64,000 nucleotides of DNA. Source: Negaprion brevirostris (lineage: Eukaryota). The position numbers and the translations under genes are program-made. The DNA lies in assembly GCA_030324005.1 (NCBI GenBank), contig JARDVH010000140.1:37505550-37569549 (forward strand). Direction: 5' to 3'. Below are positions 1 through 64,000 of this stretch, in pieces; the stretch's first letter is position 1, and every line of letters begins with the position of its first letter. Under the pieces are notes generated by a model, which made no database searches, was not told the origin of the DNA, and saw only the letters and a list, made by a program, of their open reading frames with translations.

Positions 1-283
1 TCACAAGTAGGCTTACATTAACATTGCAATGAAGTTACTGTGAAAATCCCCTAGTCGCCACACTCCGGTGCCTGTTCGGGTACACTGAGGGACAATTTAG
101 AATGGTCAATGCACCTAACCAGCACATCTTTCAGACTGTGCAAGGAAACCAGAGCACCCACAGGAAACCCAAGCAGATGCGGGGAGAAGGTGTAGACTCT
201 ACACAGACAGTAACCTAAGCCAAGAATCGAACCTGGGTCGCCTGGCGCAGTGAAGGTGCACTTTTAACCACTGTGCCACCCTG
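1..283 (-). mobile_element. tRNA-derived V-SINE (elasmobranch HE1-like)
   Basis: Reverse complement of the copy at 15146-15445; A/B boxes and V-domain present. Confidence 0.85.
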
Positions 284-341
284 TCAGAGACTGAATTTCT
301 TACTGATACATGAATCTGGACTACAGTCACTCAATGCTCAC

Positions 342-536
342 TTTTTCATTCAGCTGATTCTGCAGCCCCTCAACCGTTCGGCTGGTATTGTCCCTCTCTG
401 CTGATAGAGTCTCCTTCAGCTGCTCCAACTCAGCATGTAGTCTGGTTAATGTACTCTCCTTCTGATCAACAGCCTCACTTAATGCCTTCTTTTCTGATGT
501 CAGGGATTCAATTGTTGATGCCATAACTGTGCTTGC
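342..536 (-). CDS. HIP1: HIP1 coding exon (~exon 18), ASTVMASTIESLTSEKKALSEAVDQKE...LQNQLNEK
   Basis: 195 nt, ttag/gtgagc with a long polypyrimidine tract; open coiled-coil frame in the expected position. Confidence 0.85.
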
Positions 537-1154
537 CTAATAGAGAGAAGAGAAACAAAGTGAGAAAGTATTTTGAACTTTACTGTATAAAATAAACACA
601 TACTTCCACAGTGTTTTAAAGCTTAAAAACAAATTAAAAGGGATTGAAAGGTAATTTTTTAAAAAGTATTTTATTCGTCCCTTTTTTTAAAAAAATGGGA
701 TGTTATATAGTAATATGTACACCACAATGAAACAAACATGAATACACTTTCAATTTTTAATAACAATTGAACTGTTTTACATTGTTGCAATTGCATTTTA
801 GTTTTGTTATACGTTTAAGTGGTTGCAAGGTTGCTTTAAGAGCTGTTCACATGATTTGACGGTGATGTCATTGGGGTGTTTTGTGCAGGCAAACTGTACA
901 GGTTTTCCTATCAGTTTGTACTCTGTGCAGTGCTAAGAACATCCCTTTCAATGAAATCTTTATGGTAGTTGTGTTAGTTTGAATCTGCTTATGGAAACTA
1001 TGTCTTTTCTTTTTGTGCAAAACCCACAACTCCTAACATAGGACATTGCAAGTCTGAATTCAGTTGTTAACTTTGTGCAAAGTTTGATAGAAAGGATAAA
1101 AAACAAACATTTGAATGAATGGTCATAGACCTCAAACGTAAACACTTTCTTTCT

Positions 1155-2440
1155 AGGCGCACAGGAACAGGAGTTGAACATCCAGCCCTTCAGCCTGTTT
1201 TGCCCATCAATTAGATCATGGCAGATGTGTTGTAGTTTAACTACATCAACCTGTCTTCGTCCCATAATCCTTAACACTTTTGCCCAAGCCTAGCAATCTC
1301 CATTCTGAAATTCTCAATTGACCTCTGCCTAGGCAGTATTTTTAAGACAGTGCTCGAAATCTCACAAGCCTCTGAGTGTAGAAATATAGGAACAATGGTA
1401 GACCATTTGGCCCTCAAGTCTACTCCACCCCGCAGCTAGATCATGGCTGATCTTTATCTCAATACCATTTTCTGACTATAAAAGTGCTTCCTGACATCAA
1501 CCCTGAAAGGCCTAGCTTTAATTTTCTAGCTATTCCCCCTTGTTCTGGACTAAGCAGCTTTTCTCTATCTACCATTTCAACTCCTTTAATCATCTCAAAA
1601 GACCTCAATTGGACCATTCCTCATTCTTCTACACTCAAGGAAATACAAACCTAGTGAGTGCAACTAGTCCTTACAATGTAAGCCTTTAACTTTTGCAGGT
1701 GATAACTGAATGCTTGCAGCATGTTCCGTTTTCATAAAGGAACACAGGGTTAGAAATATAGGAACAATGGTAGACCATTTGGCCCTCAATTCCACTCAGC
1801 TAGATCATAGCTGATCTTTATCTCGATACCATTTTCTGCACTACCCCTTGAAATCATTGAAATCTATAAATATAGATATAAATGAGCCTCTGCAATCCTC
1901 TAGGATAGAAAATTCCTAAAATTCATCACCCACGGAATGAAAAAGTTCCATCATAGTCTTAAATGGCCAAATATTGTTCCAAGACTGGCCCCATTTCTAG
2001 GTCCTCCCCATTACAGCCAGGGGAAACATACTTTCTTCATTTACCTTTACGAGAAATGGAAGAATTTTGTATGCTTCAAAAAGATCACCTCTCATTCTTC
2101 TAAGCTCGAGAGAGTACAGGTTCAATCTCCTCAATTTCTCCTCTGCCCCAGATGGACCTTTGCTACATTGTTGCAAGAATATGTTTCCTTGGGTAAGGAG
2201 ACCAAAATTGTGCACAATAGTCCAAATACGGTCTCACCCAGGCTTTATACAACTCCAGCAGGATTTCCTTATTCCATACTCAAATCCTCTTGTAATAAAA
2301 ACCAACATTCCATTTGCCTTCCTAATCGCTTGTTGCATCTTCACATTAGCTTTCAGTGACTTATGAACAAGGACACCCAGGTCCCTATGGACATCATCAT
2401 TCCCAATCTCTCACAATGTAACAGTTACTCTGTATTTCTG
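1155..2440 (-). mobile_element. Cluster of CR1 LINE 3' fragments
   Basis: LNLYSLELRRMRGDLFEAYKIL, a typical CR1 ORF2 C-terminal motif; CR1 tails at 1155, 1380 and 1750. Confidence 0.85.
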
Positions 2441-3623
2441 TTAACTGAATAAAATGACTTGACTATAATCATTGGTTGTTTAAATAAAACTTTGCGACAC
2501 GTATAGATAGTTCGACCAATATGAGACAAATGAATCTAAATCCAGGTTAAAGACTCTTTCAATCAGAGACATTAGTGAATGAACTACATTGCCTCCGATC
2601 TCTGCAATGCTTCCCTTTGCATTCACAAAATAACTGTGTGCTTCCCACATGCTGAAGCACCTCACACACTTGTTAGAGCAAATTTCAACTCTGATTCAGC
2701 AAGCATCACTCTCACTGCAGAGACTTTGACCTTATCAGCATAGTGGCCATGTTCAGTTCAACGTCTTGAGAATCACAATAATGATCTCACTTGTATTACC
2801 AGCCGCACTCGCTAAAAGGTTGAGGTCATCGCTTCAGATTCTGGCTCTCATCTCAAAATGATTTTCCAACATGAATGACAGCAATGTGAATATCATCTTG
2901 ACATTTCAGTTTGAAATGCAGCCCTACTGGGGAAGTTAGAAAAGCCAGGAGCCACCTCCTCTCCTGCTCAGCACACCTCAAACAGCAAATGCCTAACCTC
3001 TATACAGCAAGGGTGGGGAAGTGGGAGAGTGATTGTCACCTGAAGAAATACCACCCCCACCCCCCCAAACATGGCCAGGTCTTGTAAAATTCTACATTAC
3101 AATACGAGCAGTGATTTTAGAATTAAAAAAAAACACATTTCAGAGCAAGTCAGGATATACAAAAAGGGCAAATTTGCCAATCTCAATCAGTGCTCCTAAG
3201 CTGCTGCTTTGCATCTGACCCATGCTTCCCTTGTTAGGAGTGACAGCTGGGGAGAGTGGACGTAGATTGGTGCATTTAATTTAATCATGCATAACACCAC
3301 ATCCAACAGTAATCCTCTCAACAAGTACACACTTTAGATTTGCCAGCAGATGTGGGTGATCATGAGCCTATTTTTCCTTTTTATTCTCTGGGGTGCTCAG
3401 GTTGCTTACAGCATCTCAATTTCCACCTCAACCGAAGTCAGGTAGTGCAACAAAAGAGATCTGAACCAAACGTTAGATGCTGTGGTTTGGATGGTCCAGT
3501 TCACAGCCCTGTCTGAATGACTTTAAACTGTTTTTTCAGTTTAACTTACTTGGACTAACCAAATGGAACAAAGAGTTCTTGACCCCCAGCCTCTAAGATT
3601 GGAGGCTGCAAATGTAACCTCAC

Positions 3624-3725
3624 CTGCTGGGAGTCAGCATGCGAGCTTTTCAGGGTTTCCAGCACTTCATTCTTGGATCGGAGTTCCTTCTGCAGGGATT
3701 CGAGGGCACATGTCTGCTCCTGAGC
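3624..3725 (-). CDS. HIP1: HIP1 coding exon (~exon 17), AQEQTCALESLQKELRSKNEVLETLKSSHADSQQ
   Basis: 102 nt, acag/gtgag, phase 0-0; coiled-coil heptads; QEQ...LESL..EL similarity to HIP1. Confidence 0.9.
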
Positions 3726-4437
3726 CTGTAGTTTCAGCAAAGAGAAATTTATCAGCAGGAAAGCCAGCGGACTGACTGCAATTTCACATTTTCAAAGAGT
3801 TGAAAAGGCTCCAGAAAAAATAAGCCCTAGTCTCAGGACGAAAAAAAAATCCTTCCCTTTACACATCTCCACATCAATGCCAACAAATGATCCATTACCC
3901 AGCAGAAATGCAACCAACTACATCTCTGTTCAGCCACCTCTGCCAGAACTGTCTGTGGATGCACAGGAATGGGTTTGGCTGTTGGTCAAAGGTCCTGCCA
4001 ACATGTGAGCAACAGCTTGCACTTGTGCAATGCCTTTGACATAGGGAGGTGTTTCACTGGAATGTTATCATACAAAACGTGACACTGAGCAGCACATAAT
4101 ATTCAGATAGGTGGCGAAGATTTAGTCAGAGGTAGGTTTTGAGGAGCATTGTAAAATCAGAGTGAACTCAAGAGGTGGAGAAGTTTAAGGAGGGGTGGCG
4201 AGTTGGCAAGGTACTAGGGGATGGACAGCATTGCACGGAAATAGATCCCAGCATGAGAGATGGAGCAAGGGTAAAGGAGGTCGCAAATTCTACAGAAGAG
4301 TGCAACAGATTGAAGATGGGTCTTCCTCTTTGCTGGATTGGGACCGCTGCACCAGCATTTGAGGTTACACAGATCCAAAGCTCAATCATCACTGGACAGG
4401 GATTCGTTGTGTGATCTGGTTTAGCTGTTTCACTCAC

Positions 4438-4554
4438 TTGCTGCTGAATATCCTCTTTCAGCTGATGTACTGACTCCTCCAGCTCCTTCTTCACCTGCTC
4501 CATGTCCTCCTGCGTCTGGCGAAATGATGTCATTTGCTTTGTTACCTCTGCGTT
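4438..4554 (-). CDS. HIP1: HIP1 coding exon (~exon 16), NAEVTKQMTSFRQTQEDMEQVKKELEESVHQLKEDIQQQ
   Basis: 117 nt, atag/gtgagt; NAEVTKQ completes the DLLRKN motif. Confidence 0.94.
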
Positions 4555-6173
4555 CTATATGAATTAAAGCAGGAAAAGTCAACGGGATAATCAGTCTGCA
4601 CTTTCACACCTCACAGTAGGCCAGAGAACACATCCAGAGCATGCCTTGGCTAAGAGACACTCAACAGCAGAGTTCATCAGCATGCATCATTCTCAAACAC
4701 CTCGTTTGAGTTGGTTAACAACCTCTTCAACAAAGATCATCCCTAAACCATTTTGCCATGATCTCCACCCGCGTCTCCCCCACCCATCCCCACATCTTCA
4801 AAAGCCCCTCTCTCTCCAGACAGCTTCCTGAGAAGTACAGGAAGGCTTTTACCAGAATCATACAGCACTGAAGGGGCCATCTGACCCATCATGTTTGTGT
4901 CAGCTCTTTGAAAGACCCATCCAAATAGTATCATCTCTTGTTCTTTCCCCAGGGCACCCAAAGTTTTCTTTCTTCTATTTGTTTTTGCATCCACCACTCT
5001 TGTCAGAGCATTCTGGATCATCAGGACTTGCAGCCTAAAAAAACCACATCTTTCACGAATTTTCTTAAAGTCACTCTTGTTACAGATAAGACTGACTTTC
5101 TAATGTCAAACACTACTGTCTCTGCCTCCCAGCTGCAACTAGTAATTCCTCCAGCCAGTTAAACTATTACTTCTTTGATTAATTAATTCTGATATCAATT
5201 ACATGACTCAATTCCAGGTAATGCTTAACAGTCTAGCCAGGCTCCCAATATTACTGATTTAATTAACTGGCTTTTATCCTTGATCTATTTTCAATCATGT
5301 ATTCTAATGTTTACTTAATTAGTTGGCTTTGATATTGTGTACTTCAACAAATGTTTGTGTCTGATTATTGATTTAATTCCTCAGCTCCAATAATATTTAT
5401 TTATTCATTCATGGGATGTGTCATTAACCATAAAAGTCTATATACAGATATTCACAAAGAAAAACTGAGCAAATGCTACTCTACTGGTCAAGAATTATGG
5501 TCATGTTTTATTCCAACACAGAGAATGTCCTCAGATGCAGCCGTTTATAAGCGTAATTCTTCTATGTAAACTGCTACCTTGACAACACCTTTTCTATGTT
5601 CCAGCCACCAGACCTCTCAAGTAACTTGGACAACATGCCCCTCATCTGGGCTACTGATATCTCAGTGAGATTAGAGGTCCATAACCCACCTCCCCAACCA
5701 ACCCCTGACTTAATGGGTTTCTTGTACTCTAACTGGGCAATGTGCTTCCAGCAAACTTTCCAAATCACTAAATTAGGTCAGAAATAATTTCTCAGGAGCA
5801 CTCAAACCATACAATATTAACACGTGTTTTGGTGAACAATAGGATTTTATTGAAAGCATCTTTTATATGTTTTTCTTTTTAACTTATCTCTGCATTCAGT
5901 AAGTTTATAGCAATCACTTATTTCACATTTAAAGTAAGAGGACATGAAAACAAGGAAAATCAGTTTGCAGCAAGAAGCAATAACAGTCAAAGTAGCAAGG
6001 TAGGTGTCAACTGCTCCATTCATTCATTGATTTCCTCTATTAATTATTAAATCATTAGCATACCCACTGTTCCATTAATTTATTAGTCCACTTGTAATGA
6101 CAGTCCATTAATTTATTTATGTTCCATCTACATCATTCATTTATTTGGAGTTTGTTACCACACTTTACAAATG

Positions 6174-6290
6174 GCGGCATAGTGGCACAGTGGTTAGCAC
6201 TGCTGTCTCTCAGTGCCAGGAACCCGGGTTCAATTCTGGTCTGTGTGGAGTCTGCATGTTCTCCATGGGTTTCCTCCAGGTGCTCCTGGG
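6174..6290 (+). mobile_element. 5' fragment of a V-SINE
   Basis: Head and partial V-domain only. Confidence 0.75.
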
Positions 6291-6544
6291 GGCGATGGGT
6301 GTGTTGGGGGTGGGGGAGTGAAGCTGGGTGGCGAGGAGAAACCAGGATGGGAGGGGGTGGTTTACAGTCACTGGGAGGTGGTGATGTGGCAGACATGTTG
6401 AGGACAGAGTTCCAGGGACAAGGATACACAGTGGCCTATCATTTATCTGCTCCTGCTTCCTTACAGCACACCTCCATTCTCCAGCCAAACTAATCCCAGA
6501 CGTCCAATAATCAAGCTACTTGGGAGGTTGTCTTCCTCTCCTCT

Positions 6545-6569
6545 GGGTGGTGGTGGTGGTGGTAGTAGT

Positions 6570-6609
<40 letters not shown>

Positions 6610-6620
6610 CGCACACGTGC
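6545..6620. repeat. Compound microsatellite (GGT)n-(GT)15-(GC)6
   Basis: Directly visible. Confidence 0.95.
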
Positions 6621-7691
6621 GGGGGGTGTCGGTCTGAGGACTCTCTGTCTTCTCGGCTCGGGGCAATGGCTGATGTGTAAAGCCATTTCCAAGATAAACG
6701 CAAAATACTGCAGATTCTACAAATAAGATAAAACAGAAAATGCTGGAAAAGAACTCAGCAGACCCAGTAGTACCTGGAAGGAGAAACAGACTTAACGTTT
6801 CATATCAGTGTGGCTTTCCTGCAAAGCATTAACGTTACCAAGTCTTGAACCAGATAGGGCTTGAGAACTGAAAGCACGTGGGTCAATTTTCATCTCACTG
6901 GCACATGGACGTGAATCAGCTGTATATTTTAAAGTGCCAATGTTCTGTGTCTCAGACAACCCAACAGTGATAGAAGTTTCTAACCGATTACTATGAGTTG
7001 CACAGTCAGGAAATGCTTAGTGCACAACTCCCATTAAAACTCAGCTTTGCTCGAGGAATTGATAAAAAGATCAGCCGTCTGGAAAATGTGTTCAGTACTG
7101 GACAGGCCGAGAGAGAGAAAGACAGACAGCCACTCAGAAACATCCTGATCAAAGTTAATGTACTGTAGCACAGAAAATGAGGCAGGGAAAGTTGTATTGG
7201 AGTGCTCTGTCACAGAACGACGCAACACAACAAATAACTAAGCCCNNNNNNNNNNNNNNNNNNNNNNNNNNNNNNNNNNNNNNNNNNNNNNNNNNNNNNN
7301 NNNNNNNNNNNNNNNNNNNNNNNNNNNNNNNNNNNNNNNNNNNNNNNNNNNNNNNNNNNNNNNNNNNNNNNNNNNNNNNNNNNNNNNNNNNNNNNNNNNN
7401 NNNNNNNNNNNNNNNNNNNNNNNNNNNNNNNNNNNNNNNNNNNNNNNNNNNNNNNNNNNNNNNNNNNNNNNNNNNNNNNNNNNNNNNNNNNNNNNNNNNN
7501 NNNNNNNNNNNNNNNNNNNNNNNNNNNNNNNNNNNNNNNNNNNNNNNNNNNNNNNNNNNNNNNNNNNNNNNNNNNNNNNNNNNNNNNNNNNNNNNNNNNN
7601 NNNNNNNNNNNNNNNNNNNNNNNNNNNNNNNNNNNNNNNNNNNNNNNNNNNNNNNNNNNNNNNNNNNNNNNNNNNNNNNNNNNNNNNNNNN

Positions 7692-8150
7692 CCCACTTCT
7701 CCCAGGCCACATCCCCCTCTCCCAGTCTGGCCTCCAATCCATCCAAACTGGCCCCAATTCTGGCTCCCTGAGACCAACCCTTGCTCGAGCCAGAACCACA
7801 TCCACCCCCCCTCCCCCACACCAGCCCCACTCTGCCCAGAACTGCATCCTCCCATCCCACTCTGCCCAGACCACCCCCACACACCCAGACCAACCTCTGC
7901 TCCATCCGGAACTGCATCCTCCCACCCCGCTCTGCCCAGTAGCACATCCTCCCAGCCCACTCTGCCCAGACCACCCCCACACACCCAGATCAACCCCTGC
8001 TCAATCCAGAACTGCATCCTCCCACCCCACTCTGCCCAGTATCACATCCTCCCATCCCACTCTGCCCAGACCAATCTCTGCTCCATCCAGAACCGCATCC
8101 TCCACCCCACTCTGCCCAGACCAGCCCCTACTCCAGTTCCCCAGACCAGC
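7692..8150. repeat. C-rich minisatellite (ccactctgcccaga...gcatcctccc) next to an N run
   Basis: Repeated ccactctgcccaga core. Confidence 0.85.
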
Positions 8151-11026
8151 TCCCAAAGTTTAAACCAGGTAACTTGACCCCAATTGATCAAGGCTTTACC
8201 CTGGGAATAAATTAGCAACTGACTCGTTGTCACTTTTTTTAAAATCAGAAACAGGCACAATGTGCGTACAAGACCATTCTGTCTGCATAGAACATGGCTC
8301 TGTGTAACTCCCAGTACATCACACTGGGAACCTGACTAACAATCTTAAACTGGTTGTCAGAGTAATTCTCAGCACACAGCATTATTTACCAAACATGGTC
8401 CAATGACTGAATCACATCTAAGGTTGAACATAATGTTTTGAGCTTTGCAAGGTCCAGCTGGTTGGTTACAATCTGTACCTTGCACATTACAAACTGTGGC
8501 TGGGACATGCTGCCTAATATGATCTGCTAGTCATTACAAAGTACAGCCTACATACCTAGCATCACACAGGCACTGAAATTCATAAACCACACGACTCATT
8601 TATGTGATAGACTCAATGTCTTTTTAGCTCAGCAGCAGCATCCTGTTAGTGGTGAATCCACTTGCATTGCTACCGCATGGTAGTAGCGTGAAGCAGCTAG
8701 CTTCACCTGTGGCTCAAAGTTTTAAGATCGCTCGCCCTTTCAAGGTAATCTGTGGTAGGCTAGCCACTTTTCAGTGCTGGAGGTGATGGCCTTAGGCCCA
8801 GTCATGAGTTTGCACGATATGCAGTGCAAAATGGTCTGATCAGGGCTGCCATTATCCCACAGGATGTCTTTGATGTGCCCTATTTCAGCATCAAGCTGGT
8901 ATGGTGAGCAAATGGCTTGGACTCTACTTACAAGATTATCAATAAGGCCAATCTGATAGCACGAAGTATCTCAAAAAATGGGTTGTGTCTGTCCAGTACC
9001 CAGGCACTGCTCCCGTGGCATGCATAATGTTGTAGGACCCTCCTCCTCCAGTGTCTAAAACTTCAGAGGGAAAAGCCGGCAGCACAGGGTGCAGGCTACA
9101 CACTGCACTTCCTGCCCAAGTTGACACTGAAAAAACANNNNNNNNNNNNNNNNNNNNNNNNNNNNNNNNNNNNNNNNNNNNNNNNNNNNNNNNNNNNNNN
9201 NNNNNNNNNNNNNNNNNNNNNNNNNNNNNNNNNNNNNNNNNNNNNNNNNNNNNNNNNNNNNNNNNNNNNNNNNNNNNNNNNNNNNNNNNNNNNNNNNNNN
9301 NNNNNNNNNNTTCTCATTCTTGATTCATGTCCTTTCTACCCTTTTCTGTTGAGGTCCAGATCCAGCAGATGTGCTAACCCAAAACGCTATACTGTGCCAA
9401 AAAACTCAAATAGCCCTGGAATTGCTTATGACAATTACACTGTGCAGTTCCACACAGACTAGTTAACAAATATAGAACCCGCACTGACAGTTCCATCGTT
9501 TTGGGTGCTGCATATTTTCTTGTGTTTAGTATTCCAGTCTGGTTCACATTCCAAAAGTCTGGAGAGCAATCTGCTTTGCCAGATATCTAGTATTACCCGG
9601 AGATGTTAACAGAGAATTCTTATTTTTACATAGGCCACTGGGGTAGAATACATGCAACTGCTCCTCTCTTTGTGAGGCAGATGAAAATAGCACAGAGTTG
9701 GGATGAGGTGCAGACTATATTATTTATACATTAAAAAATACATGAATGAACAGCATAATTTTCTATGTTGCATTTAAACAGCTTCCCCCTCCGGTGGCAT
9801 TCTGGGAAACTCCGAGATAGATGGATTCAAGCTGCCAATCTCCCTTAGAACCTTCAGGTAAATCTCTACCCTTTGACATGATTTAATCAACTTCTGCCTT
9901 AGCCAAGTCTCTGGTTGCAAAAGGAGCTGCCTTCTCACAATGATCCAAAACATTTGAGGGGGAATGTAACAATTACACTTCTACCAAACAACTACCAAAG
10001 TGAGCTCCAGGTCGCAAGCTTTGGGAATGGATCCTTCAAGCTGCATATAGTGCTACATGTGATGGTAGTAGTGCAATTGATATGGATATGTATGTTTTTT
10101 TTGTATTCAAGGTGAATGTTTAAAAATTCAGCTTTATGCTGCAGGCAGTCAGTAAGTAAGTTTGGAGTGAATTCCACTCAGATGCTGGGAGAGCAGGATA
10201 ATTGCTCATTCCAACCTTGCAAGTAGTTATGTTAAATAGAGTTAATGGACTTTTGTTTACTTAATTCCCCTGGACTTTCGGATTAGAGTGACTGACAGGA
10301 TCACATGATATTGTGGTTTATGTACAGTCTTGAATCTATAGAAGAGAAAAACAGGCTTTTGCAGAAAGGACTTGGAGTTTGCCTTTTCTTGTTGAAGTTA
10401 GGAGAGTTTTGCAGGGTTCTAAAAGCTCTATATCTCTCTGAAACCGTCAAGGCTGTCTACACTCGTTACAGCAAGTATATTTGTGATTGCGAAATATATT
10501 TCAAATGGCCTTTACGCCTCTAACAGGAACGTTGCTTATTTGGAACCGAAACAGACGTAAGCTACAAAAGTTTCTTTCTTTCATTTTTAAGCATCAGTCA
10601 ACTGTTAATAGTTAAGCTGCTTCATTTCGTTAGAGTCATATTTAAAATGTGTTATTAAATAAAATTTTGTTCTCCTATAAAAGATCCCTAATTAGTCAGG
10701 CAATCATTCCTGAAAGGAAGTATCCTTTCCTCATTTATGCCAAAATAGAAAAATTGTTAGGGTCTAGTCTGGCTTCCTAGTGTAATTTGGGGTTCTGGTC
10801 TGGGGCCCCAACAAAAGAAATACAACTTAAAAAACGAAATCAGCCTCAGGTTAACACAACAGAATCCAGTTTACCCTTGGCAGATTTAGAAATGTTTTGA
10901 AGCACATGTGGAGTTTATTTCTCCCCNNNNNNNNNNNNNNNNNNNNNNNNNNNNNNNNNNNNNNNNNNNNNNNNNNNNNNNNNNNNNNNNNNNNNNNNNN
11001 NNNNNNNNNNNNNNNNNNNNNNNNNN

Positions 11027-11433
11027 CCTCTACCCAAAACTGCAAGAAACTACAAAAGGTTGTGAATGAAGCTCAGTCCAACACACAAACCAGCCTCCCA
11101 TCCACTGACTCAATCTCAACTTCCACTGCCTCAGCAAAGGAGCCAACATAATTAAGGACCCCACATACCCTGGGCATTCTCTCTTCCACCTTCCTCCATC
11201 AAAAAAAGATACAGAAGTCTGAGGTCATGTACCAACTGACTCAAGAACAGCTTCTTCTCTACTGCCATCAAACCTTGGAATGGACGCACCTTGCATTAAG
11301 CTGATCTTTCTCTACACCCTAGGTATGACTGTAACACTACATTTGCACTCTCCTTTCCTTCTCTTTGAATGGTATGTTTTGACTGTATGGCACACAAGAA
11401 ACAACACTTCACGTGACAATAATAAATCAAATC
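11027..11433 (+). mobile_element. Rex1/Babar-type LINE 3' end
   Basis: KKLQKVVNEAQS.T and L...KRY.SL..TN.LKNSF motifs; aataaatcaaatcaaa tail. Confidence 0.8.
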
Positions 11434-14400
11434 AAAGTGTTGCGCAACATGGGCATCAAGAGTGTTTCTTTCATTAATACAAATGTCTGTGGTTAAGCCT
11501 AAAGGTTCATGTCTGTTTGAGTTTGTCCTTAATAAAAATCTTGAAGTCAAAAACTGACAGTAAAAGTAAACAGGAGTGTGCTCCTCTTGCATGAAGCAAA
11601 ATAACTTTTTGCAAATAGAACCAAAGTAGAGGTTTTCAACTTGCCACAAAACAGTCTCTGCTTTAAACATTTGGGGATGCCCAAGACATGCAAAGCTTTA
11701 AAAAAACTGTCTTTCCTCCTTGACATCAAGATCAAAATAAGCATCAAGTGCTATTGTTTCAACATGATCTACCTCAGAACAGTCACCTTGTGAATAAAGT
11801 AACCTCTGACCCAAGTGGGTGCAGTTTACATACAGGGAGGTGCTCAGGAAGGACAATAAGCAAGTCTGTATTGAATGGCAAGAGCTGACCCAAGTCTCAC
11901 TGCAGTCAAAAAGTTTGGACTTTATTTTCTCATTTAAACAAATAGACCCCCATGTTAGTTATTCTGTAAAGTTAGTTTTTGTTTGGTTTGATGTTTTATT
12001 GCATCTTCTCACTTATTTTCTTTTGTAACTAAACTAGTGGTTCTCATGCGAGCATGCACCGAGTTAGTGATGTGCCATGTTCTGGTTTCTAAGGTGACAG
12101 GAGATTGAGGTGGACATTCCAAGTGTTGGCTTCATTATTAGGCCTGGGTTACAATAATGCATTGACAGCATGGGGTACAAACCCAGGTTTCAGTTCACTG
12201 CAGATACTTCGGAAAGCTGCGGTTTAGCAAGGGAAACGAAGGAAATGTGCTGGGCAAAAGCCCAAACTGTAACAATCTATCATTATGAATGGTGAGCCTT
12301 GCAGAGGCACAGACTGAATACCTCTCTATAATCCCCATTTGTCAACCCTACCACTGAACTCTTTTATACCGCATACCGCCCCGGGTTTCCTCAGCAACAG
12401 CCACAAATGCTCACAGAATGCCTCTGTGGCAGATATTCACATCAGGAAGTCCGGTATGCATACCTTTATTCATAACCTTGGCTCGGTCAATCATCTACTG
12501 GAAGTTTGCTCTACTTCCCAAAAATGATATTGTCCTCAACTACATCAGGGCTTGTCTCTACTACAAATAGGCAGGGCTGATTTGAGAGGTTTGGGCTTCA
12601 CTCCTATTGTGCAGGCCAAGCATCAAAAGAGTGGGCTGTTATTCCAAGGGGATCAAAGATATGGATTCCTGATGGGGAATTCAGAAATTTACGTGCATGT
12701 TAAAATGCGAGGACAACAAATAAATGGGCCGCAAAAATAATCAGAGAGCAATAACATGGGATTAGTTTCAGTTCAGCATGTCGGCAAAATATCTATTCTA
12801 CTGCTTTACCTCACCATATCAGAATGATAATCTTCTCTTCAGCTTTATAATCACAATCCAAATCCTCTCCTAACTCCAGTCTACTGTTTGCTCCCCATGT
12901 TCGCTATTTCACCTTCAAAGCTAGCTTTTCTTTCATCACATCACCTGCTCTCTGGTGTTATCTCCCAAAACCATTCTCTATTTACTTCCAAAAAAATTCT
13001 ATCCTTTCAGCCACGTCTCAGCACAGACCTCCCTCCCCCACTCCCTTCAATTCCTTTCCCTTCTCGCTGCTCATGTTTCTGCCTTGCTAAGTTACACAAG
13101 GACATGATACTCTGCAAGGAACCTGATATAAATTGCTTTTGTCCATTTTCAACAATCATGAGGTTACTTCCTGATCAACAGAAAATGCTGCAGTTAAGTT
13201 CATCCCAGATGATTCTGATAAATAGGAACGCTTAACCAATAATGGTCAAACAACTGTACGGTTCCTAATGTAGGTGCCTGGACTTCCTGGAATCTCCCCC
13301 ACTAATTAATCACCCCATACTCATTCAGCCTCATCATTCCATTTTGGCAAATTGCAGTTTTCCTCTTGAAAGCATCTCCTCGGGAAACATAGCAGTCTAC
13401 TACTTTTGAAAAGAAGTACTTCCCTCTGGGTTAACAGAACACAACAGTAAATGTTTTTGCTTTGTAAGAAACACAAATGTAAGTCATCTAAGTAATCTCT
13501 GCTTAATCCTTATAGGTCTGTGATGCATGAGCTGCCTTTAAAAAAAACAGATAGCAAGTGGATATTATCTATCGATGAGTCTGCTAAACACAGATGTTGT
13601 ATCTGGTGTGTACAGAGAGTTGATTTAGCTGTTGGATTCTGCAGTTAAGAGCACTAACCCCCCTCTCACAGAATAGGATACTTTCTGACCTGTTAAAGTC
13701 AAATACCATCATCTAATGCAAACACATTCAAAAGAAACACAACATTGCATTAAACTTTTTTTTTTAAAAATCACAAAGGAGTGGATTTTAAAATGCTGAC
13801 ATGTTGGTGCTTTAAGGTAATTTAAATATGCTAACTGGCCAACAAGGAAACTCCGACAACAGGGGAAAACTGCTGAGCACCAATTCCTATTACTTCACTC
13901 AAATAAACATAAGACAATTCTGTCCGATGTCAGCGTATGTGACACCCAACCTGCTCGAAGGAGAGGCATGGGGAAGGGACCGCANNNNNNNNNNNNNNNN
14001 NNNNNNNNNNNNNNNNNNNNNNNNNNNNNNNTTTTAACATTAGCAACAGCAGCCGGAACCAAATTATAAAGATTTTGAGGATATAATTGGCCTCCAATAA
14101 CAGTTGTGCACTGAAAATGTAATAACCCATTATCTCTCATGCTACTGAAAAAATAGCAGAAAGCAGAAACATCGGTAAAACAATCGTGTTTTAAAAAAAC
14201 TTCATTTTTTATGGTACTATCACAAGTGACAACACAGCCTCTTCATTTCTTCACAGTAAACCTTTTAAATTAAATCTGGCCAAATTTGTTTTGCTTCTGA
14301 TTATGTGTCTTTGGTAAAAACGTAAGAGGGTAAGTTTTCAGAGGCTTTGTCAATAGGGCCAAACTTGAGAGCAGGACGGCACGGTGGCAGTGGGTTCAGG

Positions 14401-15145
14401 AGGCACAGAGCCCCTTCACCATGAGGGCTGAAGCATTTTCGGGGGTTTGATAATCATAGCCTTTTCAGAGAATTTTTTAAAAATGAGTGGGAGTTCGTGT
14501 CTTGCAAATGTCGTCCACTTTACAACAGACCCTGCGGACCCAGTTTCAAATCCCATCACAGCAAATTTGAATACAATAAAAATCTGAGAATAAAAAGTGT
14601 AATGATGATGATGGAACCATTGCCAATTGTTGTAAAAATCCATCTGGTTCGCTGACGTCCTTCAGGGAAGAAAATCTGCCGTCCTTATCTGGTTGGCCTA
14701 CATGTGACTCCAGACCCACAGCAATGACCCACAAACCCATCCAGGCCCTATCCCCATAACCCCATACATTTACCTTAGCTAGTACCCCTGACACTAAGGG
14801 GCGATTTATCATGGCCAATCTATCTAACCTGTACATCCTTGGACACGAAGAGGCAATTTAACATTGCCAATCCATCTAACCTGCACATCTTTGGACACTA
14901 AGGGGAAATTTACTCTAAGAAGAGTAATTAGCGAAGGGCAATAATTGCTGGCCAAGCCAGCAATGCCCACATCCTGTGGACAATAAAAAGGAACAAGTTG
15001 TAATAACTGACTATTATTGATTTCACCAAATATTATCGAACATTTTAAAAATCCACCGTCCATCAGCTTTGTCATATTCAACTCAGAGGCATTTAACTCA
15101 TCACCTGTGAAGTATTGACAATATTCCAACCAGTTCCGCATTTCA

Positions 15146-15445
15146 CGGCAGCACAGTGGTTAACACTGCTGCCTCACAGTGCCGGGGATTGAGTTCGATT
15201 CCCGGCTTGGGTTACTGTCTGTGCAGAGCCTGCACATTCTCCCCGTGTCTGCGTGGGTTTCCTCTGGGCGCTCTAGTTTCTTCCCACAGTCCAAAAGACG
15301 TGCTGGTTAGGTGTATTGGCCATGCTAAATTCTCCCACAGTGAACCCGAGCAGGCGCCAGAGTGTGGAAATTGGGGGATTTTCACAGTAACTTCATTGCA
15401 GTGTTAATGTAAGCCTACTTGTGACACTAACAAATAAACTTTAAA
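15146..15445 (+). mobile_element. tRNA-derived V-SINE, near full length
   Basis: gcacagtggttaacactg A box, gttcgattc B box, V-domain ttctccccgtgtctgcgtgggtttcc, LINE-type 3' tail. Confidence 0.88.
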
Positions 15446-16339
15446 CTTTTAGAACTATGACCTCTTGTTTTAGATTGCCCTACGAGATAGAAACATTCCC
15501 TCCACGTTTACTTTGTTAATCTCCCTTATCATCTTGTACTCCTCAATTAGGTCTCCACTTGGCCTAAATTGCCCAATGATATTACATACATACATAAGCT
15601 TGTGAAAATAATTGAAGTGCAAGTTAACGAGTTATGGGTCAAAAAAGACGCAAAGGAAAATAAAGAGGAACACTTGGCTAAGTCAATGAAAAACAGTTTT
15701 CATACAAATTTGTGTAAACCTCATTATTAAAAGAAACAGGAGTTAATTCTGGCACAAGTCTCAACCAGATGTGGTGAAGGCAGGTAGAAATAATGATTCC
15801 AAATGGTAAAAATGGACCCAATTATCAGTGAACAAAATCAAGTCTCAGAACATGTACCTGTTGAGATTGCACTTGACACTATTAGACCAAAACACGTCAT
15901 CATCGATCCTCAGTTTCTGATAGAAACAAATAAAGAACGGAGATTCTAACATATCAAATGCTTGCAACAATAGGGGTTCACTGTAACAGACCTATAAAAC
16001 ATGGCAAAACATTATCTCTCACCCTCCAACTACGTCCATCACTTCTGCCAAGGCTGGAAATTATACATCACAGCAACCTGCATGTGCAGAAGGACATTGT
16101 GGCTCTCTGAGTGTCTGAAAGCATGGAGAGTTTAAAAGCCATGCTAACCATTGCTCTAAACAGTCTTTGGACCTGCACTTTAGTCAGGTGAAAGTCAAAG
16201 AGTCAACCCAGCACCCTCTCAGGTGTTCCAAGATTCCTTAGGCTTGTGAAAACCTGCACTAATTCCAGCAGGGGCACAAAGGTCCAGCACCCTGCACCAC
16301 TCGCCAAGTCAGCAGCTACCACAGCATTTTCGTCTCGGT

Positions 16340-16830
16340 CAGAAAGTTTTGCATTCAGGTTTCATTCCAGAGATCCGAGCACATAATCTAGGTTGACAGG
16401 TCATGCCTAAACAGGGAACACTGCACTGTCGAAGATACTGATCCGAATTTTACCATCCCGTCCGCCACAGGAATTGGAGTGGGCAAGGGGCAGCCCGTGA
16501 AAAGATCTGTTGACCTTGGGCGGAATTTTACAGTTTTGGGATGAGCAAGGCCATAAAATCCTGCCCGCTTTTTTTTCATTTGAGATTTTAAACCTAACCT
16601 TGCTGGTGGACATAAACAATCCTACAGCATGGTTAAAAAGGAGAGCAGAAAAGTTCTCTTGGAACATTTTTACCTCAACAAGCACCTAAAACAGGTGAAC
16701 TGGTCATTTATTTCATCACTATTGTGGGAACTTACTGCACACAAACTGATTACAACATACAACATTGACTGCATTTCTGAAGTACCTCATCTAGTCGTCA
16801 TAAAGGTGTTACATGTCTTTCTTTCATTTC
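16340..16830 (+). mobile_element. Degenerate DeuSINE interrupted by a short MITE-like insert (~16443-16566)
   Basis: Similar to 49138-49471; insert bounded by gaattttac / taaaatcc-type inverted ends. Confidence 0.5.
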
Positions 16831-17075
16831 CCTGGGTGGACCAAGTACTCAGGTGCCTGTGCAAGTGACCAGAGCAGTTTTTACAATATTGTCTACACAG
16901 ACCTACAGCCTGTCCAGGATTTGCAGCCATGAAAAAATCACGAACATGACTTAAAAGCAACCGTGTGTAACGTTTCACATGTGGAGTTGCTTCAATACTG
17001 CAGCTGTGTTTCCCACATTTTAAAGTCTCACTTTTACCGAGTTGCACATTATCCTGGCATTCAAAAACAACGTGC

Positions 17076-17164
17076 CTTCCGCAGTAGATCCGCATGGTTC
17101 TGAACCAGCTCCGTGTACTTCTCCTTTAATTTCGTGTACCTTTGTTCATTGGCTTGAGCTTTCC
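17076..17164 (-). CDS. HIP1: HIP1 coding exon (~exon 15), (R)KAQANEQRYTKLKEKYTELVQNHADLLRK; GC donor
   Basis: 89 nt; contains the DLLRK(N) clathrin-light-chain-binding motif; ends AAG|gcacgt. Confidence 0.95.
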
Positions 17165-17214
17165 CTGGGAAACAAGAAAAAAAATTCTCCTGTCTATAGT
17201 TTGTCATTAGACTC

Positions 17215-17640
17215 AGAGATATACAACATAGAAACAGTTCCCTGCCCAACTCATCCACAACAACCAGGTTTCTGAAACAGAACTAGTCCCATTCGCCTGT
17301 GTTTGGCCCATAACTTTCTAATCCTCGCCCATCTTTTAAATGTTGCAATTGTATCTGCCTCTACTACCTCTTCTGGCAGCTCATCGCCTGTATGCACCAC
17401 CCTCTGTGAGAAAAAGTTGCCCCTCGGGTCCCTTTTGAATCTTTCCCTCTCACCCTAAACCTGTGTCCTCTAGTTTTGGACTGCCCTACCCTGGGGAAAA
17501 GACCTTGGCTCTTCACCTTACCTGTGTCCCTCATGATTTTATAAACCACTACGAGGTCACCCCTTATCCTCTTACACTCCAGGGGAAAAAGTCCCAGCCT
17601 ATCCAGCAACTCCTTATAATTCAAACCTTCCAGTCGTGGT
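17215..17640 (-). mobile_element. CR1 LINE 3' fragment
   Basis: LGLFPLECKRIRGDLVVVYKIM...TRGHRF motif. Confidence 0.85.
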
Positions 17641-18394
17641 ATTGAGGTTCACATTTCTGAAACATTGTCATGTTTAAACTTTATCCTTTAAGTTAGCTCA
17701 AATACGACTGCTCCACCAACAGTGATGCCAAGTCCCACACATCTCAGCTCAGTTGGGCAGTTTGATCTCAACCAACCAGCAACTGATGAACTACAATTAG
17801 GTTTGATACAACTGGGGTTGAGAATGAAGTACAAGTCATCTACTGCTAATTACAATCAGAGGCTCTTGCTTGAAAGTGTGCTTATGAGGATGTTGTTAGA
17901 AGGCAGGATACTGCAGTGATTTTCCATCCTCCCGGATCTGAACAACCAACTGACATTCGTTCTGCTTTTTGATACTCAAATGTCGAGTCACTTTACATCA
18001 GCAGACTTACTGCTTTCAATAAGGGAGGGAAGATGAAGCATGTTCCCAAAATCGCACAGACTTCCAATGTTGTGAACTCCTTTCCCTCGCAGCAATTTTA
18101 GATCCAAAAAAATGGCAACACAGCTGATGTACAAGGATTCAGACTGAACCTTGACAATGGGTCTGATTGGTCGAATCACAGTACAGGGGGTCCAATCTGT
18201 TATGGAATGGGTAGGTTGAAGGGACACTGAACCCTGGTTGACTGGTTAAGATAATCATTAAATTCACAATGGCAGAGGATTTCTAACATTATTCATTGCA
18301 TATATGGAATAAAAAGCAGCAGCAGCCAGAGGAATACATCAATGTATGTGGGCAGTGGTTAATCTTTCCACTTGAAAATAAATTTGGAACTTAC

Positions 18395-18578
18395 GTTCAA
18401 TCTCNNNNNNNNNNNNNNNNNNNNNNNNNNNNNNNNNNNNNNNNNNNNNNNNNNNNNNNNNNNNNNNNNNNNNNNNNNNNNNNNNNNNNNNNNNNNNNNN
18501 NNNNNNNNNNNGCTGCTCAGCCAGTTCTGCCTCTAACTCACTGATTCGACCCTTCAGCTGAGAGATCAGGCGCTTGCT
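18395..18578 (-). CDS. HIP1: HIP1 coding exon (~exon 14), SKRLISQLKGRISELEAELAEQ...[107 N]...EIE(R)
   Basis: ttcag/gtaagt; both visible ends match HIP1; the 184-nt span including Ns keeps the frame. Confidence 0.92.
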
Positions 18579-21511
18579 CTGAAACAAGCAGAAGGAACTC
18601 TTGTGGGATTTGCAACTCACCCATTTCCAATGTGGAAAAACTAAGGCCCACAGGGTAAGGTACCACAGGATGAAAGTAACAGCAGGGAAGAAGCCAATTT
18701 CTGAGGGGCTACCATCCTGTGAAGGACTGTGGGATATTTCCTCAAGATGTGTTGTTGAGATAAATGACAATTAACATAAAAATTGGGTTTTTAAAAGTCT
18801 TATGTTTGTATGAGGAGAAAAAGCAGTAGAGTTCCACAGATTTGAGGAAAGAATGAGTTAAGAGTAGGAGACAATAGGAGGAGGCTTCAATAAAAGGAGG
18901 ATAGTGAGTATGTACAACTGGGTATTACGTTCAAAAGCACATGAGACAAAGACACGCACAAGTTGAAATCAAGAGACAGGAAGAAGGAATCACTGTCAGA
19001 GACACCTTTTTTTGCATTCATCACATCTATTTTCCTCTCCGACACCTAAAACAACTTTACACATTTGTTACCCAGACAGGAACAGCACTGTTCCTGGGAA
19101 ACTGGAGCATTTACACAGTGAATCATACTCTGTCTCAGTGAAAATGAGCCCAACATTTCAACACACTGCTGTCACCAGAGTCATGATGCATTTTAAGTAC
19201 TTGCTATTGGTAAAAAACCTCAAGGTAAAGTTAACTTGCACTGATGACACTTCATTTCAATTTGCTGCAATAGTGTCAAACCTGTAACATCAGTACTTCA
19301 CCTTGTCACATTAAGCTGTTAGCAATAATGGCAGTCAATTGCACTGTACATTTGTATGACACGCCTGTTTGTTACAGAGCAGAGAACTAAGTGGTTTATA
19401 TTGAATAGTTAATGATTCTGTTAAAATAGTAGGCAGAAGAATGTCATAAAAATAATTGACCATGATTATTTCCACAATAATCTTCGGGCTCAAAATGCTT
19501 TTTCCAGACACGGGCTGTGTTTTGGACAGACAAATTCTGCAATTGTCTGGCTGGAGGTTTTCCATAGTTGAAGTAGACATGGTATAAAAACTATAGTGAA
19601 ATCCTAATGGCACCATTGTAATGGGAGGAGGTCAACCTGACTGAATACAGCAGTTTCCAGGAACCAACAGAGCTCTCTCTGTACATAGCTTCATTCATGT
19701 TTTAAAACCATCTCTGCTTCAAACAGTTTCAAGTCAGCTCTTTATTCATAAAAAAAAAACTTTCTTTAATTTAGCTGAAGTGAGTGCTGAACTGGCAGGT
19801 CGGGGGAAACTGAGATGTTAGACGAGGACACATTCCAGGCATCAATATGTCAAACAAATGAATTCCTCTCTGTAAACTCCATTCAGTTCCACATAATGGA
19901 TATCCGTACTGGCCTTGCAAATGGAGTTATTCCTTCTTTTATGCTATTTGTCTGTCTTAAATTGTTTCCAGGGTTGTCTGGATAGAAAGAAACTTTCACT
20001 TAAATAACAATTTATCAGATCTCTCAGAAATGTTCCAAAATAGTTCCCAAAGAATTACTTCAAAACCAGTCCTTTTTTCTCCCCTCCCCACAGGCATATG
20101 TATCAGTCAGCTTGCCCAAAGCAAGGTCCCGCAGGCAGCAACAAGATGGAAGGCATGGCCTCCTAGTGCAGAACAGCAATAAACAGATAACAGAATATCA
20201 AGGAACATAATAGAATACAACCTGCACTTGACTAATGTCCAGTGTAGACTGCAGCTTCCCATGCCCAGGGAGGCAAGCATAAAAATTAGGTGGAGAGACT
20301 AGAGAGGTTGTGTTGTTTAACATTGAGCAAAAAAGTATTCAAAATCATCAGGGGTTTTGAAATGTAAATAAGGGGAAACTGTTTACAATGGCAAAGATTT
20401 GGTAATCATATATTTAAGGTAACTGGCAAANNNNNNNNNNNNNNNNNNNNNNNNNNNNNNNNNNNNNNNNNNNNNNNNNNNNNNNNNNNNNNNNNNNNNN
20501 NNNNNNNNNNNNNNNNNNNNNNNNNNNNNNGTTTTGAAATGTAAATAAGGGGAAACTGTTTACAATGGCAAAGATTTGGTAATCATATATTTAAGGTAAC
20601 TGGCAAAAGAGTCAGAGGCGAGATGAGAAGATTTTTTTCCTACGCTAATTGGTACTGCAGTCTTGAATTCACTGCCTTATTGGAGGATCCCTTCAGTAGA
20701 AATTTTAGAAGGGAATTCAATAAACACTTGGAAGGATAAAAACTTTGCAGGGAAATAGTTCTTTGAAAGTGCTAATAACAGACGGAAGAGCAGCCAGAAG
20801 AGCATTAGAATAATCCAGTCTGGAGGTGACAAACGTTTGGACAAGAGCTTTAGCAGACGTAATGAAGCTTCTTAAGAAGGACATGATGTAGGGACAGAGC
20901 CAAGTGAAGTTAATATTTATGAAGGTCTGAGCTTTCCTCAGCATTGACTACAATCTGATTCAACGTGAATCGGCAGTCAGGAATGGATCTGAAATCAAAT
21001 GACAAAAAACATCTTCAAAGTTTAACTGGAGGAAACAGTGATGGATATCAGAAAAGCAGTTTCCCAACTCCGACATTCGATAGGACCAAGAGCTGTCTGC
21101 TGTCAGCCCACCCAATGGAGGACAAAAGGAGCAGCCTTGTGGATGAGGAAGAGGAGGGCAGATAGATCCTGGGGCAAATTCCAGAGGTAACAGCACACAA
21201 GGTGGGAAGAGGAACAATAGCTGGAGATGTTCAATTTGCAATTGGACAGGTCAAAAGTGGAATCGTGCAAAGATAATCACTGCACTGGACACCAGAGGAG
21301 AACATTTGAAAAACATGGTACAGTTAACCATATCCATGGCTGTAAGACATGTCAAGAACAGGATGCAGAAAGTACACCATGGAGTCAGTCTCATTCTTTG
21401 ACTGGATTCATTGTGTCATTGTTAAGTGGCAACAGGTGGCTATATCAAATCAACTGGTTCCCTTGATTCTAGGGTACAGATCCATGAAAGAACGATAAAC
21501 AGACAGCCTAC

Positions 21512-21584
21512 CTCTACTTTAATACTCGCCATTTCCTCCTTCAGTGATGCAATCTCCCTGTAGAGCTGTTCAATCAATTTATCC
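21512..21584 (-). CDS. HIP1: HIP1 coding exon (~exon 13), DKLIEQLYREIASLKEEMASIKVE
   Basis: 73 nt, ccag/gtagg; start of the coiled coil; frame continuous with neighbours. Confidence 0.95.
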
Positions 21585-21984
21585 CTGGAAACAAAAAAAA
21601 GTTCAAGTATATAACAATGTTATAGTATTAACAACAAAATTTATTGTGGACTCAGATAATAATTAGAAAGCCAGCTAATGAACTTTAGCGAAAGTAATCA
21701 GGTGCCAGTCTACTTCAAAGCAACTGGTTTGCCACATTTAGAGTTAGATATTTCTTGAGCTAACTTTTAGTTAGACCTTACCCCTCTTGTCCCTTTTGAC
21801 AGGCACCTATTCAGGCAGGGCAAAGGATGCACGGCACCAGCTATCAACTGGGTCCTCACCATTCTTCATGTGTCATCTCGGACAGTAATGTTAAAGGCTA
21901 CTTAGTTGAACGGTCCCTGACAATCTCAACTTCAGTAGGAGTCATTGTAATTGTACAGCAGTCAGAAGCTGGAGCCTGGTTAAC

Positions 21985-22990
21985 TATCCCCCCTATCCAA
22001 GACCATTTCAAAATGTACATTAATGATTTGGAGGAAGGAACTGAAGGCTACTGTTGCTAAGTTTGCAGATGATACCAAGATACGTAGAGGGACAGGTAGT
22101 ACTAAGGAAACAGGGGGGCTGCAGAAGGACTTGGACAGGTTCGAAGAGTGGGCAAAGAAGTGGCAGATAGAATACAATGTGGAAAAGTGTGAGGTTATGC
22201 ACTTTGGAAGGAGGAATGGAAGCACAGACTATTTTCTCAATGGGAAAATGTTTAGAAAATCAGAAACACAAAAGGGACTTGGGAGTCATTGTTCAAGGTT
22301 CTCTTAAGGTTAATGTGCAGGTTCAGTCAGCAGTGAGGAAAGCAAAAGCAACGTTAGCATTCATGTCAAGAGGGCGAAAATACAAGAGCATGGCTGTACT
22401 GAGGCTGCATAAGGCTCTAGTCAGACCCCATTTGAAGTATTGTGAGCAGTTTTGTGCCCCATATCTAAGGAACGATGTGTTGGCCTTGGAAAGAGTGCAG
22501 AGGAGGTTCACAAGAATGATCCCTGGAATGAAAAGCTTGTCGTATGAGGAATGGTTGAAGACTCTGGGTCTGTACTCGTTGGAGTTTAGAAGGATGAGGG
22601 GGGAATCTTATTGAGACTTGCAGGATACTGAGAGGCCTGGATAGAGTGGACATGGAGAGGATGTTTCCACCAGTAGGAAAAACTAGAACCAGAGGGTATA
22701 ACCTCAGGCTAAAGGGATAATCCTTTAAAACAGAGATGAGGAGGGATTTATTCAGCTAGAGAGTGGTGAATCTATGCAACTCTTTGCCACAGAAGACTGT
22801 GGAGGTCAGATCATTGAGTGTCTTCAAGGCAGGGATAGATAGATTCTTGATTAATAAGGAGATCATGGGTTTATGGGGAAAAGGCAGGAGAATGGGGGGG
22901 GGGGAAATGAGAAAAATATCAGTCATGATTAGATGGCAGAGTAGACTCAATGGGCCGAGTGGCCTAATTCTGCCCCTATGTCTTATGGTT
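21985..22990 (+). mobile_element. CR1 LINE, RT C-terminal half to 3' tail
   Basis: KFADDTK RT motif, LQKDLDR, KCEVMHFG, LVRPHL, LGLYSLEFRRMRG; CR1 tail. Confidence 0.93.
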
Positions 22991-25416
22991 TTATTGACAG
23001 TCTCCACCTCGGGTGGAATTATTTGGTATAGATTGGGGATTGAACCTCATCTGTCACACAGTGCAGAGCACTCACCTGGTGTTGATCCTGGGAGTACTGT
23101 AGATAAGATTTCAATTAACCTTAATGTTTCTGTACTGAGCTTAAACATAGAAGTAAAACAAATTGCACACAGAAGATTCCAGTTGTTGAAAATGTGCGGG
23201 TTGCAGGTCTCTGATTTAAAAAGGTGATTCACTATTATGATATGAAACTTCTACAAAAGGAAACTTATTCCACTGGCCAATGGCATACTGAACAACAAAA
23301 CAGTATTGAGAATGCCTTAATCCAGGTGTTCTGCATCCAAAATTCAGAGTCAGGAAACAAAGCATATTTTGCCAAATGACAAAAGGTAAAATATTGTGGA
23401 TGTTGGAAATCTGAAATAAAGCAGAGGTTACAAACTCTTAAGCCCAGGTCTTCTTACATACATGCTACATTCTGACTAATGAAGAAATACAGAGTAGTGA
23501 AGATTTCATAAAAACTGAGGAACAAAGAATGAACTGTGATTTTAAAATAGGTGAGTCACAGTAGGTGCTGGTTAGAGGGGTGGAGGGGGCGATTTGGTGG
23601 TATTAAAGAAAAAGCAGTTTGGAAGATGGAGGGCAGAAATTTTATACACTGAATGATCTTCAAACATTAACACAATATAAAATTGAGACAATGGACTGAT
23701 GATATACCAGGTAGTTTAGTGAGCCAATTCGGACAGTTCATTCGACATACTCCTGTTTGCACCAGGTTAAAACTATAGTGATAGGACAGAGGAAGAACAC
23801 TAGCAACACAGAGAAAAAGAAATAATGGAGTCAATGCCCATTGTAATCATGAGCATTTATTTGGTTGTGTTACTGTACCTAATTTGGGATTGGCTATAGT
23901 GATCACAATATTTTCCGGTCTTGCTCCGCACCCACAATTTAATGAGTTCCTGGCTGCTTGCATGCAGTAATAGCTTTATTACTCCTGGCTATTCAATCCA
24001 GTACCTTTCTAGAATCTAGCAGACACTGAACCCTTCACTCATGGAAACAAGATTAACAAAATAGGATCAGTAACGATCAGCGTAATAACAATGGGAAATA
24101 TTTAAGGTTACTGGTGAAATTTTCTGTCCTGAAATATTTTTCCACCCCATTTCATGATCACCATGAACAACAAGAATACAGCAGAACGGTGCAAATCAAC
24201 ATTAAAATCTACCAGAAATGAACAACCGGTTCAATGATAAACACAACCCCCCTGTGTTAAAGGGCTGGTTGATGCAATGTATCTTTGGGATGACTTCCCT
24301 ATTCTCTCATTAATCAATGGAAGGTCTGATTCAAAGTTAAAAACAACAATGAGTATTGATTCAAGCCTGGAGGGATTCTGGGTATCATGTTCTATTCGGT
24401 CCTTAAATTCATGGAGGTCACTGCATTAGCGCACAGACCAATCATTAGTGACGAACTCCAGCATCACTTCTGTTGTTAAATGCACATTCTGTCATCATGA
24501 CTGTGAGCACCAAGAAGAAATCATCTTTACTGGAGCCAGGGTTCAGATAGCAGAGGTTCATTCAACCACATTTAGGGATTTGATATTGACCCATGGAAGC
24601 AAAATAGAAGAAAAGCAGATGCGGTAACTTTCACCCCTTAAGATACCTTTGATCTGATTTGAGAACTTATTGATTTGGATTGAACTAATGCTATCGATTG
24701 CCAGAATTACACTGACAGGCTTCCCAAGTCTTTGCTACAATTTCCACTGGAGAACTATCTATTGAACACTTGACTGGATGCAGATTGGTGAGATATTGTT
24801 CAGTGAAGAGAATAACCACATGAATTTCACCTAAAACAGGAGGTCACATACAAACCAAGATATTCTTCCACCTGCACAGGTTGGTAGCAGATCAACTGTT
24901 CCTTAGATTCGTTTTGTTTATGATATGAGAATTAAATACCTTTAGGATAAAGTCTCAAATTCATTCTGCAACACTGGGTGGAATGTTCTCGTTTTTTGTC
25001 AAAGTGTGAACTCAGGCGGGGAAAGTAGAGTATAGCTTGCCAGCTTTTCCAACCGTATTTGTAAACACTTGGAAAAAAGTGTGAGGGTGTGAGGGCCTGC
25101 TAAATACACTAAAATGTATCCAAATGGGGTTCCCGTCATTGCATAGCCGAAACTCCTTCACGTCACTGGTTGAGGGAAGAGTAGGGACAAATCAAGTGGA
25201 GAAGTCTCATCAGCCTAAAAGCCTTTCAGAATCCCACCATGATCCTTCGCCCCTCCACCATAAGCAGGGATGGAAATTTCACTTGCACTCTGCATGATCA
25301 GGAAGACTCACTGTCTGAGGCTTGCACACCACTACTCGGGAAACACATGGGGGCTACATTATCATCAATTATTAAACAACAAAGTCCAAGATTTTCATGA
25401 CATCCATATTCCTTAC

Positions 25417-25514
25417 CTTTCATCCTTAGACATTCCATTCTGGCTGTTAAAATTGAATGGGTCAGTAGGACCAGGACTTCCAAAGAGATCATCAAATTTA
25501 TTATCAAATAAATT
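25417..25514 (-). CDS. HIP1: HIP1 coding exon (~exon 12), NLFDNKFDDLFGSPGPTDPFNFNSQNGMSKDE(R)
   Basis: 98 nt, ttcag/gtaagg; FxDxF and DPF AP-2-binding motifs that HIP1 has and HIP1R lacks. Confidence 0.96.
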
Positions 25515-26099
25515 CTGAAAGGAAGAGGGTTAAACGTGATTAAAAGTAACCATGGCTAGTATATAGTGTGCAAGGTTTCAGTCTGTGTGCAGTTCACAGG
25601 TGCAAAGCCACGTCATCTCTCCAACCACTACAAGCACACAGGACACGCCTAAGAATGGGAGGAAGGTATTTAAGTTCTCAGCTGCTGAGTGATCTAGAAT
25701 CTGAAAACTTGAGTACCATGTTATTAATTCTAGGAGAGAAAAGGAAATGACATTGGGAAGTTGGGGTATGGATAACAAAGGAAATTATTTCCTCCACTTT
25801 TTGGTAAGGCCGCTGACTCATCCTGGAGCATAGTCAAGGCTCCAGTCACCCAACCAAGTAATCATTCTCTTATCTAAGCCCTAATGTCAGTAATCGTACT
25901 CAATTTTGAGGGTACCAGAGTTGCGCCTAATCATATATATTCATATCCATACTTTCTAAAAGGGTCATCATTGGAGGGGGAATGCTAGCTTTATCTGTGG
26001 CCAGGATTTTACAGCCCCACTGCAGTGCATCTTCCACCAGCAGATGCGATGATCCATTTAAATTGCAATTTATTTCACTGAGACAGTAATATTGCACTG

Positions 26100-26770
26100 T
26101 GCAGGAGGGGCCATAATGGTCGATGTCTACCAACATACAGGGGATGACCACAGACCAGAAACTGAACCAGGACACAAGGGCAGGTCATAGGCTGGAATTC
26201 TGTGGCAAATATCTCACCTCCCAACTCCCCAAAGCCTGTTCACCATCTACAAGGCACAAGTCAGGAGTACAATGGAATATTCTCCACTTGCCTGGTTCAG
26301 TGCAACTCCAGCACTCAAGAAACTCAATAGCATCCAGGCCAAAGCTGCCTGCTTGACTGGCATCCAATCCACCACTTAAACATTCAATCCCTCCAAAACC
26401 AATACATAGTGGCGGCAATGTGCACTATCTACAAGATGCTATCTAACAGCAACTCACCAAGACTCCTTCAACAGCATCTTCCAAACCCACATTCTCTACC
26501 ACCTTAAAAGGACAAGGGCAGCAGACAGATAGAAATATCACCAGCTGCAAATTCCCCTCCAAACCATTCTACCTTAGAAATTAATTGCCATTCCTTCACT
26601 GTTGCTGGGTCAAAATCCTGGAACTTCCTCCCTAACAGCACTGTGTAAGTACCCACACCACTTAGACGACAGCAGTTCAAGGTGGCAGCTCATCCCCACC
26701 TTCTCAAGATCAGTTAGGGATGGGTAATAGCTGAATAAACATTAGACTGGCCAGCGTCATTACATTCCCA
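26100..26770 (+). mobile_element. Non-LTR retrotransposon 3' fragment (CR1/L2 group); related copies at ~43000-43500 (-) and ~56850-57320 (+)
   Basis: Shared sequence ccatctacaaggcac...gaatattctccacttgcctg...cactcaagaa...atccagg. Confidence 0.7.
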
Positions 26771-26879
26771 GGAATTGAACCAAGACAGTCACAGCCTGTC
26801 TGTAGGGCACACTGCACAAGTCAGCTGAGTCCCTTTTCCTGAAGGCAATATATAGTATGCCCTGAAAGTGACAGAAAAT

Positions 26880-28830
26880 CCAGATAACAGAAAATGCTGA
26901 AGATACTCAGCAGGTCAAGCAGTATCTGTGGAGATAAACAGTGTTCACAAATTGTCTACAAACGTCTACAAGATGCACCAACAGCATCTCATCAATACTC
27001 CTTCGACTGCACCCTCCAAACCCACACTTTCTACCACCTCAAAAGGACATGGGCAACAGATAGATGGAGATTACAAATATTGACCTTTCATTAGAACCAG
27101 AAGTTAGAGACATAATGGTTTCTTTAAAAAGTACAGAGGCACGTAGGGGAAGAGAAGGATGGCAGTGCGGATGGAAAAAGAGGTTTGTGATATTGTGGAA
27201 AGCAGGAGATTAAATGACATAAGGAGTGGTGGAAAGGGCAAAAAGGAGTTGTAATCAAACAAAGAAAAAAAGATAAGTCAAGAGTAGTAAATATAACAAT
27301 GGCAGAATCATTATGAATGATAGCTGTCCGAGCAGATGGGGGTAATGATTACAATCTGAAATTGCTGAGTGTAATGTTGAATCTACGAATTTATGGTGAC
27401 GTCTATTCTAAGGAGCTATTTCTAAAGCTTATGTTCAGTTTCATCATAACAGTGCAGGAGGCTGTGGAGCCAAGTCAGAATGGGTAACGAATTAAAATGC
27501 CCTAAATCATGCTCATGGACTGAATGGAGGTGAGCCCAGAGGAATCACACAATGTGTGCTTAGATTCCCCAATGTAGGGAAACAGAAATAAAGTATACTA
27601 ATTTGAAAAGCCCCAGAAAGACTGTTTGGGGTCCTGGAAGGTGCGAGGAAAAAAGGTTAAAAGGGCAGATGTTGTATATCTCCTGTACTTGTGAAAAAGG
27701 GAAAGACCATTGTGTGGAATTGACACGATGCTGGGGAAGGAATGGTCCCTCTGGAATGCTGAAAATGGTGCTAGTTTTATTTGGTTCAGGCTGGCAGGAT
27801 TAAAGGGGAGGAGAAGGGAACTCGATCATGTTATAGAGAGGAGGGGGTGAGAGCAAAGATGTAGGAAATGGAAAAGGCACAGTGGAGGAAATCCTTAACT
27901 GAGCATAAAGGAAGATATAGCAGAAGCACTGTTATAAAAAGGTGGCATTGTCAGAACACAGATACAGCAGAGAAGGAGAAACTGGGAATATGGAATAGAA
28001 TCCTTGCAGGAAGCGGGGTGGGAAAAAGTATAGTCAAAGGTAGCTGTGGGAATTATTGGAGCTTGCAGTAGATACTGGTCGATAAATCATCTGTAAAATG
28101 AAGACAAAGAAGTTGAGGAAAGGAAGAAAATAATTTGAGGTGTATTATGTGAGAATGAATAGAAACTGGAAGCAAAATTAATGAAGTTTTTTAGTTCAGG
28201 ACGACAGCAGGAAACAGCACCAATAGTCATCAACATACAGGAATAAAAAGCAAGGGAGAGGACCTGCATTAGAACAAAGAATATTCCACATATCCCATTA
28301 AAAGGCAGGCATTGCTAAACTGATTTAGATTTCCAGAGCAATACCTTCTATTTAGAGAAAGTAGTGGAGTTAAAAGAGTTGTTGTTGAAGGTGAAAATAA
28401 ATTCAGCCAAGCAGAGGAGGCTAATGATGGATGGAGACTAATTGGACATGTGACCAAGGAATAAGGAGGATCTCAGGACAGCTCAATGGGGAATAAAGGA
28501 GTCGAAGGGCTGGACACACCTGGTGAGAAAGAGAAAGTTAGGATCAGGAAACCAGAAAATATCAAAGGAACTGAAGGGAATCAGAAGAGTCGCAGATGTT
28601 GAAGGGGAGAGGCTAGATTAGGAGAAAAAGTCGTCGAGCTAAGAAGAAATCAGATCTCTGCAGGAAGAACATGCTGAAACCATGGATCAACAAGGCAGTC
28701 CTGTTTGTGGGCTTTGGAAAGGTGGTAAAAGCAACTACTATGTTGGAGGTCAGTGAGGGAATATTTCCAGGCAAAATTAGATCAATGACAGTCCAGGTAA
28801 TGAAAGCTTGTTGTTTGGTGATGGTGTTCT
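26880..28830 (-). mobile_element. Degenerate Penelope-like element
   Basis: PLE terminus at ~26885; RT remnants (LMGYVE; IGAVSCCRPELKNFINFASSF). Confidence 0.65.
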
Positions 28831-31439
28831 AAGTATCCAGATACTACTTAGCCAGCAACTACTCAAAGTGAGCATGTATAAAAAAAATTTAAAAAGCAGG
28901 TGGGAACAATAACAATGATCATGCAAGAGAATGCTGATCTTCAACCTGGAGTGATCACCCCAACAACCTGCAGTTATATAACCCCTTTAACATAGTAAAA
29001 GATTCCCTAAGACACTTCACAGGAACAGCAAATAAAGCTGAACACCACAGCAGACAAGATGATTCAAAGATAAGTGATGTAAAGCTTTGTCAAAGAAGTT
29101 GATTTTAGGAAGTCTCTCAATAGGGCTGAAAGAGTTAAAGGTGGAGAGGTTTAGGGGGAGATTGCCAAAGCTTAAGACTGAGATAGCTGAAGTTATGAAG
29201 GGAACGGCAGCCTTGCAGTTGAAGACAGGTACCCTCTGAAGATGACAAACTTGGCTAGCAAACAAACATGTACATGAAAGGCCAAAATGCAGATTGTGGG
29301 ATTGCATGGTGGAAGTTGGCAGGCCAATCATGTGAGCACATATGTGACAGTACAACAGCAAGGTGATCCACTTGGATTTCCCAATTATTATTTCAATTCT
29401 GGCATTACAGAATCTATCCATACAGTCTATGGTCAATCTGATAGCGGATTTGGAGAGCTGCTGGACAGACTGAATTTTTATTCAGAGGCCGTACCTACTC
29501 ATGATTTTTTTGCTTTTCACAGAAATGGAACTGTGGCAGCTACTCTCGTGAAATAAAGATGCAATCTTCTGCAGTCACGACTCAGCCACACAAGTTCCAC
29601 AAAGCCCTCCTGGAGCAGATCCGTACAGAATACTAAAGATTCCAGACTGGGTCCAGATGAAAGCACTGCTCTCCTAATGGATGCAGCTAATAATCCTTCA
29701 AACCTCTATAGCAAAGCAATACATAAAACTGTTCAGAGAGAAAGCAATTATCACTATGGTAACAATTCCACCTCTGTCGCAATGTCTCTCCTATACATTA
29801 ATCCTCTCTACCGCATGATGATAAAAGATTCAAAAAGAAAAAAAATGTTCACAATTTCACAAGTCTCTTTTCAACTGTCGGTTCTTTTCAACATTTACTA
29901 TACATTCTGTTAAAGAAAAAGGAAGGAAAAACTTTCCCTATTATAAGCTTTCCATCTGTACTTCACTTATTTGCATTATAATCCAACTTCTGCAACAGTC
30001 CCCTTCCCTACATAAATCCTATATCTGTCCAAAGCCATCTCCTTCTCTGTTACAAGCCACAAACTATTGCATCCCCAGGCCAAAAACTTAATATTTAGTG
30101 AAACAGGAGTATGACTCAGAATCAAACATTACTTTGCATTAGTTTGATACTTTTAAAATGTTATGCGATCATATCCAAATTCTAATTTATCTTGTATAAA
30201 ATACAAGAATGAAGGGCGTGTAGTTTTCACAATGAAATTAGTCACCTCATGACATTCCTTACGCTATGAAATATACATAATTATAGACACGAGTCAAAAG
30301 GCCAGTTTCAAGCTTGCCACTGACAAGCTAACTGATCTTTTTACACAACCCCCAGATTTACTTTGGTATCTGAGGGAAAAATGAATCAGCTCCCATTTAG
30401 GCTTGGGGGTGACAGAGCGGAGGCGGGGTTGGAGGAGTTGGGGGCGGGGGGGGGGGGTGAAATTAAGGGTCCAAATTGAACACACCTTTACACTGTGAGG
30501 AGATCACTTTTCTTTCATTGTTGAAAGGTAGGCTACCAAGACAGCATGGGTAAAATCTTAGCTGACAGCCGAGTTTACAACTAACGGATCCCTGAGGCTT
30601 TCCATTTGTTTCATACATGCAGTAATTTGCATGAATAATCGCTTTGACCACAGGACAGCTTAGGTGCCCCCAGGAACCATCAGGCCGTGAAATGTACAAG
30701 ACCTTCCCCCGTTTTGGTAAACATTATAAATCACCAGGACCCTATGATTCTATGACTGCAATAATAACCCTGCAGCTGATCTTATGTTAAGAAAAGTGAC
30801 TTGCAAATTAACCCCGACAAGCTGAATGTCTAGAACAATGCATACATTTTTGAAAAAGGAGGGTTCTATTTTAAAGCACTTGAGAAGCAGCTAAGGAAAA
30901 GGATTTGGAGATGAAATTATCAGCACAGGTTCAGAAGGCAGTAAAGTGGTAAAAACCATTAAACCAGCATTTCCAAAAAAGAATCTTGGCCTCCATTTTT
31001 TCAAAGTGCACTGTATGTGATGATTCTGTTCTTGCCTATTTACACCTTGCCGAGACACATCTTTTGTTTCTCGATTTGCCCCCATCATATCCTTTTGCCT
31101 TGCACCATTACACCTTCTGTTATTTAAATCACTCCTGCTTTTCACTCTATCAAACACCTTTTTTGTTCTTTCCTCCCTTTCCATCTTTCCCCGTCTCTAT
31201 ATTTACTTAAAATACGTTGCAGGTTTTTCAGCTCTGATCAAAGGTCATTAGCTTTGTTTCTCTCTTCACAAATACTGACTGACCTGCTGAGGATTTCCAG
31301 CATACCATCTGTTTTTATATTATGAAAGGATCTGGATGTTAGCACTGAGCACCCGAAGAGCCAATTTACCCAATTACCTCTGAAGTAGATCAGTCAGAAG
31401 AATTAATGCTGACATTTTATAAATCAAATGAGAATAAGA

Positions 31440-32505
31440 AACAACAAGTGGCAATAAAAAAATCGGTGGGGATGGTATACAGATCACCAAACTGTAGTGG
31501 TAATGTTGGGAAAAACATTTGACAGAAAATCAGAGATGCATGTGCTAAAGGAACATCTGTGATTATGGGTGACTTGAATTTACCAATAGATGGGGAGAGT
31601 CAAATGAGTCACAATGCAACAGAGGAGGAATTTCTGGAGTGCATACAGGATGGTTTTCTGGAGCAATACACTGAGGAACCAATAAGGGAGTAGGCCATCT
31701 TGGACTGAATGTTGTGCAATGAGAAAGGATTAGTTGGCAATCTAGTTGTAAGAAAACCCTTGGGGACAAGTGATATAATATGATAAAACTCTTTGTCAAG
31801 GTGTGTAATGATGTAGTTGACTCTGAGATGACGGTCCTGAATCTCAATAAAGATAACTATGATGGATGACGAATTAGCCATGGTGGATTGGGAAACATTA
31901 CTGAAAGGAAGGACAGGCAATGGCAGGCATTTAAAGAATGAATAGATGAACTCCAGAAGTTGTTCATTCCTGATTGGCACAGGAATGGTAAGGGAATTGG
32001 GGCCAAACCATGGCTTAGGAGGGAAATGAGAGATAGTATCAGATTCAAGAAAGAAGCATACAAACTGGCAAGAAAAAGCAATAGGCATGAGGATTGCGAG
32101 CAGTATAAAATTCAGCAAAGGAGGACCAAAGGATTGATTAAGAAGAGAAAAATAGCGTATGAAAGTAAGTTAGTGGGGAACATAAAAACTGACTGTAAAA
32201 GTTTCTTTAGATATGTAAAGAGAAAAAGATTGACAAAAACAAATTTAGGCCCCTTATAGTCAGAAAGAGGAGAATTCATAATGGGGAATAAAGAAATGGC
32301 TAAGGGATTAAATTTGTACTTTGCTTCAGTCTTCACAAAGTAAGACATGAATAATGTATCAGAAATGCTGAGAGAAAACTGTTTCAGTGAGGATCTGAAG
32401 GAAATCAGCATCAGCAGAGAAATAGTTTTGGGGAAATTGATGGGATTGAAGGTGGTTAAATCTCTAGGCCCTGATTATCTTCATCCCAGAATACTTAAGG
32501 AAGTG
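31440..32505 (+). mobile_element. CR1 LINE ORF2 fragment (endonuclease/linker)
   Basis: IMGD.N, KPWL, IK...KSFFRYVKRKR and KS.GPD.LHPRILKEV motifs. Confidence 0.88.
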
Positions 32506-32506
32506 A

Positions 32507-33300
32507 TGATGTGGAAATGCCAGTGTTGGACTGGGGTGGGGACAGTATTTTCTCATGACACCAGGTTAAAGTATACCAGGCTTATTTGGAATCATGGTCA
32601 CTGCATCTTCCTCAGGTGAGTGGAGAGTTGGGCATATAGAGACAGATACAACTGCAAGATAATTTGGAGTCTGAGTCTTTCCAGATAATCAAGTCTTTAC
32701 AGGTGCAGACAATGAATGGAGAGAGGGATAATCACAGGTTAAAGAGGTTTGAATTGTCTGAAGCCAGGACAGTTAGTAGGATTTTGCAAGTCCAGGCCAA
32801 ATGGTGGGGGTTACACATAATGTGACATGAACCCAAGATCCCGGTTGAAACCATCTTCATGTGTGCGGAACTTGGCTATCAGTTTCTGCTCAGCGATTCT
32901 GCGTTGTCGTGTTTCGTGAAGGCTGCCTTGGAGAATGCTTCCCAGAAGATCAGAGGCTGAATGCTCTTGACTGCTGAAGTGTTCCCCAACAGGAAGAGAA
33001 CACTCCTGCCTGGCGATTGTCAAGCAGTGTTCATTCATCCGTTGTTGTAGCGTCTGCATGGTCTCTCCAATATACCATGCCTCCGGATATCCTTTCCTGC
33101 AGTGTATCAGGTAGACAATGTTGGCCGAGTTGCAAGAGTCTGTACCGTGTACCTGGTGGATGGTGTTCTCACGTGAGGTGATGGCATTCATGTTGATGAT
33201 CCAGCACATCTTGCAGAGCTTGCTGTGGCAGGGTTGTGTGGTGCTTTGGTCACTGTTCTCCTGAAAGTTGGGTAATTTGCTGCGGACAACTGTCAGTTTG
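32507..33300 (-). mobile_element. Penelope-like element 3' part (GIY-YIG endonuclease plus terminal repeat)
   Basis: NIVYLIHCRKGYPEAWYIGETMQTLQQRMNEH...PVGEHFS...EQKLIAKF...G.NRD is a PLE GIY-YIG domain. Confidence 0.92.
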
Positions 33301-34039
33301 AGGTAGGGCGGTTTTGAAGGCAAGAAGGCAAGAGAATACTTGGAGGGGATTTGAGGAAAAACACTTTCATCCGGAGGTGGGAACATTCACAACATTTAAG
33401 AAGCATTTTGATAAGCATTTGAAAAGCCAGAGCATACAAGGCTACCGACCAAGTGCGAGAAAATGGGCTAAGGATAGTGTGCAAACACAATGGGCTGAAG
33501 GGCTTCTTTTTGTGCTATAAGATTCTGACCCTAGAATCAGGTTGATTAGCCATGACTTATCATTTACAAATCCATGCTCTCAACGAGCAGCTCACGTCTG
33601 ACCCAGGGCTCAGTCATGCCATCCCTAATCGGCAGCTATTGTAGTTAAAACTCATGTTACCAACTGAAGGGAGTTACCAGCCACAACTGCAGTCCCGTAG
33701 ACATTTTAATCACTGATGATTCAGAAAGAATTTCCACCGAGAAGTGCACCAAGATTATTTGCAGCCTGAAACATCTCTATCTTCATGCTGCAACAAGAAT
33801 TCAGTGTTTTCTTCATTATTTCAAATATTTTCAAAACAAACTGGAAAATAAATCCCACTAATTCAAGGGGCCAGATGGGGAAAAATACAGACACACCTAT
33901 TGATGTAATCACAATTCCTATTGTCTTAATTCATTCGACCATTATTCGTGATTCTAATGTGTGTCCCCACAAATAAACCTTTTGTGTGTTTGTCACACAA
34001 GGAAATCCAATTTCCTTTGAAATGATGAGAAGGGAAGAG

Positions 34040-35130
34040 TCAGAGAGCAGAGTCCCCTCACTGTCCTTCTGTGCTGCACAGTCCCTGCACTCTCGCTCCC
34101 TGCGGCATGGTCCCCGCACTCTCCCCGTGTGCAGCATAGTGCCCACAATCTTCCCCTGTGAGCGACACAGTCCCCGCACTCTCTCCCTGGTGTGCGGCAC
34201 GATCCCCGCACTCTCTCCCTGGTGTGCGGCACGATCCCCGCACTCTCCCCCTGGTGTGCGGCACGATCCCCGCACTCACCTCCTGTGCTGCACAGTCCTG
34301 CACTCTCGCTCCACGTGGCATGGTCCCTGCACCCTCTGTGTGCGGCACAGTGCCCGCACTCTCCCCGTGTGTGGGGACGGTCCCTGCGTTCTTCTTGTGT
34401 GCATGGCACGGTTCCCGTACTCTCACCATGTGCAGCACGGACCCCGCAGTCTCCCCATGTGAGTGCGGCATGATCCCTGAACTCTCCCCATGTGCGGCAC
34501 AGTTCCCGCAGTCTCCCCGTGTGTGCAGCACGGTCCCCGCACTCTCCCCGTGTGGGGCACAGAACATTTACTGTCCCTGTGTGTGTGGGGCATGCTCCCC
34601 GCCCGGGTACGGCACGGTCCCTGGACTCTCCCCCTCAGTGTGGGGTACAGTCCCTGCACTGTCCCCCTGTGTGTGCGGTACAATCCCCGCACTCTCCCCG
34701 TGTGTGGGGCACAGTCCCTGCACTCTCTCCCCCTGGGTGTGGGGGTTCAATCCCAGGACTCTACCCCTGGGTGTGGGGGTTCAGTCCCCGCACTCTACCT
34801 CTGGGTGTGGAGGCTCAATCCCCGCACTCTACCCCTGGGTGTGGGGTACAGTCCCCGCACTCTCCCCCTGTGTGTGCGGTACAGTCCCCGCACTCTCCCC
34901 CTGGGTGTGGGGTACAGTCCCCGCACTCTCCCCCTGGGTGTGGGGTACAGTCACCGCACTCTCCCCCTCTGTGTGGGGTACAATCTCCCACAGTCCCCCT
35001 GTGTGTGCCGTACAGTCCCCACACTCTCCCCCTGGGTGTGGGGTACAATCTCCCACAGTCCCCCTGTGTGTGGGGTACAATCCCTGCACTCTCCCGCTGG
35101 GGGAGGGTTCAATCCCCGCACTCGCTCCCC
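34040..35130. repeat. GC-rich minisatellite, ~31-33 bp unit (cacagtccccgcactctccccgtgtgtgcgg-like)
   Basis: Roughly 30 degenerate tandem units visible; explains the many overlapping repetitive ORFs here. Confidence 0.92.
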
Positions 35131-35700
35131 CTGCACTGCCGCTGCTGTGAGTCGCTCCGGAAGGCTTGGAGCCGGGCACTTTAATCGTGACCTCGGGTTG
35201 TTTGACGGAAACATTTAGGTGTTGCAGCGGGAGCCGGGCTGGAAATTTGGGGATTTAGATTCCAGAGATTGGGAAAAAGGAAACACCACCGGGAGCAGGA
35301 GGAGGATCAGCGAAGGGCCCGGGAGCAGCGGAGAGGAGCGGCCGGCTGGCCGGCTCTGGGTGAGAGGACATGGCCGGCAACTTCTGGCAGAGCTCGCACT
35401 AGTGAGTGTTTGATCTCCCGGGGGTGTGAGGCCTAAAAAAAATACAGCAGCAGAAAATGTGCAAGAAAGCCCAATCTTCCAGGCAGTTATTTCCAAAAGT
35501 TGTCCCGCTTCTTATTTTAAGCTGCAGGCTTTGCACTTCGTTCTGGCCCGTGATGATTTTTTTGTTGCGCTGGAAACGGCATCAAAATTGTGGCCTTTCT
35601 CCCTCTTCCAGGATCTTTAAAACAAACCGGCTCAGACTGGGATGGATATCCAAACCATCCACTGGGCTGCGGGGGACGGGGGGGTGGGGGGAGCTGGTGG
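35100..35700 (+). promoter_or_regulatory. CpG-island-type promoter and 5' UTR of CCNC
   Basis: GC- and CpG-rich stretch in an otherwise CpG-poor window, surrounding the CCNC ATG; ETS-like CCGGAAG at 35157-35163; no obvious TATA box. Confidence 0.75.
35370..35401 (+). CDS. CCNC: Cyclin C coding exon 1, MAGNFWQSSH(Y)
   Basis: gacATGG Kozak context, the invariant cyclin C N-terminus, donor TA|gtgagt. Confidence 0.93.
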
Positions 35701-36479
35701 AAAGAGATATCAAATAACCTGAACAAACGGGAGCACGCTGTGTTGGGCTAGAAGAGGGTTGCCAGTCCAGAAATAAAAAAAAACAAGACCAATCTGCAGT
35801 ACCTGTATTTATAAACGTCTTCAGAAAAGCTCAAATGTATCTGACATGTTATCACAACCCAGCTGATATTATAGGACTGTAGGGACAGGGGTGGAATTGA
35901 AATTGTGAAGACCTAATGCTGTGATTGACCAAAAGATAGCTTGGCGAGTGAGGTTCTGAGCACTTGTATAGTTTTTGACTTTGAGTGTTACTGTGTTCAC
36001 AGTTTTGAGGTTCTAAGGCTGTGGCTGTGGGTTTTGAATATTTATTTAGGCCTGAGATGTGTTTCATGGAATGCATGTAAAAGTGTATTCTCTAGAATGA
36101 GATACATTTTATGGATCTTGTAAAGACACAGCTATACTGAGTGGAGTTGTATCTATATAGAAAGTAAGATAATCCATCTTATTATTTAAATGTAAAAGGG
36201 CTTATGTAGTAGCTGGCTTGATTTCCATCCTAATAATGGTGCATTTCAGTCTGGCTGCTTGAAGTCAGTTGTCGGCCACTCTGCTCGATAAAGAGGCAAA
36301 TGAAAGTAAAACATACCTTGTGAGAGAAGATGAGCTGTACAAAGCTGATTAAAGTTAACAAAAGTGCATTGACTGATAATTAAGTGATATTTCTGTATAA
36401 CTACTAAAGAAAGGCTTGAGCAGTTTGATTGTTTCCAGAGTTATATAATCAATCCTAATGCAGTGAAGTAAAATGTACA

Positions 36480-38400
36480 AATATACAAAACAGGAGCAGG
36501 TCATTTGGCCCCTCAAGCCTGCTCTGCCATTTGATACAATCATAGTTGATCTGATTGTGGCCTAAATTCTACTTTCCTGTCTGCTCACTGTGCCTGGGGT
36601 TGCGAGACAGCAGTGCTTACCACTGTGTTGCCATGCTTCCTGCATCTTAAATGAGAGTCCTCTTACTTTTAAACAGTGTCTCCTAGTTATAGTTTCCCCC
36701 ACAAGAGAAAATATCCTTTCAGCATCCACCGTGGTTCCAAGTTCCTGCAGGATCTTGCATGTCAAATCAAAGTGTTTCAATAAGATTAAATTTCATTCTT
36801 CTAACTTCCAATGGAGACAGACCCCTTCATCCTAGTTGAGTGGATCTTTTCCAAACTGCTTCTAATGCAGTTATTTCCTTTCTTAAATAAGAAGACCAAA
36901 AATCATAATATCCCTACAGTGCAAAATGAGGCCATTTGGCCCATTGAACCTTCACTGACAACTATCCCACCCAGGTCCTATCTGTAATCTCGTGTCTACC
37001 CTGATATTCCCCATGACACTAAAGGGCAATTTAGCATGGCCAATCAGCCTAACCCACACACCTTTTGAGTGTGGGAGGGAACCAGAGCACCCAGAGGAAA
37101 CCCATGCAGACATGGGGAGAACTCCACACAGACAGTGACCTGAGGCCGAAATTGAACACGGACCACTGGTACTGTGAGGTAGCAGTGCTAGCCAAATGTA
37201 CAGAAGACTCTGGATATGGTCTCACCAATACCCTGTACAACTGCAGCAAATATTCTATTTATATTTCATTCACATTACAGTAAATGACAACCTTCCATTT
37301 GTCTTCCTGATCACTTGTTGTACCTTCATACTGACTTTTCCTGATTCATGCACCAGTACACCCAGATTTCTTTTCAGAGTTCCATAATCTCTCTTCACCT
37401 AAGTAATATGCTGCTTCTCTCTTCTTCCTGACAAAATGGACAAGTTCACATTTTCCCATGTTATTAGCCACCTGCCAATTTTTTTCCTCATCCGCTTAAC
37501 CAATGTATATCCCTTTGCAGACTTGCATTCTCTTTACAACTTACTGTCGTACCTACCTGTGTGTCATCAACAAATTTAGCAACCATGCATTGGACCCTTC
37601 ATCCAAGTCATTGATATAGATTGTAAGTAGTTGAAGCCTGTAGCACTGATCCCCGTGGTACTCCTTTTATGCCTATTCTCTGTTCCCTGTAAGCTAACTA
37701 ATCCTATATCCATGCTAATATGTAACCCCCTACAGTAACTGTTCTTATTTTGTGTAGCAACCTTTGATGTGACATCTTATCAAATGCGTCCTGGCAATCA
37801 AGTGCAGCATATCCTCAGGTTCTTCTTTATTGATGTTGCTTGTTACTTCTTCAAAGGACTCTAATAAATTAGTCAAACACAATTTTACTTGTGAAAAACC
37901 ACATTGACTCTGTCTGATGGCATTGAGATTTTTAAGTGGCCTGCAATAACCTCCTTAATAATAGATTCCAGCATTTTCTAGATGTTAAGCTAACAAGCCT
38001 GTAATTTAAGCCCCTAGGATGAAGCCTATCAGCACCTAGGGACTTTTTGGCCTTTAGTTCTGATAATTTTCTCAATATCCTTTCCCCAGTGATTGTAATT
38101 ATTTTAAGTTCCTCCCTCAATGATTAATCTCTTGATTTACAATTATTTCTGGGATATTATTTATGTCTTCTGCAGTGAAGACGGGCACAACATATCTGTT
38201 CAATTCACCCACCATTTTATTTTTTTCCATTATTAGTTCCCCAGACTTTCTCTCCAGGGGACCAGTGTCGCATTTTTTATTTTTTTTAATGTTTTGTCCG
38301 TTGTTCCGACCTGCCATTAATTTTTGCAGAATTATATGCCTTTTCTTTCAATTTGACACTATCTTTAACTCTGTTAGCTAGCCATGGATTGTGTGTCCTG
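36480..38400 (-). mobile_element. Degenerate CR1 LINE in CCNC intron 1
   Basis: LLQLYRVLVRP, KFVDDT, KS.G.D.LHPR and NYR.VSLTS remnants; CR1 tail at ~36485. Confidence 0.85.
36905..37192 (-). mobile_element. HE1-type V-SINE inserted in a CR1 LINE (CCNC intron 1)
   Basis: Reverse-complement match to 45556-45848; CR1 sequence continues on both sides. Confidence 0.8.
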
Positions 38401-38489
38401 AACATTGGACTATTCTCCCAAGTGACTTCTTAAATTGCTTTGTTTATCTCTCCCCAAACTGATTCAATACCTTAAAGCTTAGAACCAAT

Positions 38490-40660
38490 TCAATTCAATT
38501 TTATTGTCACTGTATAGTGCACAGATACAACAAGAAGTGAACTTGCAGGCTCCCAAGGTACAAAGAAAAAAGCAAATACAGTAGTCATTATAAAATAATG
38601 TCAATAGTCATTAAGTGTACATGCATATTACACAATACCCATTGCGTGGGAATATGTTAAAGGACGGAATTCAGCTGGGTAACAGCTCTGGGGAAGAAGT
38701 TGTTTCTGAGCCTGGTTGTATGGGCTCAAATGCACCGCCCAGATGGCAGGGAGGCAAACAGTCTATAGATGGCATCTCTAATAATGCTGAGAGATCTCCG
38801 CAGACACCGTTTGTGATAAATATCCTGGATGGCTGGTAGCGGGGTGCCGATGATGTATTGGGTAGTTTTGACTACCTGTTGCAGAGCTTTCTGAAGCAAC
38901 TGCCTATCACACCATAATGCAGATTGACAAAATGCTCTCTATTGTGCACCGGTAGAAGTTTGAGAGAAGCTGGAGGGACAGGTTGGGTCTCTTTAGCCTC
39001 CTCAGGAAGTATAGGCGCCACTGAGCCTTTTTCACTATGGAGGAGGGGTTGAGGTGCCATGAGAGGCCCTCTGTGATGAGGATGCCCAGTAGTTTGAAGT
39101 TTCCACCTCTACCCCATTGATGTAAATGGGGGGTGTGTACTGCCTCTGGAGTTCCTGAAGTCCACACTGAGTTCTTTGGTTTTCTTAGTGTTGAGGGCCA
39201 GGTTGTTCCAGCACCCCACGTCACCAGATGTTGGACCTTTTCCCTGTAGGCTGACTCATTGTTATTCGTGATCCGGCCCCACCACTGTAGTGTTGCCCAC
39301 AAACTTGATGATGGTATTGGGGCCACAACAGTCAGGGAGTAGAGAATGGGCTCAGCACGCATCCTTGTGGAGCCCCAGTACTGGGGGAGGTGAGGTTACC
39401 TAACCTAACAGACTGGGGCTTGTTGGTCCAGTCCAGGGTACAATTAGAAAGATAGGTGTTGACTCCTGGGTATGGAGTTTCTAGACAAGCTTGTTGGGGA
39501 TGATGGTGTTAAATGCTGAGCTGTAGCCAACGAGCAGCATTCTAATGTACGTGCCTTTGCCTTCCAAATGGGTCAGAGTGGAGTGAAGAGTAGTAGGAAT
39601 AGCATCTTCTGTTGACCTGTTTGCACTACAGGCAAACTGGTGCTGGTCGGGATTGGCAGGGACGTTGGCTTTTAGGTGAGTCAGGAGCAGTCTCTCAAAG
39701 CGCTCATTATAATGGGGATGAGTGCAATAGGGTGTGGTCATTCAGGCTCGTCACATTTGGCACAGGAACAATGGTTGTACGCTGTGGGGACCACCGCCCA
39801 GGCCAGTGACAAGTTGAAGATATCAATAAAGACCTCGGCCAGCTGATCAGCTGGGAGTCTGTACTGTTGTAGAAATGGTCCTCAATCTGTTGTGTGTGGT
39901 TATGTTTGGCATTCGTGATGGCCATTGTCAGGTTAGACCTGGGCCACAATGTCATGATGTCGCCAGATTTGAATGCTACGTTTCATATCTTCAGCAGTGA
40001 ATGAACTCCCCGTTCATCAAAGGCTTTTGGCTGGAAAATGTCTAAATGTTCTTGTGGGTTATGACATTCTGTACTCAAAAATGTATGTAGAGTAAAACTG
40101 TGGATGCGTATTCCTCAATGTCTGTGTGAGAGTCCAGTGTGGCTTGCCAAGCAAATGTACTCTAGTCAGTGCATTCAAAGCAGTCCTGAAGTTCATCATC
40201 TGCCCCCGCTGGCTATACTTTGACAGTCCTTACAGATAGCTTGACTCGATTATTAGAGGTTTGTACGCAGGAACTTGGAACAAAGAAAAGTGGTCCAACT
40301 GCCTGAGGTGGTGGCAGAGTACGGTCTTATATGCGTCCGCCATGTTATATAAACATGATCCAGTGCGTTCACACCTCTTGTAGGGCAAGAGACATTCTGG
40401 TGGAATTTTGGCAATATAATCTTGAGGTTTGCTTGATTGAAGTCCCCAGCGACAATGAATGCTCTGTCTGGGTATGCTGTTTGAAGTTTGCTAATGGCAC
40501 AGTGTAGTTCTTTCAGTGCTAATTTAGCATTAGTATGTGGTGGAATATACATCACGCTGATGATAACAACTGTAAATTCCCAAGGCAAATAGAAAGGCCT
40601 ACACTTCGCCATGAGGAATTCCATTTCAGCAGAACAGTGCTTCACGATAACCAAGATCAT
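38490..40660 (-). mobile_element. Rex1/Babar-type LINE (EN + RT remnants) in CCNC intron 1
   Basis: KCRPFYLP.EF, IVAGDFNQANL, TRG.N.LDHVY, QFA...NRSTEDAI, YSSAFNTIIP.KL, KKAQ.RLYFLRRLK. Confidence 0.9.
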
Positions 40661-40927
40661 CTCTCTCTATTGTACTCATGTCATCCTTAATTAACAGAGC
40701 CTCCGCCTTTACCTAGCTTCCTGCCCTTCTGAAAAGTCCTGTACCTTTGAATATTCAGGTTCTTATGGCAGTATTCTATTCCAAGCTTCAGGTGATGACA
40801 AGTCCTCTGAATTCCTTATAAAATTAACTTGTAATATACTGAAACTTGTAATTTGTCTGCTGAGCATTTTATTGTCATGTATCACTGTTTTAAATACTAT
40901 ACCAAGTTTGTGTTTGTTCTGTCTCAG

Positions 40928-41034
40928 TTTACAGTGGATCCTTGACAAGCAAGATGTAATGAAGGAGAGGCAGAAAGACTTGAAGTTCCTAACAGAAGAA
41001 GAATATTGGAAGTTGCAAATATTTTTTGCAAATG
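40928..41034 (+). CDS. CCNC: Cyclin C coding exon 2, (Y)LQWILDKQDVMKERQKDLKFLTEEEYWKLQIFFAN(V)
   Basis: 107 nt, ctcag/gtaatg; near-identical to vertebrate cyclin C; in frame with exon 1. Confidence 0.96.
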
Positions 41035-41802
41035 GTAATGCTGTTCATCAGTGTTTCTGTCAGTTGTTGTTCGACAAGGAGATTGTTTTCCAAGAAACAT
41101 TGCTTTATTTTGGAGATACAACGAAATATTTCCCTCGTTTGATGGCTTCTTTGCTAGCATTCCTCATAGGCCTTATATTTTTGGGCAAGTTGTGAATTGT
41201 GAGATATAGCCACTGTAACCTTTCACGCCAGTAATTTCCATTTCCTAGAGAGAACACTAAAACACTCCCCTTTATTAACCAGATACAGCATATTTCACAG
41301 TCTATATCATGATGAAGGTGGGAAGGAGATAAATAGTTGTTTTTTAAGTCACCATTTTATTTTCAAATCGTTGGTGGTTCTGCTTCCACCACCTTCGTGA
41401 ACAGCAAGTTCCTGGTCATTACCAGTCACTGTGGGGAAGAAAAACTTTCTACATGTTCCCCTTGCATCACTTGCCCAAAACCTTAAATCTGTGTTAAATA
41501 GGACAGCATTAAGTTACACCACATGGGAAACTGTAGATATAGCAAAGAGGAGAGTACTGTCGTACTGCATAATATTGTGGATGCTGGAAATCCAAAATAA
41601 ACATTGGAAACGCAGAAAAGAAAACGCAGTACAACAGTTATGACTTCAAAAAAAGTTATTAAGTTTTACATCTTGTGACTACTAAGACAAATTAAAGTCA
41701 AGAGCTTGATTAAGGTGCAGTGTTGTATCCACCTCAATTTAATGCCTGTGCACATGGTGAGCAAACATTGTCGATAAACATTCCCTCTTGTCTTAACAAT
41801 AG

Positions 41803-41887
41803 TAATCCAAGCTCTTGGGGAACATCTCAAACTGAGGCAGCAAGTTATTGCAACTGCAACAGTCTACTTCAAGAGATTCTATGCCAG
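41803..41887 (+). CDS. CCNC: Cyclin C coding exon 3, (V)IQALGEHLKLRQQVIATATVYFKRFYA(R)
   Basis: 85 nt, atag/gtaagg; cyclin-box helix motif RQQVIATATVYFKRFY; no later CCNC exon recognised in the window. Confidence 0.96.
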
Positions 41888-42520
41888 GTAAGGTACTTCT
41901 TAAATTTTATATTAAACTCTTCTGTCACCATATACTGGAACATAACACACCACTTGTAGTTGACTCTTGTATATATCTTGGTGCTTAATCCATTCCATAA
42001 CCGTATCCTACACCTGTTGCAACAAAGGTACAGATAATTATGAGCACTACACCGTTTGCAATTGGTGTTTATCTGGCATTTTTGACAGCTACAACAGCCA
42101 TTTAAGAACATAAGAAATAGGAGCAGGAGTAGGCCATCCAGCCCTTCGAGCCTGCCCCACCATTCAATAAGATCATGGNNNNNNNNNNNNNNNNNNNNNN
42201 NNNNNNNNNNNNNNNNNNNNNNNNNNNNNNNNNNNNNNNNNNNNNNNNNNNNNNNNNNNNNNNNNNNNNNNNNNNNNNGGCCAAATGGACAAGTTACAAG
42301 AACATCTTAACGTGTGGTGAACAATGGCACGTTAACCACAGCAAAGCTTACACAGCTACACCAGTCCTCACAAAGCTCCACTTACCATTCAAAGCAATCA
42401 CCTAAATCGGCCAAATGGACAAGTTACAAGAACATCTTAACGTGTGGTGAACAATGGCACGTTAACCACAGCAAAGCTTACACAGTTACACCAGTCCTCA
42501 CAAAGCTCCACTTTCCATAC

Positions 42521-42664
42521 CTGCTGGGATGAGGAGTTCATCTCCACCAGGTCATCGGTTTCCACAACCGGCTCGCTGTCGGGAGAGGTGGACTCGACAG
42601 GGATGACCACAACAGGGCTGACGTGCTCCGATAACGCCGAGGCTCGCAGGAAGTTAGGAGGATT
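42521..42664 (-). CDS. HIP1: HIP1 coding exon (~exon 11), NPPNFLRASALSEHVSPVVVIPVESTSPDSEPVVETDDLVEMNSSSQQ
   Basis: 144 nt, gcag/gtatgg; NPPNFLRASALSEH.SPVVVIP is diagnostic; LVEMN sits at the position of the human LMDMD clathrin box. Confidence 0.97.
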
Positions 42665-43499
42665 CTGCAAAGAAACAATTGATCATTAACGATAAATTAG
42701 AACACGCTGAAAGTACATATTCAGTGTGAAAACATTTGAAAAGAGCGGGCAAGTTAAAAAAAGCTTTGGGTACAAACCCATTAGTCTGCATGCAAAACAT
42801 CAACTTTCCTCACTTTTTCAGGTAATTTGGAGAAAACACAGAAAGAAACATCATGTAAAGGTGCTATTAACACCACTGCAGAACTTCTAGATCAATGTGA
42901 CTTCTAGGTCAGTATTTAACTGCAAATTGAAAGAGAGAAAATGGTGGTAAATTGCTGAATTTGATCGACTTGAAAGGTGATTTTTTTCCATTTGTTCATG
43001 GGATGTGGGTGCCTTGGTTGTGAGCTCCATTACTGAATGACTGTTATCCATCTGCTGTACCTACTCCAACAATGCTGTCAGGAGGAGAGTTCAGAATTTT
43101 AATCCAGTGACAGTGAAGGAATGACGACAACTTTGAGTCAAAATGATGTGCAACCTGGAAGGAAGATTGCAAGTGGCGGTGTTCCAATGGGTCTGCTGTA
43201 CAACTACCTCTTGGTAGCAGAGGATGTAGATTTGAAATGAGCAGTCAAAACAGCTGCAGTGAGCTGCTGCAATGCATCCTGTAGATGGTACACACCGGCA
43301 GCAGAGTGAGCAGATATTTAAAGTGGTAAATGGGCTGCTTTCTCCCGAATGAGATTCATGAGTGTAGCTGGAGATGCAGTTACTCAAACAAGTTGGGAGT
43401 AACCCATCAGTGTTCTGGAATGTGCTTTGTAGATGGCGGACAGGCTTTGGGGAGTCAGGAGGCAAGTTGGTCACTGCAGAATTTCCAGCCTCCAACCTG

Positions 43500-44870
43500 C
43501 TGAAACTTGTTAAATCTCCTGGACTTGGTGATCTACATCCCAAAGTGCAAGAGGTAGTGACGAGTGTTGGTCATCTCCTAAAATTCGATAAATTCTAGAA
43601 CAGTCCCTGCAGATTGGAAGGTAGCAGATGTAACCCCACTATTTAAGAAAGGTGGGAAAGTAGCAGGGAATCATAGAATAGAATTCCAACAGTGTAGACG
43701 GAAGCCATTTGACCCATCAAACCTGCACCGACAACAATCCCATCCAGGCCCTATCCCCATAATCTATGCATTTACCCCAGCTAGTCCCCTGACACTAACG
43801 GGCAATTTAGCATGACTAATTGAATTTCTACAGTGCAGAAGGAAGTCATTCAGCACATCGAGCCTGCACCAACACAGTCCAACCCAGACCCTATCCCCAC
43901 GAATTCACCTACAATACAACATGGCCAATCAATCTTACCCGCACAGAGTCAACATGGATTTTTTGAGGATGTAATCAGCAGGATGGATAAGAGGGAACTT
44001 GTGGATAAGGTCTGGATTTTCAGAGGGTTTTCAATAAGGCCCCACACATGAAGTTAGGAAACAAAATTAGAACAAATGGGATTAGAGGTAATATACTGGC
44101 ATGGATAGAGAACTGGTTAATGGATAGAAAACAGAGAATGGGAATAAACAGATAATTCCCAGGTTGGCAGGCTGTGACTAGTGGAATACCAGATGGATCA
44201 GTGCTTGGTCCCCAGCTATTCGCAATCTACATCAATGATTTGGATGTTAGGACCAAGTATAATATTTCCCAGTTGTTTATAACATAAACTAGGTAGGAAT
44301 GAAAGTTGTGAAGAGGATGCAGAGACTTAAGAGGATTAAGTACAGGAGTAAAGGCGGCTTGCTGCAATCATATCGTGTCTTGTGAGACCATATCTGGAGT
44401 ATTATGTGAAGGTTTGATCTCTTCACCCAAGGAAGGATATATTTGCCATTTTGGTGTGCAACAAAGGTTTTAACCAGGCTGATTCCTGGGATGGCACAAA
44501 GAGAGATCGAGGAAACTAGGCCTGTGTTTTCAAGAGCTTAGAAGAATGAAGGGCAATCTCTCATTGAGACATATAAATTTCTGACAGGGCTCAATAATGT
44601 GAATGCAGGAAGGATGTCTCCTCCGACTGGTGTGTCGAGAATCATGGGACAATTCCAGAAAAAGGGGTGGGCCAGTTAGGGCTCAGATGAGGAGGAATTT
44701 CGTCACTAAGTGGGTAACGAACCTTTGGAATTCTACCTCAGAGGACTATAGACGCTCAAGACAGAGATCAGTAGATTTCTGGACATTAAAAGACATCAAT
44801 GGATAGGCAGCAGTGCGGGAAAATGGGATTAGTGTAGAAGATTAGCCATGATCTAGTTGAATGGCAGAGC
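43500..44870 (+). mobile_element. Degenerate CR1 LINE with nested SINE tail fragments (~43675-43940)
   Basis: KSPG...LHP, DWKVADVTPLFKKG, WIENWL and GSVLGP remnants. Confidence 0.8.
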
Positions 44871-45223
44871 TCAAGGTCTCTTTCGCTTTGCTGCACAGTG
44901 GGAACTTTCTGCACTACATCAAACCCTGGGGAGTGTGCAACAGCTGATGTAAACAAAGGTCACTGCTCCATTATGACTAACGGCATCATGGCAGCACCAA
45001 TACCAAGTTGGCAATACACTCAGCCCTGCCAATGTCACCTGCAGGGGTGAGAATAATTGAAAAACAGATGGCTGCATTTATTTAAGCTATCAGATTCAAC
45101 TCTCCACTGGCCTCAGGGTTAGGAGATGGAAGAAACAAAGCTGACAAGTGAAGATCCACCTTGCGCCTCATTATTAAAACTTCCCTCGCATAAGGAAAAG
45201 CAGCGCCTAGCAATTAGCTCTAT

Positions 45224-45320
45224 ACAGTAAGAAGTCTCACAACACCAGGTTGAAGTCCAACTAGTTTATTTGATAGTAAACCCACTAGCTTTCGGAGACA
45301 GTGTTCCCTCCTCAGGTGTG
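45224..45320 (-). mobile_element. Solo Penelope terminal fragment with a hammerhead-like core
   Basis: Same cagtaagaagt...ccaggttgaagtcc...ctagctttcggag motif as 62018. Confidence 0.75.
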
Positions 45321-45555
45321 TGGAAGCCAATCAGTTCTATGTACATGGATCTTAGAACCCAGGTTAAGTAAAGATTTTTTGGCCATTAACTTTTGGAATC
45401 CTCAAATTGGTTTCAATTTGATCACCAACAGCTCTTATCCTCTTGGGCAATTGTTCTAGAATTTGGAGGTTCTCAGTGAACACTGGAACCCTAAACTATG
45501 CCTTGCCACCTTACGAGAATGTCTCTTGTCAATCATTCGGCACAGTGGCACAGGG

Positions 45556-45848
45556 CGGCACGGTAGCACAGTGGTTAGCACTTCTGCTTCACAGCACCAG
45601 GGGCCTGGGTTCAATTCCTGGCTTGGGTCACTGTCTGTGTGGAGTTTGCACATTCTCACCATGTCTGCATGGGTTTCCTCTGGGTGCTCCAGTTTCCTCT
45701 CACAGTCCAAAGATGTGTGGGTTAGATGGATTAGCCATGCTAGGATAAATGCATGGGATTGTGGGGCTAAGGTCTAGGTGGGACTGTGGTTGGTTCAGGC
45801 TCGATGGGCTGAATGCCTCCTTCTGCGCTGTACGATTCTATGATTCTA
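45556..45848 (+). mobile_element. HE1-type V-SINE with CR1 (HER1)-like tail
   Basis: tRNA-like head, V-domain, and a tail gatgggctgaatg...gattctatgattcta shared with CR1 3' ends. Confidence 0.88.
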
Positions 45849-48179
45849 AATATTTGGCGAATCCATCTGTAATAGTCATATGTCGTTATTGTTGTTGCTC
45901 TACAACAAACGGTCTAGTTATATAAAAATATGATCCAGTTAGCCTGATGCATTGCCAATCTCAATCATAGAGTACCTCGAGACGACAGTCAGATTCCCCA
46001 GCTACAACTTGCAATCCTTTTTTGGAGAGATTAAGTGCTTTGCTGTCCAGTGGGAATTTTCTGCACTACATCAAAACTCTGGCAAGTCTGCTACAGGCTG
46101 CGTAAACAAAACTCAGCAGCGGTGGGAACACCAGAGTTGCCAACATCCAGACTGCAGATATCAGGAGACTGCACATGCTGATAGTTATGCATTGAACAGA
46201 CTCATCCACATTCTTCACTGATGCTAAAAGTTCCATATCTAGTACAATCACACAACTGCCAATCCCAATGCAACAAAATCATGAAACAATCTGTTGTGTC
46301 ATAAAGATAAGAGCACCTAACATTGCATGAGCATTAGAAGTTTGTGCAGCCACTTTCTAGCAATAAGGATATGGTATCCAGGGTGAGTAGGATTGGTTGG
46401 AGAGAGAAGTGGCGAGACCACGAAGAATGGAAATTGGTTGAAAGGATGAGTCCAGAGAGAACAAACCCAACATGACTGCAGAGGCTGGTCAACTTCAAAA
46501 GAAATGGCAGAGGGTCAAAGCTGGATAAGTACTAAACAAATCCAAGAGCCAGGCGGCAAAGGTATTGAAAATTACAGCAAGTGAGCACTGTTAATTTGGG
46601 AACGCATGTCACAATATCCAAGTTCAACATCTTGGGAGAGGTACAGAACAACAGACATCACCAAATAACCAATCGGAGCATTTGGATGGAGCACGGCGTG
46701 AGGGAAAATTCCAGCACTTCCATAAAATATGGGATTAGGAAAGCTAAAGTTTGATTCAGGACAAGGAAAAGAGAAAAACATTAGACATCTTCTAATACCC
46801 TTTTGAAAAGCTCAGGCCAAGTACACAAATTAACAACCTACATGTACACAAGACCCTTAGAACAGAATTTAAAATGGTTCAAATTGCAAATCTGAGTAAA
46901 TCTGGTCAAGTCTGGTTAACTGTCATCTTAAATCTTCTGTCTTGTCTACCTCGCCTCCAACAATAAGTGAGAGAAGCTCATGGACTTTAGCAAGATTCAA
47001 GCCACACAATCAGTTGCTCCTGCCATTTCCCTCCCTTTCACAACCCAAAATGCCAAATATCACCCAAGACTCCCCCACAGTTTGGGTGCTCCTTTGGCAC
47101 ACCAGGGGCATAGAGAAAGAAAATGAGAAGACCCTTCCTTTTCTGATCCCTATCTGACGAAAGTCCTGCAGGAAAGACAGCAAGTGAAAACGAGCACAAG
47201 AGCAAGTATCAAGCTTGTCTGCAACATTCTTTCTGGTAGAACAGCCTGCCAACAGTGTCCAGGCTGACATGAGGAATGCCCAAAGTATGAAAAAGTTGCT
47301 GCACTGCGGCCCCGACAGAGACGGGCATAAAACTTGAGCACGAAGAAAGAAACTATCAGATTCCAAGGCGTATTTTAAAAAAAGCATTTAACATTCAGAA
47401 ATATCTACACATAGAACATACAAAAGCGACGATGCTCTATTTCCATGGAAATTGAATTTAAAGCTTGGGATTCCGCAGCATTCAAGTGTGATTGCAACTG
47501 TGTAATATATGACAGCAATGTATTCCCAAGTCTATCCGGATGGATAATCACTTCACAATTATATACAGAAATAGGCTTCTACCACAAAGAACGATTGTGA
47601 AAATAATTAGGCACACCTACGAATACTTTAATTAAAATCTGCTGAGCCTTCATTTAACTCACTTGAGGATTGAGACTAATTTTGTGCAGCGTGACCAATT
47701 GCTTTCTCAATTTTTATTCAACATAGACTGAGTGATAAAGAGCAATTTGGTGCAGTTAACTTTCAGGGGGGAAAAGCTGAGTAAAGAGGGAAGCAAGGCT
47801 ATGAAGAAGTAACAGACCTTTCACCCTTTCTCGCTCCCATTCCAGAACTTTGAAATTCGCACACAGCAAAGCTAAGGACTGTTAGAGTGAACAGAAATGA
47901 ACTGGAACTTTACCACCTCGCCCAAGGTTCATAATATCCTGCCCAAGGCTAACAAAGAATGCCATTCTGTGAGCCTCGCCTGCTCCGATTCTGGGGCGGG
48001 CATGCCAGTAAAATTATGGCAGCAGAGTTCTGTAAGCTCTGTTGTGTAAAACTGGCAAGATGGTCCAGTGCATTGGGATAACGGCCATTGGAAATTGTTG
48101 CTTCATTCAGAGAAAGAGTTGCAAGCAGCATGGGAACTCAGAATGCAGGAGGCACATTACTCATAAAATAAGAATTTTT

Positions 48180-48495
48180 TGATTTTGGTTTATTGATGTC
48201 ACATGTTAGTATACAGTGAAAAGTATTGCTTCTTGCATGCTATACAAACAAAGCATACCATTCATTGGGAAGGAAAGGATAGAATGCAGAACATAGTATT
48301 ACAGTCATAGCTAGGTGTATGATGGCAGCAAGCAAGAAGCTGTTCTTGAGTCGATTGATATGTGACCTCAGACTTTTGTATCTTTTTCCCATCGGAAGGT
48401 GGAGGAAAAGAGTATGCCGATGGTACATGGTGTGCTTGATTATGCTGGCTGCTTTTTCTAAGCAGTGGGAAGTGTAGACAGAGTCAATGGATGCA
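48180..48495 (-). mobile_element. Rex1/Babar-type LINE 3' end
   Basis: LP.GKRYKSLRSHINRLKNSF; same family as 11027-11433. Confidence 0.8.
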
Positions 48496-49137
48496 TTGTT
48501 TGACTGTGAGAAGAAACTCGAGATACTGGCACTATTTCTACTGAAGTGATGAAGCCCAAGAGGTGAGAAAATAGGTTGTTTTACAGTCTCTCCCTGTTCA
48601 TTCTACCTTCATTGATTAGGACTTTAGCGTCAAGCAATTTATCAATTGATACATAGATTACAAAAGCAAGGAAGCTATGGTGAGCCTTTATAAAACACAG
48701 CAGATTTAATAAAAATCTTTTCAATTGCTGAGAACTCAAGGATTATTTTTCATTCCTCCTCTTTCCCATTGCCACAACCACCACCTGCTGTTCCTATACT
48801 TTAAGAAGGGAAGTTAAGGGATGAACTCTACAATTTAGCTCTTCTGGGTTGGAACATAGGTCAAGATTAGGGCACGAAGGTTAGTACACCTGACTGATAG
48901 CTTGCAGGAAATTCTATTCATTAAAAGAAATGGTTTGGGCTTCAGAATTCCTGATCTGTGATCCTGTTACGCAGAAAACTGCACTGGCAGAGTGAAACTG
49001 AAAGATCTGCTCCTGTTCTTAACTCACTTGGAGGCAAAATTCAAATGCTAATTTTAAATAAGGAAATTGCAAGAGCAAAGAAATAATGCTAGATTTCTTC
49101 AAGACATTAGTCAGACCAGACTTAGTGCTGTAGTATC

Positions 49138-49471
49138 AGCCACGGCTCAGTCAGCAGAATGCTCACCTCTGAATTACATGGTTCTGGGTTCAAGCCCCAC
49201 TCCAGGGCTTGAGCACAAAGATCTAGAATGATACACCAACGTAGTACTGAGAGAGGGCTCTACATCATCAGACGTGCCTTCTTTCAGATGAGATGTTAAA
49301 CTGAGGCCCCAGCCAGCCTGCTCGGGTGGATGTAAAAGATATCATGGCACTATTTCAAAGAAGAGCAGGGGAGTTGTCCCCAGCTTCCTGGCCAATATTT
49401 ACCCCTCAATAAACATCATAAAAATATGGTATCTGGTTATTATCACTTTGCTGCTTGTGGCTGCCACTTTT
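49138..49471 (+). mobile_element. DeuSINE (SacSINE1-like)
   Basis: tRNA-like head (ggctcagt...gggttcaagcccc) and Deu-domain (gatgagatgttaaactgaggccc...atggcactatttcaaagaagagcaggggagt...cctggccaatattta). Confidence 0.75.
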
Positions 49472-49760
49472 AGGCGGGTTTCTCATTTGGGGGCATTCAG
49501 TCTTAATCCCACAGATGGTTGCTTTGCATCACTGGCTGCTCAGCCAAGTACGTACACCAAATGTCTGAACTTACAGTTCCTCTCATACAGAGCAGGGTTA
49601 CTATTGCAACAAAACTTTGTCATCATCAGGAGGGTAAAACTAACCTGTCAGGTGTGATCACAGCTCACGTTCCCTACTAGTGGGTGGACAATCCAAAGCT
49701 TGATGAATTTTGCTTCACAATGACAGGAAGAGCCAACATCAAAGGATCAAAAAGCGACGT
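49472..49760 (-). pseudogene. 28S rRNA pseudogene fragment (3' region, domains V-VI)
   Basis: Plus strand reads agggtaaaactaacctgtc, cagctcacgttcccta, tgcttcacaatgacaggaagagccaacatcaaaggatcaaaaagcgacgt, taatcccacagatgg: diverged reverse complement of conserved LSU rRNA. Confidence 0.9.
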
Positions 49761-50231
49761 ACAACAATGGCTACATTTCAATTTATACTTCACATGGAGA
49801 GCACGGTGATTATGAAAAGTACACTATAAACGCAAGTCCTTTGTTTTCTTTTGCTGTATGTAGTTTTGGATGTCCCATTATAGAAAGGAAAAAGTTCACT
49901 GAACACTTAGAGCACAGATTTAGCAGTACGGTGGCACAGACACAAACCCATACTTTCAAAACGATATATCGTGTCTCTAATATTCTGGCCAGAATGAGGG
50001 TATGTGGGTAACACACCCATCAATCACACCTACAAGCCAAAGCTGTAAGTAACCAAAATTGATTTAACATCAAATTCTGTTTGCAACAGTTTATAAAGAC
50101 TCCCTCTAAATAAACCTTGCTTTGCTGTCTGCTGAAAAATGCATTATTTGGCTGTGAGGAGAGACTCAAGATACTGGCACTATTTCTACTGAAGCGATGA
50201 AGACCTAGAGATGGGAAAATAGGCTGGTGGC

Positions 50232-50398
50232 AGTGACAGAGATAGGGAGGGAGGCTGGAGGAAGTGACAGAGATAGGGAGGGAGGCTGGAGGGAGTGACA
50301 GAGATAGGGAGGGAGGCTAGAAGGAGTGACAGAGATAGGGAGGGAGGCTGGAGGAAGTGATAGTGATAGGGAGGGAGGCTGGAAGGAGTGCCATAGAT
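50232..50398. repeat. 31-bp purine-rich minisatellite (gtgacagagatagggagggaggctggaggaa)
   Basis: About 5 tandem units running into a 100-N gap. Confidence 0.9.
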
Positions 50399-53300
50399 NN
50401 NNNNNNNNNNNNNNNNNNNNNNNNNNNNNNNNNNNNNNNNNNNNNNNNNNNNNNNNNNNNNNNNNNNNNNNNNNNNNNNNNNNNNNNNNNNNNNNNNNGC
50501 GATGAAGACCTAGAGATGGGAAAATAGGCTGTAAAACAGTCTTTGCCTGTTCATTCTACCTCCATTGGTAAGGAATTTAGTGGCAAGCAATTTACCAATT
50601 GATGCATAGATTACAAAAGCAAATTACAGCGAACCTTTATAAAGCAACTGGTTCAGCCTCAGCTGGAGTGGTGCACAGGATTCTGGGCATCACACCTAGG
50701 AAGATTTATAAGAATGGTTCCAGGGATGGAAGACAAGAGTTACAAAAACAGATTTACGAATCTGAGGCTGTTTGCCTTAAAAGAGGTTAAGAAGAAATTT
50801 GCTGGAGTCTAGCACAATAGATAGGGAGAAAACGTTAGTAATAATCTTTTCCGTGAGCTTTCTATAGCCTGACATTTGATGGTGTTTGAACACAGCTATA
50901 CATCCTTGGCTGTGGGCTTCAACCGAGATTTCTACTCCTATAAAATGTGCTAATTGGCTGCCTACCAAGCAGTGCCTTACAGCAAAAATCTCTTGTACGT
51001 AATTCCAGCAATTCCGCTCGGCGTACTATGCAGGTACTTTAAGCCAAGTTCAGCTGGTGCCACTCAGAGTTTTGCTCGAGTCTGATGGGAATTGTATTGT
51101 GTTATGTTGTCATTTATCAGTCAACAATGTTGTGGTCATAATCTGCACTTTGTTACTATATGCAAGGGTAAACATGCAGGTACAGTGACATAGTGGTTGT
51201 GTATTCGAAAGGCTTGGATGTGATCCAAAACGAAAATTCAAATCTCACACAGAGTTGAGGAATTTATATTCAGTAATTAAAATAAATATGGAATTAAAAG
51301 GCTAGTATCAGTATTGATGCAAAGATTCATCTGGTTCACTAACATCCTTTAGTGGAGGAAATCTGCCAACCTTACCCAGTCTGGTCTACATGTGGCTCTT
51401 AGCCACCCACTAAAATGGCCTAACCAGTTGCGTCAAATCACTAAAAAAAACAAGAATAATAAAGCCAGATGGACCACACACCATCACTCTAGGCACCAAA
51501 CAAGACTAAGGCACGACAATACAAATGGCCCTCCAAATTTCTCCTTAATGGGAACTTGTGTCCAAATTGGGAGATGTGGCCCACAAGCTAGTCAATCACA
51601 GGTTAATGCAATTATACTCAAAAGAATCATTCCGCCAACATCCCAAACACCAAAATAGTCAACCTGACCCATTTTCTGTCTGTTCTTCGGCAGGACAGAA
51701 CCAACCAGAGGTGAGGGCACACTGGCACACAGTCAGGAGGATATTGCTCNNNNNNNNNNGACCCTGGACTCGAAGTCTCATGACATCAAGTTAAACATGA
51801 GCAAGAAAACCTCCTGAAGGTCTCTACTCTCCCTCAGTTGATGAATCAGGACTACATGTTGAATGCCACTTGTATGAGGCACTAAGGGCAAAAAGAACAC
51901 ACATTGTACTCTGGGTGTGGGCCTTCAATGCCGATCATCCACTGTGGCTTAGTGGCATCAATATTATAGGGGTGACCACCTGCAAGGTCCCACCTTCACA
52001 ATGAGGACACTCTCAATTGCACTGTGTGGCACTAACACCATGCTAAATGGAATAGATCTGGAGGACAGCAGCTCAAAACTAGCAACCCATGAGGCACTGA
52101 GAGCCACAAGCAGCAGCAGAACAGTACATCACTATAATAACCTCAAGGTCCAGCATGTCTGTCACTACAATTACCAGCAAGCCAACCCGGTCTCAATAGG
52201 GTAGGTGTATAAGAGCAGCCATGAGAAGCACCAAGCATACATAAGTGATTTGCCAACTTGGTGAAACTACAACACAGGATTGCATGCATTCTAAATGGAA
52301 AAAACAGCATGATATAGGCAAAGCAATCTCACGATCAACAGGTCAGATCAAAGTTTGACAGTCCAGCTACATCCAGATGTGAAGAGTGGATGACAATTAA
52401 ATAATTAGAGGGGAGGGAGGGTCCATGAGTATCCCCATTTCAATGGTGGGGAGCCCAGCACTTCAGTTCAAATGACAAGGTGAAGCATTTGCAACCATCT
52501 TGTACATGGGATTTAATGGGATTGAGGGTGTATATAGGACTTAATAGGATTGAGGGTTATAGATAGGCCTGGTAGGTAGGGATATGATCGGCGCAACTTG
52601 TGGACCAAACAGCCTGTTTGTGCTGTAGTGTTGTGTGTTCTATCTTCAGCCAAAAGTGCCAAATGCTGATCCACCTTGGCCTACTCTTAAGATCTGCAGC
52701 ATCACAGAAGCCAATCTTCACCAAGTTCAGTTCACTCCAGGATATCAAGAAACAGCTGAGCACAATGAATACATCTATGGGTCCTGACAACAATCTAATT
52801 GCCACGCTGAAGATTCACGGTCCAGAACTAGACGTGACTCCAGTTGAGCTGTTCCAGTATAGTTACAACGGAGGCATCTGCCCAAGAATGTGGAGAATTG
52901 TCTAGGTGTGCCCTGCCCACAAAAAGCAGGTCAAATACAATCAGGCCATTCACTCCTCCTCACCCAACTCCCCAACGTAAGTAATTTGTGGGAATGGGTA
53001 AGTGTAGTGATTGAAACTGACAAAATACTTGTTCTGCTACATGTCCTAACACCATTCTCACACTGGACAATGGCAATCTCTGCAGCCTTGGCGAACATTG
53101 TATCAGCACAAATGAGAAATGAATCTACCCACTATTACATAGGCTCTGTTCACACATGTGCGATTCTCAACTATTTTATAATATCAGCACAATGCATTCA
53201 ACCGGGTATTTGTTCAGGTTAGTTTCCAAGAGATCAGCGGCCACAATGTGGTTCTTGCCCACTCGCTGCTCCTAAATGTCTTTCCAGGTTTTAGTAAGTG

Positions 53301-53630
53301 CAACTGCATTTTACATACACCATGAGAGACATGGCAATCTTGGCACAGTATGCCATGCACAAGGCCAAGAGATTCACATTTCAATAATGGGTTGGCCTCA
53401 TTTGGCATTTTAATCCACAATACTGAGTGGTTCTATTATTTTCACTGTCTACGAGTTGCAATGGTATGAAACAGATTTGAGAACAGTCTGTGAGCTGCCA
53501 ACTGAACACACGTCAGCTGGTGTTGGTGTTATCATCTCCTTCTCACCAGTAACAATTTAAAACGTTTGCTTGCTACAGAATGTGCACAAACGGCATATCG
53601 GTCTATTTTTAATCTTCAAAAGGAGCTTAC

Positions 53631-53706
53631 CTCTGGGAGCTGTGGAATCTGGATCAGCCGCTTGAAATATTGTAAGTTGCTGGATCTATAAAGTAATTCT
53701 TTCAGT
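53631..53706 (-). CDS. HIP1: HIP1 coding exon (~exon 10), LKELLYRSSNLQYFKRLIQIPQLPE
   Basis: 76 nt, ccag/gtaag, phase-compatible with both neighbours; the conserved SNLQYFKRLIQIPQLPE motif of HIP1. Confidence 0.97.
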
Positions 53707-53779
53707 CTGGGGGGAAAAAAGTAAAATTAAGTACACAAATGCCTTTAAAGGTTAAATTTGAGTTTGAGAAGAGCAACCT

Positions 53780-55600
53780 CTTCTTTGCAGATACTGAATG
53801 GCAACTCTCAGACACTTCGTCCTACTTCCACCAGACCAAGACCCCACCACCAAACACAAGCCATTGTTTTCAGAACAGTCATGCACTTTGTGTCCTCTGG
53901 GGATCTTCCCTTCAAGGCATTCCATCTCAGTTTCCCAATCCAGACAGCTCTCTTCTACCTTCTTCCCAAAATCCATAAACAGGAATGCTCTGGCAGATCA
54001 ATTGTGCAGCCTGTTCCTGGCCCAGTGAAGTGATTACTCTGAGTCACATTCAACTCGAAACATTCACCGTTCCTCTCTTCACAGTTGCTGCTGAACATTT
54101 CTCGCACTGTTTTTATTTCAGATTTCCAGCATCTGCAGTATTTTGCTTTGATTTCTTCCTACCTTGACTCCAGCTTTCTCTGCCAGACTGAATTTGTCTC
54201 CATTTTTGCTGATAGACTATCAACTAATATTCAATAAGCCCATCAACTCCTACAACTACCCCAATTGCACTTCCTTCATCATGTGATGACTCACNNNNNN
54301 NNNNNNNNNNNNNNNNNNNNNNNNNNNNNNNNNNNNNNNNNNNNNNNNNNNNNNNNNNNNNNNNNNNNNNNNNNNNNNNNNNNNNNNNNNNNNNCGGCTG
54401 CTTTTCCCCGAGGCAGCGGGAAGTGTAGACGGAGTCAGTGGATGGGAGGCTGGTTTGTGTGATGGATTGGGCTACATTCACGACCCTTTGTAGTTCCTTG
54501 TGGTCTTGGGCAGAGCAGGAGCCCATACCGAGCTGTGATATAACCAGAAAGAATGCTTTCTATGGGGCATCTGGAAAAGTTGGTGAGAGTCGGAGCGGAC
54601 ATACCGAATTTCCTTAGTCTTCTGAGAAAGTGGAGGCGCTGGTGGGGCTTTCTTGACTGTAGTGTCAGCATGGGGGGGACCAGGGCGGGTTTTTGGTGCA
54701 GCGGAACAATCCATTTTCCCCTTGTCTTAGTCACAGACGGGAAGGAGGGAACCCCACAACCTGAAGGATCCCCCCACCCCCTCCTCCTTTTCAACATTCC
54801 AAAGGGAATGTGCCCTCAATAAGAATCAGCCCCAACACTCTGTCCTCTTTGCCACAACACCTTTCCATGCGAAAGTAGGAAACCTAACAGCTGCTCTTTT
54901 GTCTCCTCCCTCCTAAACACCTGAGGCCCCAAACACTCCTCCCAGGTGAAACACTGATTCTTGTGCACTTCTTTCCATTTGGCCGACTATATTTGCTGCT
55001 CATAATATGATCTCCTCCAAACTGGGGAGAGCCAGTGCAGATTGGGTCTCTGCTTTGCTGCAGCCCTCCATTCAGTCCATAAGTACAAACCTGAGCTCTG
55101 TCATTTTAATTTGCCACCTTGTTCTCACACCTACATCTCTGTCCTTGTCCTCAGCTTTAGAAAGAGCATCTCAACTTTTAATTAAGCACCCTACAGCCTT
55201 CTGGGCTCAACAGTGGGTTCAACAATTTTAGACCACAATCTCGAGCCCCCTGTTTCTTTCCCTTTTGACTTTTGTTTTTTATTGCTTGCAGAGAAATCTG
55301 CTCTGGGTACATCTTTTATTTCTTTATTCCTTTTCTTGCCCCAATACCATTCCCTTTTGCCCAGTAAAACTAACTTCCCTGTTGTTCAATCTCTCCTGCC
55401 TTTCACCCTATTTCAGGCGTTCCTTTGTCATTGTCCTACACACTCCCTGCTCAAATCTGATGTTTCCAGTTCTAATCAAAGGTCATTGACCTGAAATACT
55501 AACTCTGTTTCTCTCCACTTATGCTGAATGGTCTGCTGCATACTTCCAGCATTTTCTGTTTGAGTTTCACCTCTCCAGCATCCACGATATTCTGTTTTTT
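53780..55600 (+). mobile_element. Degenerate Penelope-like element
   Basis: FYLLPKIHK...GRSIV RT motif; PLE-type terminus (ggtcattgacctgaaa...ccagcattttctg). Confidence 0.75.
54395..54670 (-). mobile_element. Rex1/Babar-type fragment nested in a Penelope element
   Basis: QRLHFLRRLRKFGMS..TLTNF.RC.IESILSG. Confidence 0.85.
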
Positions 55601-57323
55601 GATTCGTATTGAATTAGACTTATCTTACTGAACATACTCTAACCCTTTAGAGCGTGGTCACAAAGTGTAATGTTACAACTACACTACAGGAATGATCACA
55701 CTGAAGCCAACAACTCATCGTGCTACCTCAGAGCAAGCTGATCTTTGGTCTACAGAGCTGCAAGCACCAATAATCCACCACCAACAACTTGTACTTATGT
55801 AGCACTTTTATTCCAGAAAAACAATACTATTAGTGCATCATAGAAACAACAGAGAGAAACTGACACTGAACCAAAAGAGTTATTAGGAGGGTGACAAAGA
55901 GGAAGTTTAAAGCCTTAAAAAGAGAGGTAGAAGAAGGGAGTTTCAGATCTAGTAGTTGAAAATAAAGTTAACACTCTGGGCACCCAATGCAACAGGAAAA
56001 GATTAAGAGACAGAGCAGGGGTGAATGAAGAACTTGAGATTGGTTGTAAATCTGGAGATTATAAAAGTTGATACAGAATGTCCACAAATAGAAGTAAACA
56101 CAAGGCCGTAACGTGAAGGCATGGAGACACCAGGATTCAATCTGGACTAGCAAGAAAAGAATGATGGGGGAAACAGGGTTTGCTGTGGAACAGGATATGG
56201 ACAGTTGAGTTTTGGATGAGCTGAAAGTGTAAATGAGAGGTCAACCAGTCCAACAGGCGAATGGTGGTGTTTGGAGGCACAGATGTGAGTTTCATCAGTT
56301 TTAAGTGAGACCTTATGAATTTAACTGAAGGACACAGGAGGGGCAATCAAACTACTAGGATTGAATTAGAGACCTTAAAACAGCCAGAGATATCGAATCA
56401 TTGGCAAAAGACTGAGAAGTTCAAAAACATTAACAGGCAGTAACAACTACAGGAATAGTAAACAGGGTAGAAACAGCATGAAAGGCACAGAGAGAGTAGG
56501 ATTCTTAAAATGCATTGACAAGGTTTCTATTTGCCATTATGTAGCCAGCCAAACAAGAGAGGGACAATTCTGGACTTTGTATTAGGGAATTAAGATGGGC
56601 AGCTGAAGGGGTCATCAGTTGGAGATTGAAGTGGTTATAATTGAGATTTAAAAAGGACAAAGATAGACCAAAAAGTAAAAGCTCTCAATTGAGGAAAGGT
56701 TAATTTCACTAAGCTGAGATGTGATTTCACTCAAGTGGACTGGAATCAGCTTGTCAAAAGATAAATCAATGCCTGATCAGTGGGAGGCATTCAAAGAAAG
56801 ATAAGAAAAATGATCCATGAATATCGGGGGTGTGTGTGCGTGTGCGGTTTTACCACTGACTAGAACCGGAACTGGACCAGCTACATCAGTACTGTGGCAA
56901 CAACAGCTGGGAATTCTGCAGCGCATAACTCTCCTCCTGTCTTCCCAAAGCCTGTCCACCATCTACAAGGCATATGAGTGTGATGAAATATTCTCCACTT
57001 GCCTCCCAGAAAAGAAAAACAATAAACGGGGAAAGAAGAATACTGGTCCAAACTGCTTTTTCCTTCTGGGTAATTGGGTGCCACTCCAACACTCAACAAG
57101 CTTGGCATCATCCAGGAGAAAGTAGCCCACTTGATTGGCACCCCATCCACCACCTTCAACATCCATTTCCTCCACCACCAAGGCACATGGCAACATCTGT
57201 GTGTACCATCTGCAAGATGCACTGCAGAAACTCACCAAGGTTCCTTCAACAGCACCTTCAAAACCCGCAACCTACACCACCTAAAAGGACAAGGGCGGCA
57301 ACTGCATAAGAACACAACTTGCC

Positions 57324-60300
57324 TTGTTTTTATGCTGTAGGATGACCAATATAATCATTGTAAACAAGCTTTATTAAGAAGAAAATATATACACAATTGC
57401 AAGTTTGTAACTGATAGATATGTACTATCTGACCTCTGACTTCCAGATCAGGTGATTCAGTGAAGTATACAGGGCACCATATTATATCTAATTCCACAAT
57501 CTCTCTGATATCATGACATTACCCTAAACAAAAAACAAAAGTATTTCTGACTCGTTTCTGTTTGAACAAAAGAGACGACGAATATGGCCTTCTCAAGTTC
57601 ACAAAGTCTTCTTGGACACTCCGATTTTGTCTTTTACTCATCTGTGGTTTTTCCATAATGCTTCAACTGAATGTGCTGAATGGCGACAGAGATGATTTTG
57701 AAGGAGAGGACCTTGTTCAGCTCTGTCACTTTCACTTCTTCGTTAGCTTTCAGGACTCCTGAATCTTTATCTGGTTATCTATTGCTTCACTAGCAGATTC
57801 TGGTTCTTGATCTTCAGCTCCACTTTCTGGTTCAGGTCAGGATACACCTTCATTTGTTTTCCACAGGAATGTCTGGTTTCTTCCTGACAGCTTCATGTTT
57901 GGAGGCTGCACCATATAAGACCTTGGTTCTCCTGTGATTCCTGTGACAACAGCAATCCCGAAAAATCCCTTCTTGCTGAATCCTTCCCTTTTCTCTCATG
58001 TGCAGTCCAGGTAGAGGTTCGGCTCCTCAGTCAAAGCANNNNNNNNNNNNNNNNNNNNNNNNNNNNNTCAAAGACTGGAAAAATAGCTGCTGGGGCGAAG
58101 TTAGCCCAAGTGGTTTTTTTAAGGTCTGCAAGATATGTTCCACCATTCTAGTGGATTGCAAACATTTGAGACTTGACGTAAAGTGGCAAAACGCCCAGTC
58201 TTGTGCAAATTCGTGAAACTCAGTGCTCGAGGATTGTGGGCAGTCGTCCGAGATGAGCACATAACAAGCAGAGACTGATTTCAAATGAGTTACGAGTGTG
58301 ATGCTTTACTCCCCACCAGCAAAGACTCAATACTTTAGAGTAATAATCTATTGCGAGTGGGTACTCAGGTGCTTACTGTGGTCAATTGTTGCCAATTTTC
58401 TGCCTAGGCCTCTCTGGAGGTGTGGTTGAAGGAGTTCTTTTTGTTGTGATTTACTGTACTTTTGGCAATAGGTACGCAAGTTCACTGTTAACCCGATTTG
58501 TGCTCCCATTCCAGGCTAATACATTACATCTCTAACTCTTCTCCTGTATGTTTCTATGCCACAGTGGCTTTCATGTGTGTGCTGCAACATTTCTTTCCTT
58601 GGTGTTGCATGAATTATGTTTTCTTCTTTTAAAAGTATTTCTTCTGCTGCATGAAGTTCCTGAGAAAAGTTCCAGCACTCTCGTACAGCAGAGGGACCTC
58701 TGCTCCAACGTACGAGCAGTTATTTTGCACGATTTGATTTGAGATCAGCAAAGCGACCAACTTTTTTTGTCGCTTCCCTGATCTTACCTAGATTGTTAGT
58801 CACAGGCAAGTTCCTTGTCCCAATGTGAACCTGCATTTCTGTTTCTTTATCATCTTCCATGATGGGTCAGTGTGCATGTGACAGTGTGTCTGGGATATAC
58901 ATTTCTTTGCCTGGTTTGTATTTAATGCTAACCAAAAGAGAAAATGCTGGAAAATTTCAGCAGGTCTGGCAGCATCTGTCAGGAGAGAAAAAAGCCGATA
59001 TTGGGTCCAGATGACCCTTTGTCAAAGCTGAATGTAGTTAACGCTGACTTGATATCTCTGCAGACACATTAGTTATCTTGGAATTCTTGGTGGTGCACAT
59101 TCAGGGGCTTTTCATAACTTCCAAAGGTCGACAATCAGACTCTACCTCCAAGGGTTGCATAAACAAGCTGGTGGAAGTGTTCTAGGCCAAGCACTAGGTG
59201 AGCATTTCTTTCTTTATTTGGGGATAGCACTGCTGTGTTACAGTTACTGCCTTTGAAGTATATGCCACTGGTGCTTTGTTTTGTAAGAAGACAGCTCCCA
59301 GCCCAGTTTTTGAAGCATCCACTGATATCACGACTGGCTGACTGACATTGTAATACTTTAACGCTACTGCCTGGGTCAGTGTCTTCTTTAGGCTGGTGAA
59401 ACCTTCTTGGTGACTTTGTTCCCAGTGCTACTTTGCAACATTTCGAACTTTGAGAAGGATTATTCGGTCTGGCGCGTGGAATGAATTTCCCTACGAAAGG
59501 TCACCATGCCCAAATCCTCTCCAAGTTTTTCTAACATTCTAGGGTGGCATATTCATGACTGTTTCAATTTTACTCTGGTCTGACTTCAATCCCTCACTTG
59601 TTCCCACATGCCCCAAGCACTTCATTTCATCAAGACATGATTTTCACCTTTCCTTCTTAGCTTTAAGTTCTTTTCTCAAGTTCTTGCCAGCACCCACCTC
59701 AGCCTGCAGTTGCGTTCTTCTCCTGCTGCACATTGCCGATATGGTTTCCACACCCTTTAACAGCTGCTTCACTGTTTTATGGAACACCTCTGGAGCTGAA
59801 TTCACACCAAAAAGATAAAGGTAAAAACCTGTACTGCCTGTATGGTGTGTTGAAGGTACGGAGATTCGAGTGCTGTTCATTCAGTCTGACCTACCATTGC
59901 ATCTTAGACTGAATAGCATTTAGTATCAACGAGCTTACACGTGATCTCTTCTATTGTGAGCAAGATAGTGCTGTCTTTATACTGCCTGGTTTAGGTCTCT
60001 GGGGTCCAGTCAGACTGGCAGATTCCCAGCTGATTTTTCTACAATTACAACTGGATGAACCACTTTGTTGGCACATCAATTTTCTTAATGAACTGAAGTT
60101 TCTCCATTCTATCCAGCTCTGCTTTCAGTCGATCTCAGCATTACTGGCATTTTACTGGGTGGGTGCATTTGGGTGTCACAGTTTCGTGGATCTTTAATGG
60201 GGTGTTCTCCCTTTAGGCAAATAAGCCCTTAGAACACATCGTGACAGTCACTCAGGGTGTCATCAGAGGTCACCATCACTGTTTTCTTCATTAGCTACAG

Positions 60301-60930
60301 ATTTTCATGTGTTTTAGTTCCAAGAATGGGTGTTGTATCATTTCTCACCACTCTCAATGGGATGCTCGAGACTGTTTTTTTGTAGTTCACTTCAAGTGTG
60401 CATTGGCCTTGTGCAGCAATGTCTTCACCTGTGTAAATAGACAGTTTCGCTTTAGTTAATGGTTTTCTTTTACTTATCTTACCAAGCAGGCTTTTCCAGC
60501 ACCTGCCTCAGCCTGTGCTCATGTCCCCCTCGCGTAGCAGGAAAGGTGCAAAATAGGTCTCCATAAAATCAAGTACTTGGGACATGTGCTAACGAGTGAT
60601 GGACTCACATTTGCTTGTACACCAGTGCCAAAGCTTGAAGCTCACCAGAAATTTTTAAACCAACCTTCCAGCTGTCTTCTTTCAAATTTGCTGTTACTGC
60701 ATCAATGAAAAGTTCAGATTCATTTGCACTTTGTTCCAATTCCACATCTTAGCAAAGTGATTTAGTTTTATCACAGCTCTTTCCATAACCTGGACAATTA
60801 CATCAATGGCTTCAAAGTCTTCATTTAGTTGACTCCTGACACCATGTTTCATTTTTATGTTGCAGAATGACAAACGTAATTATTGTAAACTAACTTTATT
60901 AGGAACAGAATATAAACACAACTGCTTGCA
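57324..60930 (-). mobile_element. Decayed Ty3/Gypsy LTR retrotransposon with both LTR remnants
   Basis: Integrase (LISD..PQ...EF.EFAQDW...TSS), RNase H (VDASKTGLGAV), RT (FGVNSAPEVF) and gag knuckle remnants; similar LTR segments at ~57324-57400 and ~60845-60930; 3' LTR ends in catgaca at 57518. Confidence 0.85.
60832..60844 (-). other. Primer binding site of the Gypsy element, complementary to tRNA-Leu(CAG) 3' end
   Basis: Minus strand ...aaaca|tggtgtcaggagt directly after the LTR end; tRNA-Leu(CAG) ends ACUCCUGACACCA. Confidence 0.75.
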
Positions 60931-62017
60931 GCTTCGGCCTACAGTTTGTGTGTACGATGAAATTAAAAAAGCTAAAGGATGGCATGAAAAAATACTGACA
61001 AAGAAAATCAAGGAAAACCCACAGATTCTGTATTCATCACTTTCTGCACAGGGAAAAGCAAGAGAGCAGAAGGAAGAAACAAGAGTATGGGATGTAGGGC
61101 AGGGGAAAGGTCTGACATTGCAAAGGCAAAGGTTCAGTTAAAGGTTATGAAAAGATGTGGTAAAGGATGGGGAGCCAATGGAAGTCGCCAAGAATGAGTA
61201 TAGGAAGCACAGTTCTTAAAGGGCTAGAACTTATGCAAGTTGGGTCTCCAGGGTTGATAAGGAAATATTAGAAAGCTAAGTCTAGTCATAACAAAAGTAT
61301 GAATGAATGTTTGAGAAGCACTTGGATAAGGCAGGAACAGAGAGGACTTATAGTACATGTATTTTGGTAATGTAGACTTTGAGGCTTGGCTGAAGGTTGA
61401 GTAACACGCCAAGGTGGCTTAAGCACAACTGGTATCCAGGAAGGTCAAGTGGACATCCAGAAAGAGGGTTGCAATCAGNNNNNNNNNNTCCAGTAATGAG
61501 ATAGGTGGCTTTGATCTCGTAACCTATGAGCTGCCGACTTATTCTAGATTGTACGTAAAACAGGCTGTTGAACTGCACACTGACAATCCCAAAATCCGGA
61601 ATATCGGTGAAGTAAACCCGATTGTCACAGATAAATAGACAAGAATTGATCACTGACAAATCAACCATAATCTTCAATAAATGCTACTTACAATAGCAGA
61701 ATCTCTAAATGTTAGCAACAGACTGATACACAATGAAAAATTAATGAGCTAGCAATAACATCAAAATGAAATACACAGAAGGAATTGAATACATGTACTA
61801 CTTGGGGAGAACAGATGCTACTTATCAAAAGACACATTTAAAAATGGGCAAGTTAGACATCAGTAAATTTTCTGGGGGTTCACGGTCAGAGTGCTTCCAG
61901 AGACATAACAGCACGTTACCTCAGAAAAGTGGGCCAATATATAAAAATGCTCATAGCTCATAAACACTTCGAGACTCATTCTACCATCCTCCAACCTGGC
62001 CTGTGTCCCATCTTGCA

Positions 62018-62195
62018 CAGTAAGAAGTTTCTCAACATCAGGTTGAAGTCCACTAGCTTTCAGAGCGCTACTCCTTCATCAGGAGAACTCCCACTTACCT
62101 AACGAAGGAGTAGTGCTCCGAAAGCTAGTGGCTTTTAGCCTGGTGTTGCGACTTCTTACTGTGTTTACCCCAGTCCAACACTGGCATCTCCACAT
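62018..62195. mobile_element. Short Penelope-derived fold-back insertion with TSD
   Basis: Inverted arms 62016-62083 / 62098-62163; flanking direct repeat (t)cccatcttgca at 62006-62017 and 62195-62206; same terminus as the PLE at 32507. Confidence 0.85.
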
Positions 62196-62855
62196 CCCAT
62201 CTTGCAACCTTTGTTTCTCCAATCTGGTCCTCTGAGAGACTCCTGCTCCCCTCTCTCTCTCTGCCCGGCCACAGGCCAGAGACTTCAGTATCCTCCATCT
62301 CCTCCTTTATTAACACCCTCAACCTCAGGGCATCCCATCCCCAACTCCCAAAAGTCTGATTAAAACCTATCTTGTTCAACATCCTTTTGACCATTTCCTT
62401 TAAATTCATTCCCATGCATTTCCTATGTTACAACAGTGACTACACTTGCATTAGCTAGAAAACATTGTGGGACATCTTGTGGTCATGAAAGATGCTATAT
62501 AAACAGAAAATTCATGACTCTTTCTCAGGTCTGACAGCAAATTGTGAAGTGCCTTAGGAAATTTTCCAACATCAAAAGCACTACACCAATTTAAAGAGTA
62601 GTTCTTAAAGATATCAAGATATTACATGGCAGAAGGAAACACTTCCCCAAGCAGTGCAATAGAGAAAGCTGACATTCAAAAGCACCAATATTCAGTGAAA
62701 AGCACTAAGTGGTTGCTGGGATGCGTATTACACTCAAAAAGGCAAAGAGGGATGAACAGTAATATCGATAACCCTCCTCCTGTTTTTAGAATGTTAATTA
62801 CTCGGAGGTAAAGTGCTGACAGGAGGAGATAAGCAAAGTGCTTGTTGCTACTTAC

Positions 62856-62913
62856 TTTCTGAACTGCTCATGGAATCGGTCTCTGTGGCCTTGTAAAGTG
62901 TCTGCTGGGAGAC
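62856..62913 (-). CDS. HIP1: HIP1 coding exon (~exon 9), (C)LPADTLQGHRDRFHEQFR(K)
   Basis: 58-nt exon bounded by ttcag/gtaag on the minus strand; peptide matches the HIP1 ANTH C-terminal motif LPADTLQGHRDRF. Confidence 0.95.
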
Positions 62914-63399
62914 CTGAAGAGAAATTGTAATTTTAAAACTGATCTTCAATAAAGCAGTTTGGAAGGGAAACATAGAACATAGCAAATTGGATTCGTTGCA
63001 TAAAGCACAGAAAAATTTAATTGTTTTGAGAGCGTTTCCCACGAGGGAATGTAGTTTTAGATAGCTGAAAATCAATGCGATGCAGATTACTGTGTGTGGT
63101 GCTGGATGCGGAGAACATTTCACTTTTTCCTAATTCATCATTTGTTTTTGCCACTACATGGGGAATTAATTTATTACAGGAGTAAAATTAAGCAACCAAG
63201 CTGATGGATAAAAGATATTTGCTTCCTGAATATATGAGTGTCAAGATTGAATCTTAGATTTGTACTCAAGCTTCAACATTCATACAAGAGCAACTGGAAG
63301 ATTGGCTGCCCCTGCAGACATTCTCAGTAGCTTAGTTTGAGAACAGGAAACAATGCATTAAGTTTTCATCACGATGAACACTAAGTCTCTAATCAAACT

Positions 63400-63775
63400 C
63401 GGCACAATCGGATCCCTAACACAGACAGTCATTAATCCCACACATCCCCAATGTCCAGAGTCGCTGATCCCACAAAGTTGGATGGTCAGATCACTGATCC
63501 CACAGATCCCTAATGCCCAGAGTCACTGATCCCACAAAACCTAATGGTCAGATCACTGGTCACAGATCCCCAATGCCCAGAGTCACTGATCCCACAGATC
63601 CCCAATGGCCAGATCTCTGATCCTGCACAAACCTAATGTCCAGAATCACTGATTCCACATTTCCCCAGTGTCGAGAATCACTGATCCAACAGTTCCCCGA
63701 TGGCTGGAGTCACTGATCCCACAGATCCCCAATGCCCAGATTCACTGATCCACAGATCCCTGCTGACCAGAGTCC
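63400..63775. repeat. ~31-bp minisatellite (cagagtcactgatcccacagatccccaatgcc)
   Basis: About 11 degenerate tandem units. Confidence 0.9.
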
Positions 63776-64000
63776 ACTGCCTAGTTGCTGAGACACTCAT
63801 CAAAGAGAAGTGATGGATATCAGTCATGGCCTTACAAACCAACTCTCCTCAGAGAAATGTTTGCCAATCCCAGGCAAAAATGATTCCACAGAAAGACCAG
63901 GAAATGGAAATGAGACTGCACTAACAGTTGGCTNNNNNNNNNNNNNNNNNNNNNNNNNNNNNNNNNNTTTTAGATTAGGCTGTTTTCCAGTGAACTCGTA

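What the first reader, a model, noticed from the sequence alone, without database searches (positions are those of the whole stretch)
35100..42178. Promoter and first three intact exons of cyclin C nested antisense inside a HIP1 intron
Seen: consecutive HIP1 exons at 42521-42664 and 25417-25514 splice in phase, yet the intron between them carries a plus-strand CpG island and three CCNC exons (32, 107 and 85 nt). These have canonical splice sites and an unbroken 75-codon frame. CCNC has its own TE-filled introns, so it is not a retrocopy. There is no N run between 20531 and 42178, so HIP1 exons 12-13 and the CCNC exons share one contig. CCNC stops at a 100-N gap, and no further CCNC exon was recognised downstream. 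Known: in human, CCNC lies beside PRDM13/USP45 on chr6 and HIP1 is on chr7. Inference: this is (a) a DNA-level duplication of the CCNC 5' end into HIP1, (b) a relocated full CCNC whose remainder is hidden in the gap, or (c) a repeat-mediated contig misjoin. One misjoin plus scaffolding would be enough to produce the picture.
Basis: partly seen in the sequence, partly recalled or inferred. Interest (0 to 1): 0.85.

Follow-up and report, generated by a model that had tools for sequence, protein, structure and literature searches.

The report
Misassembled cyclin C inside HIP1 intron
The start of this shark's only cyclin C gene appears inside an intron of the unrelated HIP1 gene, while the end of the same gene sits at its usual place on another chromosome-scale scaffold, so the nesting is most likely a genome-assembly error and not real biology.

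Summary
CCNC exons 1-3 (35370-35401, 40928-41034, 41803-41887) lie antisense between two consecutive HIP1 exons, with no N between them and the downstream HIP1 exon. They are not an extra copy. The assembly shows exactly one intron-containing copy of each of 12 CCNC coding exons: 1-3 here (C140), 4-10 on five small unplaced contigs, and 11-12 on scaffold C25 between PRDM13 and TSTD3/USP45-like/PNISR exons, the usual vertebrate order. Together they encode an intact 283-aa cyclin C. Exons 11-12 share a sized-gap piece with the last TSTD3-like exon, so whole-gene relocation is very unlikely. The N-free run carrying HIP1 and CCNC exons (21,648 bp) is the longest of 139 runs examined (median 2.3 kb). 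No listed contig from four sequencing runs bridges its CR1/Penelope repeat pair (31503-33387), and the piece upstream of the CCNC promoter shows no doubled depth. Best reading: a chimeric contig, probably joined in a repeat (about 0.88). A very recent collapsed duplication or a real breakpoint allele is not excluded (about 0.1), because no read spans or breaks the junction. A processed CCNC pseudogene sits at the C25 locus where exons 1-10 are missing.

The parts
20531..42178 (.). N-free run (21,648 bp), inferred chimeric contig: HIP1 intron/exons on the left, CCNC 5' end on the right
   Evidence: longest of 139 N-free runs in 464 kb held, median about 2.3 kb, next longest 10.3 kb
25417..25514 (-). 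HIP1 coding exon (about aa 337-369 of a 1040-aa shark HIP1)
26174..26730 (.). old high-copy interspersed repeat; 26254-26615 not bridged by a listed contig (lesser candidate for the join)
31435..32506 (+). CR1-type LINE fragment (type recalled), 80-85% identical to other copies, cut off at 32506; in 11 of 13 other copies LINE sequence continues downstream
32507..33327 (-). Penelope-like element fragment (GIY-YIG-type reading recalled from its translation), very high copy; favoured site of the join
   Evidence: (summed contig depth above 300,000 in X1)
33374..33530 (+). 3' tail of a LINE that is not the continuation of the 31435-32506 fragment
34052..35133 (.). 29/33-bp GC-rich minisatellite directly upstream of the CCNC promoter; a 17-nt core motif matches only here in the assembly
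   Evidence: 5 of 5 exact matches in the window
35134..35450 (+). small CpG-rich CCNC promoter / 5' UTR region (promoter function inferred)
   Evidence: 5' UTR from 35309 matches the processed pseudogene
35370..35401 (+). CCNC exon 1, coding part (32 nt)
40928..41034 (+). CCNC exon 2 (107 nt)
41803..41887 (+). CCNC exon 3 (85 nt)
42100..42178 (.). young dispersed repeat (86-99% to listed copies, most 95-99%) at which the contig ends in CCNC intron 3
42179..42278 (.). 100-N scaffold join, taken as unsized; no end overlap across it
42279..42518 (.). 130-bp tandem duplication at the start of the next contig, in the HIP1 intron
42521..42664 (-). HIP1 coding exon (about aa 288-336); 100% identical to named shark HIP1 proteins

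Best explanation
These three exons are the start of the animal's single working cyclin C gene, and they most likely appear inside HIP1 only because the assembly joined two unrelated pieces of DNA. Shown: one intron-containing copy of each CCNC coding exon, with exons 11-12 at the PRDM13-TSTD3-PNISR locus on C25 and exons 4-10 on small unplaced contigs. Inferred: a contig from CCNC's 5' end (about 9 kb, from about 33.4 kb to 42178) was fused through a dispersed repeat to a HIP1-intron contig, probably in the CR1/Penelope pair at 31503-33387. The fused contig was then scaffolded into HIP1 by its larger HIP1 part, which left the CCNC end facing the 100-N gap. In the animal, exons 1-12 would be one ordinary gene of at least 35 kb, head-to-head with PRDM13.
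For: (1) A search with the processed pseudogene gave 12 matches: itself plus exons 1-11, each once; exon 12 follows exon 11 on C25. All splice sites are AG/GT, and the 852-nt CDS gives 283 aa with no internal stop, 270 of 271 aligned residues identical to a bamboo-shark cyclin C. (2) C25 order: PRDM13 (-) 44.32 Mb; CCNC exons 11-12 (+) 44.417 Mb; rhodanese/TSTD3-like exons (-) 44.432-44.440 Mb; one UCH-family exon (+) 44.58 Mb (E 2.8e-4); PNISR (+) 44.62 Mb. This is the human order (passages of PMC9114330, and of 10.1101/2023.01.04.522723). (3) CCNC exons 11-12 and the last TSTD3-like exon (about 44,432,345) lie on one piece, 44413744-44434599, with only sized gaps. (4) In a ray and a bamboo shark, CCNC and PRDM13 are on records of the same length (252,427,829 and 138,146,672 bp), and HIP1 is on other records (61,123,421 and 51,250,956 bp). 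(5) The N-free run is an outlier, 21.6 kb against a median of 2.3 kb. (6) In 4 of 4 runs, unique contigs stop at 31499-31502 and restart at 33388-33487; none listed bridges this stretch. (7) The LINE left of the Penelope element lacks its 3' half, and the right flank is another element's tail. (8) The depth of the 33.4-34.0 kb piece is not doubled in any of 4 runs, e.g. X1 6.66 against 4.1-8. (9) Window exons carry the conserved residue at both positions where the pseudogene differs.
Against: No read or contig was seen to break at a junction or to continue into the true flank. An unbridged repeat is expected from short-word contigs whether or not the join is real, and the tool lists only the longest pieces and warns that a hole proves nothing. 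No contig end on C25 44.14-44.50 Mb overlaps 25400-35308 at high identity (best 80%). The repeats in the stretch are old, 76-85% identical to held copies, which makes a simple graph misjoin less easy than in a young repeat. Three other unbridged places (26254-26615, 26933-27029, the minisatellite) could hold the join. Depth over the CCNC exons themselves was not measured, and contig depth is a poor copy-number measure. The closest relatives' CCNC positions were not obtained; only the ray and the bamboo shark were.
Confidence: 0.88

Rival explanations
1. A very recent DNA-level duplication placed the CCNC promoter and exons 1-3 into the HIP1 intron. The two near-identical copies collapsed into one contig that took the HIP1 flank. 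The copy would drive a truncated transcript antisense to HIP1.
For: The sequence is N-free from HIP1 exons to CCNC exon 3. A collapse would also leave C25 without exons 1-3. The Penelope/LINE mosaic could be a real insertion boundary.
Against: No second copy or diverged variant of 33500-35400 or 40600-42178 in the assembly except the processed pseudogene. No doubled depth on the 33.4-34.0 kb piece in 4 of 4 runs. The fragmentation of exons 4-10 shows that the locus was poorly assembled anyway.
Confidence: 0.06
2. The join is real in the sequenced animal: a translocation or rearrangement allele with one break in this HIP1 intron and one between PRDM13 and CCNC, assembled in place of the normal allele.
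For: Single-copy depth and an N-free join are both compatible with it.
Against: HIP1 exons on both sides are intact and scaffolded in order on C140. CCNC 3' exons remain beside PRDM13 and TSTD3-like exons on C25. Such alleles are rare compared with misjoins in an assembly with 96,185 pieces (inference).
Confidence: 0.04
3. The whole CCNC gene moved into the HIP1 intron, and exons 4-12 are hidden in the 100-N gap.
For: Exons 4-10 are on unplaced contigs (20,988 bp in total) that could fit an unsized gap.
Against: The only exons 11-12 are on C25, on a sized-gap piece with the last TSTD3-like exon and 95 kb from PRDM13. CCNC and PRDM13 share a record in a ray and a bamboo shark.
Confidence: 0.02

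Closest known systems
Vertebrate CCNC at the FAXC-COQ3-PNISR-USP45-TSTD3-CCNC-PRDM13 locus (human 6q16)
   Same: Intact 283-aa protein from 12 coding exons; 3' end between PRDM13 and TSTD3/USP45-like/PNISR exons in the order given for human in passages of PMC9114330 and 10.1101/2023.01.04.522723.
   Different: In this assembly the gene is split over 7 sequences (C140, five small contigs, C25). The second paper also notes that zebrafish ccnc sits beside faxca with other neighbours, so the order is not fixed in all vertebrates.
Repeat-mediated chimeric contig in a fragmented short-read assembly (general knowledge)
   Same: Outlier contig length, two loci from different chromosome-scale scaffolds, repeat mosaic between them, missing counterpart at the home locus.
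   Different: The breakpoint is not pinned by reads, and the repeats are old rather than near-identical.
True nested antisense genes in introns (e.g. OMG/EVI2A/EVI2B in NF1; recalled)
   Same: A multi-exon gene with its own promoter on the opposite strand within one intron.
   Different: A true nested gene is complete within the intron. Here only 3 of 12 exons are present, and the last two are on another scaffold.

Membership tests
Cyclin C (CCNC) orthologue | High identity to named cyclin C proteins | tested here: met
   70-73 of 74 residues for exons 1-3; 270 of 271 and 268 of 271 aligned residues for the full set
Cyclin C (CCNC) orthologue | Complete exon set with canonical splice sites and open frame | tested here: met
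   12 exons, 852 nt, no internal stop, spread over 7 assembly sequences
True nested antisense gene | Whole gene contained within the host intron | tested here: not met
   exons 11-12 on C25 beside TSTD3-like exons and PRDM13
True nested antisense gene | Physical continuity of both junctions shown by reads | tested here: inconclusive
Partial gene duplication (segmental) | Second genomic copy of the duplicated exons and introns | tested here: not met
   only the window and an intronless pseudogene match; searches score best candidates only
Partial gene duplication (segmental) | Doubled read depth if copies are collapsed | tested here: inconclusive
   not doubled on the 33.4-34.0 kb flank in 4 of 4 runs; depth over the exons not measured
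Retrocopy | Loss of introns | tested here: not met
   window copy has 5.5-kb and 0.77-kb introns; the C25 copy is the retrocopy
Chimeric contig | Two parts belong to different chromosome-scale scaffolds by gene content | tested here: met
   HIP1 on C140; rest of CCNC at the PRDM13 locus on C25; separate records in two other cartilaginous fishes
Chimeric contig | Drop of spanning reads or pairs at a breakpoint | not testable with these tools
   all 24 listed runs are held as contigs, none as raw reads

The most novel reading that the evidence does not exclude
The join is real DNA: a very recent duplication or rearrangement put the intact CCNC promoter and exons 1-3 antisense into a HIP1 intron of this shark, giving a new constitutive antisense promoter inside HIP1, and the two CCNC 5' copies collapsed in the assembly.
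Probability: 0.1. Interest if true: 0.5.

Novelty: not a real feature. Interest (0 to 1): 0.08.

Why it matters
As biology it probably does not matter: CCNC and HIP1 look like ordinary intact genes. In practice it flags an assembly defect. An annotation of this genome would report a truncated CCNC inside HIP1, a pseudogene at the true CCNC locus and a broken CCNC 3' end, which could be misread as gene loss or pseudogenisation of the Mediator kinase-module cyclin (role recalled) in a shark. It also shows that 'no N in between' does not prove adjacency here. If the join were real, it would be a young promoter capture inside a conserved gene, of moderate interest.

Tried and rejected
Cyclin_N family search: 30 matches, none in the window; it did list the pseudogene. 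PRDM PR-domain and zf-UBP searches gave no match near C25 44.3-44.6 Mb; PRDM13 was found by its long last-exon ORF instead. SIM_C matches on C25 at 30.4 Mb: same scaffold, 14 Mb away, not used as close synteny; SIM1 versus SIM2 not checked. Looking for the true flanks: no near-identical partner for 31380-33560 (best 88% on a short piece, 40 of 21,236 candidates scored), 33500-35400 or 42279-42520; none among C25 44.14-44.50 Mb contigs. End overlaps between successive CCNC pieces: 1 of 6 (21 nt, C50087 to C57571). Strand skew of 8 unique pieces was too noisy to place the join. Pfam scan of 150 of 162 minus-strand ORFs at C25 44.42-44.45 Mb: one rhodanese hit, one sub-cut-off chance hit; two more TSTD3-like exons came from a recalled motif scan only. 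Cluster look-up of 10 more cyclin C proteins found no further shark record. No RNA holder on record was listed, so expression and splicing from exon 3 to exon 4 were not tested. The minisatellite as a dispersed join site is disfavoured because its motif matches only here. Literature: 'cyclin C + shark + HIP1' gave 0 papers; some searches were seen as listings only and showed nothing on this locus; passages were read for three papers; no supplements were opened. Four look-ups of earlier findings returned nothing.

Full report
Observation. On the plus strand are CCNC exon 1 (coding 35370-35401), exon 2 (40928-41034) and exon 3 (41803-41887). All have canonical sites and give an open 74-codon frame that matches named cyclin C proteins at 70-73 of 74 residues. 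On the minus strand, exons 42521-42664 and 25417-25514 splice in frame and cover consecutive residues of a named shark HIP1. There is no N from 20531 to 42178, then a 100-N gap. The CpG-rich promoter region is small (35134-35450, o/e 0.75); the GC-rich kilobase before it is a minisatellite. The window is G000:C140:37505550-37569549 in an assembly of 2.69 Gb and 96,185 sequences.

Where the rest of CCNC is. A search with 40600-42178 found the window itself, repeat hits, and one place on C25 where exons 2 and 3 are adjacent. That place is a processed pseudogene on a 956-bp piece between two 100-N gaps, with an in-frame stop. It differs from the exons at 23 of 816 coding bases. At 11 of its 12 amino-acid differences the exons carry the outgroup residue; the twelfth has no outgroup column. 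Used as a probe, it gave 12 matches: itself; exons 1-3 in the window; exon 4 on C5706; exons 5-7 on C96147; exon 8 on C50087; exon 9 on C57571; exon 10 on C96058; and exon 11 on C25. Exon 12, with the stop and 3' UTR, follows exon 11. Each exon occurs once with AG/GT sites, and the 852-nt set encodes 283 aa, 270 of 271 aligned residues identical to a bamboo-shark cyclin C. So the window holds the only intron-containing 5' end of an intact gene, not a spare copy. These searches score only the best candidates, so the counts are lower bounds.

The home locus. On C25 (122.5 Mb), a 501-codon ORF at 44,320,642-44,322,144 (-) is PRDM13. CCNC exons 11-12 are at 44.417 Mb (+). Rhodanese-type exons follow on the minus strand at 44.440, 44.437 and 44.432 Mb (Pfam hit; the other two by a recalled motif). 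One weak UCH exon lies at 44.58 Mb (+), and PNISR at 44.62 Mb (+). The names TSTD3 and USP45 are inferred from domain and position. This is the order given for human 6q16 in passages of PMC9114330 and of 10.1101/2023.01.04.522723. The latter also says that zebrafish ccnc has other neighbours. Passages of PMC13679780 place regulatory sites between PRDM13 and CCNC. A caveat: a 956-bp pseudogene parked just upstream of exon 11, in the same orientation, suggests scaffolding guided by transcripts or homology, so the order across 100-N joins may not be independent evidence. However, CCNC exons 11-12 and the last TSTD3-like exon share one piece (44,413,744-44,434,599) that has only sized gaps. I take sized gaps to come from read pairs (inferred). 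Independently, CCNC and PRDM13 lie on records of identical length in Mobula hypostoma and in Chiloscyllium plagiosum, and HIP1 lies on other, shorter records. Whole-gene relocation into HIP1 is therefore very unlikely.

The suspect contig. N-free runs in 464 kb of held sequence have a median of about 2.3 kb. The run 20531-42178 (21,648 bp) is the longest of 139, and the next is 10.3 kb. Contigs of four public runs were laid on 25300-34050: X1 is essentially identical to the window and may be its source, and X5, X6 and X11 are about 96-97% alike. Unique pieces tile 25300-31502 and 33388-34050. No listed piece bridges 26254-26615, 26933-27029 or 31503-33387. The last interval holds a LINE fragment (31435-32506) cut where a Penelope-like element begins (32507-33327). 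In 11 of 13 other copies LINE sequence continues past that point. The sequence right of the Penelope element is a different LINE tail, with only two weak hits among those 13 loci, neither in place as their 3' end. The two flanks therefore do not form one insertion site. This fits a join of two loci but also an old deletion. The piece at 33.4-34.0 kb has depth 6.66, 14.3, 6.35 and 7.9 in X1, X5, X6 and X11, against 4.1-8, 10.5-19.7, 8.2-9.5 and 6.2-11.8 for the pieces to its left, so it shows no doubling. The minisatellite motif occurs only here, so that piece probably belongs with the CCNC promoter, but this link was not bridged independently.

Limits. All 24 listed runs are contigs, not raw reads. 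Such contigs break at repeats whether or not the join is real, and only the longest pieces are listed. Depth over the CCNC exons was not measured. No true flank was found for either side. The repeats are old (76-85% to held copies), which makes the exact route of a misjoin unclear; a gap-filling step is a guess. The misjoin is thus inferred from gene inventory, synteny and contig anatomy, and is not shown by reads.

Mechanism and verdict. Most likely (0.88), a CCNC 5' contig was fused through a repeat to a HIP1-intron contig, and the chimera was scaffolded into HIP1 by its larger part. Exons 4-10 stayed unplaced, and the pseudogene took their place on C25. Rivals: a collapsed very recent duplication (0.06), a real rearrangement allele in the sequenced animal (0.04), whole-gene relocation (0.02). 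A search for 'cyclin C', 'shark' and 'HIP1' together found no paper, and four look-ups of earlier findings were empty. Novelty: not a real feature. Interest 0.08.

Noticed in passing
L017:1385-2284 (G000:C25:44412744-44413643): Processed CCNC pseudogene, 2.8% diverged over 816 coding bases, one in-frame stop, on a 956-bp piece between two 100-N gaps, placed 3.8 kb upstream of the real exon 11 in the same orientation; probably placed there by transcript- or homology-guided scaffolding.
   Followed up: partly
window 20354-20430 and 20531-20607: The 77 bases before the 100-N gap are identical to the 77 after it, so this gap is an overlap of adjacent contigs rather than missing sequence.
   Followed up: partly
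window 42279-42518: 130-bp unit repeated 1.8 times (98%) at a contig start beside a HIP1 donor site; no match elsewhere in the assembly; real tandem copy or contig-end artefact.
   Followed up: partly
window 34052-35133: 1.08-kb GC-rich minisatellite directly upstream of the CCNC promoter, with a gradient from 29-bp to 33-bp units; one relative's contig runs 552 letters past 34039 without being laid further.
   Followed up: partly
window 18405-18620 and between 18513 and 17162: A HIP1 exon match ends next to the 107-N run, and HIP1 residues of about 416-455 have no match in the window, so an exon may be lost in a gap.
   Followed up: no
L073:642-2144 (G000:C25:44320642-44322144) and 44.319-44.336 Mb: PRDM13 sits in a broad domain of low GC but high CpG o/e (0.6-1.1) over about 17 kb.
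   Followed up: no
G000:C25:30.37-30.40 Mb: SIM_C matches lie 14 Mb from PRDM13/CCNC, whereas SIM1 is recalled to be within about 1 Mb in human; rearrangement or scaffolding effect; gene identity not checked.
   Followed up: no
window 28646-28903: One relative's contig (X5) skips about 258 bp here, an indel between species or individuals.
   Followed up: no
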